A stretch of DNA of 64,000 nt from a virus. This document shows positions 1-64,000 of this stretch, one piece after another. The stretch's first letter is position 1. Each line of letters starts with the position of its first letter. Below the pieces are notes generated by a model that made no database searches, was not told the origin of the DNA, and was given only the letters and a program-made list of their open reading frames with translations. A program made the translations under genes and the position numbers. The stretch covers positions 1-64,000 of IMG/VR virus record IMGVR_UViG_3300023440_000004. One strand, 5' to 3'.

Positions 1-140
1 GGCCAGGTGCGATCTTCGACCCGGACGGAGACGTAACGGCCATCCTCGGCCGCCAGGGTGACGGCCCCTACGGCCTCCTCGAGGTCCCACTTGGGGAGCA
101 GGAGTTTGGCGTCGGACAGGGATTCGATGGGGTAGCTCAT
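1..140 (-). CDS. hypothetical protein, N-terminal part (gene continues past the left window edge)
   Basis: ATG at 138-140 on the minus strand with AGGAGG (148-153) 7 nt upstream. Frame is open to position 1. Begins MSYPIESLSDAKLLLPKWDLEEAV. Confidence 0.55.
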   Translation of the reverse strand, partial: MSYPIESLSDAKLLLPKWDLEEAVGAVTLAAEDGRYVSVRVEDRTW

Positions 141-173
141 CGTAATACCTCCTGATGTGGGTTGTGGATAAGC

Positions 174-494
174 TCAATCCTCCGGCCAGATCCACCGGCC
201 ATTCTTGTGGACCCACTTGTCCGTTCGGTACGGCTGACCTGGAGCGGGTTGGGAGGTGATCTGGAGCCGGTCTTCGGGAGAGATGGTGACGTGCGCTTGG
301 GGGAGACGGACCTCCAGCGTGCCGTCGTCTTCTTCGATCACCTCCACCGCGAGGTCGGGGGGTGGGGGTTCGTTCGGGTCAGGGGCCTCAGTATTCCGGA
401 TAGCATACACGTAGGTAGCCCGGTCACCGTTGTCGTAACGGATCTGGACTTTAACGGTGGACTGCCGGAGATCGTAGAGAATGGAATCGTTCAT
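174..494 (-). CDS. hypothetical protein (106 aa)
   Basis: Internal ATG (492-494) of track ORF 174..593, preceded by AGGAGG with 7-nt spacing. Starts MNDSILYDLRQ. The stop of the upstream gene lies just before the RBS. Confidence 0.65.
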   Translation of the reverse strand: MNDSILYDLRQSTVKVQIRYDNGDRATYVYAIRNTEAPDPNEPPPPDLAVEVIEEDDGTLEVRLPQAHVTISPEDRLQITSQPAPGQPYRTDKWVHKNGRWIWPED

Positions 495-504
495 TGGGTA
501 CCTC

Positions 505-1089
505 CTAAGGAGTTGGGTTGTGAAATTCCGCCCAGGTATCGAACTCTTCTGGAGACAATGGGCCGATACGACCGTCCCAGGTAAATACTTCAACTATCCC
601 TGTGTCTTTACGCCGTCCGGTTTCTGTGACTACGTATCCGCCAGGGCGGAGACGGGCAACGATGTGGGCGGTCTGAACGCATTTCCCACCTGACCGCTTG
701 AGGAGTAAGCGGTCACCGTTCACGACATCAATCCGTGAGTACGACCCACGGAACCCTCCTTGGCTGGTGATGAATACGATTTTCTCATCCTCTTCTGGGG
801 TGGCGGGGACGAGGAGATCGGTACCTTTTTGGGTACGTATGACCCGACACGGGGTCAGAGAGGCGGCGGATGCATGGTATTGCCGATAATTCTGATAGAA
901 CAGGTGCATCTTCCTCGGGTCGGTCGGCTCCCACCCATCCCATTCCAGCTTCAGGGATGGGTGGAATGGAAAGAACGCTGTATGACGGAAACCCTCCCCA
1001 CGGAAAGCGGGGAACGGGTCTGTGGATAAGTGCCACGGGGTAGGGAAATAAGAGTTGGTTTTTGACTTGGATAGTAAGAATTTAAGCAT
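505..1089 (-). CDS. hypothetical protein (194 aa)
   Basis: Track ORF 505..1116. I prefer the ATG at 1087-1089 (MLKFLLSK), which has GGAG 8 nt upstream. GTG at 1116 is an alternative start. No motif recognised. Confidence 0.6.
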   Translation of the reverse strand: MLKFLLSKSKTNSYFPTPWHLSTDPFPAFRGEGFRHTAFFPFHPSLKLEWDGWEPTDPRKMHLFYQNYRQYHASAASLTPCRVIRTQKGTDLLVPATPEEDEKIVFITSQGGFRGSYSRIDVVNGDRLLLKRSGGKCVQTAHIVARLRPGGYVVTETGRRKDTGIVEVFTWDGRIGPLSPEEFDTWAEFHNPTP

Positions 1090-1151
1090 GAGTGTCACTC
1101 CAATTCCGAATTTCACTCAAAGGGGCTGGACGGTGTCGTGGTGACGACGGC

Positions 1152-1295
1152 TCACCACCACTCATCATCCCCCAGCAACCCCGCCCAGGCGTCCTCGATA
1201 GCCGGGTCGCTGGACGGGTAGAGCTCCCAGATACGAGAGGCGCCTTGAGACGATCGACTGCCTCCGGCGTCAAGGGGCGGCAAAAAGCAGGCCAT
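1152..1295 (-). CDS. small hypothetical protein (47 aa, below the ORF-track cutoff)
   Basis: ATG at 1293-1295 with AGGAGG 7 nt upstream. Hand translation gives MACFLPPLDAGGSRSSQGASRIWELYPSSDPAIEDAWAGLLGDDEWW*. Third codon positions are mostly G/C. Confidence 0.45.
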   Translation of the reverse strand: MACFLPPLDAGGSRSSQGASRIWELYPSSDPAIEDAWAGLLGDDEWW

Positions 1296-1359
1296 AAGAC
1301 ACCTCCTCAGTCAATTATAACAAAGGTATTGTAGCAGTACCAACGGACAGGTTGGAAAA

Positions 1360-1927
1360 GTTACAAAGGGTCCGCGCGGTTACACGGGGTTACATTATTA
1401 TTATTGACGGCGGGGCCACAAGAGACGCCAAGGGTTACAAAGGTTACAAAAATCTCTATATTCCAACACCAGTTTTCTATATTAGAATTTTCTAATATGA
1501 GAATGATTCTCATTTGCATTTGCAGCTCCAGAGCCCGTCAATCATATCGATACTCAGAGCGTTACTCAGAGCGGTCGAGGGGGTTGACTTGTTGGCGGGG
1601 TATGGATATGATTACATCGGGGAGGTATGTATGTACGTACATACCTATATATATTATATACGCGATTATTTCCTGTGAGTGAATAATTTTATACGCCCCT
1701 ATATGAGATTATATGAAAGCCGGATTTTTCTGTAACTTTTGTAACCTTGTTCAAAATCAACAAGTTACAGAAAAAACTTTGTAACCGACTTTGTAACCTT
1801 CCTTGGTTTTGTAACCCCCTCAACCAAAACCTCTTTAAAATCAACAAGTTACTCTCTGAGCGACTTTTTGTAGCCCAATTTGGATAACTTATTGATTTTA
1901 AAGGGATCTTGTCGATTCGGGTTACGG
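1360..1927. other. iteron-flanked AT-rich element (candidate replication origin or control region)
   Basis: GGTTACA motif in forward orientation at 1360, 1379, 1389, 1434, 1443. Its complement (CTT)TGTAAC(C) occurs at 1731, 1740, 1780, 1792, 1810. Between them is an AT-rich core with the perfect palindrome GTATGTACGTACATAC (1629-1644) and GAGAATGATTCTC (1499-1511). A 20-bp inverted repeat lies at 1833-1852 / 1884-1903. Confidence 0.4.
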
Positions 1928-1961
1928 ACCTGCCAAAAACAATCAGAAACAATAAGGCCCG

Positions 1962-3080
1962 ATTGTTCACTGGCAGTTAACAATTACAATCCTTTTGCTA
2001 CCGAAATCCCGGCAATCGTTGCCGAACATGCAACAATCATGCCTAGAATTTGGGGCACTTTGCGGCAATGGTTGCCGGCCAGCGCCCTCTCTCCTCGCGT
2101 CGGGTGTCGATCGGGGGCGAACCTGCGGTTAAAGGCCATCTCACACCCCGTCGGTGCTCCTTTCAGGGCGGATTCCGCCTAAGCGCCCCTCTCGCCGCGT
2201 CTGAGCTTGGTAACGGCCCTGGGACGGCTCTGGGCCTGCTACCGTCATCAGCGCCCCTCTCGCCGCGTCTGAGCCGGAATCAGGGGCATAACTGGGGATA
2301 AAGGCCCTCTCACTTAGCGTCGATACCAAAATCTGGGCCGATAGACCCCGACTGTTCACCAATAGTGGACAATCGGGGTAAATACCGGGAAAGACTCGTG
2401 CAGTTGCGCCGTCAGATCCAGAATCAAGGTGCCGGTTCGGCCGGAAATAGCCGCGATTATTCGCCGTCGTCTGACAATCAGGGCCTTGGACGACCTGAAA
2501 TAGCCCTATCGCACGTCCAACCGGTGACAATCGGGTCAAAAAAGCCTCGATTGTTCGCTATCGGTTAACAATCAGGACTCCATGCTTGCTGGCGGTTGGC
2601 AATCTGGGCCAGAATCAGGGGCAATCCTGTGACAAAAGGCCAATCTTGGCGCGCCAGAGCCTGGGTCTGGGCGCTAAAAACCCCGTTTGTTTCCTAATGA
2701 TTGCCAATCCGGGCATATATGTGCCCGTCAGAACCCGGAGTAAGGTGACAATCCTGGGGGATTTGGCCAGATTGTTCGCTATCGGTTAACAATCAGGACT
2801 CCATGCTGGTCCAAAAGGCTTCGATTGGGCCGTGGCGGGCGGCAACCGGGGCCAGGACCAGGGGCAAACTTGGCCATTCCAACGTTTGGTGACAACCGGG
2901 CGCCTCTTGCCGGCGTCAGGTTCTCAAGACCCCGTTAACAATCGGCCGAAAATAGACCGATTGTTTGCTATCGGTTAACAATAAGAACCTCGGGTTCGTT
3001 GGCAGCCAGATGGCACTCCAGTCAGCGTCGATTGACAATTTGCCTGAGGCCCTAGGTATTGTTCATAGGTAGTGAACAAT
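1962..3080. repeat. array of six 23-bp palindromic sites ATTGTTC-N9-GTTAACAAT within about 200-bp degenerate tandem units
   Basis: Sites at 1962-1984, 2351-2373, 2550-2572, 2771-2793, 2960-2982, 3058-3080. A 38-bp segment GATTGTTCGCTATCGGTTAACAATCAGGACTCCATGCT is identical at 2549-2586 and 2770-2807. Many extra (G/T)ACAATC half-sites are present. Confidence 0.75.
2081..2323 (+). repeat. five phased direct repeats (about 24 bp, consensus GCCCTCTC-N5/6-GCGTC)
   Basis: Copies start at 2081, 2132, 2182, 2250, 2301, giving spacings of 51, 50, 68, 51 bp. Copies 3 and 4 (2182-2206 and 2250-2274) are identical: AGCGCCCCTCTCGCCGCGTCTGAGC. Confidence 0.7.
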
Positions 3081-3188
3081 AGCCGCCAGAACCTCGGGGC
3101 AGACATGTGGCATCCTTGTCCTCAAGGACAGAGGGTATTAGTGAGTGAGTTGGTAGGTGCCTATCAACTTACTTAAAAGGAGAACACC

Positions 3189-3890
3189 ATGAGCGAACTG
3201 CGTTTGTTCCTAGAAACTTTTCGTGCTGAACAACTTATAGCTATTCGGGAAGCACTTACCTTCGAATCCGGAAGCTGCGAAGTCAGCTTCCGAGTCGGCA
3301 ACCGGCTCGTCACTCGGCGTATCGTCATGCCGGTCGCCGAACGAACTGTTTTGTCGGTCCGTGGCCTCAATGGAGTCGCTCACTCAGTCCGGGATACGGA
3401 ACCCGGACTGAGTGACTTTGCCAAATCCGTTACGGATTGGGCAATGGACGTTTTGTCCTATCCAGCTCAGGCTTTCGAGCCTGAGGAGAATGGACTCGAA
3501 TCGCCGGCCAAACAAGCTATAACGGAGCTGGAAGGACAGCTCCGAGACCCGAGAGCCATCAAACTACTGAAAAATTCTGGCCTCGGACATCAGTCCGAGC
3601 ACCGGCCCTCTGAGCCGGACCAAATCCGTCTAGAGGCCGCCGCATTGCGGTGGCTGCTCGGGAAACTGATAGCGTTTGCCGAGGACGATCGGACAGACTT
3701 AGCATACGTCAGATCCCAACACGTCCGACGCGCGTTAGACCGCGCCGGATTGAGCCTCCCAGCCTTCCGGGAGGCGCACCAACAGGCTCTCCAGAGCCTG
3801 TTGGAGAGCGTCGAGCCTCCGTATTGGGAGCTCGATGATCTCCTCATTGCGCCCGACACCTCGTCGGTGGACCACCGCTACTCAGAATAG
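3189..3890 (+). CDS. hypothetical protein (233 aa), first gene of the rightward block
   Basis: ATG 3189 with AAAGGAG upstream. Clean long ORF followed by stem-loops and a terminator. No motif recognised. Confidence 0.8.
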   Translation: MSELRLFLETFRAEQLIAIREALTFESGSCEVSFRVGNRLVTRRIVMPVAERTVLSVRGLNGVAHSVRDTEPGLSDFAKSVTDWAMDVLSYPAQAFEPEENGLESPAKQAITELEGQLRDPRAIKLLKNSGLGHQSEHRPSEPDQIRLEAAALRWLLGKLIAFAEDDRTDLAYVRSQHVRRALDRAGLSLPAFREAHQQALQSLLESVEPPYWELDDLLIAPDTSSVDHRYSE

Positions 3891-3900
3891 CGGTGGTCCA

Positions 3901-3936
3901 GCCCCCGTCCCGTCCTGGGGCGGGGGCATTCTTTTT
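3901..3936 (+). terminator. intrinsic terminator
   Basis: GCCCCCGTCCC / GGGGCGGGGGC stem (one G-U pair) with a 5-nt loop, followed by ATTCTTTTT. A 13-bp stem (3868-3900) spanning the stop codon precedes it. Confidence 0.7.
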
Positions 3937-3973
3937 GACCGGAGCCTTAATGGCACCATGGTGGCATACTCGC

Positions 3974-4022
3974 CCCGTGCCTGGCCCTGCTCCACCCACC
4001 CACCCGCAGGGCCAGGCACGGG
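3974..4022. other. perfect 17-bp-stem hairpin with a CCACCCACCCACCC loop
   Basis: CCCGTGCCTGGCCCTGC (3974-3990) is the exact reverse complement of GCAGGGCCAGGCACGGG (4006-4022). The site is intergenic. Confidence 0.7.
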
Positions 4023-4077
4023 ACTAAGTCATTGGTTGATTATGGGCGTCACTCAACAGACTTAGAAGGAGAGGACG

Positions 4078-4275
4078 ATGGAAGTAACAGAGACTTATAT
4101 TTCCTATGATGAGCTTTTGCGTCGGGCTGAGATTCGGCCTGGCGTCATTAGAGATTACGTCATCGATAAGTGCGGGTGCATCTGGGCACCTGAGTTTTGG
4201 GATGGATCTACTTTCTATGAGGGATTCTACCTTGACAGATGCCCGCAGTGCGCCGAGGAGGTATACTACGATTAA
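4078..4275 (+). CDS. small Cys-containing protein (65 aa), possible zinc-binding
   Basis: ATG 4078 with GAAGGAGAGG upstream. CGC...CPQC cysteine pairs are present. A terminator follows. Confidence 0.7.
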   Translation: MEVTETYISYDELLRRAEIRPGVIRDYVIDKCGCIWAPEFWDGSTFYEGFYLDRCPQCAEEVYYD

Positions 4276-4281
4276 TCCCTA

Positions 4282-4316
4282 CCCCCCGTCCCAAGCATGG
4301 GCGGGGGTTTCTTTTT
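4282..4316 (+). terminator. intrinsic terminator (sequence-related to the one at 3901)
   Basis: CCCCCGTCCC / GGGCGGGGG stem followed by TTTCTTTTT. Confidence 0.7.
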
Positions 4317-4412
4317 GGCCGGGTCCTTAGCAATATGGTACCTACGGGTCCCATACTGGGCTTTAGCAACGTTAAATCCGAAGTTGGGGGTGTGGTGGAG
4401 AGGGTGGTCATG

Positions 4413-4682
4413 TTTTACAACCCCACCCACAACCACAACCACAACCACAACCACAACCTCACCCACAACCTCACCCACAACCTCACCCACAACCTCACTC
4501 TCAACCCTCACTCTCAACCTCACCCACAACCTCACTCTCAACCCTCACTCTCAACCTCACCCACAAAATTAGTGTGGTTTTTACCCACAACCCCACCCAC
4601 AACCCCACCCACAACCACAACCCCACCCATAACCACAACCCCACCCATAACCACAACCCCACCCACACCCACACCCACAATC
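4413..4682 (+). repeat. G-free C/A-rich microsatellite-like tract (top strand)
   Basis: No G from 4413 to 4571 (159 nt) and from 4578 to 4682 (105 nt). Built of CACAAC, CTCACCCACAAC, CTCACTCTCAACC and CCCCACCCA(C/T)AACCACAA units. The complement has GGG/GGGG runs spaced 1-4 nt apart. An ORF from ATG 4410 to 4754 is also open through it. Confidence 0.85.
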
Positions 4683-4724
4683 GATTTATATCAGCTATAT
4701 GTTGTACCATCCCCACCTAGGGAC

Positions 4725-4754
4725 CATCTGAAGGAACTGGCCGAGAAGGTGTGA
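4725..4754 (+). repeat. 30-bp direct repeat, copy 1 (identical to 5429-5458)
   Basis: CATCTGAAGGAACTGGCCGAGAAGGTGTGA. In both copies it is read as HLKELAEKV-stop. Confidence 0.9.
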
Positions 4755-4765
4755 GCCTCGAAAAA

Positions 4766-4828
4766 CCCAATCAAGTGTTGATCCGATTTATATTTGTGGT
4801 ATATTTATTATCTCCACACTTGATTGGG
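4766..4828 (+). promoter_or_regulatory. sigma70-like promoter enclosed by a perfect 13-bp inverted repeat
   Basis: CCCAATCAAGTGT (4766-4778) and ACACTTGATTGGG (4816-4828) flank TTGATC (4778-4783), a 16-nt spacer, and TGgTATATT (extended -10, 4797-4805). The site lies 33 nt upstream of the KilA-N start codon. Confidence 0.5.
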
Positions 4829-4837
4829 AATTTAACG

Positions 4838-5458
4838 ATGGCAAAGACTGATTTTAAAATGACGGTACAATTTCTGAAAGGCGAGGTTCTCGCCACGACG
4901 AAGACCCACATGATCGACCTGCGACGTCTGTTCGATGTCGGGAACCGTTACCGGGGCGACGAGGATAAGCCCAGCCTCCGTATGGAGTCCTGGCTGGCTC
5001 TTCAACCCACCAAAGAGTTCATTCAGCGGGTGTCCGATCATATCGGACGTCCTGCGTTGGAGACCAAGCGAGGCAGGAACGGCTCCACTTGGGCGCACCT
5101 GCTGGTTGCCCTGGACGCAGCTATGTACCTGTCACCCTCAATGAAGCTGGAGGTGTTGGACACCTTCCTCAACCAGCGTATCCTCGACCTGCGGGACGAC
5201 TCTGCGAACAGGTTCATCGACCTGAACGCCGCATTGGCGCTGGCCGCTGAAGAAACGTTCGGAAAACCCACACACCGTGGACATTACACGACCATAGCCC
5301 GTATCATCAGGGACCGGCTTGGCGTGACCGATTGGAATCTGGCGGATGCGGCCACGCTGCGTGAGCGGGCTCGAATCGAGGAGACACTGACGACCATGCT
5401 CAAAGCCGGTGTCGTTCGTGATTGGGATCATCTGAAGGAACTGGCCGAGAAGGTGTGA
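4838..5458 (+). CDS. KilA-N domain DNA-binding protein
   Basis: Starts at MAKTDFKM, an internal ATG of track ORF 4751..5458. SWLALQPTKEFIQRV...GRNGSTWAHLLVALDAAMYLSPSMKLEVLDTF matches the KilA-N pattern (GTWxHxxLAxxxAxWLSPxF). Confidence 0.6.
   Translation: MAKTDFKMTVQFLKGEVLATTKTHMIDLRRLFDVGNRYRGDEDKPSLRMESWLALQPTKEFIQRVSDHIGRPALETKRGRNGSTWAHLLVALDAAMYLSPSMKLEVLDTFLNQRILDLRDDSANRFIDLNAALALAAEETFGKPTHRGHYTTIARIIRDRLGVTDWNLADAATLRERARIEETLTTMLKAGVVRDWDHLKELAEKV
5429..5458 (+). repeat. 30-bp direct repeat, copy 2
   Basis: Identical to 4725-4754. It forms the last 9 codons plus the stop of the KilA-N gene. Confidence 0.9.
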
Positions 5459-5461
5459 CGG

Positions 5462-7960
5462 ATGCTATATACCCTCGACTTCATCGAAGCCTCCCAACCT
5501 TGGCGCAAGGTCATCATCAAGCGCGGCGGTTCCCTGGAGATCAACAACCCGAAACCCTCCTGGCGCGTCACGTCCTACCGTGAGGAAGCCAACGACCTCC
5601 GCACCGTCTATAAACACATACTCCACCATGCCGACAGGGGCCGTGGGCTGCTTCGGGGTAACTTGAAGAAGCCTCTGGACGACGAACCTCGGGCCGGTAA
5701 GGTGGCATCCGACGCCAGAACCAGGCTCCTGGTATTCGACGTCGATGGGACCAGGACGACAGACGACCCGCACGAGTTCATCACCGGCGTCCTGGGTCTG
5801 CCCGACACCGATGCGATCTTCATCTACACCAGCTCGTACCGGATCAAGGAGGGGCTTCGGTTCCTGGCCCTGATCCCGCTGGCTGACCCACAGCCCTGGC
5901 AACGCCTGAAGGACCTCGTGTGGTGGCTCCAGGTATCGAACCCGCTCCTGAGCGCCGAGACGAGGCTGGACGTATCCGGCTCCGTCCTGGTCCCACCGAT
6001 AGATCTGGCGTCCTGTGTCCCGTCGCAAGTTTTCACCATAGCGGCGCCGAAGTTCGCCCCGTCGGGCCTGGACCCGTTCAAAGACCTGCCGAACGCCAGG
6101 TATGTCTACCATGAGGGGGCTAAGCCGTATCTGGACATAATCCCGTTGCTGCCGAAGGACAGGACTGAAATCGCCGAAGCGAAAGCGGCGCTGTTGACCC
6201 AGTTGCGTGCCGAGTCCGGCTATCGGACCAAAACCACTCCCGCGACCCAAACGTCGGTGGAAAGTGACGGTTCGGAGTGGACGTTGGTAAAGGACCCGCC
6301 GCCGGCGGAGGTTACGGAGGTGAAAGACTGCGGGCGGTATGTCCGGCTCAACCTGAACGGCGGGGACTCGGAAGCTTATTGGCACCCGAAGGATAAGCTG
6401 GCGTTCCTGTACTCCTTCAAGGGGATGGTCAAGTATCCGATGGAGAAGATCGTCCCGGAGTACTACATGTCCCTCGTCCAACAGCGCCGGGACGAGTCGG
6501 AGCGCCGCATGGCGGAGGCGATGGCCAAGCCCGCCGACAACGAATCGTCCGGGGAAGCGCCGGTCCCGATGGTGGTGCTGGAGGAATCGACTGAAGAGTA
6601 CCTGTGCTTCGAGCTGACGGCCGAAACGACATGGAAGGACGTCGTGCGGTTCGTGAAGAAGTCCAGCGCCATGTCGTGGCTGGCCACGCTCGGGTACGAC
6701 ACCGAGGCGGCCAAGAACCCTGTCCTGATGCGCTCCGTGTTCGACCCCAGCATCGGATTTCTGGACATCCGTACCCGGCGTATCAACCGCTTCACGCCTC
6801 CGGACGAACCTCACACGTTGCGGGAACCCGCAACCACGAGTAATCTCCCGCCCCAGTTTCTGAAGTTGCTCAGCCACGTTCTGGCCTATGACGACGAGAT
6901 GATCGAGACGATGCTGGATTGGCTGGCGTTCGTGTATCAGCGTCGGTGTCCGCCCCATTCGGCATGGCTATGGCACGGTACCACGGGTACAGGGAAGGAC
7001 CTGACTTGGCGGATATTGCGCTGGACGTTCGGTGAGGCGTATTGTAAGGTCGTCATGCCGCACCAGTTGGTGGAGAACTTCAACGCTTGGGTCGAGGATA
7101 CGAATCTGGTGTTCGTCAACGAGATCGACAGCCGGGTGTTCCAGCGGACCAACCTGACGGCGCGGCTGAACGATTACATCACCGCCGACAAGGTCGCCGT
7201 TCGGCGGATGCGCCAGGACTTGTACGAGGTCCCGAATTTCGCGGCGTATATCTTCACATCCAACCGCATGGACGCCATAGAACTCCCGCCCCACGACCGT
7301 CGGTTCCACGTCCCACCTCGCCAGGAGACGAAGCTTATCAACGTTCTGGGTCAGGACGAAATCGAGTTCCTTGTCTCGCCGCCGCCAGAGTTCATCTATG
7401 ACCTTCGCGCTTGGTTCCGGGCCAGGGTGTTCGACGAGGTCCGAGTACGCCGGCCGGCGATGACCGAAGCCAAGATTACGCTGGCGGATGCCGCCCAACC
7501 GGCGGCTCAGCGGGTGGTCGGCTATTTGCGCTACGGGTCGTGGGACGAGTTGGTGAAGGTGCTGGACCCGCTCGATAGGGTGATGAACGCCAAGGGGTTG
7601 CCCGACGAGGCTATGGTGCTGGCCGATATGTTCCAGAGTATCCTCCGCCACGCGGAGACGGCCCGATCCGGTCACGTGCCAGTGTCGATGACGGAGCTCA
7701 GGGCTCTGTTCGCCGTCACGTGCGACCGGGAGATCGCCCACATGGCCCCGGCGAAGTTTCGCCAGTGGCTGCTTCATCAGGGGCTTCACGAGGCGGACAA
7801 GTCGGTGGTCAAGAAACGCCTCAAGAAAGCGATTCGCGGGGTGGTGTTTCCTGTCCCACGGCCATCGGATACGCTCGACCGCGTACGGGAGCATCTGACG
7901 GGGCTGGGGTATTTGGCCAAGGGTAAGACTGGCAAAGTCGTCAATCTGCACGAGAAGTAG
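5462..7960 (+). CDS. bifunctional primase-polymerase / SF3 (D5-like) helicase
   Basis: 832 aa. The N-terminal LLVFDVDG is an AEP-type DxD motif. C-terminal motifs are Walker A GTTGTGKD, Walker B LVFVNEID and motif C IFTSN, followed by RRFHV. Confidence 0.75.
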   Translation: MLYTLDFIEASQPWRKVIIKRGGSLEINNPKPSWRVTSYREEANDLRTVYKHILHHADRGRGLLRGNLKKPLDDEPRAGKVASDARTRLLVFDVDGTRTTDDPHEFITGVLGLPDTDAIFIYTSSYRIKEGLRFLALIPLADPQPWQRLKDLVWWLQVSNPLLSAETRLDVSGSVLVPPIDLASCVPSQVFTIAAPKFAPSGLDPFKDLPNARYVYHEGAKPYLDIIPLLPKDRTEIAEAKAALLTQLRAESGYRTKTTPATQTSVESDGSEWTLVKDPPPAEVTEVKDCGRYVRLNLNGGDSEAYWHPKDKLAFLYSFKGMVKYPMEKIVPEYYMSLVQQRRDESERRMAEAMAKPADNESSGEAPVPMVVLEESTEEYLCFELTAETTWKDVVRFVKKSSAMSWLATLGYDTEAAKNPVLMRSVFDPSIGFLDIRTRRINRFTPPDEPHTLREPATTSNLPPQFLKLLSHVLAYDDEMIETMLDWLAFVYQRRCPPHSAWLWHGTTGTGKDLTWRILRWTFGEAYCKVVMPHQLVENFNAWVEDTNLVFVNEIDSRVFQRTNLTARLNDYITADKVAVRRMRQDLYEVPNFAAYIFTSNRMDAIELPPHDRRFHVPPRQETKLINVLGQDEIEFLVSPPPEFIYDLRAWFRARVFDEVRVRRPAMTEAKITLADAAQPAAQRVVGYLRYGSWDELVKVLDPLDRVMNAKGLPDEAMVLADMFQSILRHAETARSGHVPVSMTELRALFAVTCDREIAHMAPAKFRQWLLHQGLHEADKSVVKKRLKKAIRGVVFPVPRPSDTLDRVREHLTGLGYLAKGKTGKVVNLHEK

Positions 7961-7966
7961 AGGCTT

Positions 7967-8449
7967 ATGGTGGCCAGGACCAGAAGGGCCAGGACCAGAA
8001 GTCTGACCGGGACCTTGCTGACCGAAAAGGAGTCGCTGTTTCTGGCGCGTCTTGCCGAGGGGATGACACCAGCGGCAGCCGCAGCGGCCGCTGGGTACGC
8101 CAATCCGGCGTCGACTGCGAGGGCGTTGATGCTGCGCCCCCACATCCGTGACGAAGTGGCCAACATCCAGGCCAGGCTGCATGACGAACTGGGGGTATCC
8201 CGCGTCAAGGTGCTGCGTATGCTGAACGAGGCGTACCAGTTGGCGTTGGAGAAGGAAGACCCGAAGGCGATCGTGCGTGTTGCGGCGGAGATCAACAAGA
8301 TGTGCGGGTACTATCAGCAGGGGGACCAGGGCGGTGGCCAGGTGATCGAGCGTCTTCAGCGGGCGCTCGATCCTGACCCTGTCCAGGGGCTTCCGGACGA
8401 GGAGTTGATGAAACTCGCCAACGGCGTCCCGCCCGATGAAGAGCCTTGA
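7967..8449 (+). CDS. terS: terminase small subunit
   Basis: 160 aa. LTEKESLFLARLAEGMTPAAAAAAAGYANPASTARALMLRPHIRDEV is a typical TerS HTH pattern. It lies immediately upstream of, and overlaps, the large terminase. Confidence 0.7.
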   Translation: MVARTRRARTRSLTGTLLTEKESLFLARLAEGMTPAAAAAAAGYANPASTARALMLRPHIRDEVANIQARLHDELGVSRVKVLRMLNEAYQLALEKEDPKAIVRVAAEINKMCGYYQQGDQGGGQVIERLQRALDPDPVQGLPDEELMKLANGVPPDEEP

Positions 8450-9998
8450 CCTGCTAGCTCAAGCGGCTCGGCATGAGCTAGCCCGCCGGAGGTTCGAGCA
8501 CTTCATACCGCTGGTCGAGCCTTCGTACCAGATGGGCTGGGCGCAGAAGCTGGTCGCCAGGAAACTGGAGAAGTTCTTCGCTGCGGTCGAGCGGGGCGAA
8601 TCGCCCCGGTTGATGGTTCTGCTCCCGCCGCGTCATTCCAAGAGTCTCACCGTATCTCAGTTGTTCCCGGCCTGGGTGCTCGGGAAGGACCCGACCAGGG
8701 AGATCGTCGTCGCTTCGTACGGGATGTCCCTCCCAGCCAAGTTCTCTCGCCGGGTGCGTGAGATGGTGCGTAGCGACCAGACCTACCACCAGATTTTCCC
8801 GGACACCCGGCTACATCCCGATATCCAGGCGGTGGAGGAGTGGGAAACTACGTTGGGCGGTGGTTTTCGGCCGGTTGGCCGTGGTGGGCCGCTGACCGGA
8901 AAGGGTGCGGACGTCCTCATCATCGACGATATCCTCAAGGACTCGGAGGAGGCCGATTCTCCCACCATCCGGGAAGCGGCCATGGACTGGTATTCGTCGA
9001 CAGCCTATACCCGTCTCTACCCCGGCGCGGGGGTCATCATCGTGATGACCCGGTGGCACGTCGAGGACCTGGCGGGTATGCTCCTTCAGGAGCCCGAGGA
9101 CAAGACTCTGGCCGAGCTGCGGGACGAGTGGGACGTGCTGAAGCTGCCGGCGGTGGCGGAAGAGGACGAGTATGTCGATTGGGGTGCAGCCGTTCTGGCC
9201 AGGGGCGGCGCTCCTGCCGAGTCCTTCGAGAAGGTCAGGTCGCCAGGTGATGCGCTTCACCCGGAGCGCTACGACGAGCGCGCCCTACAGCGTATCAAAG
9301 CGACGCTGCAACCCAGGCACTGGCAAGCCCTTTATCAGCAAGAGCCCTTGCCGGACGGTGGGGCGTTCTTCGAGGTGGAGCGAATCCGCTACACGGCGCC
9401 GCCGTCAACCGAGTCGTTGCGTATCGTCATAGCCGCCGACACAGCGGCGGCCACCGACCAGGCCGCCGACGATTCTTGTATCATGGCCGTCGGGATGGAT
9501 GCTGGCCGGAACATGTGGGTGCTGGACGCTTTCGCTGCTCGGGTCAATGTCTTCGCGTTCGTGGAGACACTCCTGGACTTCTATGTTCGTTTTCCGTCCG
9601 CCGTCACGGTCGGGATCGAATCCGGCCCGCTACGTGAGGCGATCATGCCGGTCCTGGAGCAGCGAATGCTGGAGCGCGGCGTGTTCCTCCCGCTTGCCGA
9701 CAAGCAGGAGATGCGCCCGTTGGCGGCCAAGGAAATCCGTGCCCGCCCGCTCCAGGGGATCCTTCAGACAGATCGATTGTGGCTGCCCGACCCTAACATC
9801 GCTTGGGTGCGGAAGCTGGTCGGTCAGATGAAGACGTTTCCACAGTCGTCTCACGACGATATGGTCGATGCGCTGGCGTGGGCGGTTCGGTTGTTGTTGG
9901 CCAGAGGAACGCCGCAAATAAGGCGCCCCAGGAGCAAACTATCGTCGTGGCGTGATATGCTACGCCCGGCTAAACGAAAAACATTCATGAGTGCGTAA
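8436..9998 (+). CDS. terL: terminase large subunit
   Basis: 520 aa. ATPase region with LPPRHSKS and VLIIDDILKD. The C-terminal nuclease signature SSHDDMVDALAWAVRLL is typical of TerL. Confidence 0.85.
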   Translation: MKSLDLLAQAARHELARRRFEHFIPLVEPSYQMGWAQKLVARKLEKFFAAVERGESPRLMVLLPPRHSKSLTVSQLFPAWVLGKDPTREIVVASYGMSLPAKFSRRVREMVRSDQTYHQIFPDTRLHPDIQAVEEWETTLGGGFRPVGRGGPLTGKGADVLIIDDILKDSEEADSPTIREAAMDWYSSTAYTRLYPGAGVIIVMTRWHVEDLAGMLLQEPEDKTLAELRDEWDVLKLPAVAEEDEYVDWGAAVLARGGAPAESFEKVRSPGDALHPERYDERALQRIKATLQPRHWQALYQQEPLPDGGAFFEVERIRYTAPPSTESLRIVIAADTAAATDQAADDSCIMAVGMDAGRNMWVLDAFAARVNVFAFVETLLDFYVRFPSAVTVGIESGPLREAIMPVLEQRMLERGVFLPLADKQEMRPLAAKEIRARPLQGILQTDRLWLPDPNIAWVRKLVGQMKTFPQSSHDDMVDALAWAVRLLLARGTPQIRRPRSKLSSWRDMLRPAKRKTFMSA

Positions 9999-10612
9999 TG
10001 AACGGAGAAGAACTATTGGCGCGGACGAGGCGCCTGGTCCGGGACGATACGCCGGATTACTTGTTCTCGGACGATGAGATTTATCAGGCGCTGTCGGATG
10101 CTCAGTATGAAGCGTGCGAGCGCACCGGATTGCTGCGTGAACTGGTAGATCTAACCGTTCCGACGAGCGGAGCACCTGTCGAGTTGCCTATGCACGTTTA
10201 TCGACCTTTGGACGTCGAGTATCGTGGCAGGTCGTATTCGGTTCAGGACTTGTCCAGATACCCGGTGTCAACCCTGGCCGGTGCGTTGCCAGAAGGGGTT
10301 TATCATGACCTTGGGAGGCTGTATCTAGTCCCTAAGCCATTGGCTAACGAGGTTGTTCGCCTCAAAGCAATCGTCATCCCGAAGACGCCAATATCTGAGG
10401 ATCATCAAACAGTTGCGATTCCAGAGCGGTTCCACTACGCTTTGTGTGACGGCGCTGCGGCCAGGTTGATGCGCACGTTGGATGCCGACATGGAGGACGA
10501 CGCTCGGTTACGCCGTTTCGAGGCGCTGTGGGAACGGCATTTGCTCGACATGCGCCGCTATGCCGCACGCCATAATCGGACGAACTCAACTGTGAAATAC
10601 GGAGGCTACTGA
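9998..10612 (+). CDS. hypothetical virion protein (possible head-tail adaptor)
   Basis: 204 aa with a TAATG overlap to terL. The N-terminal pattern LARTRRLVRDDTPDYLFSDDEIYQALSDAQ resembles adaptor or connector families. This is recognised by pattern only. Confidence 0.35.
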   Translation: MNGEELLARTRRLVRDDTPDYLFSDDEIYQALSDAQYEACERTGLLRELVDLTVPTSGAPVELPMHVYRPLDVEYRGRSYSVQDLSRYPVSTLAGALPEGVYHDLGRLYLVPKPLANEVVRLKAIVIPKTPISEDHQTVAIPERFHYALCDGAAARLMRTLDADMEDDARLRRFEALWERHLLDMRRYAARHNRTNSTVKYGGY

Positions 10613-11043
10613 TGGCTAACGCATTGTATGACCGGGCGCGCAAGCTGTTTCTCGACGCCCAGATCAATTGGGCGCTGGACACGATCCACTGTTGTCTGGT
10701 AGAGCAGGGCGTGGCACCTAATCTGACGTCCGCTACGGCATCCATTGCCGACATCGCTACCACGCAACGGAACTATGGGACGGCTGGGTCTGCCGGGGTT
10801 GCGCTGATCAACAAAGTGTCTACTGCTGAGGGGGCGGCCGATGCCGATGACGTGACGTTCACTGCGGTATCCGGTACCACGATCGGGGCGGTCGTGCTCT
10901 ACAAGTTGATCAGTACGACCGACGAGACGCAGAACCCGACGATTCTGTGGCTGGACACGGCGACCGGTTTGCCGATCACGCCGAATACCGGTGACATCAT
11001 CGTCACTTGGGACAACGGTATCAACAAGATCTTCCGGCCATGA
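10612..11043 (+). CDS. hypothetical protein (143 aa)
   Basis: GGAGG 6 nt upstream and a TGATG overlap. Clean ORF. Confidence 0.8.
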   Translation: MANALYDRARKLFLDAQINWALDTIHCCLVEQGVAPNLTSATASIADIATTQRNYGTAGSAGVALINKVSTAEGAADADDVTFTAVSGTTIGAVVLYKLISTTDETQNPTILWLDTATGLPITPNTGDIIVTWDNGINKIFRP

Positions 11044-11231
11044 AGCAACGACTCGACATCAAAAAGGCCATAAAGCGGCCTGGTGCGTTGACGCGTAAGG
11101 CGAAGCGTCGCGGGATGTCGGTAGGCGAGATGATTCGTAATCCGCCTAAGAATATCGATACCCGTACCAAACGGCAGATCAATTTCGCCAAGCTGTTGCG
11201 CAAGTTAGCCAAGCGTCGTAAGCGGAGGTAA
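11040..11231 (+). CDS. small basic protein (63 aa)
   Basis: ATGA overlap with the previous gene. MKQRLDIKKAIKRPGALTRKAKRRGMSVGEM...KRRKRR. Confidence 0.6.
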   Translation: MKQRLDIKKAIKRPGALTRKAKRRGMSVGEMIRNPPKNIDTRTKRQINFAKLLRKLAKRRKRR

Positions 11232-11233
11232 TC

Positions 11234-13753
11234 ATGGTCGCACGGAATTGTGGTGCCCCGGCTCGTTACTGGCGATTCGGGCTGATCCATAAGTCGCGTC
11301 AGATCGTCGTCGGTACTTTTTCTGTCGCCGAACTTTGGGCAAGTGATACGCCCGATTTTCAAGCGACTAACATTCTGTCTACGGCGACGTTGACTGTCGA
11401 CCATGCTGTCGGGCTTTACGAAGTGACTGCCCCGCTAGACGCCACTAGCAACCCTATTCTAGACGGCGCCGTACTGGTCGACGGTGATCCTGCCACGTCG
11501 GTCACTGTCAGTGTCAAAGTGAATCCACAACCCAGGGCGTGGTTCGTCGATGCCGACTTTGGGGCGGCCACTCAGGTCGGTATCGAATCTGTCGGTATAA
11601 ATGTTGCTTCCATCCCTGGTGGTAGTTTGTCCGACTACCGGGTTCAGGTTTGGAGCTCTGACGACGGTGTGAATTGGCGGTTGATCGACGAGTATCCGTT
11701 GTTCGGGGCGACGTTAGGGTCTTTGGCCCAATGGCGAAATTACGGTCGTTCGACGTACCTACGCAATACGCAAGTCCCATTGACTGGCGGAGACGGATTC
11801 ATTCCCGGCATCGTCTCGGAAGACTCTGCCGTGAAACCGAATGCTCGGGTGTTCTGCTTCGAGCGGGACACGATGCGCCTGGTAGCCGAAGGTCGGGCGG
11901 ATATCAACGGTAACTACGTTTTCTATGGCCTTGATCCGAACAAGCCTTATCTTCTGATGGCCGTCGACGACGACGGTGCCCCTATGAAGCAGCCCGTCGC
12001 GTGGGACCACGTTTACCCGACGAGGGGGCCGTACTCCGGCACGTTTGCTATTCCTGAGGTCGGTAATCGGCTGGTTATCTCGGATTTGAACCTGACTGCC
12101 TATTACCGACCGGGGCTATCGCCTGATACGAGTATCTCTTTCGGGTTGGCGGATTTTCATCCAGCGACCCCGTGGTCAGAAAACCCGTTCCCCTCCGGGG
12201 GGTATTTCTTGTTCCGTGACCCGGCTCAGCGGGCGGTTTCTACGATAGCGCCGTTGCGCCCGGATCGCCCGTTGATTCATTTGAACGTTGATGGTGATAC
12301 GACCAGCACCCAGTCCCGCAACCTTAACTTGGTCGGCACGATGGCTCGTGTTGCCGAATCTGGTTTCTCGGTCGAATTCGTGTTGGCAAGAGACGCTTCG
12401 TTGGCTCACGATGTGTGGATCTCCGTGCTTGGTTACCCGGATGATTTTGATAACCTTTCGTGGGGGGAACGTTGGCTCAACGCTGCCTCGAAAGTAGGGT
12501 GGCGTGGGTATGGGTCTAATAACATCTCCACCCAAGAAACCGCACACATCGCCATCACTCAGGCTGGAGGCGTTCGCGTCGTAGCGAAGGGTAGCTTATC
12601 AGCCATGGTAGATCAGACGATTACACCTACGATCAATATTGTAGACGGGAACCCCCATCATTACGTTATCGTTCTTGAACCTGGTGTAGCTATTTCTGTT
12701 TACGTTGATGGTACGCTGGCCGGGACGATATCTATGTTAGGTAGTGGTTCGTTGGAGACGATGAAATGGCAATATACCAGTGGCTTTAATCACGTACAGC
12801 CTGCGGTGCTTGGGCAGATTAACGTATCGACGCAGCTCAACCCAGTAAGCAGCTATTTTTGGTGGGTAACGCCTTGTGATCTTGGGTTTATCGCATGTTA
12901 TAAAGCCGCGCTTACGGCCACTCAATGCGCCGATCTCTACAACGAGGTGCTTGGGAATCTGGCGGATAAGACGTCGCTCCTGTTATCAGGGTATGAGGCT
13001 AGCGTTTTGTTTCGTGTACCGGCGTTTTATATGCCAATGCAGGACGCCTCGACGGACTTCAATTCCACCGATACGCCCCCGCGTTGCTATCCTGCTCCTG
13101 GGCTGACCCTAACGCGCACGGTTTCCGACAATGCGGACGCCTACCTGACGGACGGGTCGTTGGTTCCGCAGACAAGCATTCCTGGTAGTACGCGATCGAC
13201 GTTCAAGTTGATTTCATCCACAACTGCCAAGACTCTGACATTTGGATATGGCGGCGTACCGGCTGTTGAGTCCCCACGTCAGCGGACATTCGCCGCTTGG
13301 GTGCGGACCGATGCTTACCCTACTACTGGGGTCGGAGCTATATCGATTAGGCGTACCCAATTACGGCAGGCAGCCTATTCAATAGACTACGGCGTGGCAA
13401 CGTATGTCGCCTGTTTCCAAATAGGTGCATCCGGTGCTGTCTCCGTCGTAGTATCCCTAGCGGCTTACCCGGCGTCGGAGTTCACTTGGAACACCTCTTA
13501 TACACTGCCACTAAATACGCTGGTGTTCCTAACGTGGAGGTACGACTTTGACCGCGGGGTGATGGAGCTGTTCGCTAACGGGGCTTTGGTCGATACGCTT
13601 ACTACCTCTTTATTTTTGTGGTTTGGATCGACAGGTCTTATCCGGTTGGAGGCCCCTGCCAATTCCGGGCCGTGGTATTTCAGGGATTTGATGGTCTTCG
13701 ACCGGGCGCTGACTGATACGGAGATTTCGGATCTGTATAACGCTGGTCTATGA
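11234..13753 (+). CDS. virion or fibre protein with two LamG (concanavalin-A-like lectin) domains
   Basis: 839 aa with GGAGG RBS. Two LamG-type endings are present: SVYVDGTLAG...ACYKAALTATQCADLYN and FAAWVR...LVFLTWRYD..MELFANGALV...YFRDLMVFDRALTDTEISDLYN. There is also a carboxypeptidase-regulatory-like stretch, ADINGNYVFYGLDPNKPYLLMAVDDDG. Confidence 0.65.
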   Translation: MVARNCGAPARYWRFGLIHKSRQIVVGTFSVAELWASDTPDFQATNILSTATLTVDHAVGLYEVTAPLDATSNPILDGAVLVDGDPATSVTVSVKVNPQPRAWFVDADFGAATQVGIESVGINVASIPGGSLSDYRVQVWSSDDGVNWRLIDEYPLFGATLGSLAQWRNYGRSTYLRNTQVPLTGGDGFIPGIVSEDSAVKPNARVFCFERDTMRLVAEGRADINGNYVFYGLDPNKPYLLMAVDDDGAPMKQPVAWDHVYPTRGPYSGTFAIPEVGNRLVISDLNLTAYYRPGLSPDTSISFGLADFHPATPWSENPFPSGGYFLFRDPAQRAVSTIAPLRPDRPLIHLNVDGDTTSTQSRNLNLVGTMARVAESGFSVEFVLARDASLAHDVWISVLGYPDDFDNLSWGERWLNAASKVGWRGYGSNNISTQETAHIAITQAGGVRVVAKGSLSAMVDQTITPTINIVDGNPHHYVIVLEPGVAISVYVDGTLAGTISMLGSGSLETMKWQYTSGFNHVQPAVLGQINVSTQLNPVSSYFWWVTPCDLGFIACYKAALTATQCADLYNEVLGNLADKTSLLLSGYEASVLFRVPAFYMPMQDASTDFNSTDTPPRCYPAPGLTLTRTVSDNADAYLTDGSLVPQTSIPGSTRSTFKLISSTTAKTLTFGYGGVPAVESPRQRTFAAWVRTDAYPTTGVGAISIRRTQLRQAAYSIDYGVATYVACFQIGASGAVSVVVSLAAYPASEFTWNTSYTLPLNTLVFLTWRYDFDRGVMELFANGALVDTLTTSLFLWFGSTGLIRLEAPANSGPWYFRDLMVFDRALTDTEISDLYNAGL

Positions 13754-13756
13754 CAC

Positions 13757-16700
13757 GTGGCCACCTCGCAGTTTATCGCTCCCGCGACTATCGGGGACCA
13801 GCTGTCCATAGGCGGACCTGTCGTAAGTACCGGACTTGGCCAGGTACTTCAACCTTCAGGAGTTCTTTACACGGGGTACGGTGCTCGTAAATATACGTAC
13901 GTCCTATTTACCACCGTACCGAGTTATGACCTCCTGTTAACTCAGACTTTTTGCCGGAGAGGGGCCGTCATCCTAGCCCTCTCCGGATCCGAATTGTTCC
14001 GCCCTATAAACCCAACCTCCCTTACGGACTACGGTAGTCCGATAGTTTGGAACTACTCCAGCTATTTATCCCCTCTAGGCGTCGAGTCATTCCGATATCT
14101 TAGGCCGTCGGTGGCGGATAAATCGGTAGCCCTAGACCTTTTAGATCAAATTTGCCGAGCTTCCGGCCCACAATTGTTGGACCTCAACGGAAACCGTACC
14201 CTCCGCGCCATTAGTTTCCGCGGATATGCTCAGGATTCTTGCGGTACCCCAGCGTTTATTATTGATCAGTTCGTTATTCTCATGGGCGAGGACCTCTCTA
14301 AGATTAGTCGCCCTAAATACATAAGTAGCTCTTTCACGTACTTAGGGTTGCTTCGACAGGTATGCCAACAGGGTTTCATGCGGATAAATCTGTCCATTCT
14401 AGATTTATCTGTCCGGTTGGTCCCATTTTTAGGCGAGGAACAAACTCGTTACGGGAGTGCGGCGCTGGTCCAAACCCCTAGATGGCTACAGATCAATGGC
14501 GATACACATGATTGGCTAGGCACGAGCCCTTTCGTGTCTAATTTACAGATCTGGCTGTACCTTAGCGAAACCCTATGTGTCCAGGGTACTGCGCTACAGC
14601 ATTACCTTGGTGAGAGTCGTGGCCTACATTTTGTCGGTGTCGCGGGAGAGGCGTATGGTTCTGTGACGTTCGTTCAGGGGCCGCCGAGGATCCTATTCAC
14701 TGGTCAGGACTTCGTCGGCTATGGGACATTGACTATCGCTGTTCCTCTCCCGCAGACGCTGACCCTTACTGGGTTAGATACCAATCAGTTTGGTCTGGTC
14801 GATGTTTTCCTACAGGATCAGTTCATTTATTTGAGTGGGCTTGGTACATTGCAGTTCGGTGGGCAAGCGCTGTCCATTCGAGAGCCGCCGCGCCCCGACG
14901 GGCTGGACGCGACCGAGTTCGGCACAGCGTTTGTTTCCCACTTTATACGCAGGTTATATCCGTCCGGTGCGGATTGGTTGTCTATCGGTAGCTCCGATTT
15001 GCAATTGTCGAAGCGATTTCTGTCCCCCGTTTGGGACGCTATGGACAGCATCTCGTCCCCTGTCGTTTGGGTAGCAGTGTGGGGCGGCCATGAAGCTTCA
15101 CAGTTCGGCGCGGCGTATCTTCAACACCTGCTTACGTCAATAGGCCCGTTTCCTGGTCAGGACTCGTTCGAGACTGTTACCACACATAAGTTCGAACACG
15201 GCCTTCGATTCGTCGATGGGTTCGATGCCGTGCCTAATCTACCAATCCCGGACCCATTAGTGTGGAACCATCGCCAGTACCTATACATGTACTCGGCTAC
15301 CGAGTTTTCCAAAGTCGGTGAGTACACGTCAGTAGCCAATCTCAATGTTCCAATATTCCCCGTAGGCGAGTCTTTATCATATATACCTTATACACATACG
15401 TTAGGGTTCAACCATAATCAGAAATTTTTCCAAGGGGTTGCTGCGACTAAGTACGGCGCCATAACCGTCGATTACCGCAATCGGCGACTGTATCCGATAT
15501 GGACACCGTTTCCTAACGTATTCAACCCGAATATGCGGGTCACGAAAACGCCTGTTGTGTTTCCTCCGAGCGTAAAGCAAGACGCCTACGGATACCCGCA
15601 CGTTCGTATATTGACCCAATGGATATCGACGACCGGGCAGAACCTCGACGAGATTGGCAGCGCGTTTGCCGGCGATGCTGTCCGGTCCTTACCCGTACAG
15701 GGTTTGGCAAGCTTCGAATCGATCGATGTCTTTCAGAAGGTTTATCTGGCCCAACAGTTCGTCGTCCCTGTAGGGCTGGACCATTTTGTTCAACCTTGGT
15801 CAACGACATACCTTGAAGAACGTTTCACCGAAATCGAACCGTTTCACCTCGGCAAGGCAGACTACGGTAACGCGGCTATCAAGAATCTGAACCGCGAACT
15901 CGGGTTCTATGGCTGGGGTTTATCCGCGTATGGTAGTTCCGAGATAACGTTGTTTACTCGCTATATCGAGCCCGCCGGAGTCTCTGGTAAGATCGGAAAT
16001 ATTTGGGCCGGAGACCCGACACAAATTCTGTATGGTTTGAAAGGGGGCGTCTTCTCCGAGTACGGGAGTCCATCGATTTATTGGGGGCAGCCATGGCTGC
16101 CTTATACACAGGTAGTGACGATTACCAAGGGGGCCAGCCCTGGTCCCATTGGCACCGTACGGGTTTCCAGGAATCCGCAGCTTATCGAACGCCCCGGTTT
16201 CCCGCTGAATCAGGCTACGAAGTATGGTACGGCATCAGCACAAGGGTTGTCTGCTGGGTTCGGTTTCCAACTGCCGTCAGAAGAATTTGGGATATTTGCT
16301 GTCTTGGCAGCAGTACCTAGGTCCGTAGTCTTCGGGGGGACTTTGTTCACTGGGTACGGCAAACCCAGAATGTCACCGTCGTATATTTACGCAAGACCTG
16401 ATTATCCTTCACCCCCGAATCCTTACGAGGGCACGAGACCTTGGTACCCTCCGGATAGGCCACTGTACGAGACGCTTGGGTATCCGATGGATCGAGACCC
16501 AGGCCCGGGTAGCCCTGTCGTGTCGAATTACATCCGCCAGGTTCGCCCTGTTGGCAGGACTTTTTCTGTGCTGGACGTGTATTTCGGTGTGTCATCTAAA
16601 ACACTAGACCTTGGATTTGTTCGCTTATACCCCACCACCAATCGTTTACCGAAATACGGGGTGCCGGACTTACTTGGTGGGGTTCGAACTGTGTCAGTCT

Positions 16701-17179
16701 GGGCCGGGGTAGACACTTTCGAATCAGGGTCGGCGTCCCTACAAATCCCGGCGGCTTCCGTACCGCTGCCCCCGGCAGTTCCGCAAGGCACCGACCAAAC
16801 TCAGTTCGGGGCTACGTTGGCTCAGCTTTTTATTAGGAACATCTATCCGATTTCCGTCGATGGTGCTATCGTGCCCGGCTTTTCCTCTACGGACCCAAAC
16901 GATCTATTCACTTCGCTCACAGTAAGCAGGTCTCCTCGATACGTAGAACAGTCGGGCATTTCCACCTCGTTTTTGCCGGACCATAGGGTGTCGTTCTTCA
17001 TTCGAGATATCTTTCCTGTCGGTGACGTATACACTAGGTCGACCGGGTTCAGCCCGAACGCTTTTCGCGAGAGGTTGGAGGTTATTCAAGGGTCGCCATC
17101 GTTAGCCTACCCGACTTATACTTTGGGAGTGTCGTCCCTTGTAGTCGGGGAGCCTGTCATCTCTGGAGGATGCTGCTGA
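13757..17179 (+). CDS. large repeat-containing virion protein (1140 aa)
   Basis: GTG start; the start codon is uncertain. At least 15 occurrences of a (Q/E/K)(F/Y)G-x3-(V/A/L) motif at roughly 30-60 aa spacing (TNQFGLVDV, TLQFGGQAL, ATEFGTAFV, ASQFGAAYL, TQFGATLAQ and others). Confidence 0.8.
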   Translation: MATSQFIAPATIGDQLSIGGPVVSTGLGQVLQPSGVLYTGYGARKYTYVLFTTVPSYDLLLTQTFCRRGAVILALSGSELFRPINPTSLTDYGSPIVWNYSSYLSPLGVESFRYLRPSVADKSVALDLLDQICRASGPQLLDLNGNRTLRAISFRGYAQDSCGTPAFIIDQFVILMGEDLSKISRPKYISSSFTYLGLLRQVCQQGFMRINLSILDLSVRLVPFLGEEQTRYGSAALVQTPRWLQINGDTHDWLGTSPFVSNLQIWLYLSETLCVQGTALQHYLGESRGLHFVGVAGEAYGSVTFVQGPPRILFTGQDFVGYGTLTIAVPLPQTLTLTGLDTNQFGLVDVFLQDQFIYLSGLGTLQFGGQALSIREPPRPDGLDATEFGTAFVSHFIRRLYPSGADWLSIGSSDLQLSKRFLSPVWDAMDSISSPVVWVAVWGGHEASQFGAAYLQHLLTSIGPFPGQDSFETVTTHKFEHGLRFVDGFDAVPNLPIPDPLVWNHRQYLYMYSATEFSKVGEYTSVANLNVPIFPVGESLSYIPYTHTLGFNHNQKFFQGVAATKYGAITVDYRNRRLYPIWTPFPNVFNPNMRVTKTPVVFPPSVKQDAYGYPHVRILTQWISTTGQNLDEIGSAFAGDAVRSLPVQGLASFESIDVFQKVYLAQQFVVPVGLDHFVQPWSTTYLEERFTEIEPFHLGKADYGNAAIKNLNRELGFYGWGLSAYGSSEITLFTRYIEPAGVSGKIGNIWAGDPTQILYGLKGGVFSEYGSPSIYWGQPWLPYTQVVTITKGASPGPIGTVRVSRNPQLIERPGFPLNQATKYGTASAQGLSAGFGFQLPSEEFGIFAVLAAVPRSVVFGGTLFTGYGKPRMSPSYIYARPDYPSPPNPYEGTRPWYPPDRPLYETLGYPMDRDPGPGSPVVSNYIRQVRPVGRTFSVLDVYFGVSSKTLDLGFVRLYPTTNRLPKYGVPDLLGGVRTVSVWAGVDTFESGSASLQIPAASVPLPPAVPQGTDQTQFGATLAQLFIRNIYPISVDGAIVPGFSSTDPNDLFTSLTVSRSPRYVEQSGISTSFLPDHRVSFFIRDIFPVGDVYTRSTGFSPNAFRERLEVIQGSPSLAYPTYTLGVSSLVVGEPVISGGCC

Positions 17180-18276
17180 TGCGTCGAAAAGAAATTGCTT
17201 ATGAAGCTTGGTTGAACGGTCTCGACAACGTATCCCCAGACGCTCCGTCTCCCGGTGCCGCCCACGAGGCCGAGAACGTGGTTTACCATCCCGATGGAGT
17301 GGTGCGCGCTCTCAAGGAACCCGTGATCTCTGGGCCGCATACGCGATTTTCTTGTCCGTTGGGAGAGGTCGGGTCTTTCGGATTCGTGGCGACGGGCGGG
17401 ACGTTTTCGGAGCCGGCCATGCAACTCCCGGCGTGGTATGACACGCTTGGTGGAGTTTCCGTTCTGACCGACGGCGTTACGGTGGTGTGGCACACCGAGC
17501 ACGGGTTTTCGGTCGCTCCCAAGACGCGGCCGTATATCGCGCTCAACCCGTTACCCCACGGCAATTTGCGGGGGCGTGTCGGTATTTGCGTTGTTCGGGA
17601 CGGGCTTCCGAGCACTCCGGGGTTCACCGAGGAGCCTGGCGTTTCGTTCATATGCCAAGAACGAGACGCCGTCTACGCCACGCAACAAGACGGGTCCCAG
17701 TTCTATCTTCATACGCCGCCAGAAAGTGACTCTGATAACTTGCGCACGGTTACGGTGACGACGGCACCTGACGGGGCCTTACTTCCTGAGCGCGTGTTAC
17801 AACGGTGGCCGATCTATGGACATGGACCTGCGTCTTTGATGGCTGCCCGGTTGCTTCTGGTCAGGGGAACCGACGTTTTCTACTCGGAGCCTTTTCTGTA
17901 CGGCACGACGACTCCCGCCAATTTCGTTCGTTTTCCTTTTCTCGTGAAGTTGGTCGTCGGTACCCACACGGGATTCTTCGTCGGCGGCGATGCTGGGGTG
18001 TATTTCGTATCAGGGGTCGGTACTGAAAACCAGTCACTGCGGCATGTTGCAGGTGATCGAGTACTATCTAGTAGTTTCGTTCGAGTGACTGAGGAAGACA
18101 CTGGTATTCAGGGCACGATTGCCGCCTGGGTAACTGAGCGCGGTCTAATGATCGGCTTGGATTCTGGTGAGGTCGTTCGCCCGAATGCTAAGCTTCTGAT
18201 TGTAAAGAGCCCCGAAGATGGTATCCTGTCTTTCGACAAGCGGTCGTCCACGTTCTTTTACTACCGGAGGTTGTGA
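17179..18276 (+). CDS. hypothetical virion protein
   Basis: Track ORF 17170..18276. The ATG at 17179 has GGAGG 9 nt upstream and a TGATG overlap. 17170 is an alternative start. Confidence 0.8.
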   Translation: MRRKEIAYEAWLNGLDNVSPDAPSPGAAHEAENVVYHPDGVVRALKEPVISGPHTRFSCPLGEVGSFGFVATGGTFSEPAMQLPAWYDTLGGVSVLTDGVTVVWHTEHGFSVAPKTRPYIALNPLPHGNLRGRVGICVVRDGLPSTPGFTEEPGVSFICQERDAVYATQQDGSQFYLHTPPESDSDNLRTVTVTTAPDGALLPERVLQRWPIYGHGPASLMAARLLLVRGTDVFYSEPFLYGTTTPANFVRFPFLVKLVVGTHTGFFVGGDAGVYFVSGVGTENQSLRHVAGDRVLSSSFVRVTEEDTGIQGTIAAWVTERGLMIGLDSGEVVRPNAKLLIVKSPEDGILSFDKRSSTFFYYRRL

Positions 18277-18878
18277 TGTTTCTTGAACGTCTAATCCACA
18301 AGCTGTCGTTCCGAGATCGGGTGTCATTCCGTAACGCTTTTCGACGGGAAAAGGTGGAGTTCAATCGTCCCGATGCCACCGTTTTGGTCAATGGCGTGTT
18401 TGGTATTCGCGGCGAGTACGTGCTCCCGGATGGCGAGGTGTGCCCTAACACCATTTCCGCTGAAGGTCAGTTGTATTTGCTGAGTGTCGGGCTTGCCGGG
18501 CAGACGGCCGAGGCGAACTGGTATCTGACCCTGTGGCAGAACGCCGTCACACCGGCGGAATCCTGGACGGCGGCCAACTTCGCCACCACCGCCGGGGAGA
18601 ATACCAGTACCACGGAGGGGTGGACCGGCAACCGCCAAGCCTGGACGCCGGACACGCCCTTGGCCGAGCCCATGGGCAACGATGCCAACCCGGCGGTGTT
18701 CAATATCGTCACCGCGTCTTCGGTAACTTTCCAAGGCGCGGCCTTATTGAGCTCTCCGACCCGTGGGGGTACGACCGGTGTTCTGATGTCAGCCGCCGTA
18801 TTCCCTAGCGGGGCGCGCACGCTGTACAACGGGGACACCTATCGGCTGGTGTACCGGGAGAGCTTGCAGCCCGTCTAA
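18276..18878 (+). CDS. hypothetical virion protein (200 aa)
   Basis: ATG 18276 (TGATG overlap, GGAGG 5 nt upstream). The track lists the GTG at 18273. Confidence 0.8.
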   Translation: MFLERLIHKLSFRDRVSFRNAFRREKVEFNRPDATVLVNGVFGIRGEYVLPDGEVCPNTISAEGQLYLLSVGLAGQTAEANWYLTLWQNAVTPAESWTAANFATTAGENTSTTEGWTGNRQAWTPDTPLAEPMGNDANPAVFNIVTASSVTFQGAALLSSPTRGGTTGVLMSAAVFPSGARTLYNGDTYRLVYRESLQPV

Positions 18879-21556
18879 TGGCTCGCGTCAAGGTAATCGG
18901 GGCCAGGACGGACTCCGAGCACGCGGAAGCGCTACGGCTGGCGAAGCGGTACGAGTCGCTGACCAACGACGTTCTCGGGTATCGGGTCGGGTATCACCCG
19001 GCCCGAACTCGTTCCGATGCTAGCTACGTCGTCCGTAAATTCCCGGATCGTATCGAAGTTCTGGTCCTCGGTCAGCCCGAAGATGACGTCGAGACCATCG
19101 ACGTCGATTACAGCTATTTGCGGCGGCCGGTTCATGGGTTCGTCGTTTCGACGCGAATTCGAAACGGGGCGAAGCGACTACCCGTCAAAGTGCGGGACCC
19201 TCTTCGTGGTTACCAGATACGGGACTCCTGGCAGATAACCCACCCGATATTTCGCCAGTATCCCAGGGGCTTTCAGAGTTTTCAAAATACCTCCAAGTGG
19301 GCCGGCTTATACAGCCACCTCGTTAAGGTTAGGCCGACAATGTATACCGGCCATATGCGTGAGGTCGTGCAACTTGGCAACGCGATTGGGTTCGGTGCGG
19401 AGGAAGAAGACCGTCGGCATGACTTCTACAAGCCGTTGTATCGTCTGACTTCGGATATTACGGACGGGATCGTTTTTGTACCTTATTACAGCGACAAGCC
19501 GATCGGATCCAAGCGGTATGGCCTATCATTTGAGGTCATGCGGCCGGTCGTCATTCGTATCGACCAGGCCCGCGGTAAAGTGTACGCTGCGCCGCTGACT
19601 TATTGGGACGAAGCGTGGGCAGACGACCCCGTGCTATCGTCTCCCGATTTACGGTATCTGGACCGTTGGGTGAAATGGGCGAGCGTCCTCAAGAAGGTTA
19701 AGCCGGACCCTGCTAAAGGGCGATACCCCGATCCGTTTTCGGAGCGTATCGTGTCGATCTATGGGGGGTGGCCATCCTCGGAGCCCCTGTTCGAGACAAA
19801 GATAAATTGCGTGACGAAAACTGGGAAATCGGATGTTGCAGAGACACTACGACAACGAGTTTCTGCCGGGTTGATCGCCGAGACCAGTATCGAGGAGGTT
19901 ACGCGGTATGGCCATGCTATCGGGCCTGGCATGGGGTGGGCGTTCTCTTACATGACGCCCGCCGCGTATTCTGTCCTGCATGACTATAGTAATCAGCACG
20001 GGGTCCCATACGCTAGGTTGGTTACCTTGGTGTTCGACGTCGCCATTAACGACCAAACAGCTCCAACGCCTGGGGGTGGGAGTCTTGTCGAGTTCGTCGA
20101 CTACTGGGTTGGTAAAGGCGTGCTGGACGGCCTGGCTTCGGAGCGGAAGCTGTCCTACTTGTCTGGAACAGATCTTCGCCAATTCGCTCGCGACGTTAGG
20201 GATCTGTTGGCCTCGGGGCGAGCGTATGCTGATATGGAGCATTTGGCCAAACGGTTCGCCAAGGCCGAGGTTCCGGGGTCCGCCAAGGTGCTGTCGCTAA
20301 GTACTAACATATCAGTGGGCTATTCTGGGTACGTTGACAACCCGGTTAGGTTCCCTCGTAAAGGCCCGCGACCGGATATAGAGGTGAAGTATCCTGAATA
20401 CGACCTCAAAGACGGGGCCGGGGATATATCGTGGATACCGACTGTAGAACCAGGCAGCCGCCCGCCGCGCAAGGAGGTGGCGCCGATCTCCGTTTTCGAG
20501 TCTCGGGAAAACGGCGTTGTCGTGACGTTCATTGCCAGCGCCGAGACGGACGAGGAGAGTCCGGAAGTGAACAATCCTGATGTGCCGTGTTGGGTCGATA
20601 GTAAGGATACTCAAACTAGGACGTATAAGAACAGCGCTCGGCATTTCGGTACTAATTTAGATAACGGGCATTTTTCTGACCGTACCTATACGCACACTAC
20701 TAAGATGTCAAGGAGGTGTGCGTTCTTGGCTGAGGTTGTGGGTGCTAGTGACTGGCTAATGGACTTGGATACGGGCACAGCGACTAAGACAAAAAGGTTT
20801 TTATGTACTTACACCACTGAGCAATACCAAGATGTAGCGCTATTTACGCATGGTATTTTTCCGTTGTTAGAGCGGGAGGGCGTGTATATCGGGTATCTAC
20901 CCCATGGTAAGGGCGCCGGGGTTCGTTCTGTATCGTATCAGAATGCATCTGTTTCGTATTATTGGGTAGCTCTTTACGGGAGGTGTTTCGGCGGATATTT
21001 GACTCCACCGATCGGGTACCATGATTGTGGGGATACTAAATATGTAGGTGGGCACTGTCCTGCTTACGCCTGGGATCCGGAGCCCGCTGGGGGTTTTCCA
21101 CGGAGAGTAACGGACCCGAAATACGCCTTTTTGCCGAGTCCGTGCCTCCACCACGTAGGTAATTATGCGCCTTGGGCTCATAAGTGCCTAGATATAGATG
21201 CCTTGTCCGAGAAAAATGTATCCGTGCCTGACGCGCCGCCGGGAAAAATCGAGACTACAGATCCGTTTCTCACAACGTTTGTGCGCTATACTGGCAGCTC
21301 TGTATCGGCTATCACTTTATATCGGGAGGGTAAGGACCCTCACATCTCCGGCTGGTGGCCGATCGTATCTCCAGACCCAGATACCAACCTTGTGGCCTTC
21401 ATTTACGCTTACGAGAATTGCTCCGGGGCGCCGGCGGCCATCGTGTGGCGGGACATTACGCACGGAGAAGAACCATTCCGTTCCGGGGCCGCCAAACGGT
21501 TCCCTTTGAGTTCAATGAACTATATACTCGCCGTAGGCGTACCCATCGACGATTAG
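18878..21556 (+). CDS. large hypothetical virion protein (892 aa)
   Basis: TAATG overlap and a clean long ORF. No motif recognised. Its size and its position after a 200-aa gene recall tail tubular protein pairs, but that is inference only. Confidence 0.8.
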   Translation: MARVKVIGARTDSEHAEALRLAKRYESLTNDVLGYRVGYHPARTRSDASYVVRKFPDRIEVLVLGQPEDDVETIDVDYSYLRRPVHGFVVSTRIRNGAKRLPVKVRDPLRGYQIRDSWQITHPIFRQYPRGFQSFQNTSKWAGLYSHLVKVRPTMYTGHMREVVQLGNAIGFGAEEEDRRHDFYKPLYRLTSDITDGIVFVPYYSDKPIGSKRYGLSFEVMRPVVIRIDQARGKVYAAPLTYWDEAWADDPVLSSPDLRYLDRWVKWASVLKKVKPDPAKGRYPDPFSERIVSIYGGWPSSEPLFETKINCVTKTGKSDVAETLRQRVSAGLIAETSIEEVTRYGHAIGPGMGWAFSYMTPAAYSVLHDYSNQHGVPYARLVTLVFDVAINDQTAPTPGGGSLVEFVDYWVGKGVLDGLASERKLSYLSGTDLRQFARDVRDLLASGRAYADMEHLAKRFAKAEVPGSAKVLSLSTNISVGYSGYVDNPVRFPRKGPRPDIEVKYPEYDLKDGAGDISWIPTVEPGSRPPRKEVAPISVFESRENGVVVTFIASAETDEESPEVNNPDVPCWVDSKDTQTRTYKNSARHFGTNLDNGHFSDRTYTHTTKMSRRCAFLAEVVGASDWLMDLDTGTATKTKRFLCTYTTEQYQDVALFTHGIFPLLEREGVYIGYLPHGKGAGVRSVSYQNASVSYYWVALYGRCFGGYLTPPIGYHDCGDTKYVGGHCPAYAWDPEPAGGFPRRVTDPKYAFLPSPCLHHVGNYAPWAHKCLDIDALSEKNVSVPDAPPGKIETTDPFLTTFVRYTGSSVSAITLYREGKDPHISGWWPIVSPDPDTNLVAFIYAYENCSGAPAAIVWRDITHGEEPFRSGAAKRFPLSSMNYILAVGVPIDD

Positions 21557-21557
21557 T

Positions 21558-22718
21558 ATGGCCTTATACACAGAAACCGTTTGCGATTGCGTAGCATCGG
21601 CCCAGCAGGTAGTGGCCGACTGGCGATATGCGCTCGACGATCTTGTCGCAAGCGCTCAGACGGTTTCGGCAAATCTGAGCGATTCCATCGCCGATACCGT
21701 AGGCGGGTCGGAAGTCGTTTCCGATATTCCCGTAGCCATCGCTGACGATTCGATCCGAGCGTCCCAGAACCTCTCGGCGTGGGGTGTGCTATCGGCTGTA
21801 CTACACGAGCAGGCCGCCGTCGGTGAGACGCTGGGTCGTCAGTATCATGAAACGCTAATAGACGCCATTTCCGTTACGGAAGCTTCGTCTGCTTCCGTAA
21901 CGGCCAATGTCGTCGAGTCGATTACGGACGCCATCCGGGTTTCCGAAGCGCTGGCGGACAATTCGCTCGCCCTGGTGACGGACGTCATAGCCAGTGGCGA
22001 GACCATCGCAGCGGTGCTATCCGACGCGATCGTGGATCGGATGGCAGTCGTCGAATCGGTAGGGTCTGGCTGGTTCGATTCCATCGCGGATACCGTCCTG
22101 GTCGGCGAAGGGATCTGGATCGGTATTGTTGGTAGTATTTCCGATACCGTCCGTGTATCCGAAACTCTCGTATCGACGTCGGTCGCCCCAGTAGATTTCT
22201 TGACCGACACCGTTTCGGCTAGCGAGGCCGTTCACGTATGGCTGACATCTGCCGATATCATAGCGGACGGTATCCTGGCTTACGAAACGCTAACGACGTC
22301 CGCTCCCTACGGATGGCTGTTCACGGTCGTCCGCAATAACGATGGGTACGCATTTCCGGCGGCCAAGCACACGGTCGAGCCTGTGGCTTGGGCTTACGGC
22401 GACCAAATCGGCCTGGCCGGAGGGTCGGCGACTGTTGATGCCGGCGCCCCGATGCCGAACCGATTCGGCATCGCTGTGGTTGATTCTCCTCAGGGCAATC
22501 TGTTCAACGTGGAGACGCTGTGGGCTAGAGGAGGATTGACCCGCAACAGTCGCGCTTCCGATGGGGTGCATACCCGCAGCCCGCTGATCCGAGGCGGGCA
22601 TGCGCGGTTCTCTTTCGGTAAGCGGTTGCAGCGTCATCATGTTAAGCTGACGCTGTCTGATTTCGAATGGTTGCGACAGGCGACCGTACGGGTAGCCTGG
22701 TCAAAACGGAGGTACTGA
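21558..22718 (+). CDS. repeat-containing virion protein (386 aa)
   Basis: About 8 copies of a roughly 20-aa motif of the form D-x-I-x-(V/D)-(S/T)-E (SDSIADTVGGSE, IDAISVTEAS, ITDAIRVSEAL, FDSIADTVLVGEG, ISDTVRVSETL, LTDTVSASEAV). Confidence 0.8.
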   Translation: MALYTETVCDCVASAQQVVADWRYALDDLVASAQTVSANLSDSIADTVGGSEVVSDIPVAIADDSIRASQNLSAWGVLSAVLHEQAAVGETLGRQYHETLIDAISVTEASSASVTANVVESITDAIRVSEALADNSLALVTDVIASGETIAAVLSDAIVDRMAVVESVGSGWFDSIADTVLVGEGIWIGIVGSISDTVRVSETLVSTSVAPVDFLTDTVSASEAVHVWLTSADIIADGILAYETLTTSAPYGWLFTVVRNNDGYAFPAAKHTVEPVAWAYGDQIGLAGGSATVDAGAPMPNRFGIAVVDSPQGNLFNVETLWARGGLTRNSRASDGVHTRSPLIRGGHARFSFGKRLQRHHVKLTLSDFEWLRQATVRVAWSKRRY

Positions 22719-22722
22719 GGCC

Positions 22723-24909
22723 GTGGTCGATACCGTCCCATACTCCAATTACGACCCGCTTCTAACCGGCGACGACAAGTTCGATCAGGCGTCGGCCGAT
22801 GCCCGTGGGTTGGTCGACAAGTACAATGCCCTGTTCGAGTCGGCCATGAACGGGCTGACCAACATCGCCAATACGGTGGCCGGGTTGATCACTCAACCAC
22901 CGGACCCGCTGGCGCCCCCGACCTTACCGACGTTCCAGGCACCCCCAGGTTTCGGCGATCTTCCGTCACTGCCGGACATCGTTACGTTCCCGACCGTTGG
23001 GGACTTCTCCGCGCCGGCTTGGGTCAACCTGCCAAAACCGGATCTTCCGGACCTATCGGGTATCGACCTGTCCGATATCGCCACGGCATTCCCTGACAAA
23101 CCGACGATCGACACGGACATCCCACTACTGACCGTACCGGATATACCGGCGTTCGATCCGGGGTTCACGTTGGCCTCGCCGCCGTCGATGCCAAACCCGA
23201 CCTACCCGACGGCTCCGAACGTAGAAGCGACGCTGCCGAGTTTTCCGGAGCCGCCAGACCTGAGCGCCTACCTGAAATCGGTCCCTGACGCACCGGTCAT
23301 CAATTATCCAACGCCGCCGTCGGCCTCGATACCAGAGCTCTCGGTATCACCACCCAGCCCCGCCCTGCCGTCACCTGCGCTGCCTGATGTGCCGAGCCTG
23401 TCAGCGTTTGAGAGCCGGGTGAAAACGGCCGTCGAGGATTCCATTCTCGATATGCTGGCTAGAGCACAACTAGACGCCGAATATGAGCGGGCGTCCTACG
23501 AAGCGATGCTCGACCGGGAGGCTCTAAGCGCTGGCCTGGCGCTTGGCCAGTTGCAGGACGTGTGGGCTTCGCAGGGATTTCTCATGCCACCTGGCGTGCA
23601 GTTCCAGCAGGAGATCAATCTTCGCGCGGACTTCGAGCGGAAAGCTCGGCAGGCCAGTCGGGAGATTTACGTCAAGCGAAAAGAGTTGGAACTTCAGGTC
23701 CGCCAGGCCGCGTTACAAGCCGGGAACCAGATGACCGATCTGGACGTTAGGTTGTACGACATTGCCAACCGATTGCTGTTCGAGGCCGCCTCCCAGGCAC
23801 GTCAGCATTCCCTCGCGGCTTACGATATTGCGGTCAAAGCAGCACAATTGGACGTATCCGTTTTCGAGGCCCAGATACGGGCGTTTTCCGCCAGGCTGGA
23901 GGGGTACCGCACACAATGGCAGGGGTATCAGGCGATCCTCCAAGGCGAAACGGCTAAGATCGACGCCTATCGTGCGCAGGTGGAGGCGATCGCTTCCCAG
24001 GCGCAGTTGGGCCGCGCCCAGGCGGAGCTGTATCGTGCCCAAGTCGGTGCTAAGACGGACATCGCCAAGGTGGCCGCCGAACTCGACCGCCTCCGGTTCG
24101 ACGCGTGGTCGACCATCGTGGAGGCCGAGGTCAAGAAACTCCAGGGGGTCGCATCGTGGGGCGCGATCATGCAAGCGCAGGCGAGCGCGATCAACGCCAA
24201 AGCTCAGGCGTATCGGGCTGAAGTGGACGGTGTGACCCGTCGTGCGGAAGCCGAAGCCCGGCTGGCCAATTTGAAGCTTGACGCGCAGAAATTGTTGATC
24301 CAGACCTACGAAGCGGCAGTTCGTGGGGAGTCCGCCAGAGTCCAGGCGAAAGCGACGATCCAACAATCGAGGGCGGGCATTTTCCGGGACCTGGCCCAGT
24401 ACGCCGTCCAGAAAGCACAAGCAGCCGCTACCACCGCGCAGGCCGAGGCCCAGGTCAACACGGCGCGGATTCAGGCTGTAGCTAGCGCCTACACGGCCAA
24501 GCTCAATGCACATGCCTCCACTGCCAACGCTCAAGCCGCTTACTACGGGGCCTTGTCGTCCCTCATTTCCGCACACAAGGCCAAGTCCGACATCGAGGTG
24601 GCCCACTATCGCGCTACGTTGGATGCGCAAGTCACCCTGTTCCGCGCGCAGGCAGAATACAACAACGCCTTGTACAGCCGGGCGTTAGCCGCCTGGTCCG
24701 ATGCCATGAACCGGGCGTATCGGGTAGCCGAGGCGTCCATCACGAAGCTCTCCGATGGAGCCCGACACGCTAGTACGATCGCGGCTGCTGCGCTGCAAGG
24801 GACGTTCGTGTCGTATCAGGTTCAAGAGTCCAAGACTCTACAGACTCTGCGTCGGTGGTCCTACGCGTTGACGAATTCTCTGTCCGAAAGTTATCAGGCG
24901 TCTATCTGA
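22723..24909 (+). CDS. virion protein with a Pro-rich N-terminal third and a long Ala/Gln-rich coiled coil
   Basis: GTG 22723 with ACGGAGG upstream. 728 aa. Residues from about 250 to 700 are heptad-like A/Q/R/E-rich sequence. Confidence 0.75.
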   Translation: MVDTVPYSNYDPLLTGDDKFDQASADARGLVDKYNALFESAMNGLTNIANTVAGLITQPPDPLAPPTLPTFQAPPGFGDLPSLPDIVTFPTVGDFSAPAWVNLPKPDLPDLSGIDLSDIATAFPDKPTIDTDIPLLTVPDIPAFDPGFTLASPPSMPNPTYPTAPNVEATLPSFPEPPDLSAYLKSVPDAPVINYPTPPSASIPELSVSPPSPALPSPALPDVPSLSAFESRVKTAVEDSILDMLARAQLDAEYERASYEAMLDREALSAGLALGQLQDVWASQGFLMPPGVQFQQEINLRADFERKARQASREIYVKRKELELQVRQAALQAGNQMTDLDVRLYDIANRLLFEAASQARQHSLAAYDIAVKAAQLDVSVFEAQIRAFSARLEGYRTQWQGYQAILQGETAKIDAYRAQVEAIASQAQLGRAQAELYRAQVGAKTDIAKVAAELDRLRFDAWSTIVEAEVKKLQGVASWGAIMQAQASAINAKAQAYRAEVDGVTRRAEAEARLANLKLDAQKLLIQTYEAAVRGESARVQAKATIQQSRAGIFRDLAQYAVQKAQAAATTAQAEAQVNTARIQAVASAYTAKLNAHASTANAQAAYYGALSSLISAHKAKSDIEVAHYRATLDAQVTLFRAQAEYNNALYSRALAAWSDAMNRAYRVAEASITKLSDGARHASTIAAAALQGTFVSYQVQESKTLQTLRRWSYALTNSLSESYQASI

Positions 24910-27092
24910 TGAACGACGAAGTGATGCAACATTGGGGCGCGTACCGTAGGGCCAGGGATTTCGGCCACAAACGTTACGTCGCCAAGGCCGAACGCTGTGA
25001 GAAGTACTTTCGCGGGGATCAGTGGGATCCCAGGGTCCTGGCCCAGTTGGGCGACCGTCCAGCGCTGACGGCCAATATGATCCTGGCGACGATGGCCACG
25101 GCTTTCGGACAGATGGCCGAGAACTACACCGAGGTCCTGTTCTACAGCAAGGACCCCCGGAACGCCGACATGAACGAGGTTCTTCGTAAGGTGTTCCGGC
25201 ATATTTACAACGAGAACCGCCTACGTTGGAAGGACCTGAGCATGGCCATGGACGGCCTGATCACGTCGCGCGGCTTCCTCGACGTTCGGATGGCGTTTGA
25301 TGAAAACCTGCACGGTGACGTGCGCATCACGCACCTGGACCCCAGGGACGTTCTGATCGACCCGGACGCGAGGGACTATTTGCCTACCGGGTGGAAAGAG
25401 GTGTTCATCAGCCGGTGGCTTACCCTTGATGAGATACGGGTGCTGTACGGCGAGCAGAAAGCCAAGCAAGTGGAGGCGTCCGTCGTCAACGGAATCGGCC
25501 CGGTCGAGGACATTATCTCCGACTTGTCGGTGGGCGGGGCTTTCTCCGGTGAAGCGGGCCCTGTTCCCATCGCCCCGGCGTACTATGGCGATTCGGTGCC
25601 CAAGCGGTACCGGGTCGTGGAGCGCCAGTACCGTAAGCTGGATCGGTCGTTGTACTTCGTCGATCTCGACACCGGCGAATCCCGTCCGGTCCCGGACCAA
25701 TGGGACGAAGCCAAAGTACACGACGTCATCGCTCGGGCCGCCGAGCGTGGAGCTCGGCTGACGGTCGTCCCGAGACTGGCCGAACGCATCCGTATGGTCG
25801 TGTTCGCCGGCAGTGTCGTTCTTCACGACGCCTGGAGCCCCTACGAAACGTTCACGATCGTCCCGTATTTTCCTTATTTTCGCTGGGGCGAGACGATCGG
25901 GGTCGTAGAGAATCTTCTTGACCTCCAGGATGCGACCAACAAAACGCTTTCTCAAACATTACACGTCATCAACACCACCGCCAATTCCGGCTGGATCGTC
26001 AAGTCCGGGGCGCTGGTCAATATGGCCATTGAGGATCTTGAAGAACGCGGTGCCGAGACTGGGCTTGTTCTGGAGGTCACTGATATGGGCGGCATCGACA
26101 AGATCGCCCCCAATCAGATACCGACAGGTTTGGACCGAATCACGCAGCAGTTGTCCGAATGGGTCAAGTACGTCTCCGGGATATCCGATTCCATGCGCGG
26201 GTTCGACCGGGCAGACGTGGCCGCCAAGGCGATCATCGCCAAGCAACAGGCCGGGGCCATCTCCCTCACGGTGCCGTTCGAGTCGCTGAACCTGACCCGC
26301 CGGTATCTGGCCGAGGTCATTCTTAAGATGGTCCAACGGTATTACACGGAACCCCGGATCATGCGCGTGGCGCCGGACGAGTTGAACGGCGAGGAGGCGG
26401 TCGTCGAGGTTAACATGCCCAACGTATACGGGCAGATCGTCAACGACCTGACGCTGGGGGAATACTCCGTCGTCGTCAAGTCCGTCCCGCCGAAGGAGCG
26501 TCAGGACGAGGCCACCTACCAGCGGGCGCTCAGTCTTCGAGAAGCTGGCGTCCCCGTGCCGGATTGGGTCCTGGTCGAAAGCGCCGGGCTGCCCGATCCG
26601 GGGCGTATCATGCGGGATATCGAACAGGCTCGACAGGCGCAGGAGCCGATGGCGCAGTTGGAGCAGGAGCTCAAGCAGCTTGAGGCCCGCAAGACGCAGG
26701 CCGAGATGGTCAAGACGCTCAGCGAAGCGGAGTTGCTCAGGGCGAGGTTGCAGGAAGTCCTGTCGAACGTTGTCGGTTCGAGTGCCAAGATGCGGCTACA
26801 GGATAAAAACCTTAGATTGAAATACCTTACCGAGTTGGATAAACTCTCCCAGAACGCGATGCTCGAACGTGAGCGTCTGCTGGCCCAACTCGAAAAGGAG
26901 GACTTACTCAATGTCGATCGAGGCGCAGGAACAGGTACCGGAGCAGCAGCCGGAAGTGGCGGAAACGCAGGAAGTGGAAACTCCGGAAACCGAGACTCAG
27001 GAGGCAGCAGCCCAAGAGGCGGAAACCCAGGAAGCGCAGGAGACTCCGGAGCCGGGCGGCAGTCCGGTAATGATACCCAAGTATCGGTATGA
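24909..27092 (+). CDS. portal protein
   Basis: ATGA overlap start (MNDEVMQHW). AERCEKYFRGDQWDPRVLAQLGDRPALTANMI is a typical portal N-terminal pattern. About 727 aa, located before scaffold and capsid. The Gly/Ser-rich tail overlaps the scaffold gene. Confidence 0.8.
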   Translation: MNDEVMQHWGAYRRARDFGHKRYVAKAERCEKYFRGDQWDPRVLAQLGDRPALTANMILATMATAFGQMAENYTEVLFYSKDPRNADMNEVLRKVFRHIYNENRLRWKDLSMAMDGLITSRGFLDVRMAFDENLHGDVRITHLDPRDVLIDPDARDYLPTGWKEVFISRWLTLDEIRVLYGEQKAKQVEASVVNGIGPVEDIISDLSVGGAFSGEAGPVPIAPAYYGDSVPKRYRVVERQYRKLDRSLYFVDLDTGESRPVPDQWDEAKVHDVIARAAERGARLTVVPRLAERIRMVVFAGSVVLHDAWSPYETFTIVPYFPYFRWGETIGVVENLLDLQDATNKTLSQTLHVINTTANSGWIVKSGALVNMAIEDLEERGAETGLVLEVTDMGGIDKIAPNQIPTGLDRITQQLSEWVKYVSGISDSMRGFDRADVAAKAIIAKQQAGAISLTVPFESLNLTRRYLAEVILKMVQRYYTEPRIMRVAPDELNGEEAVVEVNMPNVYGQIVNDLTLGEYSVVVKSVPPKERQDEATYQRALSLREAGVPVPDWVLVESAGLPDPGRIMRDIEQARQAQEPMAQLEQELKQLEARKTQAEMVKTLSEAELLRARLQEVLSNVVGSSAKMRLQDKNLRLKYLTELDKLSQNAMLERERLLAQLEKEDLLNVDRGAGTGTGAAAGSGGNAGSGNSGNRDSGGSSPRGGNPGSAGDSGAGRQSGNDTQVSV

Positions 27093-27789
27093 CGCCGTAC
27101 AGGCCCGCGCTCGCCAATTGGCTGAGGAGCTGGAAACTCTCAAGGCTCAATTGGAAAAATCGGGCGCTACTGCGGAAGAAGCACAAGCCGCGGTCACGGC
27201 TGTCTCGGATCAAGTTCAGCAAGGAGGCGAAGGCGCCGATGAGCTGAAGCGTCTCGCTGAGGAACACGCTGCCGCCATTCTGGAGGGTGATACCGCCAAA
27301 GCGGCCGAGTTGCAGGCCGAACTGATTTCCAAGGCGGCCAGCCTACAATCCACGCCGAAGGTCGATCCGAACGAAGTAGTATCCCAAGCTGTCACCCAGA
27401 TGCAGTTGCAGCAGGTGGTGGAGCAGCTTGAGACTCAGTATCCGGTGCTGGACCCGAACTCCAAGGAATTCGACCAGGACCTCAACGAGCGTGTTTACGC
27501 TTTCTTTCAGGGTCTAGTTTCCACCGGGAGGCCGCCAGTGGATGCGCTGGTCGAAGCAGCAGAGACTGTGATGGCCGCAAGCGGAAAGTCCCCGAACTCC
27601 CCAGTCGCCCGGCGTGGCCTGACCGACCGGGCCCAGGCTGCGGCCAACACACCTCCCGTCCTGTCGCCGGAGGTTGGTTCGACCGGAACGCCTCCCGACG
27701 TCACGCCCGAGCAGTTGGAGAACATGACGACCGACGAGTGGGCAGCGCTGCCAGAATCCACCCGTAAAAAGTTGCTCGGTATCGGGTAA
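26911..27789 (+). CDS. scaffolding protein
   Basis: ATG 26911 with AAGGAGG 9 nt upstream. Acidic E/Q/T-rich N-terminus, then coiled coil (RARQLAEELETLKAQLEKS). Sits between portal and capsid. Confidence 0.65.
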   Translation: MSIEAQEQVPEQQPEVAETQEVETPETETQEAAAQEAETQEAQETPEPGGSPVMIPKYRYDAVQARARQLAEELETLKAQLEKSGATAEEAQAAVTAVSDQVQQGGEGADELKRLAEEHAAAILEGDTAKAAELQAELISKAASLQSTPKVDPNEVVSQAVTQMQLQQVVEQLETQYPVLDPNSKEFDQDLNERVYAFFQGLVSTGRPPVDALVEAAETVMAASGKSPNSPVARRGLTDRAQAAANTPPVLSPEVGSTGTPPDVTPEQLENMTTDEWAALPESTRKKLLGIG

Positions 27790-27865
27790 GCTAGTAGAAT
27801 GTATCCAAAATCCTCCTCATCATTGGGACCTCCTTAGCTACCTCCAGAGGGTGGGTGCCATCGTT

Positions 27866-27890
27866 AGCGGCCTTCGGGCCGCTTCTTTTT
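27866..27890 (+). terminator. intrinsic terminator
   Basis: AGCGGCC-TTCG-GGCCGCT stem-loop followed by TCTTTTT. Confidence 0.7.
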
Positions 27891-27917
27891 GCCTGTAAGT
27901 ATTTGATGTGCTATAGT
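27889..27917 (+). promoter_or_regulatory. sigma70-like promoter with extended -10 upstream of the capsid gene
   Basis: TTGCCT (27889-27894), a 17-nt spacer, and TGcTATAGT (27909-27917). It lies about 128 nt upstream of the capsid ATG. Confidence 0.45.
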
Positions 27918-28044
27918 CGCCAATACGGGCCGGGGCACGACACGCCCCGCGTGGAACGATAACCACGTAAAAAACGGTCCTCCGCGTCGGCACCACGATA
28001 CGGTGTGAGGTTTAGTCAATCGTGACAACACTTGGAGGACTATC

Positions 28045-29160
28045 ATGGCTGTTACGAATTTCGCCGCCATGCAAGAGCACGAGAAGCTTGCATGGGCGCA
28101 AGATACCTGGCGGTTCCTTCGGGAACGCAGCTTCATCCTTTCTCGGGCGGGAACGTCCGCTGACTCCGGCATTCAGCGGATTTCCGAACTGAGTAGCCTG
28201 CCGACCGGCAACAAGGCGGTCATTAACCTTCTCCACGACCTGGTGGAAGACGGGGTCGTCGGTGACGAAACCCTGAAGGGCCGTGAGGAAGCGGCCAAGA
28301 TGTCGCAGATCGACATGGTGGTCGATCAAATCCGGCATGGTGTCACCAATACCGGACGGATGTCGGACCAGAAGTCCGTCATCAAAATCCGCCAGGAAGC
28401 CCGCGACTTGCTGGCTTATGCCATGGCCGACCGGATCGACCAGATGGCGTTCCTGACCATGGCCGGGGTGACGTATAACTACAAAACGGACGGAGCATTG
28501 CGTCCGTCTGATGCGTGGACTCGCCTCGAATTCGCGCCGTACGTCACGCCGCCGAGCGCCAACCGCCACGTCCGGTGGGATGCCGGCACCTCCAGCCTCC
28601 AGCCTGGCGACACGACTCAGGTCGCTCCCACCGACACCATCACCTACGATGCGTTGCTGCATCTGAAGGCGTTGGCCCATGACCTGTACATTCGTCCGTT
28701 GCGCTGGAACGGCGGGATGGAGTACTACGAGGTGTACTTGCATCCGCAGACGCTCTTGTCGCTGAAGCTGGACCCGAAGTTCCACGAGGCACTGAAGGTG
28801 GCGCTGCCACGTAGTCCCGACAACCCGATCTTCAAGGGTCAGGAGGTTTACTACGTGGACGGCATGGCCATTTACCCGTACCGACATTCATTCAATACCC
28901 GCAACGCTACCACCAAGTGGGGTGTTGCTGGTGACGTGGTTGGGAACCGGGTGACGCTCATGGGCGCGCAGGGGTTGGCGTATGCGGAACTTGGCGCACC
29001 CCGTTGGGACGAGGAACTGGACGACTACAACGCCCGTTGGGGTATCGCAATCTCCCGTATCCTTGGTTTTCTCAAACCCCAATTCCCCGACTATCGACTG
29101 CCCGGAGCGCCCAAAGAGGACTTCGGTATTCTGTCGATGGACGTGGCGATGCTGACCTAA
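28045..29160 (+). CDS. major capsid protein
   Basis: 371 aa with GGAGG 6 nt upstream. Position is after the scaffold. LHDLVEDGVVGDETLKGREEA...DQKSVIKIRQEARDLLAYAMADRIDQMAFLTMAG resembles the N4-gp56-type capsid family pattern (by memory). Confidence 0.75.
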   Translation: MAVTNFAAMQEHEKLAWAQDTWRFLRERSFILSRAGTSADSGIQRISELSSLPTGNKAVINLLHDLVEDGVVGDETLKGREEAAKMSQIDMVVDQIRHGVTNTGRMSDQKSVIKIRQEARDLLAYAMADRIDQMAFLTMAGVTYNYKTDGALRPSDAWTRLEFAPYVTPPSANRHVRWDAGTSSLQPGDTTQVAPTDTITYDALLHLKALAHDLYIRPLRWNGGMEYYEVYLHPQTLLSLKLDPKFHEALKVALPRSPDNPIFKGQEVYYVDGMAIYPYRHSFNTRNATTKWGVAGDVVGNRVTLMGAQGLAYAELGAPRWDEELDDYNARWGIAISRILGFLKPQFPDYRLPGAPKEDFGILSMDVAMLT

Positions 29161-29172
29161 TGAGGTGTAGCC

Positions 29173-29538
29173 ATGGCAAAACAGCTTGAGCGTCAATACC
29201 CCCTCACGGCGGTATTCGAGGTTACTCATCTCGATTTCGCTGGTGGTACTTCAGTCGTGGTCGGAACGCTTCCGGCCAACGCTATCATCACCGACGCCTT
29301 TTACGAAGTAGTGGAAGCCTTCGATACGTCGGTGTTGTCGGTTACCGCTACTGGGGCGGCGACCTTCGCCACTACCGCAGCGGCGACGACGGGCCGCACT
29401 GCGGGCACGGCGTTGGGCATTCTGGGCACGGCGGTCGATGTGACCGTATCTCGGTCGTTGACCACTGATACGACTGGTAAGGTGTACGTGGTCATCGAGT
29501 ACGTCATTCCGCGTCGGCAGAACGAAGTCCAACCGTGA
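29173..29538 (+). CDS. hypothetical protein (121 aa), possible capsid accessory or decoration protein
   Basis: GAGGTG RBS. Ala/Thr-rich beta-type sequence directly after the capsid gene. The function is inferred from position only. Confidence 0.4.
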   Translation: MAKQLERQYPLTAVFEVTHLDFAGGTSVVVGTLPANAIITDAFYEVVEAFDTSVLSVTATGAATFATTAAATTGRTAGTALGILGTAVDVTVSRSLTTDTTGKVYVVIEYVIPRRQNEVQP

Positions 29539-29546
29539 GGTGATCT

Positions 29547-29723
29547 ATGAAAGTGGTCGTATCTGACCGGGATCGGCGGGTGGTCCTTGGCCCCCATATC
29601 CTCAACCTGAAAGCCGGGGACAATAAGGTCCCCGCTGAGTTGGCCGACCAGCTGGTCGATTTGCCTGGGTTGAAGCTAAAGCGGGCTAAAGCGGAGTCGC
29701 CTGCCGAGAGTAAATCTTCCTGA
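29547..29723 (+). CDS. small hypothetical protein (58 aa, below the ORF-track cutoff)
   Basis: ATG 29547 with GAGGTG 5 nt upstream. MKVVVSDRDRRVVLGPHILNLKAGDNKVPAELADQLVDLPGLKLKRAKAESPAESKSS*. A terminator follows. Confidence 0.55.
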   Translation: MKVVVSDRDRRVVLGPHILNLKAGDNKVPAELADQLVDLPGLKLKRAKAESPAESKSS

Positions 29724-29729
29724 CGTACT

Positions 29730-29755
29730 GGGGCGGCGATGGCCGCCCCTTTTCC
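29730..29755 (+). terminator. intrinsic terminator
   Basis: GGGGCGGC-GATG-GCCGCCCC stem-loop followed by TTTTCC. Confidence 0.7.
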
Positions 29756-29767
29756 TTGGGTGCAATT

Positions 29768-30940
29768 ATGGCTATCGATAACCGTGAACGGGCCAGACGA
29801 AACCGGCGTCGCGGTATGCAGGACGTTGCATCGGCTTTACCGGAGCTACAGACGGGCCGAAATCGGTTCCGTGGCACACAACGTCCAGGATCTTCGAACT
29901 CCATGAGCTTCTTCTCCGACCTGCTCGCCACCGGCGAGGCGGCCCCGGAACCGAAGCAGCCGCAGGCCCCAGAACCGAAACCTAAGACGCTGACGGGACC
30001 GACCAACCCCCCGTCGCCTGGCGGGGTGCTTGGGCTCCGTGAGCTGATGGCCGCGATGGGGAAGGCGCCGGACCTGTCCGGCTATCGACAGGTGCGGATG
30101 TTGCAGGACATGGCCGCTACCGATATCGAAGCGCCCAACATGCGACGTGTGGCCCGACAGGCCAAGGACTATTTGAACCGTCTCGGCATTACTGGACCGT
30201 CGGACCTGGGCGGGCCGTCCAGCCGGTTCCAGAAGCTGGCGTATGCCAAACTGTTGTCACAGACCGCAGCCAATATCGCCAACCGTCAGTTGGGCACCAC
30301 CAAGACGCAGGCCGACGTTCTGCGGCAGTTGATCGGGACGTCCGGTAGCGTACTTGGCACTGGTCTAAGCGCCCAAGCCGCATACGCCAACGCCCGCAAC
30401 GCGGCGCTGCGTGGGCTAGCGGCGGCGCTGGCCAAGACGAATACGAAAACGAAGACGAGTAAATCATCGACGAGGGACCCAAACAAAATCGACTACAAGA
30501 AGTGGTTGAGCGTTCTGCAAGGGCGGTTGGGTGCGGACCCCGTTGCCAAGGTGGCGGCGAACACGGCCCTGGACGCTTACGCGCAGACCGGGCGTGAACC
30601 ACCACCAGAGCTACTGGCGCTCGCGAACCGGGAGTTTCTGCAAAAAGTGAAAGATGCCGCCGACAATGCCACGTTTTCCATCTTCCGTGCGGTACCGTGG
30701 TCCGACACGGCGATGCTCCGCAAAGCCAATCGCGGCCTGGAAGCGTCACAGAACCCGCTCATGTCCGCCGTCGCGTCCGGCCAGTGGGCCTTCGACCCCT
30801 CGCAGCACGCCTTGGTCCCTGTCGGGCCTCGGTTCGGGGTGGAGCAATCGGATAGAAAACCGATAAGTCTGGATTTGTCCGATCCGGTGCAGAAGCTGAT
30901 CGCCAACTTGTTTCGGTTGAGAGTCAATGGCCAACAATAA
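29768..30940 (+). CDS. hypothetical protein (390 aa), possible internal virion protein
   Basis: ATG 29768 within track ORF 29756..30940. Basic N-terminus, Pro/Gln-rich linker, Ala-rich body. Overlaps the start of the giant gene by 14 nt. Confidence 0.75.
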   Translation: MAIDNRERARRNRRRGMQDVASALPELQTGRNRFRGTQRPGSSNSMSFFSDLLATGEAAPEPKQPQAPEPKPKTLTGPTNPPSPGGVLGLRELMAAMGKAPDLSGYRQVRMLQDMAATDIEAPNMRRVARQAKDYLNRLGITGPSDLGGPSSRFQKLAYAKLLSQTAANIANRQLGTTKTQADVLRQLIGTSGSVLGTGLSAQAAYANARNAALRGLAAALAKTNTKTKTSKSSTRDPNKIDYKKWLSVLQGRLGADPVAKVAANTALDAYAQTGREPPPELLALANREFLQKVKDAADNATFSIFRAVPWSDTAMLRKANRGLEASQNPLMSAVASGQWAFDPSQHALVPVGPRFGVEQSDRKPISLDLSDPVQKLIANLFRLRVNGQQ

Positions 30941-33900
30941 CCAGGATCGTAAGCGCCCTTTCGGGGTCAGGGACATCCTTCAGGCGAACCTGGCCCGAGA
31001 TATGATGAACTACGCTGACCCGGCCCGGCGGCGGGCTCTGAACCAGGAGCTTGCCGGGGATTCCGATTTTGCGCTCGGGGTGCGGGCCGGACTGGGTCGT
31101 ACCATCGCCGGGCTCCAGGCGCTGACAGGATTTACCGGCAGCGCGCAGGACACCCTGAGCACGCTCGAAACGCTGCCCACTCCACGGGTTACGGACTACC
31201 GTAAGATCAAGTCCCTGAGCGACGCGATCGACTATATCCAAGGGCTCGCCGGGTCATCCGCCCCGCAATCGCTAGCCACCTTGGGGGCGTTGGTTGCCAA
31301 CCCGGCGTTGGGACTCGGCGTTAGCGCGGCGATGTTTGGCGGCGAGAACGTCCTCGAACAGATGCAGCGTGGCGTCGCGCCAGAAGACCTCGACCGTGCC
31401 AGGGCGCTGGGCACCGGGGCGATCCAGGCGATCCCGGATGTCATCGGTGCTGGCGTCATCGCCAAGAGCTTGCGAACGATCGGTAGGGCGGCCCGTACCG
31501 GCGGGGTAGCCAAGACTATCGCTAAAGAAGCGGCCAAGGGTGCCGTCGGCGAGGGCCTTCCGGAGCTGTTCCAGGAAGAACTAACGATGCGCCAGGCTAG
31601 CGGACTGCCCGGCGCCCGTGAGCTAACCCCAGAAGAAGTCGCCCGACGGCGATTGGACGCGCTTATCGGCGGCGCTGCGCTTGGTACGGCGATGGGTGGC
31701 GCCGCCGGCGTCGGGCACGCCGCCGCGAACGCCCTTTCCGCCCGTGCTGTGCCGGAACAACCCATGTCGGCTGGCGCTGGCCCAGAAGGTGGCGTAGGCG
31801 GCCAGTCCGCTACCGAGACGGTCGTACCGCCAGAGCCCCCGCTCGGTGCCCAGGGGCCGGCAGCAGCCCCGACGCCGGATGTGCAGGTCCGTCCGATGGC
31901 CGAGGGACAGGCTCCGAAGGTCATGGGTATGACGTACCCCATGCCAAAGGACCTGAAGGTGGGTAAGCGAGAGGACTCGACGACGTTCGACGAGATCTTA
32001 GCTGGACGCCGCACGGCGACTACAAGGGCTACCCTTCCCAAAGGAGTGGAACCCGGACAGACCGTCGTGTTTACGTCAGGCGATGGTCGTAAGTCGGGAA
32101 CGTACGTCGTCCAGGATATCATCCCGTCTCCTCTGCGGCCCATGTTTCACAAGCCGCTCAAGGAGTGGACCGGCGAGGAGCGCAAACGGGCGGCGGAGTG
32201 GGCACGTCGTGAGCAATGGAATCCGTTTGTCATCAAAAAGAAAGCCGAGGCGGGTGACAAGGCGGCCCAAAAGCTTTGGGATCAGGTTGCCGGCCCCAGA
32301 GCCAAGCAGATTATTTTCGCCCCCATCGAAGCCACTCAGCCGGCCACTCAGCCGGCCGCTCAGCAACCTGCGGTAAAGTTCCGCTGGAAACAGCACGAAA
32401 CCCGCACGGTTCCCAGCGAGTTCATCTCGGCACCTTTGAGGAAGCGAGTCGCCCCTACTGGAGATAGCGCTCACGCCCTGTTCCTTGGAGCTGAGACGGG
32501 AGCGGTCACGGCCGCCGCTTCGAAGGTTAAACCGGGCGATACGCTGTACGAACGCACGTTACCGGACGGGCGGGTCGAAAGACTTGTCGTCGAGGACAAG
32601 GCCAAGAAGACCGCCTGGTTGACCGAACAGATGCTCAACGCCCGTACACCCAAGGAGCAGCGGGCGGCCGTCGTTGAGTTCTTGCGGACCGACAAGGGCG
32701 CCAAGGTGGCGAATCGATTGGGCTTGAATCCTAAGTTCGTCGCCAAAGTGCGGGCCGGAGACCGAACGGCGGTCGATCTAGCGGCCCGGATGTTCAACCG
32801 GCACACGGCCCTTTACAAGGTACGCCGTGAGATTGCCAGGCAGACCCAGCCTCAGACCCAGGCTCATCCTCAGACCCAGGCTCAGCCTCAGACCCAGGCT
32901 CAGCCTCAGACCCAGGCTCAGCCTCAGACCCAGGCTCAGCCTCAGACCCAGGCTCAGCCTCAGACCCAGGCTCAGCCTCAGACCCAGGCTCAGCCTCAGA
33001 CCCAGACAACCCAAGGCGTCGCACGTATCGTGGCGGCGGCCAAGCCTCCGTCACGATACGTTCAGAAGGAGCTGACCAAGGCGCGCGTCGCCACCAAGAT
33101 TCTCGCCCCTAGGATCGATCGAGAAGGGGCCGACCAGTCCTTCGCCGTTCGTCTCGCTAAGGCGGCCCCTGACGAGGCTCGGGTCGTTCCGGGATCGAAC
33201 GCCGATAATGTGGCGAAGGACGACGTGGTGTACATCTCCAATCCGGGGGCGTCTCGGTTCAGCGACAAGGCAAAGGCGCGGGAGTACGTCCAGAAGTACG
33301 TCGTGCCGACGGTCAAGCGTATCTTCGCCAAGGGCGCTTCGATCGTCATGGACTCTCCGGAGCACGCCAACCGCACACACAACCGGGAGACGGAAGGCAT
33401 GCTGTCGAACATTCTGGAGAACCCGGACGAAGCTATGCGGGTGTTCGGCGGCGAGGTGGTCCGTAAAGACCTTGGCAATGGGGCCGTCCAGTATTCCCTG
33501 CGCCCCCGTAGGCAGGCGCCAAAACCACCACAGCCCAAGCCACAGCCCAAGCCACAGCCCAAGCCACCAGCCAAGCCGCGGCCGCGAGCGCGTCGGCGGG
33601 TGACGAGCGCTGAAGCCGAAGCGTCCGGCGTTACCGTCGAGCGCATCGCTTCGGACGAGCCTTCGGCGCAGACGGAGCCGGAGCCCGCCAACAACCTGGT
33701 CGAAACGCTGTCGTCACGGGCTACCGAGTACTTGCGCGGTATCTCTAAAGCGGCGGTCGATCGTATCATCAACAGCGTTGTGTCCGTCGAACCGGACACC
33801 AAGCTGGAGTCGCTGATACGGCAAAAAACATTACCGATTTCGCGCGAGGTGGCGACGGCTCGCCTTCGTGCGTTAGCACAGCACCTTGCGGAAGCGGAGC

Positions 33901-36900
33901 TCGCCCCGGCCTTGAAACGGGTGGATAAGATCCTCAAGCGTCTTGGGGATGATGGGATCGAAAACCTGTTGAATCGAGTGCCCGATGTTCCCAAAACCCC
34001 AGCGGCTACGGAAGGCCCGTCGCTCGAAGACCTGGCCGGAGAACTCGGTGTATCGCAGAAGGCCCGCAACGTTCTGGACGCGCTGATCCATCAGTTGTCC
34101 TTCGACGTCGAACTATCCGACACCGCCGAATGGGACAAGGCCGTAAGGACCGTGGCCCAGATGGTCGAGTCCGCCAAGCGAGACACTCCGGAAGCGCCTT
34201 ACGTGCTCGGGGTTCTCACGGCGCTCGGGCGTAGCTCTAACGAGCAAAAGGTCAAGTTCCTGTCCGATGTCGTCACCAACGGTATGCGGACGGAAACGGC
34301 CGACCACAAGCAGGCTAGGTTGGCCGCTGCCCGTGTAGCGCGCACGTTAAGGGAGTTGGCCACCGATCCCAAGTTGCTGCGGGCGGCGATGCGTATTCGG
34401 ACGTCCGACCTGACGTTGAACGAGTCGCTGCTGGATTTGCTGCTGAAGTTCTACGACCCGAATACGGAACCGGACGAACTGCCGGTCGACGCCCGCGCCA
34501 GGGCGATTCGGGCCACGGCGGAGATCGTTGGCGGCCGTCGGAGTGGTAAGGGCTCGCTCGATTTGAACAGCAGTCTGCGCGATCGGCTGGAAAGCCTGGC
34601 GTCCAATCCGCGATCGGATATCGGACGGAAGGCCGCACAAGTACTCCGCGTCGTCCGCTCCATGGCCAACCAGACTTTGAGTCGGGAACTGCACCCACAG
34701 GTCGATCCCTTCGAGGAATCGCCGGCGGCCACGCGCCCCATGGAGTCCGACGAAATCGGTACTGGCGAACTGAAACGCTCGGACGGGCCGGAAGGTGCCA
34801 CCGTCCAGGTTCGCAAGATGTCCCGTGACGTACCGGACCCGGAGGCCGCACCATTGTTGACCCGGCTGGCCGAAGCCTTCCGATCTAGAAAGCCGAGCGA
34901 GGTGCTCCGGGTCGCCAGCAACGATGGCTTCGTCCGGCTGCTTCACGAGGCCATGCTCTCGACGGAAACCATCCTGGTACCCGATCCTGCCGGCACGAAG
35001 AAGGAGGGCGGTGTCGAGTTCACCCCCGTGCTTCGAGCGCCTATTCTCCAGCGCGTGTATCGGGGCAAGAACACCCAAGAGGCCGCCGCTACCCGTAAGC
35101 TGGTACGTGCGCTGCTTGCCAGGCATGGCGCACTGGTACCTGAAAACACCAAGTACGTCCCGTTCGGGGCGATCAAGGTGCCCGGTATCGGTATCGTCAA
35201 GCCGTGGAAACTCCATAACATGGCGAAGTTGGTGGGTGAGTTCACATCCACGGTAGACGACGATGCCGAATTGCGAGCGCTCCAGAGTCTCATGGTGCTG
35301 GACCGTGTGCTGGCATTCGCGTCCGAGCCCGTCACCATCGACACGATCGCCGAGTCCGCTCCGGAAACGGTGTTGGCGGACCAGAATTCTTTCGACACCT
35401 TGCGGGCCAAGACGCTCGGAGAGCTGTACCACGGCATCGGATCGGCCTTGCATTTGCGGGCCAGGGCAGCGCAATGGCGGCGATTCAAGTCGGACAAGAT
35501 CACGCTGTCGCGGTTGGATAAGGAAGTGTTGAAGCATAGCGGGTACACGCCAAGCGGTGAGGGTACCGCCACGACCCGCGAAGGTAAGGAAGTCAAGATC
35601 ACCCAGGCCCTGATGACCAAGGTTTATCAGCGGGCCTATCACGATGCCACCGCATCGTACAAGGACCGGAAAGGTCGCCCGTTCCGAGGCTCGCTGGCCA
35701 GCACGATGGCGGAGGCCATGGACAACTACGCTCGGGGGCTCTATCGAAATCAGATAGAGCTAATGAAAGCTCAGGCTGAGAAAGGCAATCTTCGAGCCAA
35801 AGCTATTCTGGACGAGTGGCGCGCTTGGTACCGTGGTGGCCGTGGCGATCATCCCGTGTTCGCTGCTCTGGCACGGGCCGGCGTAGACATGTCCCCGAGC
35901 CTCAAGACGTCTGACATCGTGGAAGCTGAAAAGCGCCTGTTCGAATTGAAGCAGGCCGGCGATTTGCCCCCCGGTGTGTGGGAGTCCTATCGCACCGCCT
36001 TGAAAGACTGGTCCGAGCAACTGGATCCGATCGAGCGGTCGATGGATTACAAGGGCAGCGACCGTCTGAAGCGGTATCTCGGATACCGTCGGGCAGCCAA
36101 GTATTGGCGGGAGAAGGACCTGGAGACTTTCGTCAGGAACGCCGAGACGATGATCGCCCTGGACGACCCGTTGCGCGGCGATATGCCCGGATCAGCCGAC
36201 CAGCTCCGCCAGGCGATCGGGTTCGGGTACGAAGACTCGGTGGTGTCCGAGAAAGACCCGCTGTATATCGATAGGACTCGGGAGCAGGGGATCGTCACCT
36301 ACGTCCGTGGCGAGGAGTTTTACGACGCCACCGCACGATCCTACGTCGAATCCGTCGCCAAAGAGACGATAGCCCGGTCCAAGCTGGTATATCGGGCCAA
36401 GCAACGGCTTAAAGCCATCCCGACGTACAAGGAGATCGACGAGCAGCTTAGCGCTGCCAAAGACGAGCTTTCCAAGTACGAATCTGTCAGGGACGCGATC
36501 AAGCGGGACCTTTCGAAGCTGAAATCCAAGGTCGGCCCCGAGGTCCGGCGGCTTCGAGACGAGTTGGGCACCGAATTGGAGCGGGTGCTTACTGCTATCG
36601 ACGCCATGCGGGATCGCGTGGCTGAACTGGAACGTACGCGCCGACAACGGGCGTTTTGGGAATCGCTATCCAAAGGCCGCAAGGCACATCCGGCGCTGCC
36701 GTCGAGGTCCCAGGTCGCCATCGCCAAGCGTATCCTCGAACAGGGGCGGGATATGAGCCTCAAAGACTTGGGCTTGCTGGCCAAGGAAATGGGCGTCAAG
36801 GCCATCACGCCAGACCCGGAAATGAGAATCATTCTCATTTCCACGGGCGACGCTGCTACGACGGCCGCTCGGGAAGCCCGCTTGGTGAAGCTTGGGTTCT

Positions 36901-39900
36901 CGGAGGTCATCCCGATTTCCCAGAACGATCAGGAGTTCTCCAACAAATTCCTCTCGGCCGTGCGTACGGAGAAGCCTGTCATCGTCGTCGACTTCGACAA
37001 AACGATGAAGCGTGAAGAACTCGCCGCCATCATCCGGGAGCAGCGACCAATCCGAGCGAAACTTGCGAAGATGGACCGGGCCGCCCTGCGAGCGGCGAGA
37101 AAACTAGCTGCGAGCCAGTTGGCGATGTCGACACTGGACAAGCTGGTCGGCAATAAGCCGATCGGCGTCGCTATTCTCGACGATTTGGTCAGCGGATGGC
37201 GAGACGGGCGTGTCGATGCCGAGGAGGTGGCCTATGCCGTTATCGCAGATGATACTAAGGCGGCCGCCAAGCTCCGGGCGCGCTGGGGCAAAGCGCTGCG
37301 TGGCAGTCAGGCCGGCGTCAGGCTCGCCCGCATCTTCGACGTTGCCGACCGAATCAGACAGGTTCGGGCGCAGGTGGCTGAAGACGGCGGTTCGATCGAG
37401 CAGATCCGCGCGGCGGTCGAACGGGCGGCCAGCGTCGAAATTCGGTTTGCTTCCCAGGAAGAAGCGGAGGTCGCCAGGTCCGACGTGGCCGGTATCGTCC
37501 AGGCGTTCATTACCCGCGTTTTTTCGGACGCCTGGTTGAAATCCATCAACGTCGAATTCGTTTGGCCGGACGTCACCAAGGTTGGTGACGAATGGACGTT
37601 CACGGATAGCGAACAGTCTCGCGTTCTGTTCGAGTCCACGTTGGGGTCCGGCAGCAACTTTCTGGCGTTCTCCGTCAACCAGGACGGTGGTGTCCGAATC
37701 CACCTGTCGGCGAGATTCGTCAATAAGGTACTGGCGAACGGGAAAAGGCTCACCGCCTCCACTGCATATGCGCTTGTGCACGAGTTGGCCCATGCGTATG
37801 TCGATCGGATGGCAGACGCGAACGAGCCAGTGCGCTGGTGGCTGGAGGAGTTGAGTAAAGGGACGTTCGACTGGATGCGCGGTGGCGGGTTGGTCGGTAC
37901 TAGCGCTTGGGAGTCCCGGCTGGCCGCCCGGAAGAAACCCGGACGGAAGAAGGTGAACCATTACCTGGCGTTCGACGAGATGGCCGCCGATGCCATCGCG
38001 GCTTACGTGTTCGGCGCGGATGCCGAGGCGATCCCGCAGTGGGTCCGTGGTATCGACAACCTTTTCCGCGAGGACGCCTTCGAGCTCCTCCATACACTGA
38101 CGCAGCGGCAGGAGGCCGATGTCGCCGACGCGGCTACGGAAGCAACCATGGAAGCGAGCGAGGATACGCAGGACGCTGGCGTCGATGTCGGCCCCATGCC
38201 GTCCGGTGACATGTCCTTCGCGGATTGGGTCGCGGTGACCCGTGCTGGACAGTGGTATACCACCAAGTTCGTCGTCGGCTTGGCCACCCACCTGACCCGC
38301 GTGGTCGACAAGGATACCGCCAAGCTGCTGATGAACAACGCCACGCAGCCTAGGGTACTGTTCCAGCTACGCAAGTTCGTACAGGAAACCTATGCCGAAG
38401 CGCCGGACGTTCGAGACGCCCTACTGGAAAAGCTGAACGACAGTCCCGAGACGGCTGCCGCGCTGTGGGTACAGGCGCAGTTGCTCGGCGCCGGGGTCAC
38501 GGCGGTGTCTCCGAAGGCGTCGGTTCTCTATACCGGCTTCCAGAGGATCGTCGAGTCGCTGGGACGAATCCCTTCGGACAAGGCTGGCGATATGGCCGTG
38601 GAACTCTTGGCCGACCAGCTGACCCGCACGGATATCGGCACGTCGCACTTCTCACCCATCCGCTTGGATACCAAGCTTCGGGATCGGGTCCTTCAGCGCA
38701 TCGCCGGACGGGTCGAGTCGCTGATCGGCCCCATGGCTAAGAAGGCTAGGCTCCATGCCTGGTTCTTTACCGTCGCTGAGCGCTTGCACGGGTACAACAA
38801 CCCGCACATCAACGCGTTGGCTAGGCTGTTCACGACCGACAACAAGACGGGGCGAATCGGGGTGTTCTCCGAAGTCTCCCGTTTGCGTGGGCAGTACTTG
38901 ACCGAATACGACAGGATCGTCCGTGGGCTTAGTGCCGACCAGAAGCGCCGGATCTCCGAGGTTCTGTTGCGTTCGCAGCTATATGGCGACGATATCCATC
39001 AGGCCGGGCTTAGCCAGAAGGAGCTCGCTGCGGCGATCCGTCTGCGGCAGTTCTCCAAGACGGTGTACGACAACGTGGCCGAGTCTGGCGTGAACGTCGG
39101 TGATCGCCCGGACAATTACTTCCCCCTGATGTTCGACCTCGAATGGTTGATGGCTCACCGCAGCGAGCTGCGGGATATCCTGCTGGCTCATGCTCGGAAA
39201 GACGTCGAGGCGATCCTGAAAGAAACCAATAAAGCCAGAGCCCGCGCGGGTCGGGACCCGGTCAAGTCCGTCGAGGAAATGGCCGACACTATCGTCAGCG
39301 GGTTGCTGGCGGCGCATGGTCATGCCGACGACGCCAGCTTCGATATGCTGCCGGACGCCTATTCGCCACGCTTCATGTTCGGGTCGCGTCGGCTCATCAA
39401 CAAGCTATTGCTTTCGAAACCGGAGGTCGCTCGATTCGTCGAGACCGGCCTGTCCCGAGACTTGGACGCCATCATGGTCGCGTTTTCGTCTCAGGCCGGG
39501 CGACGGGAAGGCTTCGCCCGGATGCTCGGCCCCCGTGCCGAAAAGGTGCAGGAGCTGCTCACCAAGGCCCTTGAGCTGGAACCCGACCTTCCGGTAGACG
39601 AAATCATGCGGCTGTTGGACAGCCTATACGGTATCGGTGGGGCGCGTACCAACGAGGCGCTGCATCGTCTCCTCGGCAAGGAAGCTCCCGCCGGCGAGAC
39701 GATCAATCCGAAGCTCAGCTTCGCTACCAACCTGGCGAACGTCTATATCTACACGACCACGCTGGCGCTGGCCGCGCTGACGTCTTTTTCCGACGTCAGC
39801 GGTGTGATGGCTAGAATGAATGGAGACATGGATATCGCCTTCCGGGCACTGATGGACGGTATTCGTGGGGCGTTCGGCCGAGAATCCGGGCAACGCGCCA

Positions 39901-40805
39901 AGGACTTCGCCGAGACACTGGGTATCGTACAGTCGTCGACGCTGATTGAATTGCTCAATCGTTTCGATGCCGATACGCCTCAGCAACTCCCGAACCGTTT
40001 GGCGGCATTGTGGTTCCGGCTGACCTTCATGACCAAATGGGACCAAATCTCCCGCATCATGGCGGCATCGGCCGCTGAGCAATTCTTGATGCAAATACAC
40101 AACGGCAAAATTGCGGACGAGATGGCGTCCAGGTATTTGCAGGAGCTCGGCCTGACCCGCGACGACCTGGCTGCCGTCGCATCGGCTAACGGTAAGAAGA
40201 TCGAGCTTCTCACCCTGGACGAGATCGCCCGGCTTCGGGATACCGATCCGGCTCGGGTCGAGTTGGACCAGCGGATCAAGCAGGCTCTGGTCGAGGTGGC
40301 CGACAGTATGGTCGTGCGGCCCAACCCGGCTAACCGTCCCAGTTGGGCGAACGACGAACACTTCCGGCTGTTCTTCGCCCTCAAGAGCTTCGCCTACGCT
40401 TTCTTCCACCAAGTCGTGGCTCGGGCGTGGTACGAAGCGAAAGAGGGCAACTCGGTGGCACTGTTCACGCTGGTCGCCGTATCCGTTCCGATGACGATCA
40501 TGATCACGGCGATTCAGGACCTATTGAAAGGTTACGACGACACTGGGTGGCGGTTCGCCAAGTACGGGGTGTTCGGGTACACCTTGGACGCCTTCGGTAA
40601 AGCGGGTATATTAGGTCCGGCCGCGTTCCTCAACGACCTTGGCTCGGGGTGGGAATATGGCCTGTCGTCCGTGCTCGGTCCGTGGGTCAATACGGTCACG
40701 AACATCTACGAGGCCATGTTTGCGGGCGATCCTGAAGATAGGCTATCGGCGCAGCTTAGCCTGCTTCCGGGGGCGACGTTGATCCGCCCATGGGTTCTGT
40801 ATTGA
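30927..40805 (+). CDS. giant multidomain (polyvalent-type) virion or ejection protein, 3292 aa
   Basis: Single uninterrupted ORF. Gly/Ala-rich hydrophobic N-terminal segments. ASCH-like stretch TTFDEILAGRRTATTR...GQTVVF. QPQTQA and PKPQ tandem repeats. Zincin motif VHELAHAY (HELAH at 37779-37793). Predicted TM segments lie in the last 350 aa or so. Confidence 0.8.
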   Translation: MANNNQDRKRPFGVRDILQANLARDMMNYADPARRRALNQELAGDSDFALGVRAGLGRTIAGLQALTGFTGSAQDTLSTLETLPTPRVTDYRKIKSLSDAIDYIQGLAGSSAPQSLATLGALVANPALGLGVSAAMFGGENVLEQMQRGVAPEDLDRARALGTGAIQAIPDVIGAGVIAKSLRTIGRAARTGGVAKTIAKEAAKGAVGEGLPELFQEELTMRQASGLPGARELTPEEVARRRLDALIGGAALGTAMGGAAGVGHAAANALSARAVPEQPMSAGAGPEGGVGGQSATETVVPPEPPLGAQGPAAAPTPDVQVRPMAEGQAPKVMGMTYPMPKDLKVGKREDSTTFDEILAGRRTATTRATLPKGVEPGQTVVFTSGDGRKSGTYVVQDIIPSPLRPMFHKPLKEWTGEERKRAAEWARREQWNPFVIKKKAEAGDKAAQKLWDQVAGPRAKQIIFAPIEATQPATQPAAQQPAVKFRWKQHETRTVPSEFISAPLRKRVAPTGDSAHALFLGAETGAVTAAASKVKPGDTLYERTLPDGRVERLVVEDKAKKTAWLTEQMLNARTPKEQRAAVVEFLRTDKGAKVANRLGLNPKFVAKVRAGDRTAVDLAARMFNRHTALYKVRREIARQTQPQTQAHPQTQAQPQTQAQPQTQAQPQTQAQPQTQAQPQTQAQPQTQAQPQTQTTQGVARIVAAAKPPSRYVQKELTKARVATKILAPRIDREGADQSFAVRLAKAAPDEARVVPGSNADNVAKDDVVYISNPGASRFSDKAKAREYVQKYVVPTVKRIFAKGASIVMDSPEHANRTHNRETEGMLSNILENPDEAMRVFGGEVVRKDLGNGAVQYSLRPRRQAPKPPQPKPQPKPQPKPPAKPRPRARRRVTSAEAEASGVTVERIASDEPSAQTEPEPANNLVETLSSRATEYLRGISKAAVDRIINSVVSVEPDTKLESLIRQKTLPISREVATARLRALAQHLAEAELAPALKRVDKILKRLGDDGIENLLNRVPDVPKTPAATEGPSLEDLAGELGVSQKARNVLDALIHQLSFDVELSDTAEWDKAVRTVAQMVESAKRDTPEAPYVLGVLTALGRSSNEQKVKFLSDVVTNGMRTETADHKQARLAAARVARTLRELATDPKLLRAAMRIRTSDLTLNESLLDLLLKFYDPNTEPDELPVDARARAIRATAEIVGGRRSGKGSLDLNSSLRDRLESLASNPRSDIGRKAAQVLRVVRSMANQTLSRELHPQVDPFEESPAATRPMESDEIGTGELKRSDGPEGATVQVRKMSRDVPDPEAAPLLTRLAEAFRSRKPSEVLRVASNDGFVRLLHEAMLSTETILVPDPAGTKKEGGVEFTPVLRAPILQRVYRGKNTQEAAATRKLVRALLARHGALVPENTKYVPFGAIKVPGIGIVKPWKLHNMAKLVGEFTSTVDDDAELRALQSLMVLDRVLAFASEPVTIDTIAESAPETVLADQNSFDTLRAKTLGELYHGIGSALHLRARAAQWRRFKSDKITLSRLDKEVLKHSGYTPSGEGTATTREGKEVKITQALMTKVYQRAYHDATASYKDRKGRPFRGSLASTMAEAMDNYARGLYRNQIELMKAQAEKGNLRAKAILDEWRAWYRGGRGDHPVFAALARAGVDMSPSLKTSDIVEAEKRLFELKQAGDLPPGVWESYRTALKDWSEQLDPIERSMDYKGSDRLKRYLGYRRAAKYWREKDLETFVRNAETMIALDDPLRGDMPGSADQLRQAIGFGYEDSVVSEKDPLYIDRTREQGIVTYVRGEEFYDATARSYVESVAKETIARSKLVYRAKQRLKAIPTYKEIDEQLSAAKDELSKYESVRDAIKRDLSKLKSKVGPEVRRLRDELGTELERVLTAIDAMRDRVAELERTRRQRAFWESLSKGRKAHPALPSRSQVAIAKRILEQGRDMSLKDLGLLAKEMGVKAITPDPEMRIILISTGDAATTAAREARLVKLGFSEVIPISQNDQEFSNKFLSAVRTEKPVIVVDFDKTMKREELAAIIREQRPIRAKLAKMDRAALRAARKLAASQLAMSTLDKLVGNKPIGVAILDDLVSGWRDGRVDAEEVAYAVIADDTKAAAKLRARWGKALRGSQAGVRLARIFDVADRIRQVRAQVAEDGGSIEQIRAAVERAASVEIRFASQEEAEVARSDVAGIVQAFITRVFSDAWLKSINVEFVWPDVTKVGDEWTFTDSEQSRVLFESTLGSGSNFLAFSVNQDGGVRIHLSARFVNKVLANGKRLTASTAYALVHELAHAYVDRMADANEPVRWWLEELSKGTFDWMRGGGLVGTSAWESRLAARKKPGRKKVNHYLAFDEMAADAIAAYVFGADAEAIPQWVRGIDNLFREDAFELLHTLTQRQEADVADAATEATMEASEDTQDAGVDVGPMPSGDMSFADWVAVTRAGQWYTTKFVVGLATHLTRVVDKDTAKLLMNNATQPRVLFQLRKFVQETYAEAPDVRDALLEKLNDSPETAAALWVQAQLLGAGVTAVSPKASVLYTGFQRIVESLGRIPSDKAGDMAVELLADQLTRTDIGTSHFSPIRLDTKLRDRVLQRIAGRVESLIGPMAKKARLHAWFFTVAERLHGYNNPHINALARLFTTDNKTGRIGVFSEVSRLRGQYLTEYDRIVRGLSADQKRRISEVLLRSQLYGDDIHQAGLSQKELAAAIRLRQFSKTVYDNVAESGVNVGDRPDNYFPLMFDLEWLMAHRSELRDILLAHARKDVEAILKETNKARARAGRDPVKSVEEMADTIVSGLLAAHGHADDASFDMLPDAYSPRFMFGSRRLINKLLLSKPEVARFVETGLSRDLDAIMVAFSSQAGRREGFARMLGPRAEKVQELLTKALELEPDLPVDEIMRLLDSLYGIGGARTNEALHRLLGKEAPAGETINPKLSFATNLANVYIYTTTLALAALTSFSDVSGVMARMNGDMDIAFRALMDGIRGAFGRESGQRAKDFAETLGIVQSSTLIELLNRFDADTPQQLPNRLAALWFRLTFMTKWDQISRIMAASAAEQFLMQIHNGKIADEMASRYLQELGLTRDDLAAVASANGKKIELLTLDEIARLRDTDPARVELDQRIKQALVEVADSMVVRPNPANRPSWANDEHFRLFFALKSFAYAFFHQVVARAWYEAKEGNSVALFTLVAVSVPMTIMITAIQDLLKGYDDTGWRFAKYGVFGYTLDAFGKAGILGPAAFLNDLGSGWEYGLSSVLGPWVNTVTNIYEAMFAGDPEDRLSAQLSLLPGATLIRPWVLY
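32841..33008 (+). repeat. 18-bp tandem repeat (CAGACCCAGGCTCAGCCT) inside the giant gene
   Basis: Seven perfect copies from 32871 to 32996, plus degenerate flanking copies. It encodes (QPQTQA)n. Confidence 0.9.
33528..33575 (+). repeat. 12-bp tandem repeat (CCACAGCCCAAG), 3 perfect copies plus 1 variant
   Basis: Encodes PQPKPQPKPQPKPPAKP inside the giant gene. Confidence 0.85.
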
Positions 40806-40816
40806 TGGAGGTTACT

Positions 40817-41086
40817 ATGGAATTGAACGACAAAGCGCGTGAAGACATGTTGAAGGATACCGTCGTGGATATGATCATGCTAATCGCCACGACCGCCAAA
40901 GCACACCCGGAAACCGAGCAGGCTATGACCGTGCTCCGGGAAGCGTTGGGGCGTTTGCTGACGCTCACCGTCGGCCCTGAGTGGACGTCCCAGCATGAGG
41001 CCGACCTGGACACCCGGATAAAAGATGCTGTCGAGCGGCTTCGTAAAGCGGCATTGCAAGGGAGCGCCGATGTCAGTGCTGCATAA
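40817..41086 (+). CDS. hypothetical protein (89 aa)
   Basis: The ATG at 40817 has GGAGG 5 nt upstream. The in-frame ATG at 40805 (ATGA overlap with the giant gene) is an alternative start. Confidence 0.65.
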   Translation: MELNDKAREDMLKDTVVDMIMLIATTAKAHPETEQAMTVLREALGRLLTLTVGPEWTSQHEADLDTRIKDAVERLRKAALQGSADVSAA

Positions 41087-41390
41087 CTTCTTTGTTATCC
41101 ATAAAACACTTATAATCATGGCAGGGGCCGCCTTGCTAGGGCTGTTGACCGATTTCATTTCTCGGGCGCGCGACGGAAAAGTCAAGCCGCCTTTATGGCG
41201 GTCGTTCCTCTTGGACGCTCCGTCAGCGGCTTTGATGGGTATGATCGCTTATGGCGCCGGCTCTCACATCGGGCTCTCCGATGAAGCCCTGACGGCCCTA
41301 GTCGGCATTGCCGGACATATAGGCGGCCGTGGGCTTTACTTTTTGGAGCAGCTTGTATGGGAAACCGCAAAAAACAAAATCGGACGTTGA
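41070..41390 (+). CDS. holin (LydA-like, holin superfamily III pattern)
   Basis: 106 aa with AGGGAG RBS. Two or three hydrophobic segments (TLIIMAGAALLGLLTDFI, LLDAPSAALMGMIAYGAG). RARDGKVKPP...GLSDEALTALVGIAGHIGGRG resembles P1 LydA. It is adjacent to the amidase. Confidence 0.65.
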   Translation: MSVLHNFFVIHKTLIIMAGAALLGLLTDFISRARDGKVKPPLWRSFLLDAPSAALMGMIAYGAGSHIGLSDEALTALVGIAGHIGGRGLYFLEQLVWETAKNKIGR

Positions 41391-41536
41391 AGATCTTGCA
41401 TTGGGTCATCGCCGCACTTTCGGTCTCGGTATTGATGGCGGCCGCCATCGAGGCCGGACCGACCTGGGCAGCGGCGTTCTGGACGACAGCAGCCACGTTC
41501 GTCGTTTACGAGGTTCTTAAAGAGAGACGGACATGA
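41357..41536 (+). CDS. small membrane protein (59 aa, below cutoff); holin partner or antiholin candidate
   Basis: ATG 41357 with GGAG 8 nt upstream. MGNRKKQNRTLKILHWVIAALSVSVLMAAAIEAGPTWAAAFWTTAATFVVYEVLKERRT*. Overlaps the holin 3' end, and its stop overlaps the amidase ATG (ATGA). Confidence 0.55.
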   Translation: MGNRKKQNRTLKILHWVIAALSVSVLMAAAIEAGPTWAAAFWTTAATFVVYEVLKERRT

Positions 41537-42039
41537 GTACTTATCGTGACATCCGCAACATTCGTGGCGTGGTCGTACACTGCACGGCCACACAGAACCT
41601 TGAACCTGTTTCCATCTACTCGATCGACCTCTGGCACGCCAAACGAGGGTTCAGGCGGTCTCCGCAGATCAGTGATCTGTTCAACGATCATCTCAAAGCT
41701 TTTGGCTATCACTTCTTGATCCAGCCTGACGGGACGATCCAATCGGGGCGAGCTATCTGGGAGACGGGAGCGCATGCGAAAGGGTGGAACCGCTCCACCG
41801 TCGGAATTGCCCTCGCCGGTACGGACGCATTCACCGACGAAGCACTATCCCGTCTGTGGGAGGCGGTGACGTACCTCTCCCAGATCATCCCCCATGAACC
41901 CGTACCGTTCCTCTGCGGCCATCGGGACCTGCCCAACGTCCGTAAAATCTGCCCTGGGTTCGACGTTTGCAACACGGCTCCAGACTTCGTATTGGACCAT
42001 TATGTACCGTTCGACGAGGAAATCCACGGAAACCGATAA
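41533..42039 (+). CDS. N-acetylmuramoyl-L-alanine amidase (endolysin, T7-lysozyme/PGRP type)
   Basis: 168 aa. VVVHCTAT, WHAKRGF, GYHFLIQPDGTIQSGR, GAHAKGWNRSTVGIALAG, GHRDL...CPGFDV together form the canonical Amidase_2 motif set. Confidence 0.85.
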   Translation: MSTYRDIRNIRGVVVHCTATQNLEPVSIYSIDLWHAKRGFRRSPQISDLFNDHLKAFGYHFLIQPDGTIQSGRAIWETGAHAKGWNRSTVGIALAGTDAFTDEALSRLWEAVTYLSQIIPHEPVPFLCGHRDLPNVRKICPGFDVCNTAPDFVLDHYVPFDEEIHGNR

Positions 42040-42169
42040 GCTGCTTCGTGAGTATCGACCGAAAACGAAGCTTGGTGAGGTACTACTGGAGCTACGCCGG
42101 CGGTATATCGAGTCTGGCGGTAAACTCTTGACCGAAAAAGAATTGTTCGACGAGGAAATCCACCGATGA
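42002..42169 (+). CDS. small hypothetical protein (55 aa) sharing its last residues (FDEEIH) with the amidase
   Basis: Internal ATG of track ORF 41894..42169. MYRSTRKSTETDKLLREYRPKTKLGEVLLELRRRYIESGGKLLTEKELFDEEIHR*. Flanked by a 19-bp direct repeat (42009-42027 / 42145-42163). Stop overlaps the next ATG. Confidence 0.4.
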   Translation: MYRSTRKSTETDKLLREYRPKTKLGEVLLELRRRYIESGGKLLTEKELFDEEIHR

Positions 42170-42963
42170 AGATAACGCATTTCTGGTGCTGGGAGAATGG
42201 CATTCGCCACGTCCGTGCCGCTCGTATTGAAGGCGTCCCATACGACCGGGTACTTCAGCAGCTTACCCGTCACCGGTCGTTCGCCTATTCTGTTCAGTCT
42301 AGCCGGGCCTCGTCTCTCCCGCTCGATTGCCGCCCCGAGTGGTCCGTGGCGACGGGGAAACGGATGTTCGATAGCAAGCCCGCCTCCAATCTCCGAGCCA
42401 AACTTGCCAATGCCATTTTTGCTTATGGCCGCCTGCAAGCGCGGATCACCGCCACAGGTCTCCGTCTGCTTGGCCTCCACCGTCAAGATTGGCAAACGCC
42501 GCTCAAACCATATGCCACCTGCACGGTGATGATGATCGGGCCTGATTGGGCGTGGGAACATTTCTACGAGCTCCGGCGCCACGAGACGGTCCAACCGGAC
42601 GTGCGTAAATTGGCCCATTTGTTGTCGAAGGCCGATAGAGACACCGACCCGGTACAAACAGCCGTGGGGTGCGTCTACGGTCCTTTCCTTGACAATCAAC
42701 TGTACGTGCCGGATGGGGACATCCCGATAGAGGAGTGGCCAATTCGGTTGCTCCGGGCCATTTACCGAGTGTCGAGGACCTCGACGAACAAAACCACCCT
42801 CCCGAACGACGACGTTGTCCGCAAAGCGGTAGTGCGTCTATACAAAGACAAACACGCCAGCCCGTTCGAGTTTTTCGCTATAGCTCTGCCGTACGGAGCA
42901 CGCGGGGACGGTATCTACCAGTATGTTCCGTTTCTGTCACTCAGAGACTATTTGTCGTTATGA
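42166..42963 (+). CDS. ThyX-like (flavin-dependent thymidylate synthase fold) protein, divergent and N-terminally shortened
   Basis: 265 aa. RHVRAARIEG, then RHRSFAYSVQSSR (compare ThyX RHRxxSxxxxSxRY). Later PLKPYATCTVMM...WEHFYELRRHETVQPDVRKLA lines up with ThyX LPxxxxTxxxxTxNxRxLxxFxxLRxxxxAQxEI. The HxSPxEH segment before RHR appears to be missing. Confidence 0.45.
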   Translation: MKITHFWCWENGIRHVRAARIEGVPYDRVLQQLTRHRSFAYSVQSSRASSLPLDCRPEWSVATGKRMFDSKPASNLRAKLANAIFAYGRLQARITATGLRLLGLHRQDWQTPLKPYATCTVMMIGPDWAWEHFYELRRHETVQPDVRKLAHLLSKADRDTDPVQTAVGCVYGPFLDNQLYVPDGDIPIEEWPIRLLRAIYRVSRTSTNKTTLPNDDVVRKAVVRLYKDKHASPFEFFAIALPYGARGDGIYQYVPFLSLRDYLSL

Positions 42964-43355
42964 ACTGGCTCACGGCCATCTTCTCCAGCAAACGCATCGT
43001 CCAGCAGGCCGTCGATCTGGCGGACGATAGCATTCGCGGGATCGGCAGGTGGATCGACGAGCAGCAGCTCACGGACGAAGAGCGCGTCCAGTACCGCCTG
43101 AAGCGTCTGGAGATGTATGAGAATTTCCTTATACGGGCCGCAGAAGAATCGACGGCAAGAACGATCACCCGGCGCATCCTCGCCGTCGCCATCATCGCCG
43201 TCTATCTCCTTTTGCTCATCGCCGGAGCGGTATTGGGACTGGTCGATCATACTCTTGCCAAATGGCTCATCGAGTGGACCAGCGCCTTACAGTTTCACCT
43301 TCTGACGCTCGGGGTGGCCAGCTTCTACTTCGGGGTGCATCTGTTGAGGAAATGA
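42960..43355 (+). CDS. membrane protein (131 aa; two C-terminal TM segments)
   Basis: ATGA overlap start (MNWLTAIFSS). Coiled N-terminal half, then ILAVAIIAVYLLLLIAGAVLGLV and FHLLTLGVASFYFGVHLL. Confidence 0.65.
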   Translation: MNWLTAIFSSKRIVQQAVDLADDSIRGIGRWIDEQQLTDEERVQYRLKRLEMYENFLIRAAEESTARTITRRILAVAIIAVYLLLLIAGAVLGLVDHTLAKWLIEWTSALQFHLLTLGVASFYFGVHLLRK

Positions 43356-43666
43356 AACGGAAACCCCCAACGTTAGACCGGGTATTCATAGAAACCAGGA
43401 CCGAGGCGTCCAAGGCGCGAGTCCGGGAAACACTTGATCTTGCTAAACGGCTACGTACTGACCCCGATCGCAAGAAGCGTGTAGAACGAGCGGTTTGTAA
43501 AAACTGCTACTATTTGCCGATGTTCGCAGCCGCCGGCACGGTCGAAACCCAATGCGCAAACTGCAGCAAACCCCAATTATTCACGAGCCTAAGTGTGGAC
43601 GTGTTGTGCGAGGGATGCGCCGCCAAACTCGGGTTGTGTAAACATTGCGGGGGGAAATGGTTTTGA
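43352..43666 (+). CDS. Cys-rich zinc-ribbon protein (104 aa)
   Basis: ATGA overlap start. Four CxxC pairs (CKNC, CANC, CEGC, CKHC). Confidence 0.65.
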   Translation: MKRKPPTLDRVFIETRTEASKARVRETLDLAKRLRTDPDRKKRVERAVCKNCYYLPMFAAAGTVETQCANCSKPQLFTSLSVDVLCEGCAAKLGLCKHCGGKWF

Positions 43667-43806
43667 CCACCATCTCCTGGTTCGCCGCCTTTGCCATCAC
43701 CTTCGCCGCTATGATGCTGGAACGGGGGTTCGGCAAATTCACCTGGTTGTTCGTCGCTCTGACAGCCGTTTACCTTTGGGACTGGGCCAATGAGAGTGAG
43801 TCTTGA
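43657..43806 (+). CDS. small membrane protein (49 aa, below cutoff)
   Basis: MVLTTISWFAAFAITFAAMMLERGFGKFTWLFVALTAVYLWDWANESES* with two hydrophobic segments. The RBS is weak and the start is uncertain. Confidence 0.4.
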   Translation: MVLTTISWFAAFAITFAAMMLERGFGKFTWLFVALTAVYLWDWANESES

Positions 43807-44065
43807 ACCGTTGAAACCGAATTCGTTCATCCTCCGGGTTCATACCACGGATGACGGTGATTGGAAGCTGAAATCGCCGTACACCTGGTGTTGTACGGTG
43901 GTGATCGAACATGGCATCGCCGAGTTCAAGGGCGTCGACAAACCGCCGTCGGCAGCCGAGCTGTCCGCTATCAAGCGGTATTTCAAAAACGAACGGTTAG
44001 ATGTCCATACGGCATTCTGGGAGCGGCCCAATGGTACGGTATTCACGTTCAACATTCGCCATTAG
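43790..44065 (+). CDS. hypothetical protein (91 aa)
   Basis: Track ORF in the operon frame chain. No motif recognised. Confidence 0.6.
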   Translation: MRVSLEPLKPNSFILRVHTTDDGDWKLKSPYTWCCTVVIEHGIAEFKGVDKPPSAAELSAIKRYFKNERLDVHTAFWERPNGTVFTFNIRH

Positions 44066-44096
44066 TTCGATCGCCTTGCTGCTCGTCGTTCCGCTG

Positions 44097-44363
44097 ATGA
44101 CATTGCTGTTGTTGGCGACCTATGTCGTTCACGTCATAACGTTTTTCACTTCGTCCATGGCCAACGTCCTCTTCGGCCCCTTGCTCAATCTCGCCCTCCA
44201 CGGCCGCCCTCGTGGCCCGTTCGGCCACCTGGAGCCGGTCAGCGGCGGTCTGTATCGGGCCAAGATCGGAGGCTTTCTGGCCCATTCCCGAACGGCGACG
44301 TGGTTCTACCAGGCGTTGGAGTATTTCGACCCCGGACATTGCAGGAGGAACGTGGTATGGTGA
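44097..44363 (+). CDS. small membrane-associated protein, paralog of 44458..44751
   Basis: Internal ATG of track ORF 44001..44363. ...ANVLFGPLLNLAL...WFYQALEYFDPGHCRRNV parallels ...DQLANACLGWLFN...WLYRFLNWLEPDHCEKSI in the next gene but one. Confidence 0.55.
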   Translation: MTLLLLATYVVHVITFFTSSMANVLFGPLLNLALHGRPRGPFGHLEPVSGGLYRAKIGGFLAHSRTATWFYQALEYFDPGHCRRNVVW

Positions 44364-44461
44364 TGGTACAATTGCTGTTGTGGTTCATCGTCGCGGCCAT
44401 GCTGCCAGTGTCGATCCTGGCAGCGGTGTTGCTGTACCTGGGGTGGAGGGTCTGCAAATGA
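44357..44461 (+). CDS. 34-aa single-TM micropeptide (below cutoff)
   Basis: ATG 44357 with AGGAGG 7 nt upstream. MVMVQLLLWFIVAAMLPVSILAAVLLYLGWRVCK*. Its stop overlaps the next start. Confidence 0.5.
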   Translation: MVMVQLLLWFIVAAMLPVSILAAVLLYLGWRVCK

Positions 44462-44751
44462 TGGCAAGATTCGTCCTCATCGCCGTCGATCAGTTGGCCA
44501 ATGCGTGTCTCGGTTGGCTGTTCAATTGGATTCTTGGCGTCCATCCTGGCCCGTTCGGATACCCGGACGAGACGATATCCAGTGTTATCGGCAAGCTTCG
44601 GTATGCGGGTCGTCTTGGCCGATTCCAATGGCTGTACCGATTTCTGAACTGGCTCGAACCCGACCATTGCGAAAAGTCGATTGAGTGGTCAGAGGGCTGG
44701 ACGATTTACGAAATCGAAAAACATACGCGAGATCGCTATGCCGACCTATAG
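44458..44751 (+). CDS. small protein with a (E/D)PxHC motif, paralog of 44097..44363
   Basis: Starts MMARFVLIAVDQLANACLG. ETISSVIGKLR...LNWLEPDHCEKSIEW is a pattern I recall from a widespread phage small-protein family of unknown function. Confidence 0.6.
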   Translation: MMARFVLIAVDQLANACLGWLFNWILGVHPGPFGYPDETISSVIGKLRYAGRLGRFQWLYRFLNWLEPDHCEKSIEWSEGWTIYEIEKHTRDRYADL

Positions 44752-45163
44752 AGCGGTAAACACGGAGACTGGAGACGTTACTGAGTATTCGGCGTCCGCT
44801 CCAGACCCTGTGCATCTGTCTCCACCATGGGAGTGCTTCCTGGTAGAAAGCGCGACTGCTCCTAGCACGCCGCCGCCAACCACGACTCCGACATCGGTAT
44901 TCGGCGGACGTCGCCGGTTGACGAAACTCGAATTCATACAGCTCCTGGGGGCGGCATATACGGACATTCTGGCATTGGCCAAAACCAATATCCAGGTGGA
45001 GTCATGGGTGAAACGGCTAGAGTTGGCGACCCCCGATGCGGACGGGACCAGCGTCGATCTCGACGACCCCCGCACGCAAGCGGGGGTGCGCTGGATGGAG
45101 GGTGTTCTCATCGGGGCGGGGAAAGTATCCGCCGGATGGGCTGACGGGGTGCTAAATGGCTAA
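44738..45163 (+). CDS. hypothetical protein (141 aa)
   Basis: Internal ATG (MPTYRAVNTETG) of track ORF 44681..45163. Pro/Thr linker, then RRLTKLEFIQLLG... Confidence 0.6.
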   Translation: MPTYRAVNTETGDVTEYSASAPDPVHLSPPWECFLVESATAPSTPPPTTTPTSVFGGRRRLTKLEFIQLLGAAYTDILALAKTNIQVESWVKRLELATPDADGTSVDLDDPRTQAGVRWMEGVLIGAGKVSAGWADGVLNG

Positions 45164-46544
45164 CAAATACATCATCCATGGAGCAGCGATTGACGGGGAT
45201 GGGACACAACCGACGGAAGCCACGGTTGCTGGTGGCCCTGGCGCGTGGAACAACATCGCTATCTTCGAGGACACTGCACCTACGTACGGTACGTTGAGTC
45301 CTGGCGATAGAGTGTTCATACGCAGCAAGGCGGCCAGCGGTACGAATATCCTCCGTACAGCTGGCGTCAATACCAATATCGGGTCGTCCACGGTACAAAA
45401 TATCGAATGGGTCGTGGACGACGGAACTGTATGGGCCGGGGTCGTCGGGTCTATCGTTTACGAGACCTCCGCCACAGTGACGTTTCTCGTCCAGCCTGAC
45501 AACGTGGTGGTTGGGAATAACTTGCTCACGTTCCGTAACCCGACCAGTGTTACCGGTCTCAAAGACACCGGCCTGGTCTTGCTACATAACGGCTCTCAAT
45601 TGCGCAGCGCTACGGTTGACATGAGTGCGAAAACCGACACGACCAGTTATCCGAGCCTACGCTTGTTTGGAGGGGCAGAAGCGCACGGATTGTTCATCAG
45701 ACATGGCCGAACTTTTTACGGCCCGGTTATATCAATCAAGGCCAACTATCACAAAGCGTACCTAACCAACATTCACGTAGAGAAGACTTCTAGCGCCGCC
45801 GGTGCCCAAATCGTTTATTCACAGGGCGCTACCATCTTGGAGATCGATGGGCTGCGAATTTCGGGCGTAGGATCAGCCACGAGCCAAACTGTGTTCAAAA
45901 CAGATGCCGGCACTTCTGCCGGTTTCATCCGGGCACGGAATTGCGACTGGCCGCGGACCATGACGCCTGGTACTCGACCTACCTACCAGAACGGGTTCAT
46001 CCATATCCAATATACGAACCTGGATGCCGACATCGTAGAGGCTTGGGGTAGCGCCACAAGTCGAACCAACAACAATCCACCGACGCTGAACGCCAGATTG
46101 CCGGATGGCACTGCATGGTCATGGCGTATCATTCCGAACAATACGTCTCATATACTCCCATGCGTCATCCCTATCGAGACGTTGTACTCCGACGTACCGA
46201 CGGCAAAGACGATCCGTCTACATTTCCAGGTATCGACCGATTTCGCTGTAGCAGACGTCAATATGAACAACTGTTGGCTAAGTATATCGTACGTCGACAA
46301 CGCTACGGGACAGGTAAAAAGCCTCACTACCCGTAGGGACAGCTCGGTCTCGCTGCCTACCAGTACCGCAGCATGGTCCTCGAACAGTTGGGGTTTGGTG
46401 ACGTTAAATCCGTACTTTCTCGAACTGACGACCCCAACGGCTATCAAGCAACACTCCGTCATTACTGCTCGCTTCTTTTGGCAAGTAGCGCAACCGAACA
46501 GTAACGCCATCCTGTTCCTAGACCCTGCTTTGGAGCTCCTGTGA
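45156..46544 (+). CDS. tail, fibre or spike-like protein (462 aa)
   Basis: Clean ORF in the late operon. Gly/Thr/Asn-rich beta-type sequence. The function is inferred from context. Confidence 0.55.
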   Translation: MANKYIIHGAAIDGDGTQPTEATVAGGPGAWNNIAIFEDTAPTYGTLSPGDRVFIRSKAASGTNILRTAGVNTNIGSSTVQNIEWVVDDGTVWAGVVGSIVYETSATVTFLVQPDNVVVGNNLLTFRNPTSVTGLKDTGLVLLHNGSQLRSATVDMSAKTDTTSYPSLRLFGGAEAHGLFIRHGRTFYGPVISIKANYHKAYLTNIHVEKTSSAAGAQIVYSQGATILEIDGLRISGVGSATSQTVFKTDAGTSAGFIRARNCDWPRTMTPGTRPTYQNGFIHIQYTNLDADIVEAWGSATSRTNNNPPTLNARLPDGTAWSWRIIPNNTSHILPCVIPIETLYSDVPTAKTIRLHFQVSTDFAVADVNMNNCWLSISYVDNATGQVKSLTTRRDSSVSLPTSTAAWSSNSWGLVTLNPYFLELTTPTAIKQHSVITARFFWQVAQPNSNAILFLDPALELL

Positions 46545-46918
46545 TGGAGTACTTCACCCCGATCGCTGGTAAGTCGTACACGCCTCCGGCCACGTCGCAC
46601 GGGTACGGGCTGAACCTGATGCACGCCAGACTGGCGTCCGACCCTTTGTTCCTGGCGGATGTAACGATCGAAAATGCAGTAATCGGCTCACGTTATCTGC
46701 TATTGGACGCAGCCAATCCAAGTCGGGTATTGTCATCCGGGGTAGTATCTTCGGACCCGTTCATCGTCTCGAACGTCCCTGGGTACAGCAATCCGTTCTT
46801 GCTGGAGCTCAGATTGCGGAAAGCGTCCTCGACGCCGTTCTATAAACCATTGACGACGTTCGCCAATCACGTTCCGCAAGGTGTTAGAATTTACGTAGTT
46901 CAGGTGTTAGACGAGTAG
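46544..46918 (+). CDS. hypothetical protein (124 aa)
   Basis: TGATG overlap. The track lists the GTG at 46541. Confidence 0.7.
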   Translation: MEYFTPIAGKSYTPPATSHGYGLNLMHARLASDPLFLADVTIENAVIGSRYLLLDAANPSRVLSSGVVSSDPFIVSNVPGYSNPFLLELRLRKASSTPFYKPLTTFANHVPQGVRIYVVQVLDE

Positions 46919-46929
46919 GAGCGGGGGCA

Positions 46930-48633
46930 ATGGCTAGCTATACCGTATACGACGCGACGTCCAAGGCGGCGTTGGCGGCAGATATCACGATCACCCAGAA
47001 CGCGGGCAACTACGACATCCGTATGGTGGCAACCCCGAGTGGGAACACTTATTCGGTGTTGGTACTGTACCGATTCCTGCAAGACTTGGCGGACGACGCC
47101 AGTTACACCGGGGACGACCAGGTCGACATCGTGGCTCTGGTACCAGGTGACCGGAAGACCGATACCGTTATCGAGCTACTGAACGGCTACAACATCGACG
47201 ACGTTGTTGCCGAATACCTGTTCGGCGGTAGTATTCGCCAGTTCGCTGGAACCGCCAACGAGACGCTGTATTCCGGGCTCCGGGTGATCGGTTCCGTAGA
47301 GAACGGCACCGAGGTGCAAATCGTCCAGAACGGCGCGCTTCTGACGCCGCATTGGGGAGCGACCCCCACCGCCAAGAACGGTGGTGGCTCGATCATCATG
47401 CGCGTCCTGGTCAAAAGCATTGCCGCCGGTAGCCAGATCGACGGCGGGCGTATCCGCGTGATGGCCCGTGAATGGGGGCATACGTACAGCTACTTCGACG
47501 TGACTCTGGGAGAAGGCGAGGCGGTCGCAGCGCTGAATACGGCCCAGGATCCGAACAACACTAGTACCCTGGCCAATGCTGCTACGTGGTGGGGCAACCT
47601 GGTCATTACCCAGGGATACTCGACACAAGACGTCAATAACGACGGTACCGCCGAGCCTTATTACCTGATCGTCGACTATGGTACCAACACGGCGCAGCAG
47701 ACCTACGAAGCGTTGAAGTACGCCCAACGTAGGGGAAGTACAGCAACCCTGTTCGGCCTGAATGCCAACCTGTTCCTAGGTATCACGCACGAGTTCACTT
47801 ACAACACCGGGGCAGCGCTGACGACGGGGGAGGAAATCACCTGGACAGGAGGCTCTGGACGCGTCCTTGCCCAGTCGGGCACGACGACAGGCACGGTGTG
47901 GATGCAGTTGGTCACCGGGACTCCGCCGGCTACGGGCGACGTCGTTACGGGGACCACCAGCACCAACACCGTGACGCTGTCCGCCGATGCCACCAGCCGT
48001 ACGGCGCCGGCGTTTCTGGCGGGGCAGTTCACGGGTTCCGGCTGGATCGGTGCGTTCGGTTTCGCCATCGACGTCACCGATGTCACCGTGAACGACTCGT
48101 TCACCGACTTGACCGGCACGACGCTGTCTCCGCCCAACTTCCAGACCGGCCGTGTCGGCAACCTCACAGCCGGCGAGTTCTATGTGCTGGTGGCCCCGTC
48201 CACAGGGCCGGGCTCGACGACGATCGATTTCACGCAGCTCGCCGTCAGCGGGGCACACGCGGCTACGAGTACCACACTCACGGTCACCACGGCGATCCCA
48301 GCCGACACGCCAGCAAGTGGGACGATCCGCGTACAACGACCAGGTACGAGCGATTATGAGCGGCTGACGTACACGTCCTGGTCCGGGAGCACTTTCACGC
48401 TGTCTGCGGCGATCGGATTTGCACTGTCCGGTAACGAGAACGTGTTCATCACGTATATCGACAAGCTGGCCTCGGCCGCACAGGAGTCGTTCACGGCGGT
48501 TTACTCGGCCGATCGGAATATGGTGGTTCGCGTCCGGGACGGTGGAGCGACGCCTATCAAACCCTTCGAAGCGCCTGTGACTTTCTCGTCCAGCGGGTTC
48601 AACATTTCGGCTATCGTCATCGACGACGTGTAA
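46930..48633 (+). CDS. virion, tail or fibre-like protein (567 aa)
   Basis: AGGAG RBS. Gly/Thr-rich. No catalytic motif recognised. Confidence 0.6.
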   Translation: MASYTVYDATSKAALAADITITQNAGNYDIRMVATPSGNTYSVLVLYRFLQDLADDASYTGDDQVDIVALVPGDRKTDTVIELLNGYNIDDVVAEYLFGGSIRQFAGTANETLYSGLRVIGSVENGTEVQIVQNGALLTPHWGATPTAKNGGGSIIMRVLVKSIAAGSQIDGGRIRVMAREWGHTYSYFDVTLGEGEAVAALNTAQDPNNTSTLANAATWWGNLVITQGYSTQDVNNDGTAEPYYLIVDYGTNTAQQTYEALKYAQRRGSTATLFGLNANLFLGITHEFTYNTGAALTTGEEITWTGGSGRVLAQSGTTTGTVWMQLVTGTPPATGDVVTGTTSTNTVTLSADATSRTAPAFLAGQFTGSGWIGAFGFAIDVTDVTVNDSFTDLTGTTLSPPNFQTGRVGNLTAGEFYVLVAPSTGPGSTTIDFTQLAVSGAHAATSTTLTVTTAIPADTPASGTIRVQRPGTSDYERLTYTSWSGSTFTLSAAIGFALSGNENVFITYIDKLASAAQESFTAVYSADRNMVVRVRDGGATPIKPFEAPVTFSSSGFNISAIVIDDV

Positions 48634-48636
48634 TCC

Positions 48637-49173
48637 ATGATCGTCCAGGTCGATTGGTCGAACAAGATCGTCACCGTCCCCCAGACAGCTCTGACGCTGG
48701 TATCTGCCGGGGTATGGAACGTCTATCGCCTCGACCTGGACGCTTTCTGGAGGGCGTGTCGGGACGCCGAGGATTCGACGGCCGGTGCCATACATCCGCC
48801 AATCGTGGAGAATACCCCGCCGACGGCAGTCGATGCGGTGACCACGCTGGCCCGCGTCGTTCGTATCGTCAACGGTTACCGAGTCCGCTTCGACGATACG
48901 CCCGGACCATACCAGGTTCTTTTGAGTGGGGCCAACACCAACATTGCCGACCCGAGCGTGCTGTACCCCAACCAGGTGTCCGTACTGGCCGCCAACAGCG
49001 CCGGGATGGTCCACATCGAGGATCCACGGATTCAAGACATCCACGCGGCGCATTTCAACCGGCGGGTCTGGGACAAAGCGGCAAACGAATTGCGCATCTA
49101 CGAGGCTGACAAATCGACGGTGCGGAATCGGTTCACGACCAATGGCGACCTTAGCGAGATCGACCCGGTATGA
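48637..49173 (+). CDS. hypothetical virion-associated protein (178 aa)
   Basis: Clean ORF directly after the 567-aa gene. Confidence 0.7.
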   Translation: MIVQVDWSNKIVTVPQTALTLVSAGVWNVYRLDLDAFWRACRDAEDSTAGAIHPPIVENTPPTAVDAVTTLARVVRIVNGYRVRFDDTPGPYQVLLSGANTNIADPSVLYPNQVSVLAANSAGMVHIEDPRIQDIHAAHFNRRVWDKAANELRIYEADKSTVRNRFTTNGDLSEIDPV

Positions 49174-49476
49174 ACACGTTCGGCCTTGGCAATCGAGGGA
49201 TTTACACGTTTTGGCTCCGGCCGTTGGCTGGTCTTGTCAGCCGCCTGCGTGGGATATATCTCTCCGTCCGTAGCAGTTGGGTCCGGTTGGTGGTGCGCCA
49301 ATGAAAACAGGGATAGAATTGCGAGTGGTGCGTACCGGGATGGCCATGCTGGCCACGACCCGAAGCTTGCCAAAGCTTCGAGCGTCGCGCGGTGCCGCAC
49401 ACCTCTCCGTAGTAGCGGCGTCCGTCGCAGCGATGTCGGTACGCCGGTGGGATAAGATAAGCTTGGAGGTAAGGCA

Positions 49477-49821
49477 ATGACGTGTCCTACCACGCCTGAA
49501 CTTCGTCAGTTCGACTCGGGCATCCCGATCGACGTCACCATTCTGGACTGCCCGACCGACGCACCGGCCGATTTGACGGGCGCTACGACGGTGACGTTCG
49601 TGTTTCTGAAGCCGGACGGGACGGTGATGGAGAAGATCGGGACGATCGTCGATGCCGCCAACGGGCTGGTGCGGTATAACACCGTCGGCAACCCGTCCAC
49701 GGCGACTGGAGACCTCGACGTTCCTGGCACCTGGAAAGTGCAGGTCCGGGTCGCCGGCCCTGGTTCCGCCGTCTGGACCTCCAGCCCGGCGACGTTCAAA
49801 GTGAAACCGATCTATCAGTAA
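49477..49821 (+). CDS. Ig-like / beta-sandwich domain protein (114 aa)
   Basis: GGAGG RBS. IDVTILD...DLTGATTVTFVFLKPDGT...GLVRYNT...PGTWKVQVRV is a typical BppU-N / Ig-like strand pattern. Confidence 0.5.
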   Translation: MTCPTTPELRQFDSGIPIDVTILDCPTDAPADLTGATTVTFVFLKPDGTVMEKIGTIVDAANGLVRYNTVGNPSTATGDLDVPGTWKVQVRVAGPGSAVWTSSPATFKVKPIYQ

Positions 49822-50161
49822 GCAGATGCGCCAGCATCTGAAGAACGAAATCGTCGATGGACGCCAGCGTCATGGTGTCCTTACCGTGTTTGACTTTGAC
49901 CTTCCCGGTCTTCGGATAGTAAGTGGCCAGCCAGACTGGCTGGCCGTTCGCCCACGCCCGTCGTAGCCACGCCGTTTGCTTCTTCGATGGGCGGTTCGGG
50001 CTGACCTTGTACTCGACCCACAAGTGCCGTCCCTGGCTTTCGTAGTAGTAATCCGGCACACCACCGCCAGCCTCCATCGCTTGCCGAAACACCGCCCCCC
50101 GTGGCGTAAGACGGTCGATGCGATAATGCACCCGTCGTTTGAAGGATGTCTCCGGTTGCAC
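49796..50161 (-). CDS. VRR-NUC / PD-(D/E)xK nuclease
   Basis: GTG start overlapping the upstream stop (TAGTG). GVPDYYY...HLWVEYKV..NRPSKKQTAWL...G matches the VRR-NUC pattern (PD...ExK...Q..W). Its 3' end overlaps the convergent gene 49477..49821 by 26 nt. Confidence 0.5.
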   Translation of the reverse strand: MQPETSFKRRVHYRIDRLTPRGAVFRQAMEAGGGVPDYYYESQGRHLWVEYKVSPNRPSKKQTAWLRRAWANGQPVWLATYYPKTGKVKVKHGKDTMTLASIDDFVLQMLAHLLTDRSVSL

Positions 50162-50622
50162 TAGGAATCCACGTGGAAAAAATGGATCTGGCCGACGGGT
50201 TCTTCGGCGTTCAGGACGATGGTGTGGGCGGCAGAATAGTTTCGCAGTTCCAACAGCAGCCGACCTGTCCACCCAGGCCGTAGTACGAGCGACGTCACCT
50301 GGTCCAATCCGTTGCGGGCATAGACGGACCGAAGGGTGAACATGCCCGCCACCGACAACGGTATTTGGAAATGTTCGACCGTCTCCACCAGGAGCAACTG
50401 ACCAGGCCGCAAATGAAAACCGTGCTCCAGTGACACGGTTTTTGTCCGCATCCGTTGGTCAGCACCTAGATCGACTATCCGGCACGGAGTCCAGTAGTCC
50501 CGGTCCTCGACTTCGCCAACACCGGCGAGCCGGACATCGAGGGACACCGGGCCTACCAGCATCGGGTCATACCCGGTCACCGCCGTCCGAACGAGTTCTT
50601 GCAAGCGACGTCCACCGATCAT
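50161..50622 (-). CDS. dCTP deaminase / dUTPase-superfamily protein
   Basis: 153 aa. FTLRSVYARNGLDQVTSLVLRPGWTGRLLLELRN...VGQIHFF matches the Dcd pattern (SSxxRxGL...DPGWxGxxTLExxN...QL.F). Confidence 0.6.
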   Translation of the reverse strand: MIGGRRLQELVRTAVTGYDPMLVGPVSLDVRLAGVGEVEDRDYWTPCRIVDLGADQRMRTKTVSLEHGFHLRPGQLLLVETVEHFQIPLSVAGMFTLRSVYARNGLDQVTSLVLRPGWTGRLLLELRNYSAAHTIVLNAEEPVGQIHFFHVDS

Positions 50623-50843
50623 TTGTCCAAATCCTTCAGCAGCAAGTCCAGATAATTTCTCGCCTTCTCGACATCACGCCGATGGTTGTCGGTCTTCCAA
50701 CCACACCGGCATAGATACTTGAGCGCGTTACCGAGCAAGAATCCACGGAATTCTTCCGGGGTCAGTTTCGCTCGAATGATGTCGATCGTCTCGATCCCGC
50801 CAATATCGTAGTACACCGCTTCGTCGTCCAAGGCCATCATCAC
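50619..50843 (-). CDS. DUF3310-family protein
   Basis: 74 aa. YYDIGGIETIDIIRAKLTPEEFRGFLLGNALKYLCRCGWK...DVEKARNYLDLL is the characteristic DUF3310 pattern. Confidence 0.7.
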   Translation of the reverse strand: MMMALDDEAVYYDIGGIETIDIIRAKLTPEEFRGFLLGNALKYLCRCGWKTDNHRRDVEKARNYLDLLLKDLDK

Positions 50844-53077
50844 ACCTTTTTCAGTCTATCCAAAACGACCGCGTCGCCGAACACGGGAAGGTCCTCACAC
50901 CACGGTAACGGGGTTCGGAAAGCGTCTTGCAACGACTCCCGATAGCGCTCGGCGGCCGCTTCGGGAACCACTAGATTCGCCTCGTCATGGACCAACAGCC
51001 ACACCCATTGGGCGAGTTCCGGACGGCTGAGCAACTGGTAGAACACAACGTCGCGTGCGTACGCCTGCACCAGGTTCTCGACGAGGGAGCCATACCACAG
51101 CGTCGACCGGGCGCTGACCAGTTGACCGAATACGCGCTTCAGGCCACCGTAGGCGATGTAACGCCCGCTCGGCAACCACACCAGCAGGCCGTCTTCTTTG
51201 AACGGCTCCAGCTCCAAACCCCGAAACGAGACGTGTCGTCTAGCCAATGCCGCCGTCGTGAACGCCTGTTCGTATTCGTACCAGAAATCTACGATCGGTC
51301 CGTTTGCCGCTCGCCACCCGGTCCAGGCCCTCGCTACCGCGGTCGTGTCGGTCAATCCTACTTGCGCGGCGAATGTGACGAACTTCTTTAGACTCATACC
51401 GTACCCACAGTTGTGGACCACCCACCCCGACACCATGTAGCGATGCCGGGGGCCGGCGTTCAAGATGTCATAGACTCTAGCTTGGCGGCGGACGCGAATC
51501 AGTCCCTCGTCGATGTAGAGAGAAAACGGCGCAGAGGGAGGAATCCACCGCTTCGCCTCCCGGTCCATCGCTTCCCCAAGCGGCATTTCCCCTTCTTCGG
51601 TGAAGACGATATGGTCTGGGGTTGCGGTAAGTCCGTCATAGGTAATCACCTCCTTGACGCCTTGATAAATCACACCGTCGTGGGTTACGAACTCCTCGCC
51701 ATCCCACACTTTGTCATCGATCGATACTTGTTCGATCGGTTTCCACCCATGGTCAGTCAAGACCAACTGACCTTCGGCGATGCAGCCAAGCACCACGGCC
51801 TTTCCGAAGTCCCGACTTTCAGCGGACACCTTCTCCGCCATCACGGAATACACGTCCTTCCCGAGCTTCTTCGGGTCCTTACCCTGCCGGGACAGAGCGT
51901 CGGCTTCCCGGAAGATGTCGAGCAACTCCTCATGGCCCGCCACGTAGGCGAGCACCCTGGCCTCGATCTGGGCCGAGTCGCACACGAGAACTTTGAACCC
52001 CGGCTTCGGGACGAAAATCTGACGAAACTCCGCCGGCTTCTTCGGCATCGACTGGAAGTTCGTCGAGTCGCCACCGCTCGACCGCCCGGTATGCGCTCCG
52101 TAGTATGATAGGAACGGATGTGCGAACCCGCGCATCCGGTTGTGCATCAGCTCAAGCTTGTCGAGGCGGTTGGGGATCAGGTTCGAACTGGCCTTCGACC
52201 GACACTCCACCAACAGCTTCGCCCGTTCGCTTTTCTCGGCGAGGCGTCGAAACGGCACGTCCGTCTTCGAGAACGCATAGGTGATCTTGCCTGTCGTCGG
52301 GCTACGCTTACGTGGCGGGAGCAGACCCTCATCGACAATCAAGTTCGCCAGGAACGACTGCTTACGGAACATCTCCAGCACTTCGTCCGTGGACTTGCCC
52401 TCGAAGTGTTCCGGCCAGGTCTCCCGAGCTTTGGCGGCCAACTGATCCCGATGCTCACGATCAAGCTGCCGTACCCGGTTCAGCATGTCGAGATCGATAC
52501 GCATCAACCGTCGGAGATAGAGCTTGATATGCAGGTCCATCACGGCGTACTCACACGCCGGGAAATATTCCCGAAGCCGTTCGTACACGCCATACGTTTC
52601 TTCGACATCCCGAACAGCGTACACGGAGAGCTGCTCCTCCATCTCGGCAGGCAAGTCTCGGATACCGTCCGTCGATTCCAACGCGCCTTCGATCTTCCCG
52701 CGCATTCCAAGCCACTCGGTCACGGCGGCCAGCGACGACGAGTTGGTGAACGGGCGGACGACCGCGTTCGCCATGCCACGGGTGTCGATGAACGCCCCAG
52801 GCAGTACGTCGAAATGGTGCTGCATGATGAGGCCGTCGAAGTTCGCGTTCTGCATCAGGACCGTATGTCGGCGCCAGTCTTCGTCAGCGAAGAAGGCACC
52901 CAAGTCGCTATGGGTCACCCAAAACGCTTCGCCGCTGTCCGGGTACAGCACCGCCACGCCATGGGCTTTGAAACGCGGGTCGGTGACGTACTCGAAGTTG
53001 GCCAGATTCTTGAGGGAGTACTTGGCTTTGGTGTCCCAGTAGGTCTCGAAGTCCAGCACGATCGTCGGCCGCATCAA
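50840..53077 (-). CDS. family A DNA polymerase (T7-like, with 3'-5' exonuclease), interrupted by a mini-intein
   Basis: ExoI VLDFETY. Motif A VCDSAQIEARVLA. Motif B is split: RDFGKAVVLG | intein | CGYGMSLKKF. Motif C LLVHDEANL. Confidence 0.85.
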   Translation of the reverse strand: MMRPTIVLDFETYWDTKAKYSLKNLANFEYVTDPRFKAHGVAVLYPDSGEAFWVTHSDLGAFFADEDWRRHTVLMQNANFDGLIMQHHFDVLPGAFIDTRGMANAVVRPFTNSSSLAAVTEWLGMRGKIEGALESTDGIRDLPAEMEEQLSVYAVRDVEETYGVYERLREYFPACEYAVMDLHIKLYLRRLMRIDLDMLNRVRQLDREHRDQLAAKARETWPEHFEGKSTDEVLEMFRKQSFLANLIVDEGLLPPRKRSPTTGKITYAFSKTDVPFRRLAEKSERAKLLVECRSKASSNLIPNRLDKLELMHNRMRGFAHPFLSYYGAHTGRSSGGDSTNFQSMPKKPAEFRQIFVPKPGFKVLVCDSAQIEARVLAYVAGHEELLDIFREADALSRQGKDPKKLGKDVYSVMAEKVSAESRDFGKAVVLGCIAEGQLVLTDHGWKPIEQVSIDDKVWDGEEFVTHDGVIYQGVKEVITYDGLTATPDHIVFTEEGEMPLGEAMDREAKRWIPPSAPFSLYIDEGLIRVRRQARVYDILNAGPRHRYMVSGWVVHNCGYGMSLKKFVTFAAQVGLTDTTAVARAWTGWRAANGPIVDFWYEYEQAFTTAALARRHVSFRGLELEPFKEDGLLVWLPSGRYIAYGGLKRVFGQLVSARSTLWYGSLVENLVQAYARDVVFYQLLSRPELAQWVWLLVHDEANLVVPEAAAERYRESLQDAFRTPLPWCEDLPVFGDAVVLDRLKKV
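51410..51784 (-). mobile_element. 125-aa mini-intein (Hint domain, no homing endonuclease) in polymerase motif B
   Basis: Block A CIAEGQLVLTDHG. Block B LTATPDHIVFT (TxxH). Block F RVYDILNAGPRHRYMVSG. Block G WVVHN followed by the +1 Cys. It is in frame, 375 nt long, and removal restores a canonical motif B. Confidence 0.8.
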
Positions 53078-53676
53078 AACGCCTCCGTTCTATCGGCCGC
53101 TGCGGGGTTGAACGGGCAATCCACCACGGCGCAATACCGGCAGAACCATGACGGGTTCGGTTCGTATGGCCCGGAGCCCAAACGCTCCAACCGGGTACGC
53201 CACACGCGATCGAGCGCGTCGGTGTACTCGATCTCAGCGGTGAACTCCGCTCGGTTGCGTGGGTGCTCGACCCATGCAAGCGTGCACACGGCCGACTCCT
53301 TCAGCAACCAGACGTAGAACCGCAACTGCTCCCGCTTGCCAAGGTCGTGCACCTTGGGCTTGCCGGTTTTGAAGTCCACGATCCTGGCAGGCACGTAGGC
53401 GTCGATGACCCCCACCGCAATGTCGTTACTCACGCGACGTTCCGGTTGCAATCCCGGTGCGTTACGGAGCTCGTCGAGATAGTCATACCACGACGCGTGG
53501 ACCTCTTCTGGCAGGGCGTCGGTTTGTCGGAGTAAATAGGCTTCGATGCCCGCATGGATACGTGAGCCCCGTTCCATGGCCTCCGATTCCCGCTTCGGCA
53601 CGTCCCTGGAAACATAATGGCGCTCGAAGGCGTAGGGGCAGTGTTTGAACAGGTCGTATTGGGAAAAGGAATACAT
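53074..53676 (-). CDS. Cas4/RecB-like PD-(D/E)xK exonuclease with Fe-S-type cysteines
   Basis: 200 aa. N-terminal KHCPYAF, IDAY...IVDFKTGK (D...DxK), QLRFYVW (QxxxY), C-terminal CRYCAVVDC. Confidence 0.65.
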   Translation of the reverse strand: MYSFSQYDLFKHCPYAFERHYVSRDVPKRESEAMERGSRIHAGIEAYLLRQTDALPEEVHASWYDYLDELRNAPGLQPERRVSNDIAVGVIDAYVPARIVDFKTGKPKVHDLGKREQLRFYVWLLKESAVCTLAWVEHPRNRAEFTAEIEYTDALDRVWRTRLERLGSGPYEPNPSWFCRYCAVVDCPFNPAAADRTEAF

Positions 53677-53690
53677 CGGGCACCTCCCCG

Positions 53691-54173
53691 TTAATGCACG
53701 GTCGAGGGACCTGATACCGTCGGTGCCGGCGACTCCGGATGGACCTCCAGCATCGGCGGACGCACTTGAATCTTGCTACCAGTCGGTATCAGTCCATTCC
53801 TCTCGGCAACGAATTGAGCGATGTGCTGCAACCCTCTTACGGGAAGGATACCGATGACCTGGGTGGTCAATACGCAATCCTTCAGCACGTCTTCGGGGTC
53901 ATCCAGCGTTTCGGCCACATGAAGCGCATGCTGCTGCAAACACATGTCCAGTGCGTTCGCCAGGACGATCGCGGCATAGCTGTGGATATTACGCGCTTTC
54001 GATTGGTTAAGTTTCCGCAAAACCTCCGGATCGGAGCCAAGCTCTTCTTCTAACAGCGAAATAATCGTGTCGGCCATGCTCGGCCCACGGGAGAATCCAG
54101 CTTCATCCGCGTGTTCTTGAATCGCTTCCCGAAGCGCATCTAGCGCATCGCGCAGGTCGGTCACATCCATCAT
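53691..54173 (-). CDS. hypothetical protein (160 aa)
   Basis: Clean ORF in the operon. No motif recognised. Confidence 0.75.
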   Translation of the reverse strand: MMDVTDLRDALDALREAIQEHADEAGFSRGPSMADTIISLLEEELGSDPEVLRKLNQSKARNIHSYAAIVLANALDMCLQQHALHVAETLDDPEDVLKDCVLTTQVIGILPVRGLQHIAQFVAERNGLIPTGSKIQVRPPMLEVHPESPAPTVSGPSTVH

Positions 54174-54562
54174 TCACCTCCAGATTGAATGAGTGTTGGT
54201 TGTCCCAGACGAGCGAGCATTAGTTGCTCGTCCTTGACCTTGCGGTCCATTTCCTGTGTCAGCGTAAGGATCGCCACTTTCACATCTTCCAGGGCGGCCA
54301 TGATGTTCACGTTGTGCGACGCCAGCACCGCTCGCGTCGCTTCCCACAGTAGATCGACCAGCCTGTCGCCCCACGGCGTCTGGAAGCCTACCGCCGTTTG
54401 CGTGTTCCAGACGCCGACCCGATATCGGCCGGCGTCGTACTCGATCTTGGCCATGTAGACATGACCGTTGTCCGGGTTGGCAAATATCGGCCCCATGTGG
54501 GCAGTATAATCCTTCGGCTCGTGGAACGTCCGCCCACCGATGAATGTGCGCGTATCAGACAT
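54170..54562 (-). CDS. hypothetical protein (130 aa)
   Basis: ATGA-type overlaps on both sides. No motif recognised. Confidence 0.75.
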   Translation of the reverse strand: MSDTRTFIGGRTFHEPKDYTAHMGPIFANPDNGHVYMAKIEYDAGRYRVGVWNTQTAVGFQTPWGDRLVDLLWEATRAVLASHNVNIMAALEDVKVAILTLTQEMDRKVKDEQLMLARLGQPTLIQSGGE

Positions 54563-54930
54563 CAGGCCACCCTCGATTTCAGAGTCTTGATAGTAACAGG
54601 TTTGACACCATCGGGCAAATCGCCAGCGTCCAGCAGTTCATCCAACGCCCGCTTGCTCACCCGCCGGTGCAGGATCATCGGGGCACGGTTCTCGACGATC
54701 CATCCGTACAACGCTTCCCAGTCTTCCACCTGGTAGACGGCGTCTTCCGACAGGTAATAGACACGCCCGTCGATACGTACCATGTCGACGCCAAGATTCT
54801 CCAGGATTTCCAGAATCTGTCGCTCATGGTCCGAGATCAACTTCTTGATCGTGTCGGCGCGTTTGCTGAGATAGGCTTGCTCACGTTTGAGCGCCACCAA
54901 CATGTTGTGGATACGTTCGAGTTCGGACAT
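54562..54930 (-). CDS. Gp157-like protein (122 aa)
   Basis: Start MSELERIHNML (ATGA overlap with the helicase stop, AGGAGG upstream). N-terminal coiled coil plus C-terminal ...VSKRALDELLDAGDLPDGVKPVTIKTLKSR resembles the siphovirus Gp157 architecture. It is adjacent to the helicase. Confidence 0.4.
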   Translation of the reverse strand: MSELERIHNMLVALKREQAYLSKRADTIKKLISDHERQILEILENLGVDMVRIDGRVYYLSEDAVYQVEDWEALYGWIVENRAPMILHRRVSKRALDELLDAGDLPDGVKPVTIKTLKSRVA

Positions 54931-56291
54931 CAGGCACCTCCTAGTTTCTGTAAATAGTTGACGAACGTCTCGTTCACGTCGCAATTGCTCTGAATGGCTT
55001 CGTATACGCTACGCTCCAAGGTCCCCGGCGCGTACAACAGGATCGTCTCGGTTTTGCTGTCCTGTCCGCCACGCACGATACGGGCGATGCCCTGCTCCAT
55101 CCAGTCTGGCCGGTCCGCCGGGGGGCAGGTGAAAATCACCGTCTTGGCACGAGTGAGGGTCAACCCGTGTGCGCCCGTGGCCGGGTGCAACAGGATAGCC
55201 CGGTACTTGCCCTTCTGGAATTCCTCCACCAGTCGGCCACGCTCGCTCCGGTTCACCGTGCCATCGATGACGGCGTATGGTAGCTTACGCTTCTTCAACG
55301 CCCGCTCCATTCCTTCCCGTTGATGACGCCAAACGAAGAACACGACGCTGGCCTCCCTGGCGTCGATCAAGTCTGCGGTCAGCTCATACCGCTCGTCGCT
55401 CACCAGCCCGGCCTCGCCATCCCCCGTATAGACGGCACCAGAGCAAAGCTGGAGCAGCTTGTTGCGTAAGCCATTGAGGACCAGAAGATCTACCTTCTCC
55501 CCGGACGCCAGCAGAACACGGGATTCCTTGGCCAACGTATCGTAAGCCTTGTGCAGCTTCGGTGACAGCTTGGCCGGGAGATACTCGACATGGTTGGGTG
55601 GGATGTCGAGACACTCGTCGATCCGGAACCGCAAGGTGATGTCGGCGACCAGTTCGGCCACCTCGTCCATCGCACCGTCACGATCGAGCCATTTGATCAC
55701 GCCCTGCGGTGCACCGGGCGGACGGAACGGTTTACAGAACCGGTACCGGAAACGGGTGATGCTCGGCCCTAACCGCTGGCCATGATCCAGTAGAAAGTAC
55801 TGGTGCCACAAGTCCTGGACCGACGACACCCGTGGCGTTCCCGACATGCAGATCGCTTTCGGCACTCGATCGAACACCCCCCTGGCGTTCTTGCTCCGCA
55901 TCGACGACGGCACTCGGAATGCCGTCGCCTCGTCGCACACGACGAGATCGAACCGCCGTAGGTGGTGCAGGTTCTCCCGCTTCGCCAGCCAGTTGACCGC
56001 TTCGATGTTCGTGATGACGCTCGGCGTCCCTAGGTTGAACGCCTTCTCGCGGTTGCTGGCCCAGGCTATCGTCACCTCGTCCTCCGGCAGGATTTTCTTC
56101 CAATCCGCCAGCCAGGCCGGCTCCAAGAGGGTTTTCGGGGCTAGGATCAGGGACTTCAGGTTATGCTTGGCGATGTAGCCCAAGATAGCCAGCGTCTTGC
56201 CGGTGCCAGGATCGCTGGCGTTGTACCAGCGCTCCCGCGACTCGGCATATGCAATGGTCTTAAGCTGATGTTTCCAGAATTTTATCGACAT
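54930..56291 (-). CDS. SNF2-family helicase
   Basis: Start MSIKFWKHQ (GGAG 7 nt upstream). Motif I DPGTGKT, motif II VVCDEATAF, C-terminal helicase motifs ILLHPATGAHGLTLT and QGIARIVRGGQ. Confidence 0.8.
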   Translation of the reverse strand: MSIKFWKHQLKTIAYAESRERWYNASDPGTGKTLAILGYIAKHNLKSLILAPKTLLEPAWLADWKKILPEDEVTIAWASNREKAFNLGTPSVITNIEAVNWLAKRENLHHLRRFDLVVCDEATAFRVPSSMRSKNARGVFDRVPKAICMSGTPRVSSVQDLWHQYFLLDHGQRLGPSITRFRYRFCKPFRPPGAPQGVIKWLDRDGAMDEVAELVADITLRFRIDECLDIPPNHVEYLPAKLSPKLHKAYDTLAKESRVLLASGEKVDLLVLNGLRNKLLQLCSGAVYTGDGEAGLVSDERYELTADLIDAREASVVFFVWRHQREGMERALKKRKLPYAVIDGTVNRSERGRLVEEFQKGKYRAILLHPATGAHGLTLTRAKTVIFTCPPADRPDWMEQGIARIVRGGQDSKTETILLYAPGTLERSVYEAIQSNCDVNETFVNYLQKLGGA

Positions 56292-56673
56292 CGTTAGTCT
56301 CCAGAAGGTACACCAGAATCGCGCAACCGACGCCAAGGGAAACACCGACATCGCCTTGTAGGAATCGGCTGACGAACACGCTACTCAATCCCAGTCGAGA
56401 CGCCAGTATCGGCAACGGCGTCTCGTCGAGAACCTTCTTCAACGCCTGGCGAAGCTGGTTCTGAGTCGGAAGCGCTTCCAATCCCGACACGTACGGAAAC
56501 AGCTTTTCCGCCATATGATAATCTGGATTGAAGAACGCCGGGTCGAGACGCTGAATACGTCTCGCCGCATGGATCGGGATGGGTAGCAAACTCCAGTCGG
56601 ACGTGTGTCGGACCATTTCAACGATCCGCTTGGCGATTTCCCGTCGCATCCCAAGTGCCATCAAACTTCGCAT
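56260..56673 (-). CDS. putative HTH DNA-binding protein (137 aa)
   Basis: Start MRSLMALG with AGGAGG 4 nt upstream. C-terminal LPILASRLGLSSVFVSRFLQGDVGVSLG looks like an XRE-type helix-turn-helix. Confidence 0.5.
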   Translation of the reverse strand: MRSLMALGMRREIAKRIVEMVRHTSDWSLLPIPIHAARRIQRLDPAFFNPDYHMAEKLFPYVSGLEALPTQNQLRQALKKVLDETPLPILASRLGLSSVFVSRFLQGDVGVSLGVGCAILVYLLETNDVDKILETSA

Positions 56674-56732
56674 AAGACCTCCTATTGCTATAATATGCCT
56701 CGCACTATCATAAAACCACACGCAGGCGAGGG
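56674..56732. promoter_or_regulatory. divergent promoter region
   Basis: A 59-bp gap between divergent genes. TGcTATAAT (extended -10, 56686-56694) faces right. TATGAT (complement of 56707-56712) faces left. Confidence 0.4.
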
Positions 56733-57014
56733 ATGAACGTCATTCGAATCGATATCGAGAAGCTCCGGGGTATTCTGAGACAGATCCACCAGGCTGGACG
56801 GCCGGTTCCGGCCCATCAGATCGCGGCCAAGCTGGACCTATCCCCAGGCACGGTCCGGAATATCCTCGATACAGCCGAGCGGACGCTCAAAGTAAAAGTG
56901 GCCCGACACCCAAGGCAGGGTATCGGGCCGGAGATGGAGCTTGGCCATCTCAATCCGTCGTTTCTCGGTGAGGAAGCGCCTCAGAACGGCATGTCGTCGT
57001 CGGAGACTTCCTGA
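56733..57014 (+). CDS. winged-helix/HTH regulator (93 aa), the only rightward gene inside the leftward block
   Basis: G/C-rich third codon positions. VPAHQIAAKLDLSPGTVRNILD is an HTH pattern. The SD-like GAGGG sits very close to the ATG. Its 3' end overlaps the convergent gene 56981..57658 by 34 nt. Confidence 0.5.
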   Translation: MNVIRIDIEKLRGILRQIHQAGRPVPAHQIAAKLDLSPGTVRNILDTAERTLKVKVARHPRQGIGPEMELGHLNPSFLGEEAPQNGMSSSETS

Positions 57015-57658
57015 ACCAGATCCCGAAACTCCTCGGCGTTCATGTCCACCTCGCGGACGAACCGGAAGCCCCAGGGCCGGAACTTGTTACCGCCCGCCCC
57101 GGTGACAGGGTCTTCGAGATAGAACTCCGTGACCGCCTGCCAGGGCTGGAGGCGACGCTGCCGAGCGAGCTCCAATTTGATGTACGCCCGACACCGTTCC
57201 ACCGAGCGGGGGCTGATCGTCACCAGCGCCAACGCGTTCCTGGCTTCGTCCGGCGTGAGCATCAACACCGTGAGCTGGAGGTAGGGCTGCTCGATGTAGG
57301 AACAACCGTCTTCCTGCCACATCTTGACGACGTCGGCGATCGGCTCACCCCGTGAGGTGGTCTCCTTGTCGTAGGTATAGACGCCAGGAATGGCGTGCTC
57401 CGAGTTGGAGCACTTGAAGTACCAGTACTTCTTCCCGGTGAGGATGATGGCTTCGAACGCCTTGGCGCCGAGCAGAGTCGGCCAGGACGTGCCGCGAACC
57501 TTGAACATGTCCCCATCGTTGACGACGACGGGGAGTGAAGTATAGTCGAACTCCGCCAGTTCGTGGGCCGGCAATCCGGCAATCTGTTCGACGCTGATGG
57601 GCAGCGCGACGTTGGTCATCGCGGTCGTGGTCTTCTTGGTCATGGCTTTCTCGGTCAT
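56981..57658 (-). CDS. ssDNA-binding protein candidate with an SSB-type acidic tail (…SDDDMPF)
   Basis: 225 aa with AGGAGA RBS. The C-terminus DDDMPF copies the bacterial SSB tail (DDDIPF). Size and terminal Phe also recall T7 gp2.5. It lies in the replication block. Confidence 0.55.
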   Translation of the reverse strand: MTEKAMTKKTTTAMTNVALPISVEQIAGLPAHELAEFDYTSLPVVVNDGDMFKVRGTSWPTLLGAKAFEAIILTGKKYWYFKCSNSEHAIPGVYTYDKETTSRGEPIADVVKMWQEDGCSYIEQPYLQLTVLMLTPDEARNALALVTISPRSVERCRAYIKLELARQRRLQPWQAVTEFYLEDPVTGAGGNKFRPWGFRFVREVDMNAEEFRDLVQEVSDDDMPF

Positions 57659-57690
57659 GGTCGTCTCCTATGTTGATAGTGATAACGAAG

Positions 57691-57891
57691 TTACAACATA
57701 TCATCCTTGACTGGAACGGTCAATACGAACCTGTCCTTGAAAATCATAGTTTCATCGACGTCGCCGGGCATTCGCCGCTCGATGTCGGTAGTCGGCTTTC
57801 CACGGAACGTCAACCGGAAGCTCAGGGTATCGTAAGCGCCACGGCGAGGATGGCGTATCGCCCACAACCCCCCTACTCTACGGAAGCGCAC
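57691..57891 (-). CDS. hypothetical protein (66 aa)
   Basis: GTG start with GAGGGG 5 nt upstream. It fills the gap between neighbouring genes. The call is modest. Confidence 0.4.
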   Translation of the reverse strand: MRFRRVGGLWAIRHPRRGAYDTLSFRLTFRGKPTTDIERRMPGDVDETMIFKDRFVLTVPVKDDML

Positions 57892-58247
57892 GGCCGCCCC
57901 TCGATGTTCAGTCCGTCACCGTCACTCCAACTACGCTTCTGGGCGAGGTCGGCGTAGTTAATTGCGCCAAGGCGCCTGGCAGCCTCGTCCAGCGCCTCTT
58001 TCCTCGATGGGGCTTCAATGATTTCATCGAACGACTTGTCGTTCGTCCATACCCGATAACGCCTCGGCAGCAATATCTTTGGCGGATACTCTCGCCACCA
58101 GGGATCGTCGTCGCCATACTTCCCTTCGTCGTCAGCTTCCTCCGTGATTCCCAATCGGTCGAGCCATTCCTCGTAAGGTTCGATGTTCATCCCAGCCCAC
58201 GCTGCGTTGCTGGCATGATGGTTCCAAAAATCTTTCAATCGGTTCAT
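57873..58247 (-). CDS. hypothetical protein (124 aa)
   Basis: Start MNRLKDFWNHH with GGAGG 7 nt upstream and an ATGA overlap with the upstream stop. Confidence 0.7.
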   Translation of the reverse strand: MNRLKDFWNHHASNAAWAGMNIEPYEEWLDRLGITEEADDEGKYGDDDPWWREYPPKILLPRRYRVWTNDKSFDEIIEAPSRKEALDEAARRLGAINYADLAQKRSWSDGDGLNIEGRPCASVE

Positions 58248-58570
58248 TTGAGTACCTCCGGGTGGATCGTTTCGTTGGCTACGGCGTCGGCCCACAGGCG
58301 GATCGCCTGGAACAACTTGATCGCCCGTGGCCAGTCCTTGTACAAGATCGCCTGCCAGAGATCTTTCTGAAGCAGAATGAGCGTCGTGACATCCAGCCCG
58401 AATGCAGTTTGAAGCCCTGCGGCCATCCCGGTGACGAAGCCGTAGTCCCGATGGAACCAGGCTTCGTCGATCAGGAGCAGATCGTTCGAGTCCTTACCGG
58501 CGATGTGACTGACACCACCCGCCAGTTGGGCGGCCATGACGCGAAGTTCGAGTGGGTAGCGATATGCCAT
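58244..58570 (-). CDS. hypothetical protein (108 aa)
   Basis: GGAGG RBS immediately after a terminator hairpin. Confidence 0.7.
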   Translation of the reverse strand: MAYRYPLELRVMAAQLAGGVSHIAGKDSNDLLLIDEAWFHRDYGFVTGMAAGLQTAFGLDVTTLILLQKDLWQAILYKDWPRAIKLFQAIRLWADAVANETIHPEVLK

Positions 58571-58582
58571 GAGTACCTCCAG

Positions 58583-58612
58583 TGAAAAGACGGCCCCGCA
58601 AATACGGGGCCG
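58583..58612 (-). terminator. intrinsic terminator (minus strand) abutting the next RBS
   Basis: The minus-strand RNA reads CGGCCCCG-UAUUUG-CGGGGCCG followed by UCUUUUCAC, then GGAGG and the ATG of 58570. Confidence 0.6.
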
Positions 58613-58741
58613 GGTCGATGGTCAAGCGACGAGGAGTGGATTCCCAGGGTGGCGACTGCTGGTTTTCTAGCAAGATCTTTACCCATGGGCTATCTTCTTT
58701 AGTTGTGGATCGATAATCGAAGCCGGATTCACACCCGAAAT

Positions 58742-58957
58742 TCACTCTTCAGGAGAATCGACGGTGACCCCCATTTCTTGTAACGCTGCGACGATCCGAT
58801 AGATGGTATCGTAGCGGGGAGAAGTACTCCGCTTTCCACTACGGATGAGCCGGAGTGCTTGCTCGGAGAGGAAGGTTCGATCCGCCAGTTTAGACAGACG
58901 AACCTGTTTCATCGCCTGGCGGACGACGTTCAATTCTGGAAGATGGTATCGATGCAT
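58742..58957 (-). CDS. XRE/Cro-type HTH regulator (71 aa)
   Basis: AAGGAGG RBS. VRLSKLADRTFLSEQALRLIRSGKRSTSPRYDTIYRI is an HTH pattern. Confidence 0.65.
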   Translation of the reverse strand: MHRYHLPELNVVRQAMKQVRLSKLADRTFLSEQALRLIRSGKRSTSPRYDTIYRIVAALQEMGVTVDSPEE

Positions 58958-59108
58958 GGCACCTCCTTAGCGGGTTCGAGAAAGAATTCCCAGAGCCAGG
59001 CGCGACAAGGTCACGCCGGCTTCGACATCCCGTCTTCCACGAAACCGACTTACCCGGTTGGTGTTGTGGAAGAGGAGTCGGTATTGTAAACGAAACAGTT
59101 GTACCGAA

Positions 59109-59333
59109 TCAAATCTTTCGTTCTTCGGGTCTCGCCTCAGTTTCACGGCTGATGTCCAACATGAAATGGTTGAAAGATTCGTACAGGGACACCTGGTGGT
59201 GAAAAATAGTTTCCCCGACTACGTGTTTCCTCGCCCGAAACTGCTTCTGGCCTGTGGTAAAAGACAGAACGGAGCCCCTCGGTCGGTGAGGGGCTTCGAT
59301 ACTGAAACCGGAGTTGACACGTCGTAACTTCAT
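59109..59333 (-). CDS. small MKL-start protein A (74 aa)
   Basis: ATGA overlap with the upstream gene. MKLRRVNSGF... Confidence 0.5.
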   Translation of the reverse strand: MKLRRVNSGFSIEAPHRPRGSVLSFTTGQKQFRARKHVVGETIFHHQVSLYESFNHFMLDISRETEARPEERKI

Positions 59334-59848
59334 ATCGTCGCCGCTATCTCCTGGATCACATAATCATCACAGACGGGAGCCCCAGTCGTGGTCCGGCCCC
59401 AGACCCACCAGGAATCACCGGCAGGGCAAGGGAACACCGTCTCGTCATATCGAGCCAGCTTCATCGCGAACCATTCTGTGACGGCCCAGTACTCGAAGAT
59501 CTCTTGAGTGGACAGTTCGTCCCAGTCCAAATTAAGAATCTGGGAAACGATGTATTCAATTTCTTTCGGGTTCTCACTGGCCAGATAATGCAGCTCCTCC
59601 AAAATCGCCTCAGCGTCCCATTCCAGGCGCCCGTCGGGCTCGGAATCTGGGTCTATGCCCAAATATTCCATAAGCTCTTCCCGATACCGTTCCAGTTCAT
59701 GGAGTGGAATGTCCTCGACGATGTCCTCCAGGGGGCGCTCGGCGTACAGCGGGATTTCCTCTTCGAACTCCGACATCTGCCGGAGTGCGTCCATGGTGCA
59801 AGACACATTGCAGAGAATTTCCCGATCGACAAGGTCTTGTGGTTTCAT
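59330..59848 (-). CDS. strongly acidic hypothetical protein (172 aa)
   Basis: GGAGG RBS. About a quarter of residues are D/E and there are few K/R (hand count). Confidence 0.75.
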   Translation of the reverse strand: MKPQDLVDREILCNVSCTMDALRQMSEFEEEIPLYAERPLEDIVEDIPLHELERYREELMEYLGIDPDSEPDGRLEWDAEAILEELHYLASENPKEIEYIVSQILNLDWDELSTQEIFEYWAVTEWFAMKLARYDETVFPCPAGDSWWVWGRTTTGAPVCDDYVIQEIAATI

Positions 59849-59868
59849 CAGGTTACCTCCGTTGGTGG

Positions 59869-60087
59869 TTATGCAGGGATCGTTCCAGGATCGCTCATGA
59901 CTGATAACGAATTGAGACGTAGCTCCAACCGAGAACAGTCTATCCCTATCAGAGGGTTGGAGGTCAATACGTATGGCTCTGGACTATCCAAACTACACAG
60001 AAACACCTTTCGTCTGGTTCGCTCCGTCGTATACCAACGATCCAACGAATGAGCGATTCCCGTAGATTTATATAGCCTTAGTTTCAT
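59869..60087 (-). CDS. small MKL-start protein B (72 aa), paralog of C
   Basis: MKLRLYKSTGIAHSLDR...NSLSVMSDP compared with C: MKLKIYNLAGIAQSVNR...NSLTFVRDP. ATGA overlap. Confidence 0.6.
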   Translation of the reverse strand: MKLRLYKSTGIAHSLDRWYTTERTRRKVFLCSLDSPEPYVLTSNPLIGIDCSRLELRLNSLSVMSDPGTIPA

Positions 60088-60278
60088 GGATCTCTCACGA
60101 AGGTCAGTGAATTTCGACGCAAAACCATAACATTACGCGCAAAACCTGCCGCAGGGTTCGAGATATCGAGTCGAATAACCGGGTCGGGCAGGGACGCTAT
60201 TTGTATAGTGCCTACCGTCGAGTCACACCGATTCACCGATTGAGCGATTCCTGCGAGGTTGTATATCTTCAGCTTCAT
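60084..60278 (-). CDS. small MKL-start protein C (64 aa), paralog of B
   Basis: Internal ATG (residue 88) of track ORF 60084..60539. ATGA overlaps at both ends. Confidence 0.6.
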   Translation of the reverse strand: MKLKIYNLAGIAQSVNRCDSTVGTIQIASLPDPVIRLDISNPAAGFARNVMVLRRNSLTFVRDP

Positions 60279-60544
60279 GGCGCACTCCCAAGCTCCAGAA
60301 ACAATACAGGAACGTCTCGGACTCTGACCTCGACGCCATAGTCGGCAACGTCTTCGAGCTCCGTCTCCGACACGGCGCCCTTGCGTAAGTAGCCCTGGTC
60401 GATCAGCCAGATGAGCAACCGTTTGTCGTCCTCCCAAACGGCAGAGTCGATGACGGTCTCCGTTATTCTGGTCTTGTCGTTCCAGGTCCATTGACCGTCG
60501 TACAGTTGGGCGTCGATGGCCCAGATTGTGATTGGGCATTTCAT
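60275..60544 (-). CDS. hypothetical protein (89 aa)
   Basis: AAAGGAGG RBS. MKCPITIWAIDAQLYDGQWTWNDK... Confidence 0.7.
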   Translation of the reverse strand: MKCPITIWAIDAQLYDGQWTWNDKTRITETVIDSAVWEDDKRLLIWLIDQGYLRKGAVSETELEDVADYGVEVRVRDVPVLFLELGSAP

Positions 60545-60556
60545 GGGTTACCTCCT

Positions 60557-60763
60557 TTAGTAGAATTTGACCAAATAGAAAGCCCCATCAGAAACAGCCA
60601 CTTTATTCTGGGCTTGGTCAACAGGTATTCTGTATTGAAAAACTAATGGGGTCCCAGCAATGCCGGATCTAAAACTCAATATATCGATGGTTTTTACCTT
60701 GCGCTTCTCCAACTTCGATGTCGCTAAACGATGTCCTGGTTCAGTCAGCAACGTGAGTTTCAT
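60557..60763 (-). CDS. small MKL-start protein D (68 aa)
   Basis: Lies in a lower-GC segment, with a weak RBS and a weaker codon signal. Confidence 0.4.
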   Translation of the reverse strand: MKLTLLTEPGHRLATSKLEKRKVKTIDILSFRSGIAGTPLVFQYRIPVDQAQNKVAVSDGAFYLVKFY

Positions 60764-60947
60764 GAACTTTCCAGACCCAAAGTTCGTTTCGATTCAAATA
60801 GAAATTGACGAATCCGTAGAAGTCCCGAAATCCGGCCTTGGCTCGGGGAGCCCGCACCACTCTGACGCCTACTGACATGCTTGGCGGGATCTCCTTTTCG
60901 GTAAAGCTGAAGATCGGATTGTTGTTATTCTCAAACCGCACTTTCAT
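60741..60947 (-). CDS. small MKV-start protein E (68 aa), paralog of G
   Basis: SVGVRVVRAPRAKAGFRDFYGFVNFYLNRNELWVWK compared with G: SVGLTVGLHPAAKRGKRFLNGYVMAYLSKKEIWLWRK. Confidence 0.55.
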   Translation of the reverse strand: MKVRFENNNNPIFSFTEKEIPPSMSVGVRVVRAPRAKAGFRDFYGFVNFYLNRNELWVWKVHETHVAD

Positions 60948-61146
60948 GACGCTCCTCTTGGAACAAATGGATCGAGTCCCTCGAAAGACGGACGGCGTCG
61001 AACGCCAACCCTTTCGTTGGGGTATACGAACAAGCTACAGTGTTTTCTACTTCGAGATACAATTTTCTGGATCCTTGTTTCGCCCTAAGAATTCGAGGTG
61101 TCACGGCTTCCTGTGGCACTGCGTCTTCCAGTAAAAGAAGTCTCAT
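60931..61146 (-). CDS. small MRL-start protein F (71 aa)
   Basis: Internal ATG (residue 8) of the track ORF, giving an ATGA overlap with the stop of G. Confidence 0.45.
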   Translation of the reverse strand: MRLLLLEDAVPQEAVTPRILRAKQGSRKLYLEVENTVACSYTPTKGLAFDAVRLSRDSIHLFQEERHESAV

Positions 61147-61334
61147 TTTGCCTTTCTCCACAACCATATTTCTTTCTTGGACAAGTAAGCCATAACGTAA
61201 CCGTTCAGGAAACGCTTTCCCCTCTTCGCGGCCGGGTGTAAACCTACCGTCAACCCGACCGACACGCAGTCAGGTACCGGCGGGTCTTGACCGACCGCAT
61301 AGGTGGGGTAGTTATCGACTCTAACCAGCTTCAT
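61143..61334 (-). CDS. small MKL-start protein G (63 aa), paralog of E
   Basis: Internal ATG (residue 26) of the track ORF. ATGA overlap with the stop of the VWA gene. GGAGG upstream. Confidence 0.6.
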   Translation of the reverse strand: MKLVRVDNYPTYAVGQDPPVPDCVSVGLTVGLHPAAKRGKRFLNGYVMAYLSKKEIWLWRKAK

Positions 61335-62452
61335 AGCGCCACCACCTCCACTCCTTTGGGAGCGTTCCTGGCCTGGCTCGGGTCGTCCACAGCTACGACG
61401 ACAGGGCACGACGCCAGCCCGTAAGCTTCTTCGGCATCGTGGGTCTCCAAATCGGTGATGTGGACGATACAGTCTGGCTTTAACGTGCGGGCCAGCTTGA
61501 ACGCCGGTACGAAGGCCGTCCCACCGCCTGGTGGCAAGTCTTTGCCCGGCTCCAACAGGACGGCATCGACATCGTGGACGATCGTCTCGGCCTCGAAGCG
61601 ATCTCTACAGGCGTCGACCAGCGCTTGGGAAACGTCAAGCCGCTCGGCACGCGAGCCCGATACATCGACGATGACCAGGAGCCTCGGCCTGGGGAGATAG
61701 GCCCCGCCGCGCAGGTTCGTGTTCGTGCCCAGACGGCGGGGTCGGACCCAGGTCCTGGAGAACTGCCGTCGGCCGTCGATACCGTCGAGGCGGGACAGAA
61801 TGGCGTCGATCTTCGCCAACGGTTCCGGGCTGAACTCGACCGACCGGGTCTTGCGGTGGTGCAGCTTGCCGATGTCCCCCACGGCTCGGGAGACGTCCGG
61901 ATGTTTCTGCAAAGCCCTTCGGGCCCTGACGAGCGTCTCGGCGTGCCGCTTCTTCAACTCGTCCGGATCGCCGGTTCCGGGGTGAAGTTCGTCATGCGCC
62001 TGTCCGGGGCCTGAGGAAGCCGAGGAACGTTTCTTGAGCGTCTCGAAGATCATCGGGGCCGGAGGGACGTGGTCGGCAGGCAGCTCGGACGCGAACGACA
62101 GAAGCGTTTCGTAGACTATCGGTCGGGCCTTCTCGCCTTGGAGTTGCCGAACTACGCTGGTGAGTGGAGGCACCAGCTCCGAGCGGTTGATTCTGGCGTC
62201 ACACGCCACGTTCCAGAGCCTCGGGTCCTCCTTGGCCTGCTTCGCCAGAAGGTCACCATGAAGCACGTGAGCGAACTCATGGAGGAGCACCGCCTTGTGT
62301 TCTTCGTTGGATATATCGTTCAGCTGTTTAGGAATATGGATCGTGTAGCCTTTCCGATCGTCGAGAGTGACAGAGGGTGCCGGTGTATCGGTCCAGCGGA
62401 TCTTGATACCGCTGTCTTTGATGATGCAGTACAGGTCGCTAAGGGTGGTCAT
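61331..62452 (-). CDS. VWA-domain protein with an N-terminal putative zinc metallopeptidase domain (DUF2201-type)
   Basis: 373 aa. LLHEFAHVLHGD...WNVACDARIN matches the HExxH...NxAxDxxIN pattern of DUF2201_N. C-terminal MIDAS motif VIVDVSGS. AAGGAGG RBS. Confidence 0.75.
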   Translation of the reverse strand: MTTLSDLYCIIKDSGIKIRWTDTPAPSVTLDDRKGYTIHIPKQLNDISNEEHKAVLLHEFAHVLHGDLLAKQAKEDPRLWNVACDARINRSELVPPLTSVVRQLQGEKARPIVYETLLSFASELPADHVPPAPMIFETLKKRSSASSGPGQAHDELHPGTGDPDELKKRHAETLVRARRALQKHPDVSRAVGDIGKLHHRKTRSVEFSPEPLAKIDAILSRLDGIDGRRQFSRTWVRPRRLGTNTNLRGGAYLPRPRLLVIVDVSGSRAERLDVSQALVDACRDRFEAETIVHDVDAVLLEPGKDLPPGGGTAFVPAFKLARTLKPDCIVHITDLETHDAEEAYGLASCPVVVAVDDPSQARNAPKGVEVVAL

Positions 62453-62471
62453 CGGGTTACCTCCTTCGTTT

Positions 62472-63515
62472 TCACAGCCCCTTCTCTTGTAAACGCTTCA
62501 CCACCGGTTCCATGGCGTCATACAGATCGTCAGGCTCGACGCCCGGCAGGAACTCCACCTCGGGGTCTCCGGTACGATTGTACTGCTCTTCAAGAGCGTC
62601 GAAGAGTCCTGAGAGGAACCGGGAGCACAGGTCGGCGTTTCGCGTCTCCCACAACCGCTCGGTGAAGCGAGCGAAGGTCTCCGCCGCCTTGGGTCCGGAC
62701 AGATGCTCGGGGATGACGGCGGTAAGGGCGATGACCTCCTCCAGCTCGATGTCGTCCGGGTCGATGGTGCCCTCTCCCAACGCCTGGCAGATGGCTTTCG
62801 AGTCGAGGGTCTGATGACTGTCCAACGCTTCCAGGAATGGCTCCACCAGCGGCTTGGGCAGGACGCCGCCGGCGATCGCCTGACGGGTATCCTGAGGAAC
62901 CTCTTCAGGCAAGTGCGTGAGCAGGCGGTAGAGCAGCGTCACCTGACGAGGCGAAGGCTCCTCCAGGACCGGGAGCTTGGGAGACGGACCTGCCGGGAGG
63001 AAGGACAAGTCCATGCCGATCTGCTGCTGGACGTAGTTCCAGTCATAAGCCACCGGCAGGAACACGCACCGAGCGGCGATGGCCCGCCCAGTTTCGTCGG
63101 CGAGGAACTGGGCGGGCGGCACCGGCTGCATGGCCAGGATGAGCACGGTGTCGGGGTGCAGGGCGACGTTCCCCACCTTGAGCTCCCACAGGAGGGTCAG
63201 TACGGCGCCCATGACGTCCCGTCGGGCCTTGTCGAACTCGTCCAGGAACAGGACGTGAGGCTCCTTGGCGAGCCGGGTGGCCCACTCTGGGGCGGGCCAA
63301 GCGGTGCGTTTGGCGGTCACGTGCGGGATACCGGAGATCTCTTCCGGCATCATGTGGGCCAGGAGCATGGTATGCACCGGCAGGTTCAGCGCCTCGGCCA
63401 CCTGGTGCACCCGTGCGGTCTTGCCCGCACCCGTGGGGCCGACCAGACAGGGGCGGAGAGCGTGGGGGCCTTTGGTGAGATTGGCCAGGTGGGTGAGGGT
63501 GTCGGTGATGTTCAT
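62472..63515 (-). CDS. MoxR-like AAA+ ATPase (AAA_5 type)
   Basis: 347 aa. Walker A GPTGAGKT, Walker B VLFLDEFD. Paired with the VWA gene 19 nt downstream. Confidence 0.8.
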   Translation of the reverse strand: MNITDTLTHLANLTKGPHALRPCLVGPTGAGKTARVHQVAEALNLPVHTMLLAHMMPEEISGIPHVTAKRTAWPAPEWATRLAKEPHVLFLDEFDKARRDVMGAVLTLLWELKVGNVALHPDTVLILAMQPVPPAQFLADETGRAIAARCVFLPVAYDWNYVQQQIGMDLSFLPAGPSPKLPVLEEPSPRQVTLLYRLLTHLPEEVPQDTRQAIAGGVLPKPLVEPFLEALDSHQTLDSKAICQALGEGTIDPDDIELEEVIALTAVIPEHLSGPKAAETFARFTERLWETRNADLCSRFLSGLFDALEEQYNRTGDPEVEFLPGVEPDDLYDAMEPVVKRLQEKGL

Positions 63516-63727
63516 GTGCTACCTCCTTTCAGGTCGTCGGGATCTTCGAGCGCCAAATAGCGACGCCGTATGGTGACTTTGGCGAAAACTCGCTGACTCC
63601 TGGCGCTCGCGATGGTCGGTGAGACTATTCTAAATACAGTCACACGCCCCGAGACGGGGTGTCGTAGCGGCTCCGCCTCGAAGCGTTGGTATTGAGGGTC
63701 GGTCGGGTTCTGGAAATACAGTTTCAT
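63512..63727 (-). CDS. small MKL-start protein H (71 aa)
   Basis: MKLYFQNPTDP... The stop overlaps the MoxR ATG (ATGA). Confidence 0.55.
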   Translation of the reverse strand: MKLYFQNPTDPQYQRFEAEPLRHPVSGRVTVFRIVSPTIASARSQRVFAKVTIRRRYLALEDPDDLKGGST

Positions 63728-63909
63728 TTCTTTCTACGCAGGACCATACAGTCTCGCGCCAGGATCGTACACTTTCGATAGTTGATGTTCCTTTCGCCCA
63801 GCGCTACCGAAACTGGTAACACATCGATGATGATTTCGTGACGGCATGAATCGGTCGTCGGGAGCCAGGTCTCATACCAGCGGTATTCCGGTGTGTATTT
63901 GAGTCGCAT
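63724..63909 (-). CDS. small MRL-start protein I (61 aa)
   Basis: MRLKYTPEYRWYETW... The stop overlaps the ATG of H. Confidence 0.5.
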   Translation of the reverse strand: MRLKYTPEYRWYETWLPTTDSCRHEIIIDVLPVSVALGERNINYRKCTILARDCMVLRRKK

Positions 63910-63910
63910 C

Positions 63911-64000
63911 TCAATCTCCGTTCGTCAGCCATTCCTTCGCCGGGACGAAGCGCCACTGGCCACCGGCCTGACGGTAGGCGATGTACTCGTCTTCCGTCAT
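63911..64000 (-). CDS. C-terminal part of a gene running off the right window edge
   Basis: The open frame reads ...MTEDEYIAYRQAGGQWRFVPAKEWLTNGD*. The ATG at 63998-64000 may be internal. Confidence 0.4.
   Translation of the reverse strand: MTEDEYIAYRQAGGQWRFVPAKEWLTNGD

Follow-up and report, generated by a model that had tools for sequence, protein, structure and literature searches.

Why should a phage MoxR-type ATPase gene and its VWA-metallopeptidase partner be embedded in a chain of very small genes? The window analysed here, the first 64,000 nucleotides of the virus record IMGVR_UViG_3300023440_000004, raises this question on its minus strand. Our best explanation, a tentative one held at somewhat less than even confidence, is that the small proteins are clients, substrates or adaptors of the MoxR/VWA-protease and act early in infection. 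The genes and signals of the region are these:

63724..63909 (-), u1: 61 aa, basic, MRLKYTPEYRW...; ATGA, its stop overlapping the u2 start
63512..63727 (-), u2: 71 aa, basic; stop overlaps the MoxR start
62472..63515 (-), MoxR-type AAA+ ATPase: 347 aa; Pfam AAA_5 2.9e-14; phrog_1297 3e-19
61331..62452 (-), VWA protein with N-terminal zincin-like metallopeptidase domain: 373 aa; phrog_1314 3.8e-17
61143..61334 (-), u3: 63 aa; paralog of u5; ATGA-coupled to the VWA stop
60931..61146 (-), u4: 71 aa; ATGA-coupled to u3
60741..60947 (-), u5: 68 aa; paralog of u3
60557..60763 (-), u6: 68 aa
60275..60544 (-), g89: 89 aa, acidic, pI 4.3; own GGAGGT Shine-Dalgarno; outside the small-ORF class
60084..60278 (-), u7: 64 aa; paralog of u8; ATGA-coupled to g89
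59869..60087 (-), u8: 72 aa; paralog of u7
59330..59848 (-), g172: 172 aa, strongly acidic, pI 4.1; own Shine-Dalgarno
59109..59333 (-), u9: 74 aa, basic; ATGA-coupled to g172; weak paralog of u11
59112-59083 (-), promoter-like site upstream of the HTH gene; consensus match only
59033-59049 / 59057-59073 (-), 17-bp inverted repeat upstream of the HTH gene; consensus match only
58742..58957 (-), HTH protein: 71 aa; last gene of the unit; GGAGGT Shine-Dalgarno
58612-58591 (-), terminator-like hairpin, GC-rich, then a T run; closes the transcription unit just past the HTH gene
57691..57891 (-), u11: 66 aa, basic; GTG start, MRFRRVGGLWAI...; in the next transcription unit

The nine small ORFs that a sequence-only reading had placed between 59109 and 63909 (u1 to u9) are all present on the minus strand, at the positions and lengths it gave (61-74 aa) and with MKL, MKV or MRL starts. 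That range holds for the nine and is too narrow for the set, as u11 lies outside it, in the best frame and with a positive coding score. The translational chaining claimed by the same reading can be read directly in the DNA as ATGA stop/start junctions at 63724/27, 63512/15, 61331/34, 61143/46, 60275/78, 60084/87 and 59330/33; in addition, u4 and u5 overlap by 17 nt and u5 and u6 by 23 nt. An M[KR][LIVFM] start is found in 11/11 small units versus 2/39 other window genes (Fisher p = 2e-9). The small proteins are about 65 residues long and basic, with a median pI near 10. Their genes have a GC content of 0.42-0.56, versus 0.53-0.65 in the larger genes, and a weaker third-position GC bias. Every larger gene of the region has a GGAGGT Shine-Dalgarno, whereas the strong form is absent from the small ORFs; that of MoxR sits within the last codons of u2. 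To judge from the sequence, the small ORFs are without strong ribosome-binding sites and are mostly expressed via ATGA coupling to the preceding gene, so their synthesis would be tied to that of MoxR and the VWA-metallopeptidase.

We read the small ORFs as genuine protein-coding genes. In dinucleotide shuffles each of the nine frames stays open in only 1.6-12%, and the summed log10 p of the open frames comes to about -14 over all eleven units tested and about -12 over the nine. Paralog similarity is confined to the ORF frame (u3/u5 score 94 vs 31 and 27; u7/u8 score 90 vs 26 and 50), and the u7/u8 nucleotide differences by codon position are 32/20/39. Third-position changes predominate in the paralog pairs, with different codons at 14-15 of 23-25 identical residues. 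For substitution counts we used L003, a 98.6%-identical variant contig. Against it, u3 has 10 synonymous codon changes and 2 amino-acid changes (dN 0.014, dS 0.308, dN/dS ~0.05), and u5 has four amino-acid changes, all conservative, and zero synonymous changes. Paralog dN/dS is 0.24-0.38 where measurable (0.33 for u7/u8). The u1 frame is the best of six under a Markov model, u4 on L003 is a gene call by JGI, and u8 is a called protein in the JGI collection with a weak compositional coding score.

It is very improbable that the units are instead spurious ORFs or repeated structured RNAs, alike in their DNA rather than as proteins. Such a view could draw on the compositional coding score, which is near zero or negative in u7, u8 and u10, on a 5'/3' complementary stretch (GGAATCGCTCA / TGAGCGATCC) present in u7 and u8, and on the L007 array, which the gene caller missed almost wholly. 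However, ARAGORN found no tRNA and Rfam nothing credible in the small units, and their folding z-scores run from -2.55 to +0.5, with only u3 below -1 and no excess folding. The frame-specific similarity with its codon-position bias, the synonymous pattern of u3 against L003, and nine open frames at a chance of ~1e-12 largely refute it.

The relationships among the small proteins are limited. Both pairs recognised earlier by eye are paralogs (Smith-Waterman z = 19.7 for u3/u5 and 16.4 for u7/u8), and u9/u11 adds a weak third pair (z = 5.3). The suggestion that u2 is a distant relative of u3/u5 did not hold up, as u2 has no significant paralog (z = 2.9 to u5, nothing to u3). A single nine-member family, also proposed from the sequence, is not demonstrable at the sequence level; hhalign, phmmer and jackhmmer reveal no relationship among the units beyond the three pairs, the kind of result that the sequence-only reading had itself named as speaking against its proposal. 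What the units have in common is size, the N-terminal M-[KR]-hydrophobic-basic motif, basic charge and position. By all indications the small genes arose through tandem duplication and diverged very fast. No member has a Pfam, PHROGs or PDB match. Hydrophobic alternation is strong (beta/alpha moment ratio 1.14 vs 0.6-1.12 in eight controls), AlphaFold2 models of u5 and u7 are all-beta at low confidence (pLDDT 50 and 58), and the proteins are probably beta-rich.

The MoxR/VWA machine looks active, with no variation among 8 homologs in its catalytic, MIDAS and Walker residues; these are Walker A (GxTGxGKT) and Walker B (DExDK) in MoxR, and HExxH..G, MIDAS DxSGS and TD in the VWA protein. The latter matches Pfam DUF2201_N at 24.4 bits (cut-off 23.2) and DUF2201 at 22.5 bits, under the cut-off of 26.4. 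Such a pair is itself already known in phages (PMC7824862). The window pair is homologous to the MoxR and vWA/N-terminal metallopeptidase of jumbo-phage group 2.2 (PMC7824862; phrog_1297 3e-19, phrog_1314 4e-17) and to the ATPase and DUF2201 pair of N4-like Schitoviridae, such as Stenotrophomonas phage Piffle gp28/gp29. Gene order, intact HExxH, MIDAS and Walker motifs are common to the window and the described pairs. However, the window clade and the N4-like pairs are merely 22-27% identical (tblastn, window MoxR vs N4-like ATPases), and small-ORF arrays are not reported beside the described pairs.

The recurrence of small-ORF chains with MoxR/VWA in other phages is our main new result. We compared MoxR relatives at 32-54% identity in 12 distinct contexts, 11 of them informative, and chains of 46-96-residue ORFs accompany MoxR in 10 of the 11 (the window, L005/6, L007, L008/9, L012, L013, L014, L015, L128 and L166). 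A locus holds from 3 to at least 26 small ORFs, which lie before, between and after the MoxR and VWA-metallopeptidase genes; they stand between the two in four lineages (L012, L013, L015 and L128). L008 has 3.8 kb between the two genes, and here the chain remains with VWA, overlapping its start. Array units vary little in size (median 66 aa), and 73/104 have M[KR][LIVFM] starts versus 2/39 controls, the other window genes (p = 4e-13), with varying wobble bases; we count this start as a protein-level handle in favour of partnership. Behind more distant MoxR/VWA pairs come small ORFs with Gly/Tyr repeats, likewise chained by ATGA. The return of this layout in phages that are only distantly related suggests an undescribed partnership. 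The literature search found no paper on such arrays beside MoxR-VWA, in agreement with the sequence-only reading, which knew of no described system of this composition. The option that the small proteins are adaptors or substrates, raised there as an alternative, gains support from the recurrent layout and the units between MoxR and VWA.

Some observations count against partnership. The L164 pair has no array within view, N4-like phages have none with their distant homologs of the pair (none follows the VWA gene in Piffle or Pantoea phage G19), and other phage contigs have arrays of unrelated families that also start MKL and are chained by ATGA, with no MoxR/VWA in the flanks examined. No homology can be shown statistically between arrays from different phages, the shared C-terminal W-R/K motif coincides with the next gene's GGAG ribosome-binding site, and the structural models are of low confidence. 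Two resemblances between phages, of u9 to L008 6459-6635 (SGxSIxAPHxP..SFT) and of u1 to the MK[VI]xYxPxxxW pattern of the L014 array, are not significant, the former after multiple testing.

If the small proteins are a diversified set working with the MoxR/VWA pair, the VWA MIDAS site or peptidase domain might capture them, perhaps via the conserved N-terminal M-K/R-hydrophobic-basic strand. Remodelling or release would then fall to the MoxR ring, and cleavage by the metallopeptidase may affect the small proteins themselves or host proteins recruited by them. They would act early in infection, in host takeover or counter-defence. There is precedent in bacterial MoxR-vWA ternary conflict systems, in which the vWA domain captures a client peptide and MoxR releases it; a module linked to some of them pairs a zincin metallopeptidase with a small, rapidly diverging FxSxx-COOH-type precursor that the peptidase processes (PMC7159879). 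The window shares the MoxR-vWA core, a zincin-like peptidase and adjacent, rapidly diverging small proteins, and the working logic proposed is alike. Unlike those systems, it has no VMAP, iSTAND, FtsH or beta-propeller third component and no radical-SAM enzyme, its peptidase is fused to the vWA protein, and its small genes are many and in tandem, where those systems have one. They are also without an FxSxx, RxD or acidic C-terminal motif, and the setting is viral and early, not one of cellular defence.

The main rival, quite possible although we would bet against it, is that these are independent early accessory genes: stand-alone host-takeover or anti-defence ORFans in an acr-like island that ends in an HTH regulator, accumulating through duplication and shuffling in a plastic region where MoxR/VWA is resident and lends translation. 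The arrays are indeed orphans, with no homolog in 1.84 billion representative proteins or a 5.8-billion word-indexed collection. Their low GC relative to neighbours, fast divergence and the unrelated MKL-start arrays fit as well, as do mosaic paralogs in L006, which agree almost completely over their first 120 nt and are unrelated over the last 80. In the window, L005/6 and L012 the module is found at a contig end, as early regions of linear genomes are. Because some members lie away from the pair (u7-u9 and u11; L013 556 and 1248; L014 1224), proximity may merely reflect a shared early region. Chance co-residence is nevertheless hard to uphold, given adjacency across such MoxR divergence, units inserted between the large genes and, in L008, a chain that has moved together with VWA. 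As in acr-aca operons, tightly packed, unrelated-looking small orphans precede an HTH gene and a terminator. The window genes, however, form arrays of paralogs that have an N-terminal motif in common and are interleaved with the conserved genes for ATPase and protease; no member resembles a known anti-defence protein, and the HTH protein, apparently with its own promoter and operator-like repeat, gives only weak Pfam HTH matches, all under cut-offs, and falls in no known family including Aca. Hyperplastic early regions are familiar from the modular cassettes of small early genes in T4-type phages and the SPO1 host-takeover module. The many small early orphans, duplication and shuffling are common to both, and the L006 mosaics fit, whereas window-type units are uniform in size, ATGA-chained, alike in their starts and constant partners of a single conserved gene pair despite deep divergence.

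It is unlikely that the small proteins are assembly clients, beta-rich subunits of a filament, shell or aggregate chaperoned by MoxR/VWA. A virion-assembly and processing role has been proposed for phage MoxR and vWA-metallopeptidase, including in jumbo-phage virions, with the tail of Acidianus two-tailed virus (ATV) as precedent (PMC7824862). The alternating hydrophobic pattern and all-beta models agree with it, and it would extend to the aggregation-prone Gly/Tyr-repeat proteins of distant relatives. However, the module belongs to the replication/early arm and is encoded on the other strand from the structural genes, extreme sequence turnover and variable copy number are unusual for structural subunits, and no structural-protein family is matched.

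The remaining parts of the unit lie towards its end. Pfam and PHROG searches gave no family match for g89 or g172. The view that the unit ends at the HTH gene is borne out by the terminator-like hairpin just after it. ORF 58967-59146(-) is a doubtful further candidate with a negative coding score, and it covers the 17-bp inverted repeat and the promoter-like site.

The small ORFs around the MoxR ATPase and VWA-metallopeptidase genes are real: they encode small basic proteins, coupled in translation, that have multiplied by tandem duplication and diverge rapidly. They have long been associated with a single MoxR/VWA-metallopeptidase clade, and this association is conserved. The sequence-only reading had listed nine minus-strand ORFs of 61-74 aa with MKL, MKV or MRL starts, and both the ORF listing and a direct reading of the strand place all nine (u1-u9) where it had put them. 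The seven ATGA stop/start overlaps that it reported are likewise found at exactly those positions when the minus strand is read directly. Two further overlaps are longer, 17 nt for u4/u5 and 23 nt for u5/u6.

Genes and candidate ORFs of the stretch, in order of transcription
63724-63909, minus strand: small ORF u1
63512-63727, minus strand: small ORF u2
62472-63515, minus strand: MoxR ATPase
61331-62452, minus strand: VWA-metallopeptidase
61143-61334, minus strand: small ORF u3
60931-61146, minus strand: small ORF u4
60741-60947, minus strand: small ORF u5
60557-60763, minus strand: small ORF u6
60275-60544, minus strand: g89, a strongly acidic orphan (pI 4.3) with its own Shine-Dalgarno sequence
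60084-60278, minus strand: small ORF u7
59869-60087, minus strand: small ORF u8
59330-59848, minus strand: g172, a strongly acidic orphan (pI 4.1, 42 D+E of 172 residues) with its own Shine-Dalgarno sequence
59109-59333, minus strand: small ORF u9
58967-59146, minus strand: u10, a doubtful candidate ORF (MKLRRD...) with a GTG start, filling the gap between u9 and the HTH gene
58742-58957, minus strand: HTH gene
57691-57891, minus strand: u11, 66 aa, GTG start, MRFRRVGGLWAI..., between g140 and g225 in the next transcription unit; a weak u9 paralog

The translation signals and composition of the small ORFs differ from those of their neighbors. A GGAGGT Shine-Dalgarno sequence lies 6-9 nt upstream of every larger gene of the stretch (MoxR, VWA, g89, g172 and HTH), and no small ORF has the full hexamer there. 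The small ORFs are also poorer in GC (0.42-0.56) than neighboring genes and show a weaker GC bias at the third codon position. Each of the nine frames stays open in only 1.6-12% of dinucleotide shuffles, for a joint probability of about 1e-12; summed over all eleven units tested, log10 p reaches -14. The chain may also extend past the window edge, as the window, read along the minus strand, begins with ATGA. The gene upstream of u1 (63912-64000, minus strand) stops one base before the u1 start (TGAgATG).

A non-coding origin was tested first because the translations contain tRNA-like ('GIAQS'-like) strings and u7 and u8 have a complementary stretch at their 5′ and 3′ ends. ARAGORN found no tRNA genes, Rfam gave nothing at the gathering score and chance-level matches only at E up to 10, and folding energies did not differ from those of shuffled sequences (z -2.55 to +0.5, with only u3 below -1). 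These results, together with the codon-level evidence, led us to reject tRNA or structured-RNA repeats. The similarity between paralogs resides in the ORF frame, scoring 94 for u3/u5 (31 and 27 in the other frames) and 90 for u7/u8 (26 and 50). Differences peak at the third codon position (29/23/43 at positions 1/2/3 for u3/u5, 32/20/39 for u7/u8), and identical residues are written with different codons in 15 of 23 cases for u3/u5 and 14 of 25 for u7/u8. This evidence is decisive for protein. A three-periodic Markov model was trained on the long genes of the window. It puts the ORF frame first among the six for u1-u6, u9 and u11; their absolute scores lie close to zero, as does that of the HTH gene, and those of u7, u8 and u10 are negative. 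The units are thus genes, of atypical composition, and a non-coding reading is very improbable.

A second public contig (L003; JGI 3300023442, 2063 nt) is 98.6% identical to window positions 59546-61603. Its u3 differs by ten synonymous codons and one two-residue stretch, FL to SP (dN 0.014, dS 0.308), and its u5 by four conservative replacements with no synonymous change; u4, u6, g89, u7 and u8 are identical. All 30 differences lie within 60851-61555, and the remaining 1.3 kb or so is identical. Twenty-six of them fall inside 350 nt (61207-61555, the end of VWA plus u3), at about 7% divergence. This mosaic suggests recent recombination.

The units are alike in size and design, and sequence relates only some of them. 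Smith-Waterman comparison with shuffles upheld both paralog pairs of the sequence-only reading, u3/u5 (z = 19.7) and u7/u8 (z = 16.4), and added a third between u9 and the previously unlisted u11 (z = 5.3). No other pair exceeds z = 3.1. The proposed distant kinship of u2 with u3/u5 therefore finds no support (u2 versus u5, z = 2.9). A single nine-member family fares no better: hhalign of the pair profiles against the single sequences gave probabilities below 1% throughout, and jackhmmer and phmmer recovered the pairs and nothing beyond them. By the criterion that the sequence-only reading had set itself, sequence does not support one family of all nine. The units nonetheless share an M-[KR]-hydrophobic start (11 of 11, versus 2 of 39 other window genes; p = 2e-9), a basic character (median pI 10.0) and an alternating hydrophobic pattern with a periodicity compatible with beta strands. 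The AlphaFold2 models, built for u5 and u7 from two-sequence alignments, are all-beta at low confidence (pLDDT 50 and 58), and Foldseek found no match for either below E = 0.6 in the PDB or BFVD. We also noted that u11 resembles an ORF on a related contig (L007 9006-9215, MLPMRRFGGLWIVR).

The two large genes are well-preserved members of known families. MoxR is an AAA_5 protein (53.7 bits against a cut-off of 22, E 2.9e-14) that also matches phrog_1297, with Walker A residues G26/T28/G29/G31/K32/T33 and Walker B residues D92/E93 invariant in eight homologs. The VWA protein has an N-terminal zincin domain (PF13203, DUF2201_N, 24.4 bits against 23.2) in which H58, E59 and H62 of the HExxH motif are invariant. 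In its C-terminal VWA-like domain, D263, S265, G266 and S267 of the MIDAS DxSGS motif are invariant too, together with T333 and D334. It matches phrog_1314 at 3.8e-17 and falls below the cut-off for PF09967 (22.5 bits against 26.4). The pair is homologous to the ATPase and DUF2201 pair of N4-like phages (ATPase identity 22-27%), and a MoxR plus vWA-metallopeptidase pair of this kind has been described in jumbo phages (Iyer et al. 2021, PMC7824862). PHROGs (phrog_1314) and the record of Stenotrophomonas phage Piffle label the metallopeptidase-VWA family 'HNH endonuclease'; the record's own note on Piffle gp29 (L010 6993-8147) lists metallopeptidase and VWA-like domains. The label is probably a propagated misannotation.

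The transcription unit ends just after the HTH gene, as the sequence-only reading had it, at a GC-rich terminator-like hairpin (58612-58591). The gap before the HTH gene (59033-59112) holds a promoter-like, sigma-70-like site and a 17-bp inverted repeat. These features and its negative coding score make u10 doubtful, and its region probably serves to regulate the HTH gene and is not a tenth unit. The acidic g89 and g172 are interleaved with the basic small proteins, and the amino acid composition of g172 resembles that of a DNA mimic.

Close relatives of the phage were not found. The VWA protein has one match, 30% identical, in 5.8 billion clusters; a u3+u5 profile searched against 1.84 billion representatives, and a word-indexed search with u7+u8, each returned only the query itself. 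Searches for relatives by DNA among phage records and in GTDB genomes found none, single-protein IMG/VR scans gave one distant match each, metagenome matches were dominated by generic Walker-motif patterns, and a custom DNA pattern for QP..ETG[RK]A..AR gave four chance matches only. The VWA proteins diverge too much for their alignment to seed such a scan. MoxR relatives are 35-50% identical to the window MoxR and 32-54% identical among themselves, and their contigs have the same anatomy as the window, with MoxR and VWA accompanied by a chain of small ORFs.

Small-ORF chains beside MoxR/VWA pairs on related contigs (L-numbers are fetched contigs)
L005/6: MoxR and VWA, followed by a chain of six ORFs (60-69 aa)
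L007: about 15 units over 3.3 kb after the pair, almost none called by the gene caller
L012: ten units after the pair and one between its two genes; all start MKL and are coupled by ATGA
L013: one unit before, one between, about six after
L014: one unit before, about ten after, with MKV/MKI starts
L015: two units between MoxR and VWA
L008/9: large genes 3.8 kb apart, the small chain running into the VWA start
L128: three units between, at least 23 after
L166: eight units before
L164, 3936-5285: the pair with no array in view, then a 111-aa ORF and a Lon-like AAA+ protease fragment (so read from translation only)

One further contig, L165, ends on the VWA side and is uninformative for arrays. 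More distant pairs on three temperate-type contigs (L132, L133 and L138), with a shorter MoxR (about 260 aa) and a VWA protein of 351 aa, have two or three small Gly/Tyr-repeat ORFs behind them, chained by ATGA. These repeat ORFs (L132 8803-9622, L133 8821-9398, L138 8808-9145) are rich in Gly/Tyr/Asp (and His-Gly) and start MKYP[KN]G; similar ones also lie about 2 kb upstream of the L132 MoxR. N4-like phages have no array.

The shared start of the array ORFs is constrained at the protein level. An M[KR][LIVFM] start is found in 73 of 104 array ORFs (p = 4e-13 versus controls), with R/K enriched at positions 4-5. Codons 2 and 3 vary at their wobble bases, which places the constraint on the protein. 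Paralogs within arrays have dN/dS of 0.24-0.38, and family motifs are visible within single arrays (alignments A3-A5). Two L006 paralogs (2304-2504 and 2698-2898) are nearly identical over their first 120 nt or so (four differences) and unrelated over the last 80 or so, which points to partial gene conversion or cassette shuffling within the array. Between arrays of different phages, phmmer, jackhmmer and hhalign found no homology significant after multiple testing. Per-locus HMMs were run against decoys in which residues 1-3 were kept, and Smith-Waterman was run across loci after removal of MKL; the weak enrichment seen in these comparisons likewise did not outlast multiple testing. L007, L012, u3 and u5 have in common a C-terminal W-[RK] motif, which falls on the GGAG ribosome-binding site of the following unit (TGGAGG). 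Translation signals, and not shared ancestry, may account for it, and we down-weighted it as a family signature. A resemblance of two L007 units to cold-shock domains (DFGFV) was seen by eye only, lacks Pfam backing, and was set aside. Neither Pfam nor PHROGs matched the window units or 59 members tested from seven loci, and three array profiles had no match in the PDB.

What the small proteins do can be weighed against this background. We lean, tentatively, toward their being clients, substrates or adaptors of the MoxR/VWA machine. This follows the general logic by which a vWA protein captures and MoxR releases, and also a bacterial precedent, in which MoxR-vWA systems have beside them a zincin peptidase paired with a small, rapidly diverging substrate (PMC7159879). 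The conserved N-terminal strand would be the obvious candidate handle. The main rival, that these are stand-alone early accessory or anti-defense genes in a plastic region, is a substantial possibility in its own right. When IMG/VR was scanned for three ATGAARCT starts at intervals of 188-218 nt, eleven genuine chained arrays came up, all of unrelated families and all lacking MoxR/VWA in the flank that was fetched, so MKL starts with ATGA chaining are a wider phage habit and not specific to this module. Other phage contigs in IMG/VR, L111 (10784-12698), L053, L098 and L037, carry up to nine ATGA-chained ORFs of about 65 aa with MKLKSV or MKLVxx starts and xQVW/DQV-type or SLW repeats, a different and striking small-ORF array family, again with no MoxR/VWA in the flank examined. 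As to the acr-aca-like layout proposed by the sequence-only reading, the HTH protein gives only sub-threshold Pfam HTH matches, and it is the HTH gene, not the small genes, that has the promoter-like site and inverted repeat immediately upstream. The small proteins, which may or may not be anti-defense proteins, match no known family by sequence. That they are instead assembly clients is a quite unlikely reading.

A bolder reading is a distinct, undescribed three-part phage system, which we regard as possible but on balance improbable. A MoxR AAA+ ring and a vWA-metallopeptidase would operate on, or be directed by, a library of tandemly duplicated, hypervariable beta-proteins of about 65 residues with an N-terminal M-K/R-hydrophobic-basic handle. 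Library members might serve as interchangeable adaptors, decoys or pro-proteins, letting the phage remodel or degrade a changing set of host (defense) proteins. Bacteria have diversifying MoxR-vWA conflict systems, and this would be their viral counterpart. It would not be one of them: in the ternary systems the third component is VMAP, inactive STAND, FtsH or a propeller fused to vWA (PMC7159879), no such domain occurs in any protein neighboring the window pair, and bpMoxR scores 18 bits against a cut-off of 27 on the window proteins. We rejected membership on that ground. Zincin plus FxSxx-COOH-type systems have a small precursor whose C-terminus is a conserved peptide of FxSxx, RxD or acidic type, and often a radical-SAM enzyme (PMC7159879); the C-termini of u1-u11 lack those motifs and the operon lacks a radical-SAM gene, so this assignment was rejected as well.

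Phage MoxR/vWA-metallopeptidase pairs are widespread, occurring in N4-like phages, jumbo phages and many metagenomic phages, and to our knowledge they have no known client. The two large genes have been described before; the new part is the arrays and their conserved partnership with the pair, of which our literature search found no description. With a conserved, co-translated array of fast-evolving small proteins, there is for the first time a concrete candidate for the targets or partners of the machine. Should these proteins be variable adaptors or decoys, a virus would have a novel means of diversifying its attack on proteins of the host. Should they act independently of the pair, the arrays would still offer a large, untapped supply of orphan early proteins, with at least 100 in ten loci and none matching Pfam, PHROGs or PDB. 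Gene callers partly miss them, as with nearly the whole 15-unit L007 array.

Other features of the window concern the identity and regulation of the phage. It encodes a major head protein, DNA polymerase, helicase and exonuclease, as expected of a phage, and corresponds to a JGI contig of 64,170 nt. An N4-like identity is unproven: the C-terminal 700 residues of a 3292-aa ORF (30927-40805, plus strand) match only phrog_30152 (virion structural protein), and the ORF has no RNA-polymerase match, so an N4-like virion RNA polymerase is unproven as well. About 2 kb between the divergent gene arms (1100-3189) lacks convincing genes. A palindromic element, GATTGTTCGCTATCGGTTAACAATC, recurs there five or six times, with two copies 100% identical (at 2549 and 2770), alongside further direct and inverted repeats; the region may act as promoter, operator or origin. 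Finally, a winged-HTH-like ORF of 93 aa (56733-57014, plus strand) converges on the end of the minus-strand g225 and contains a strong minus-strand terminator-like hairpin (56900-56929).
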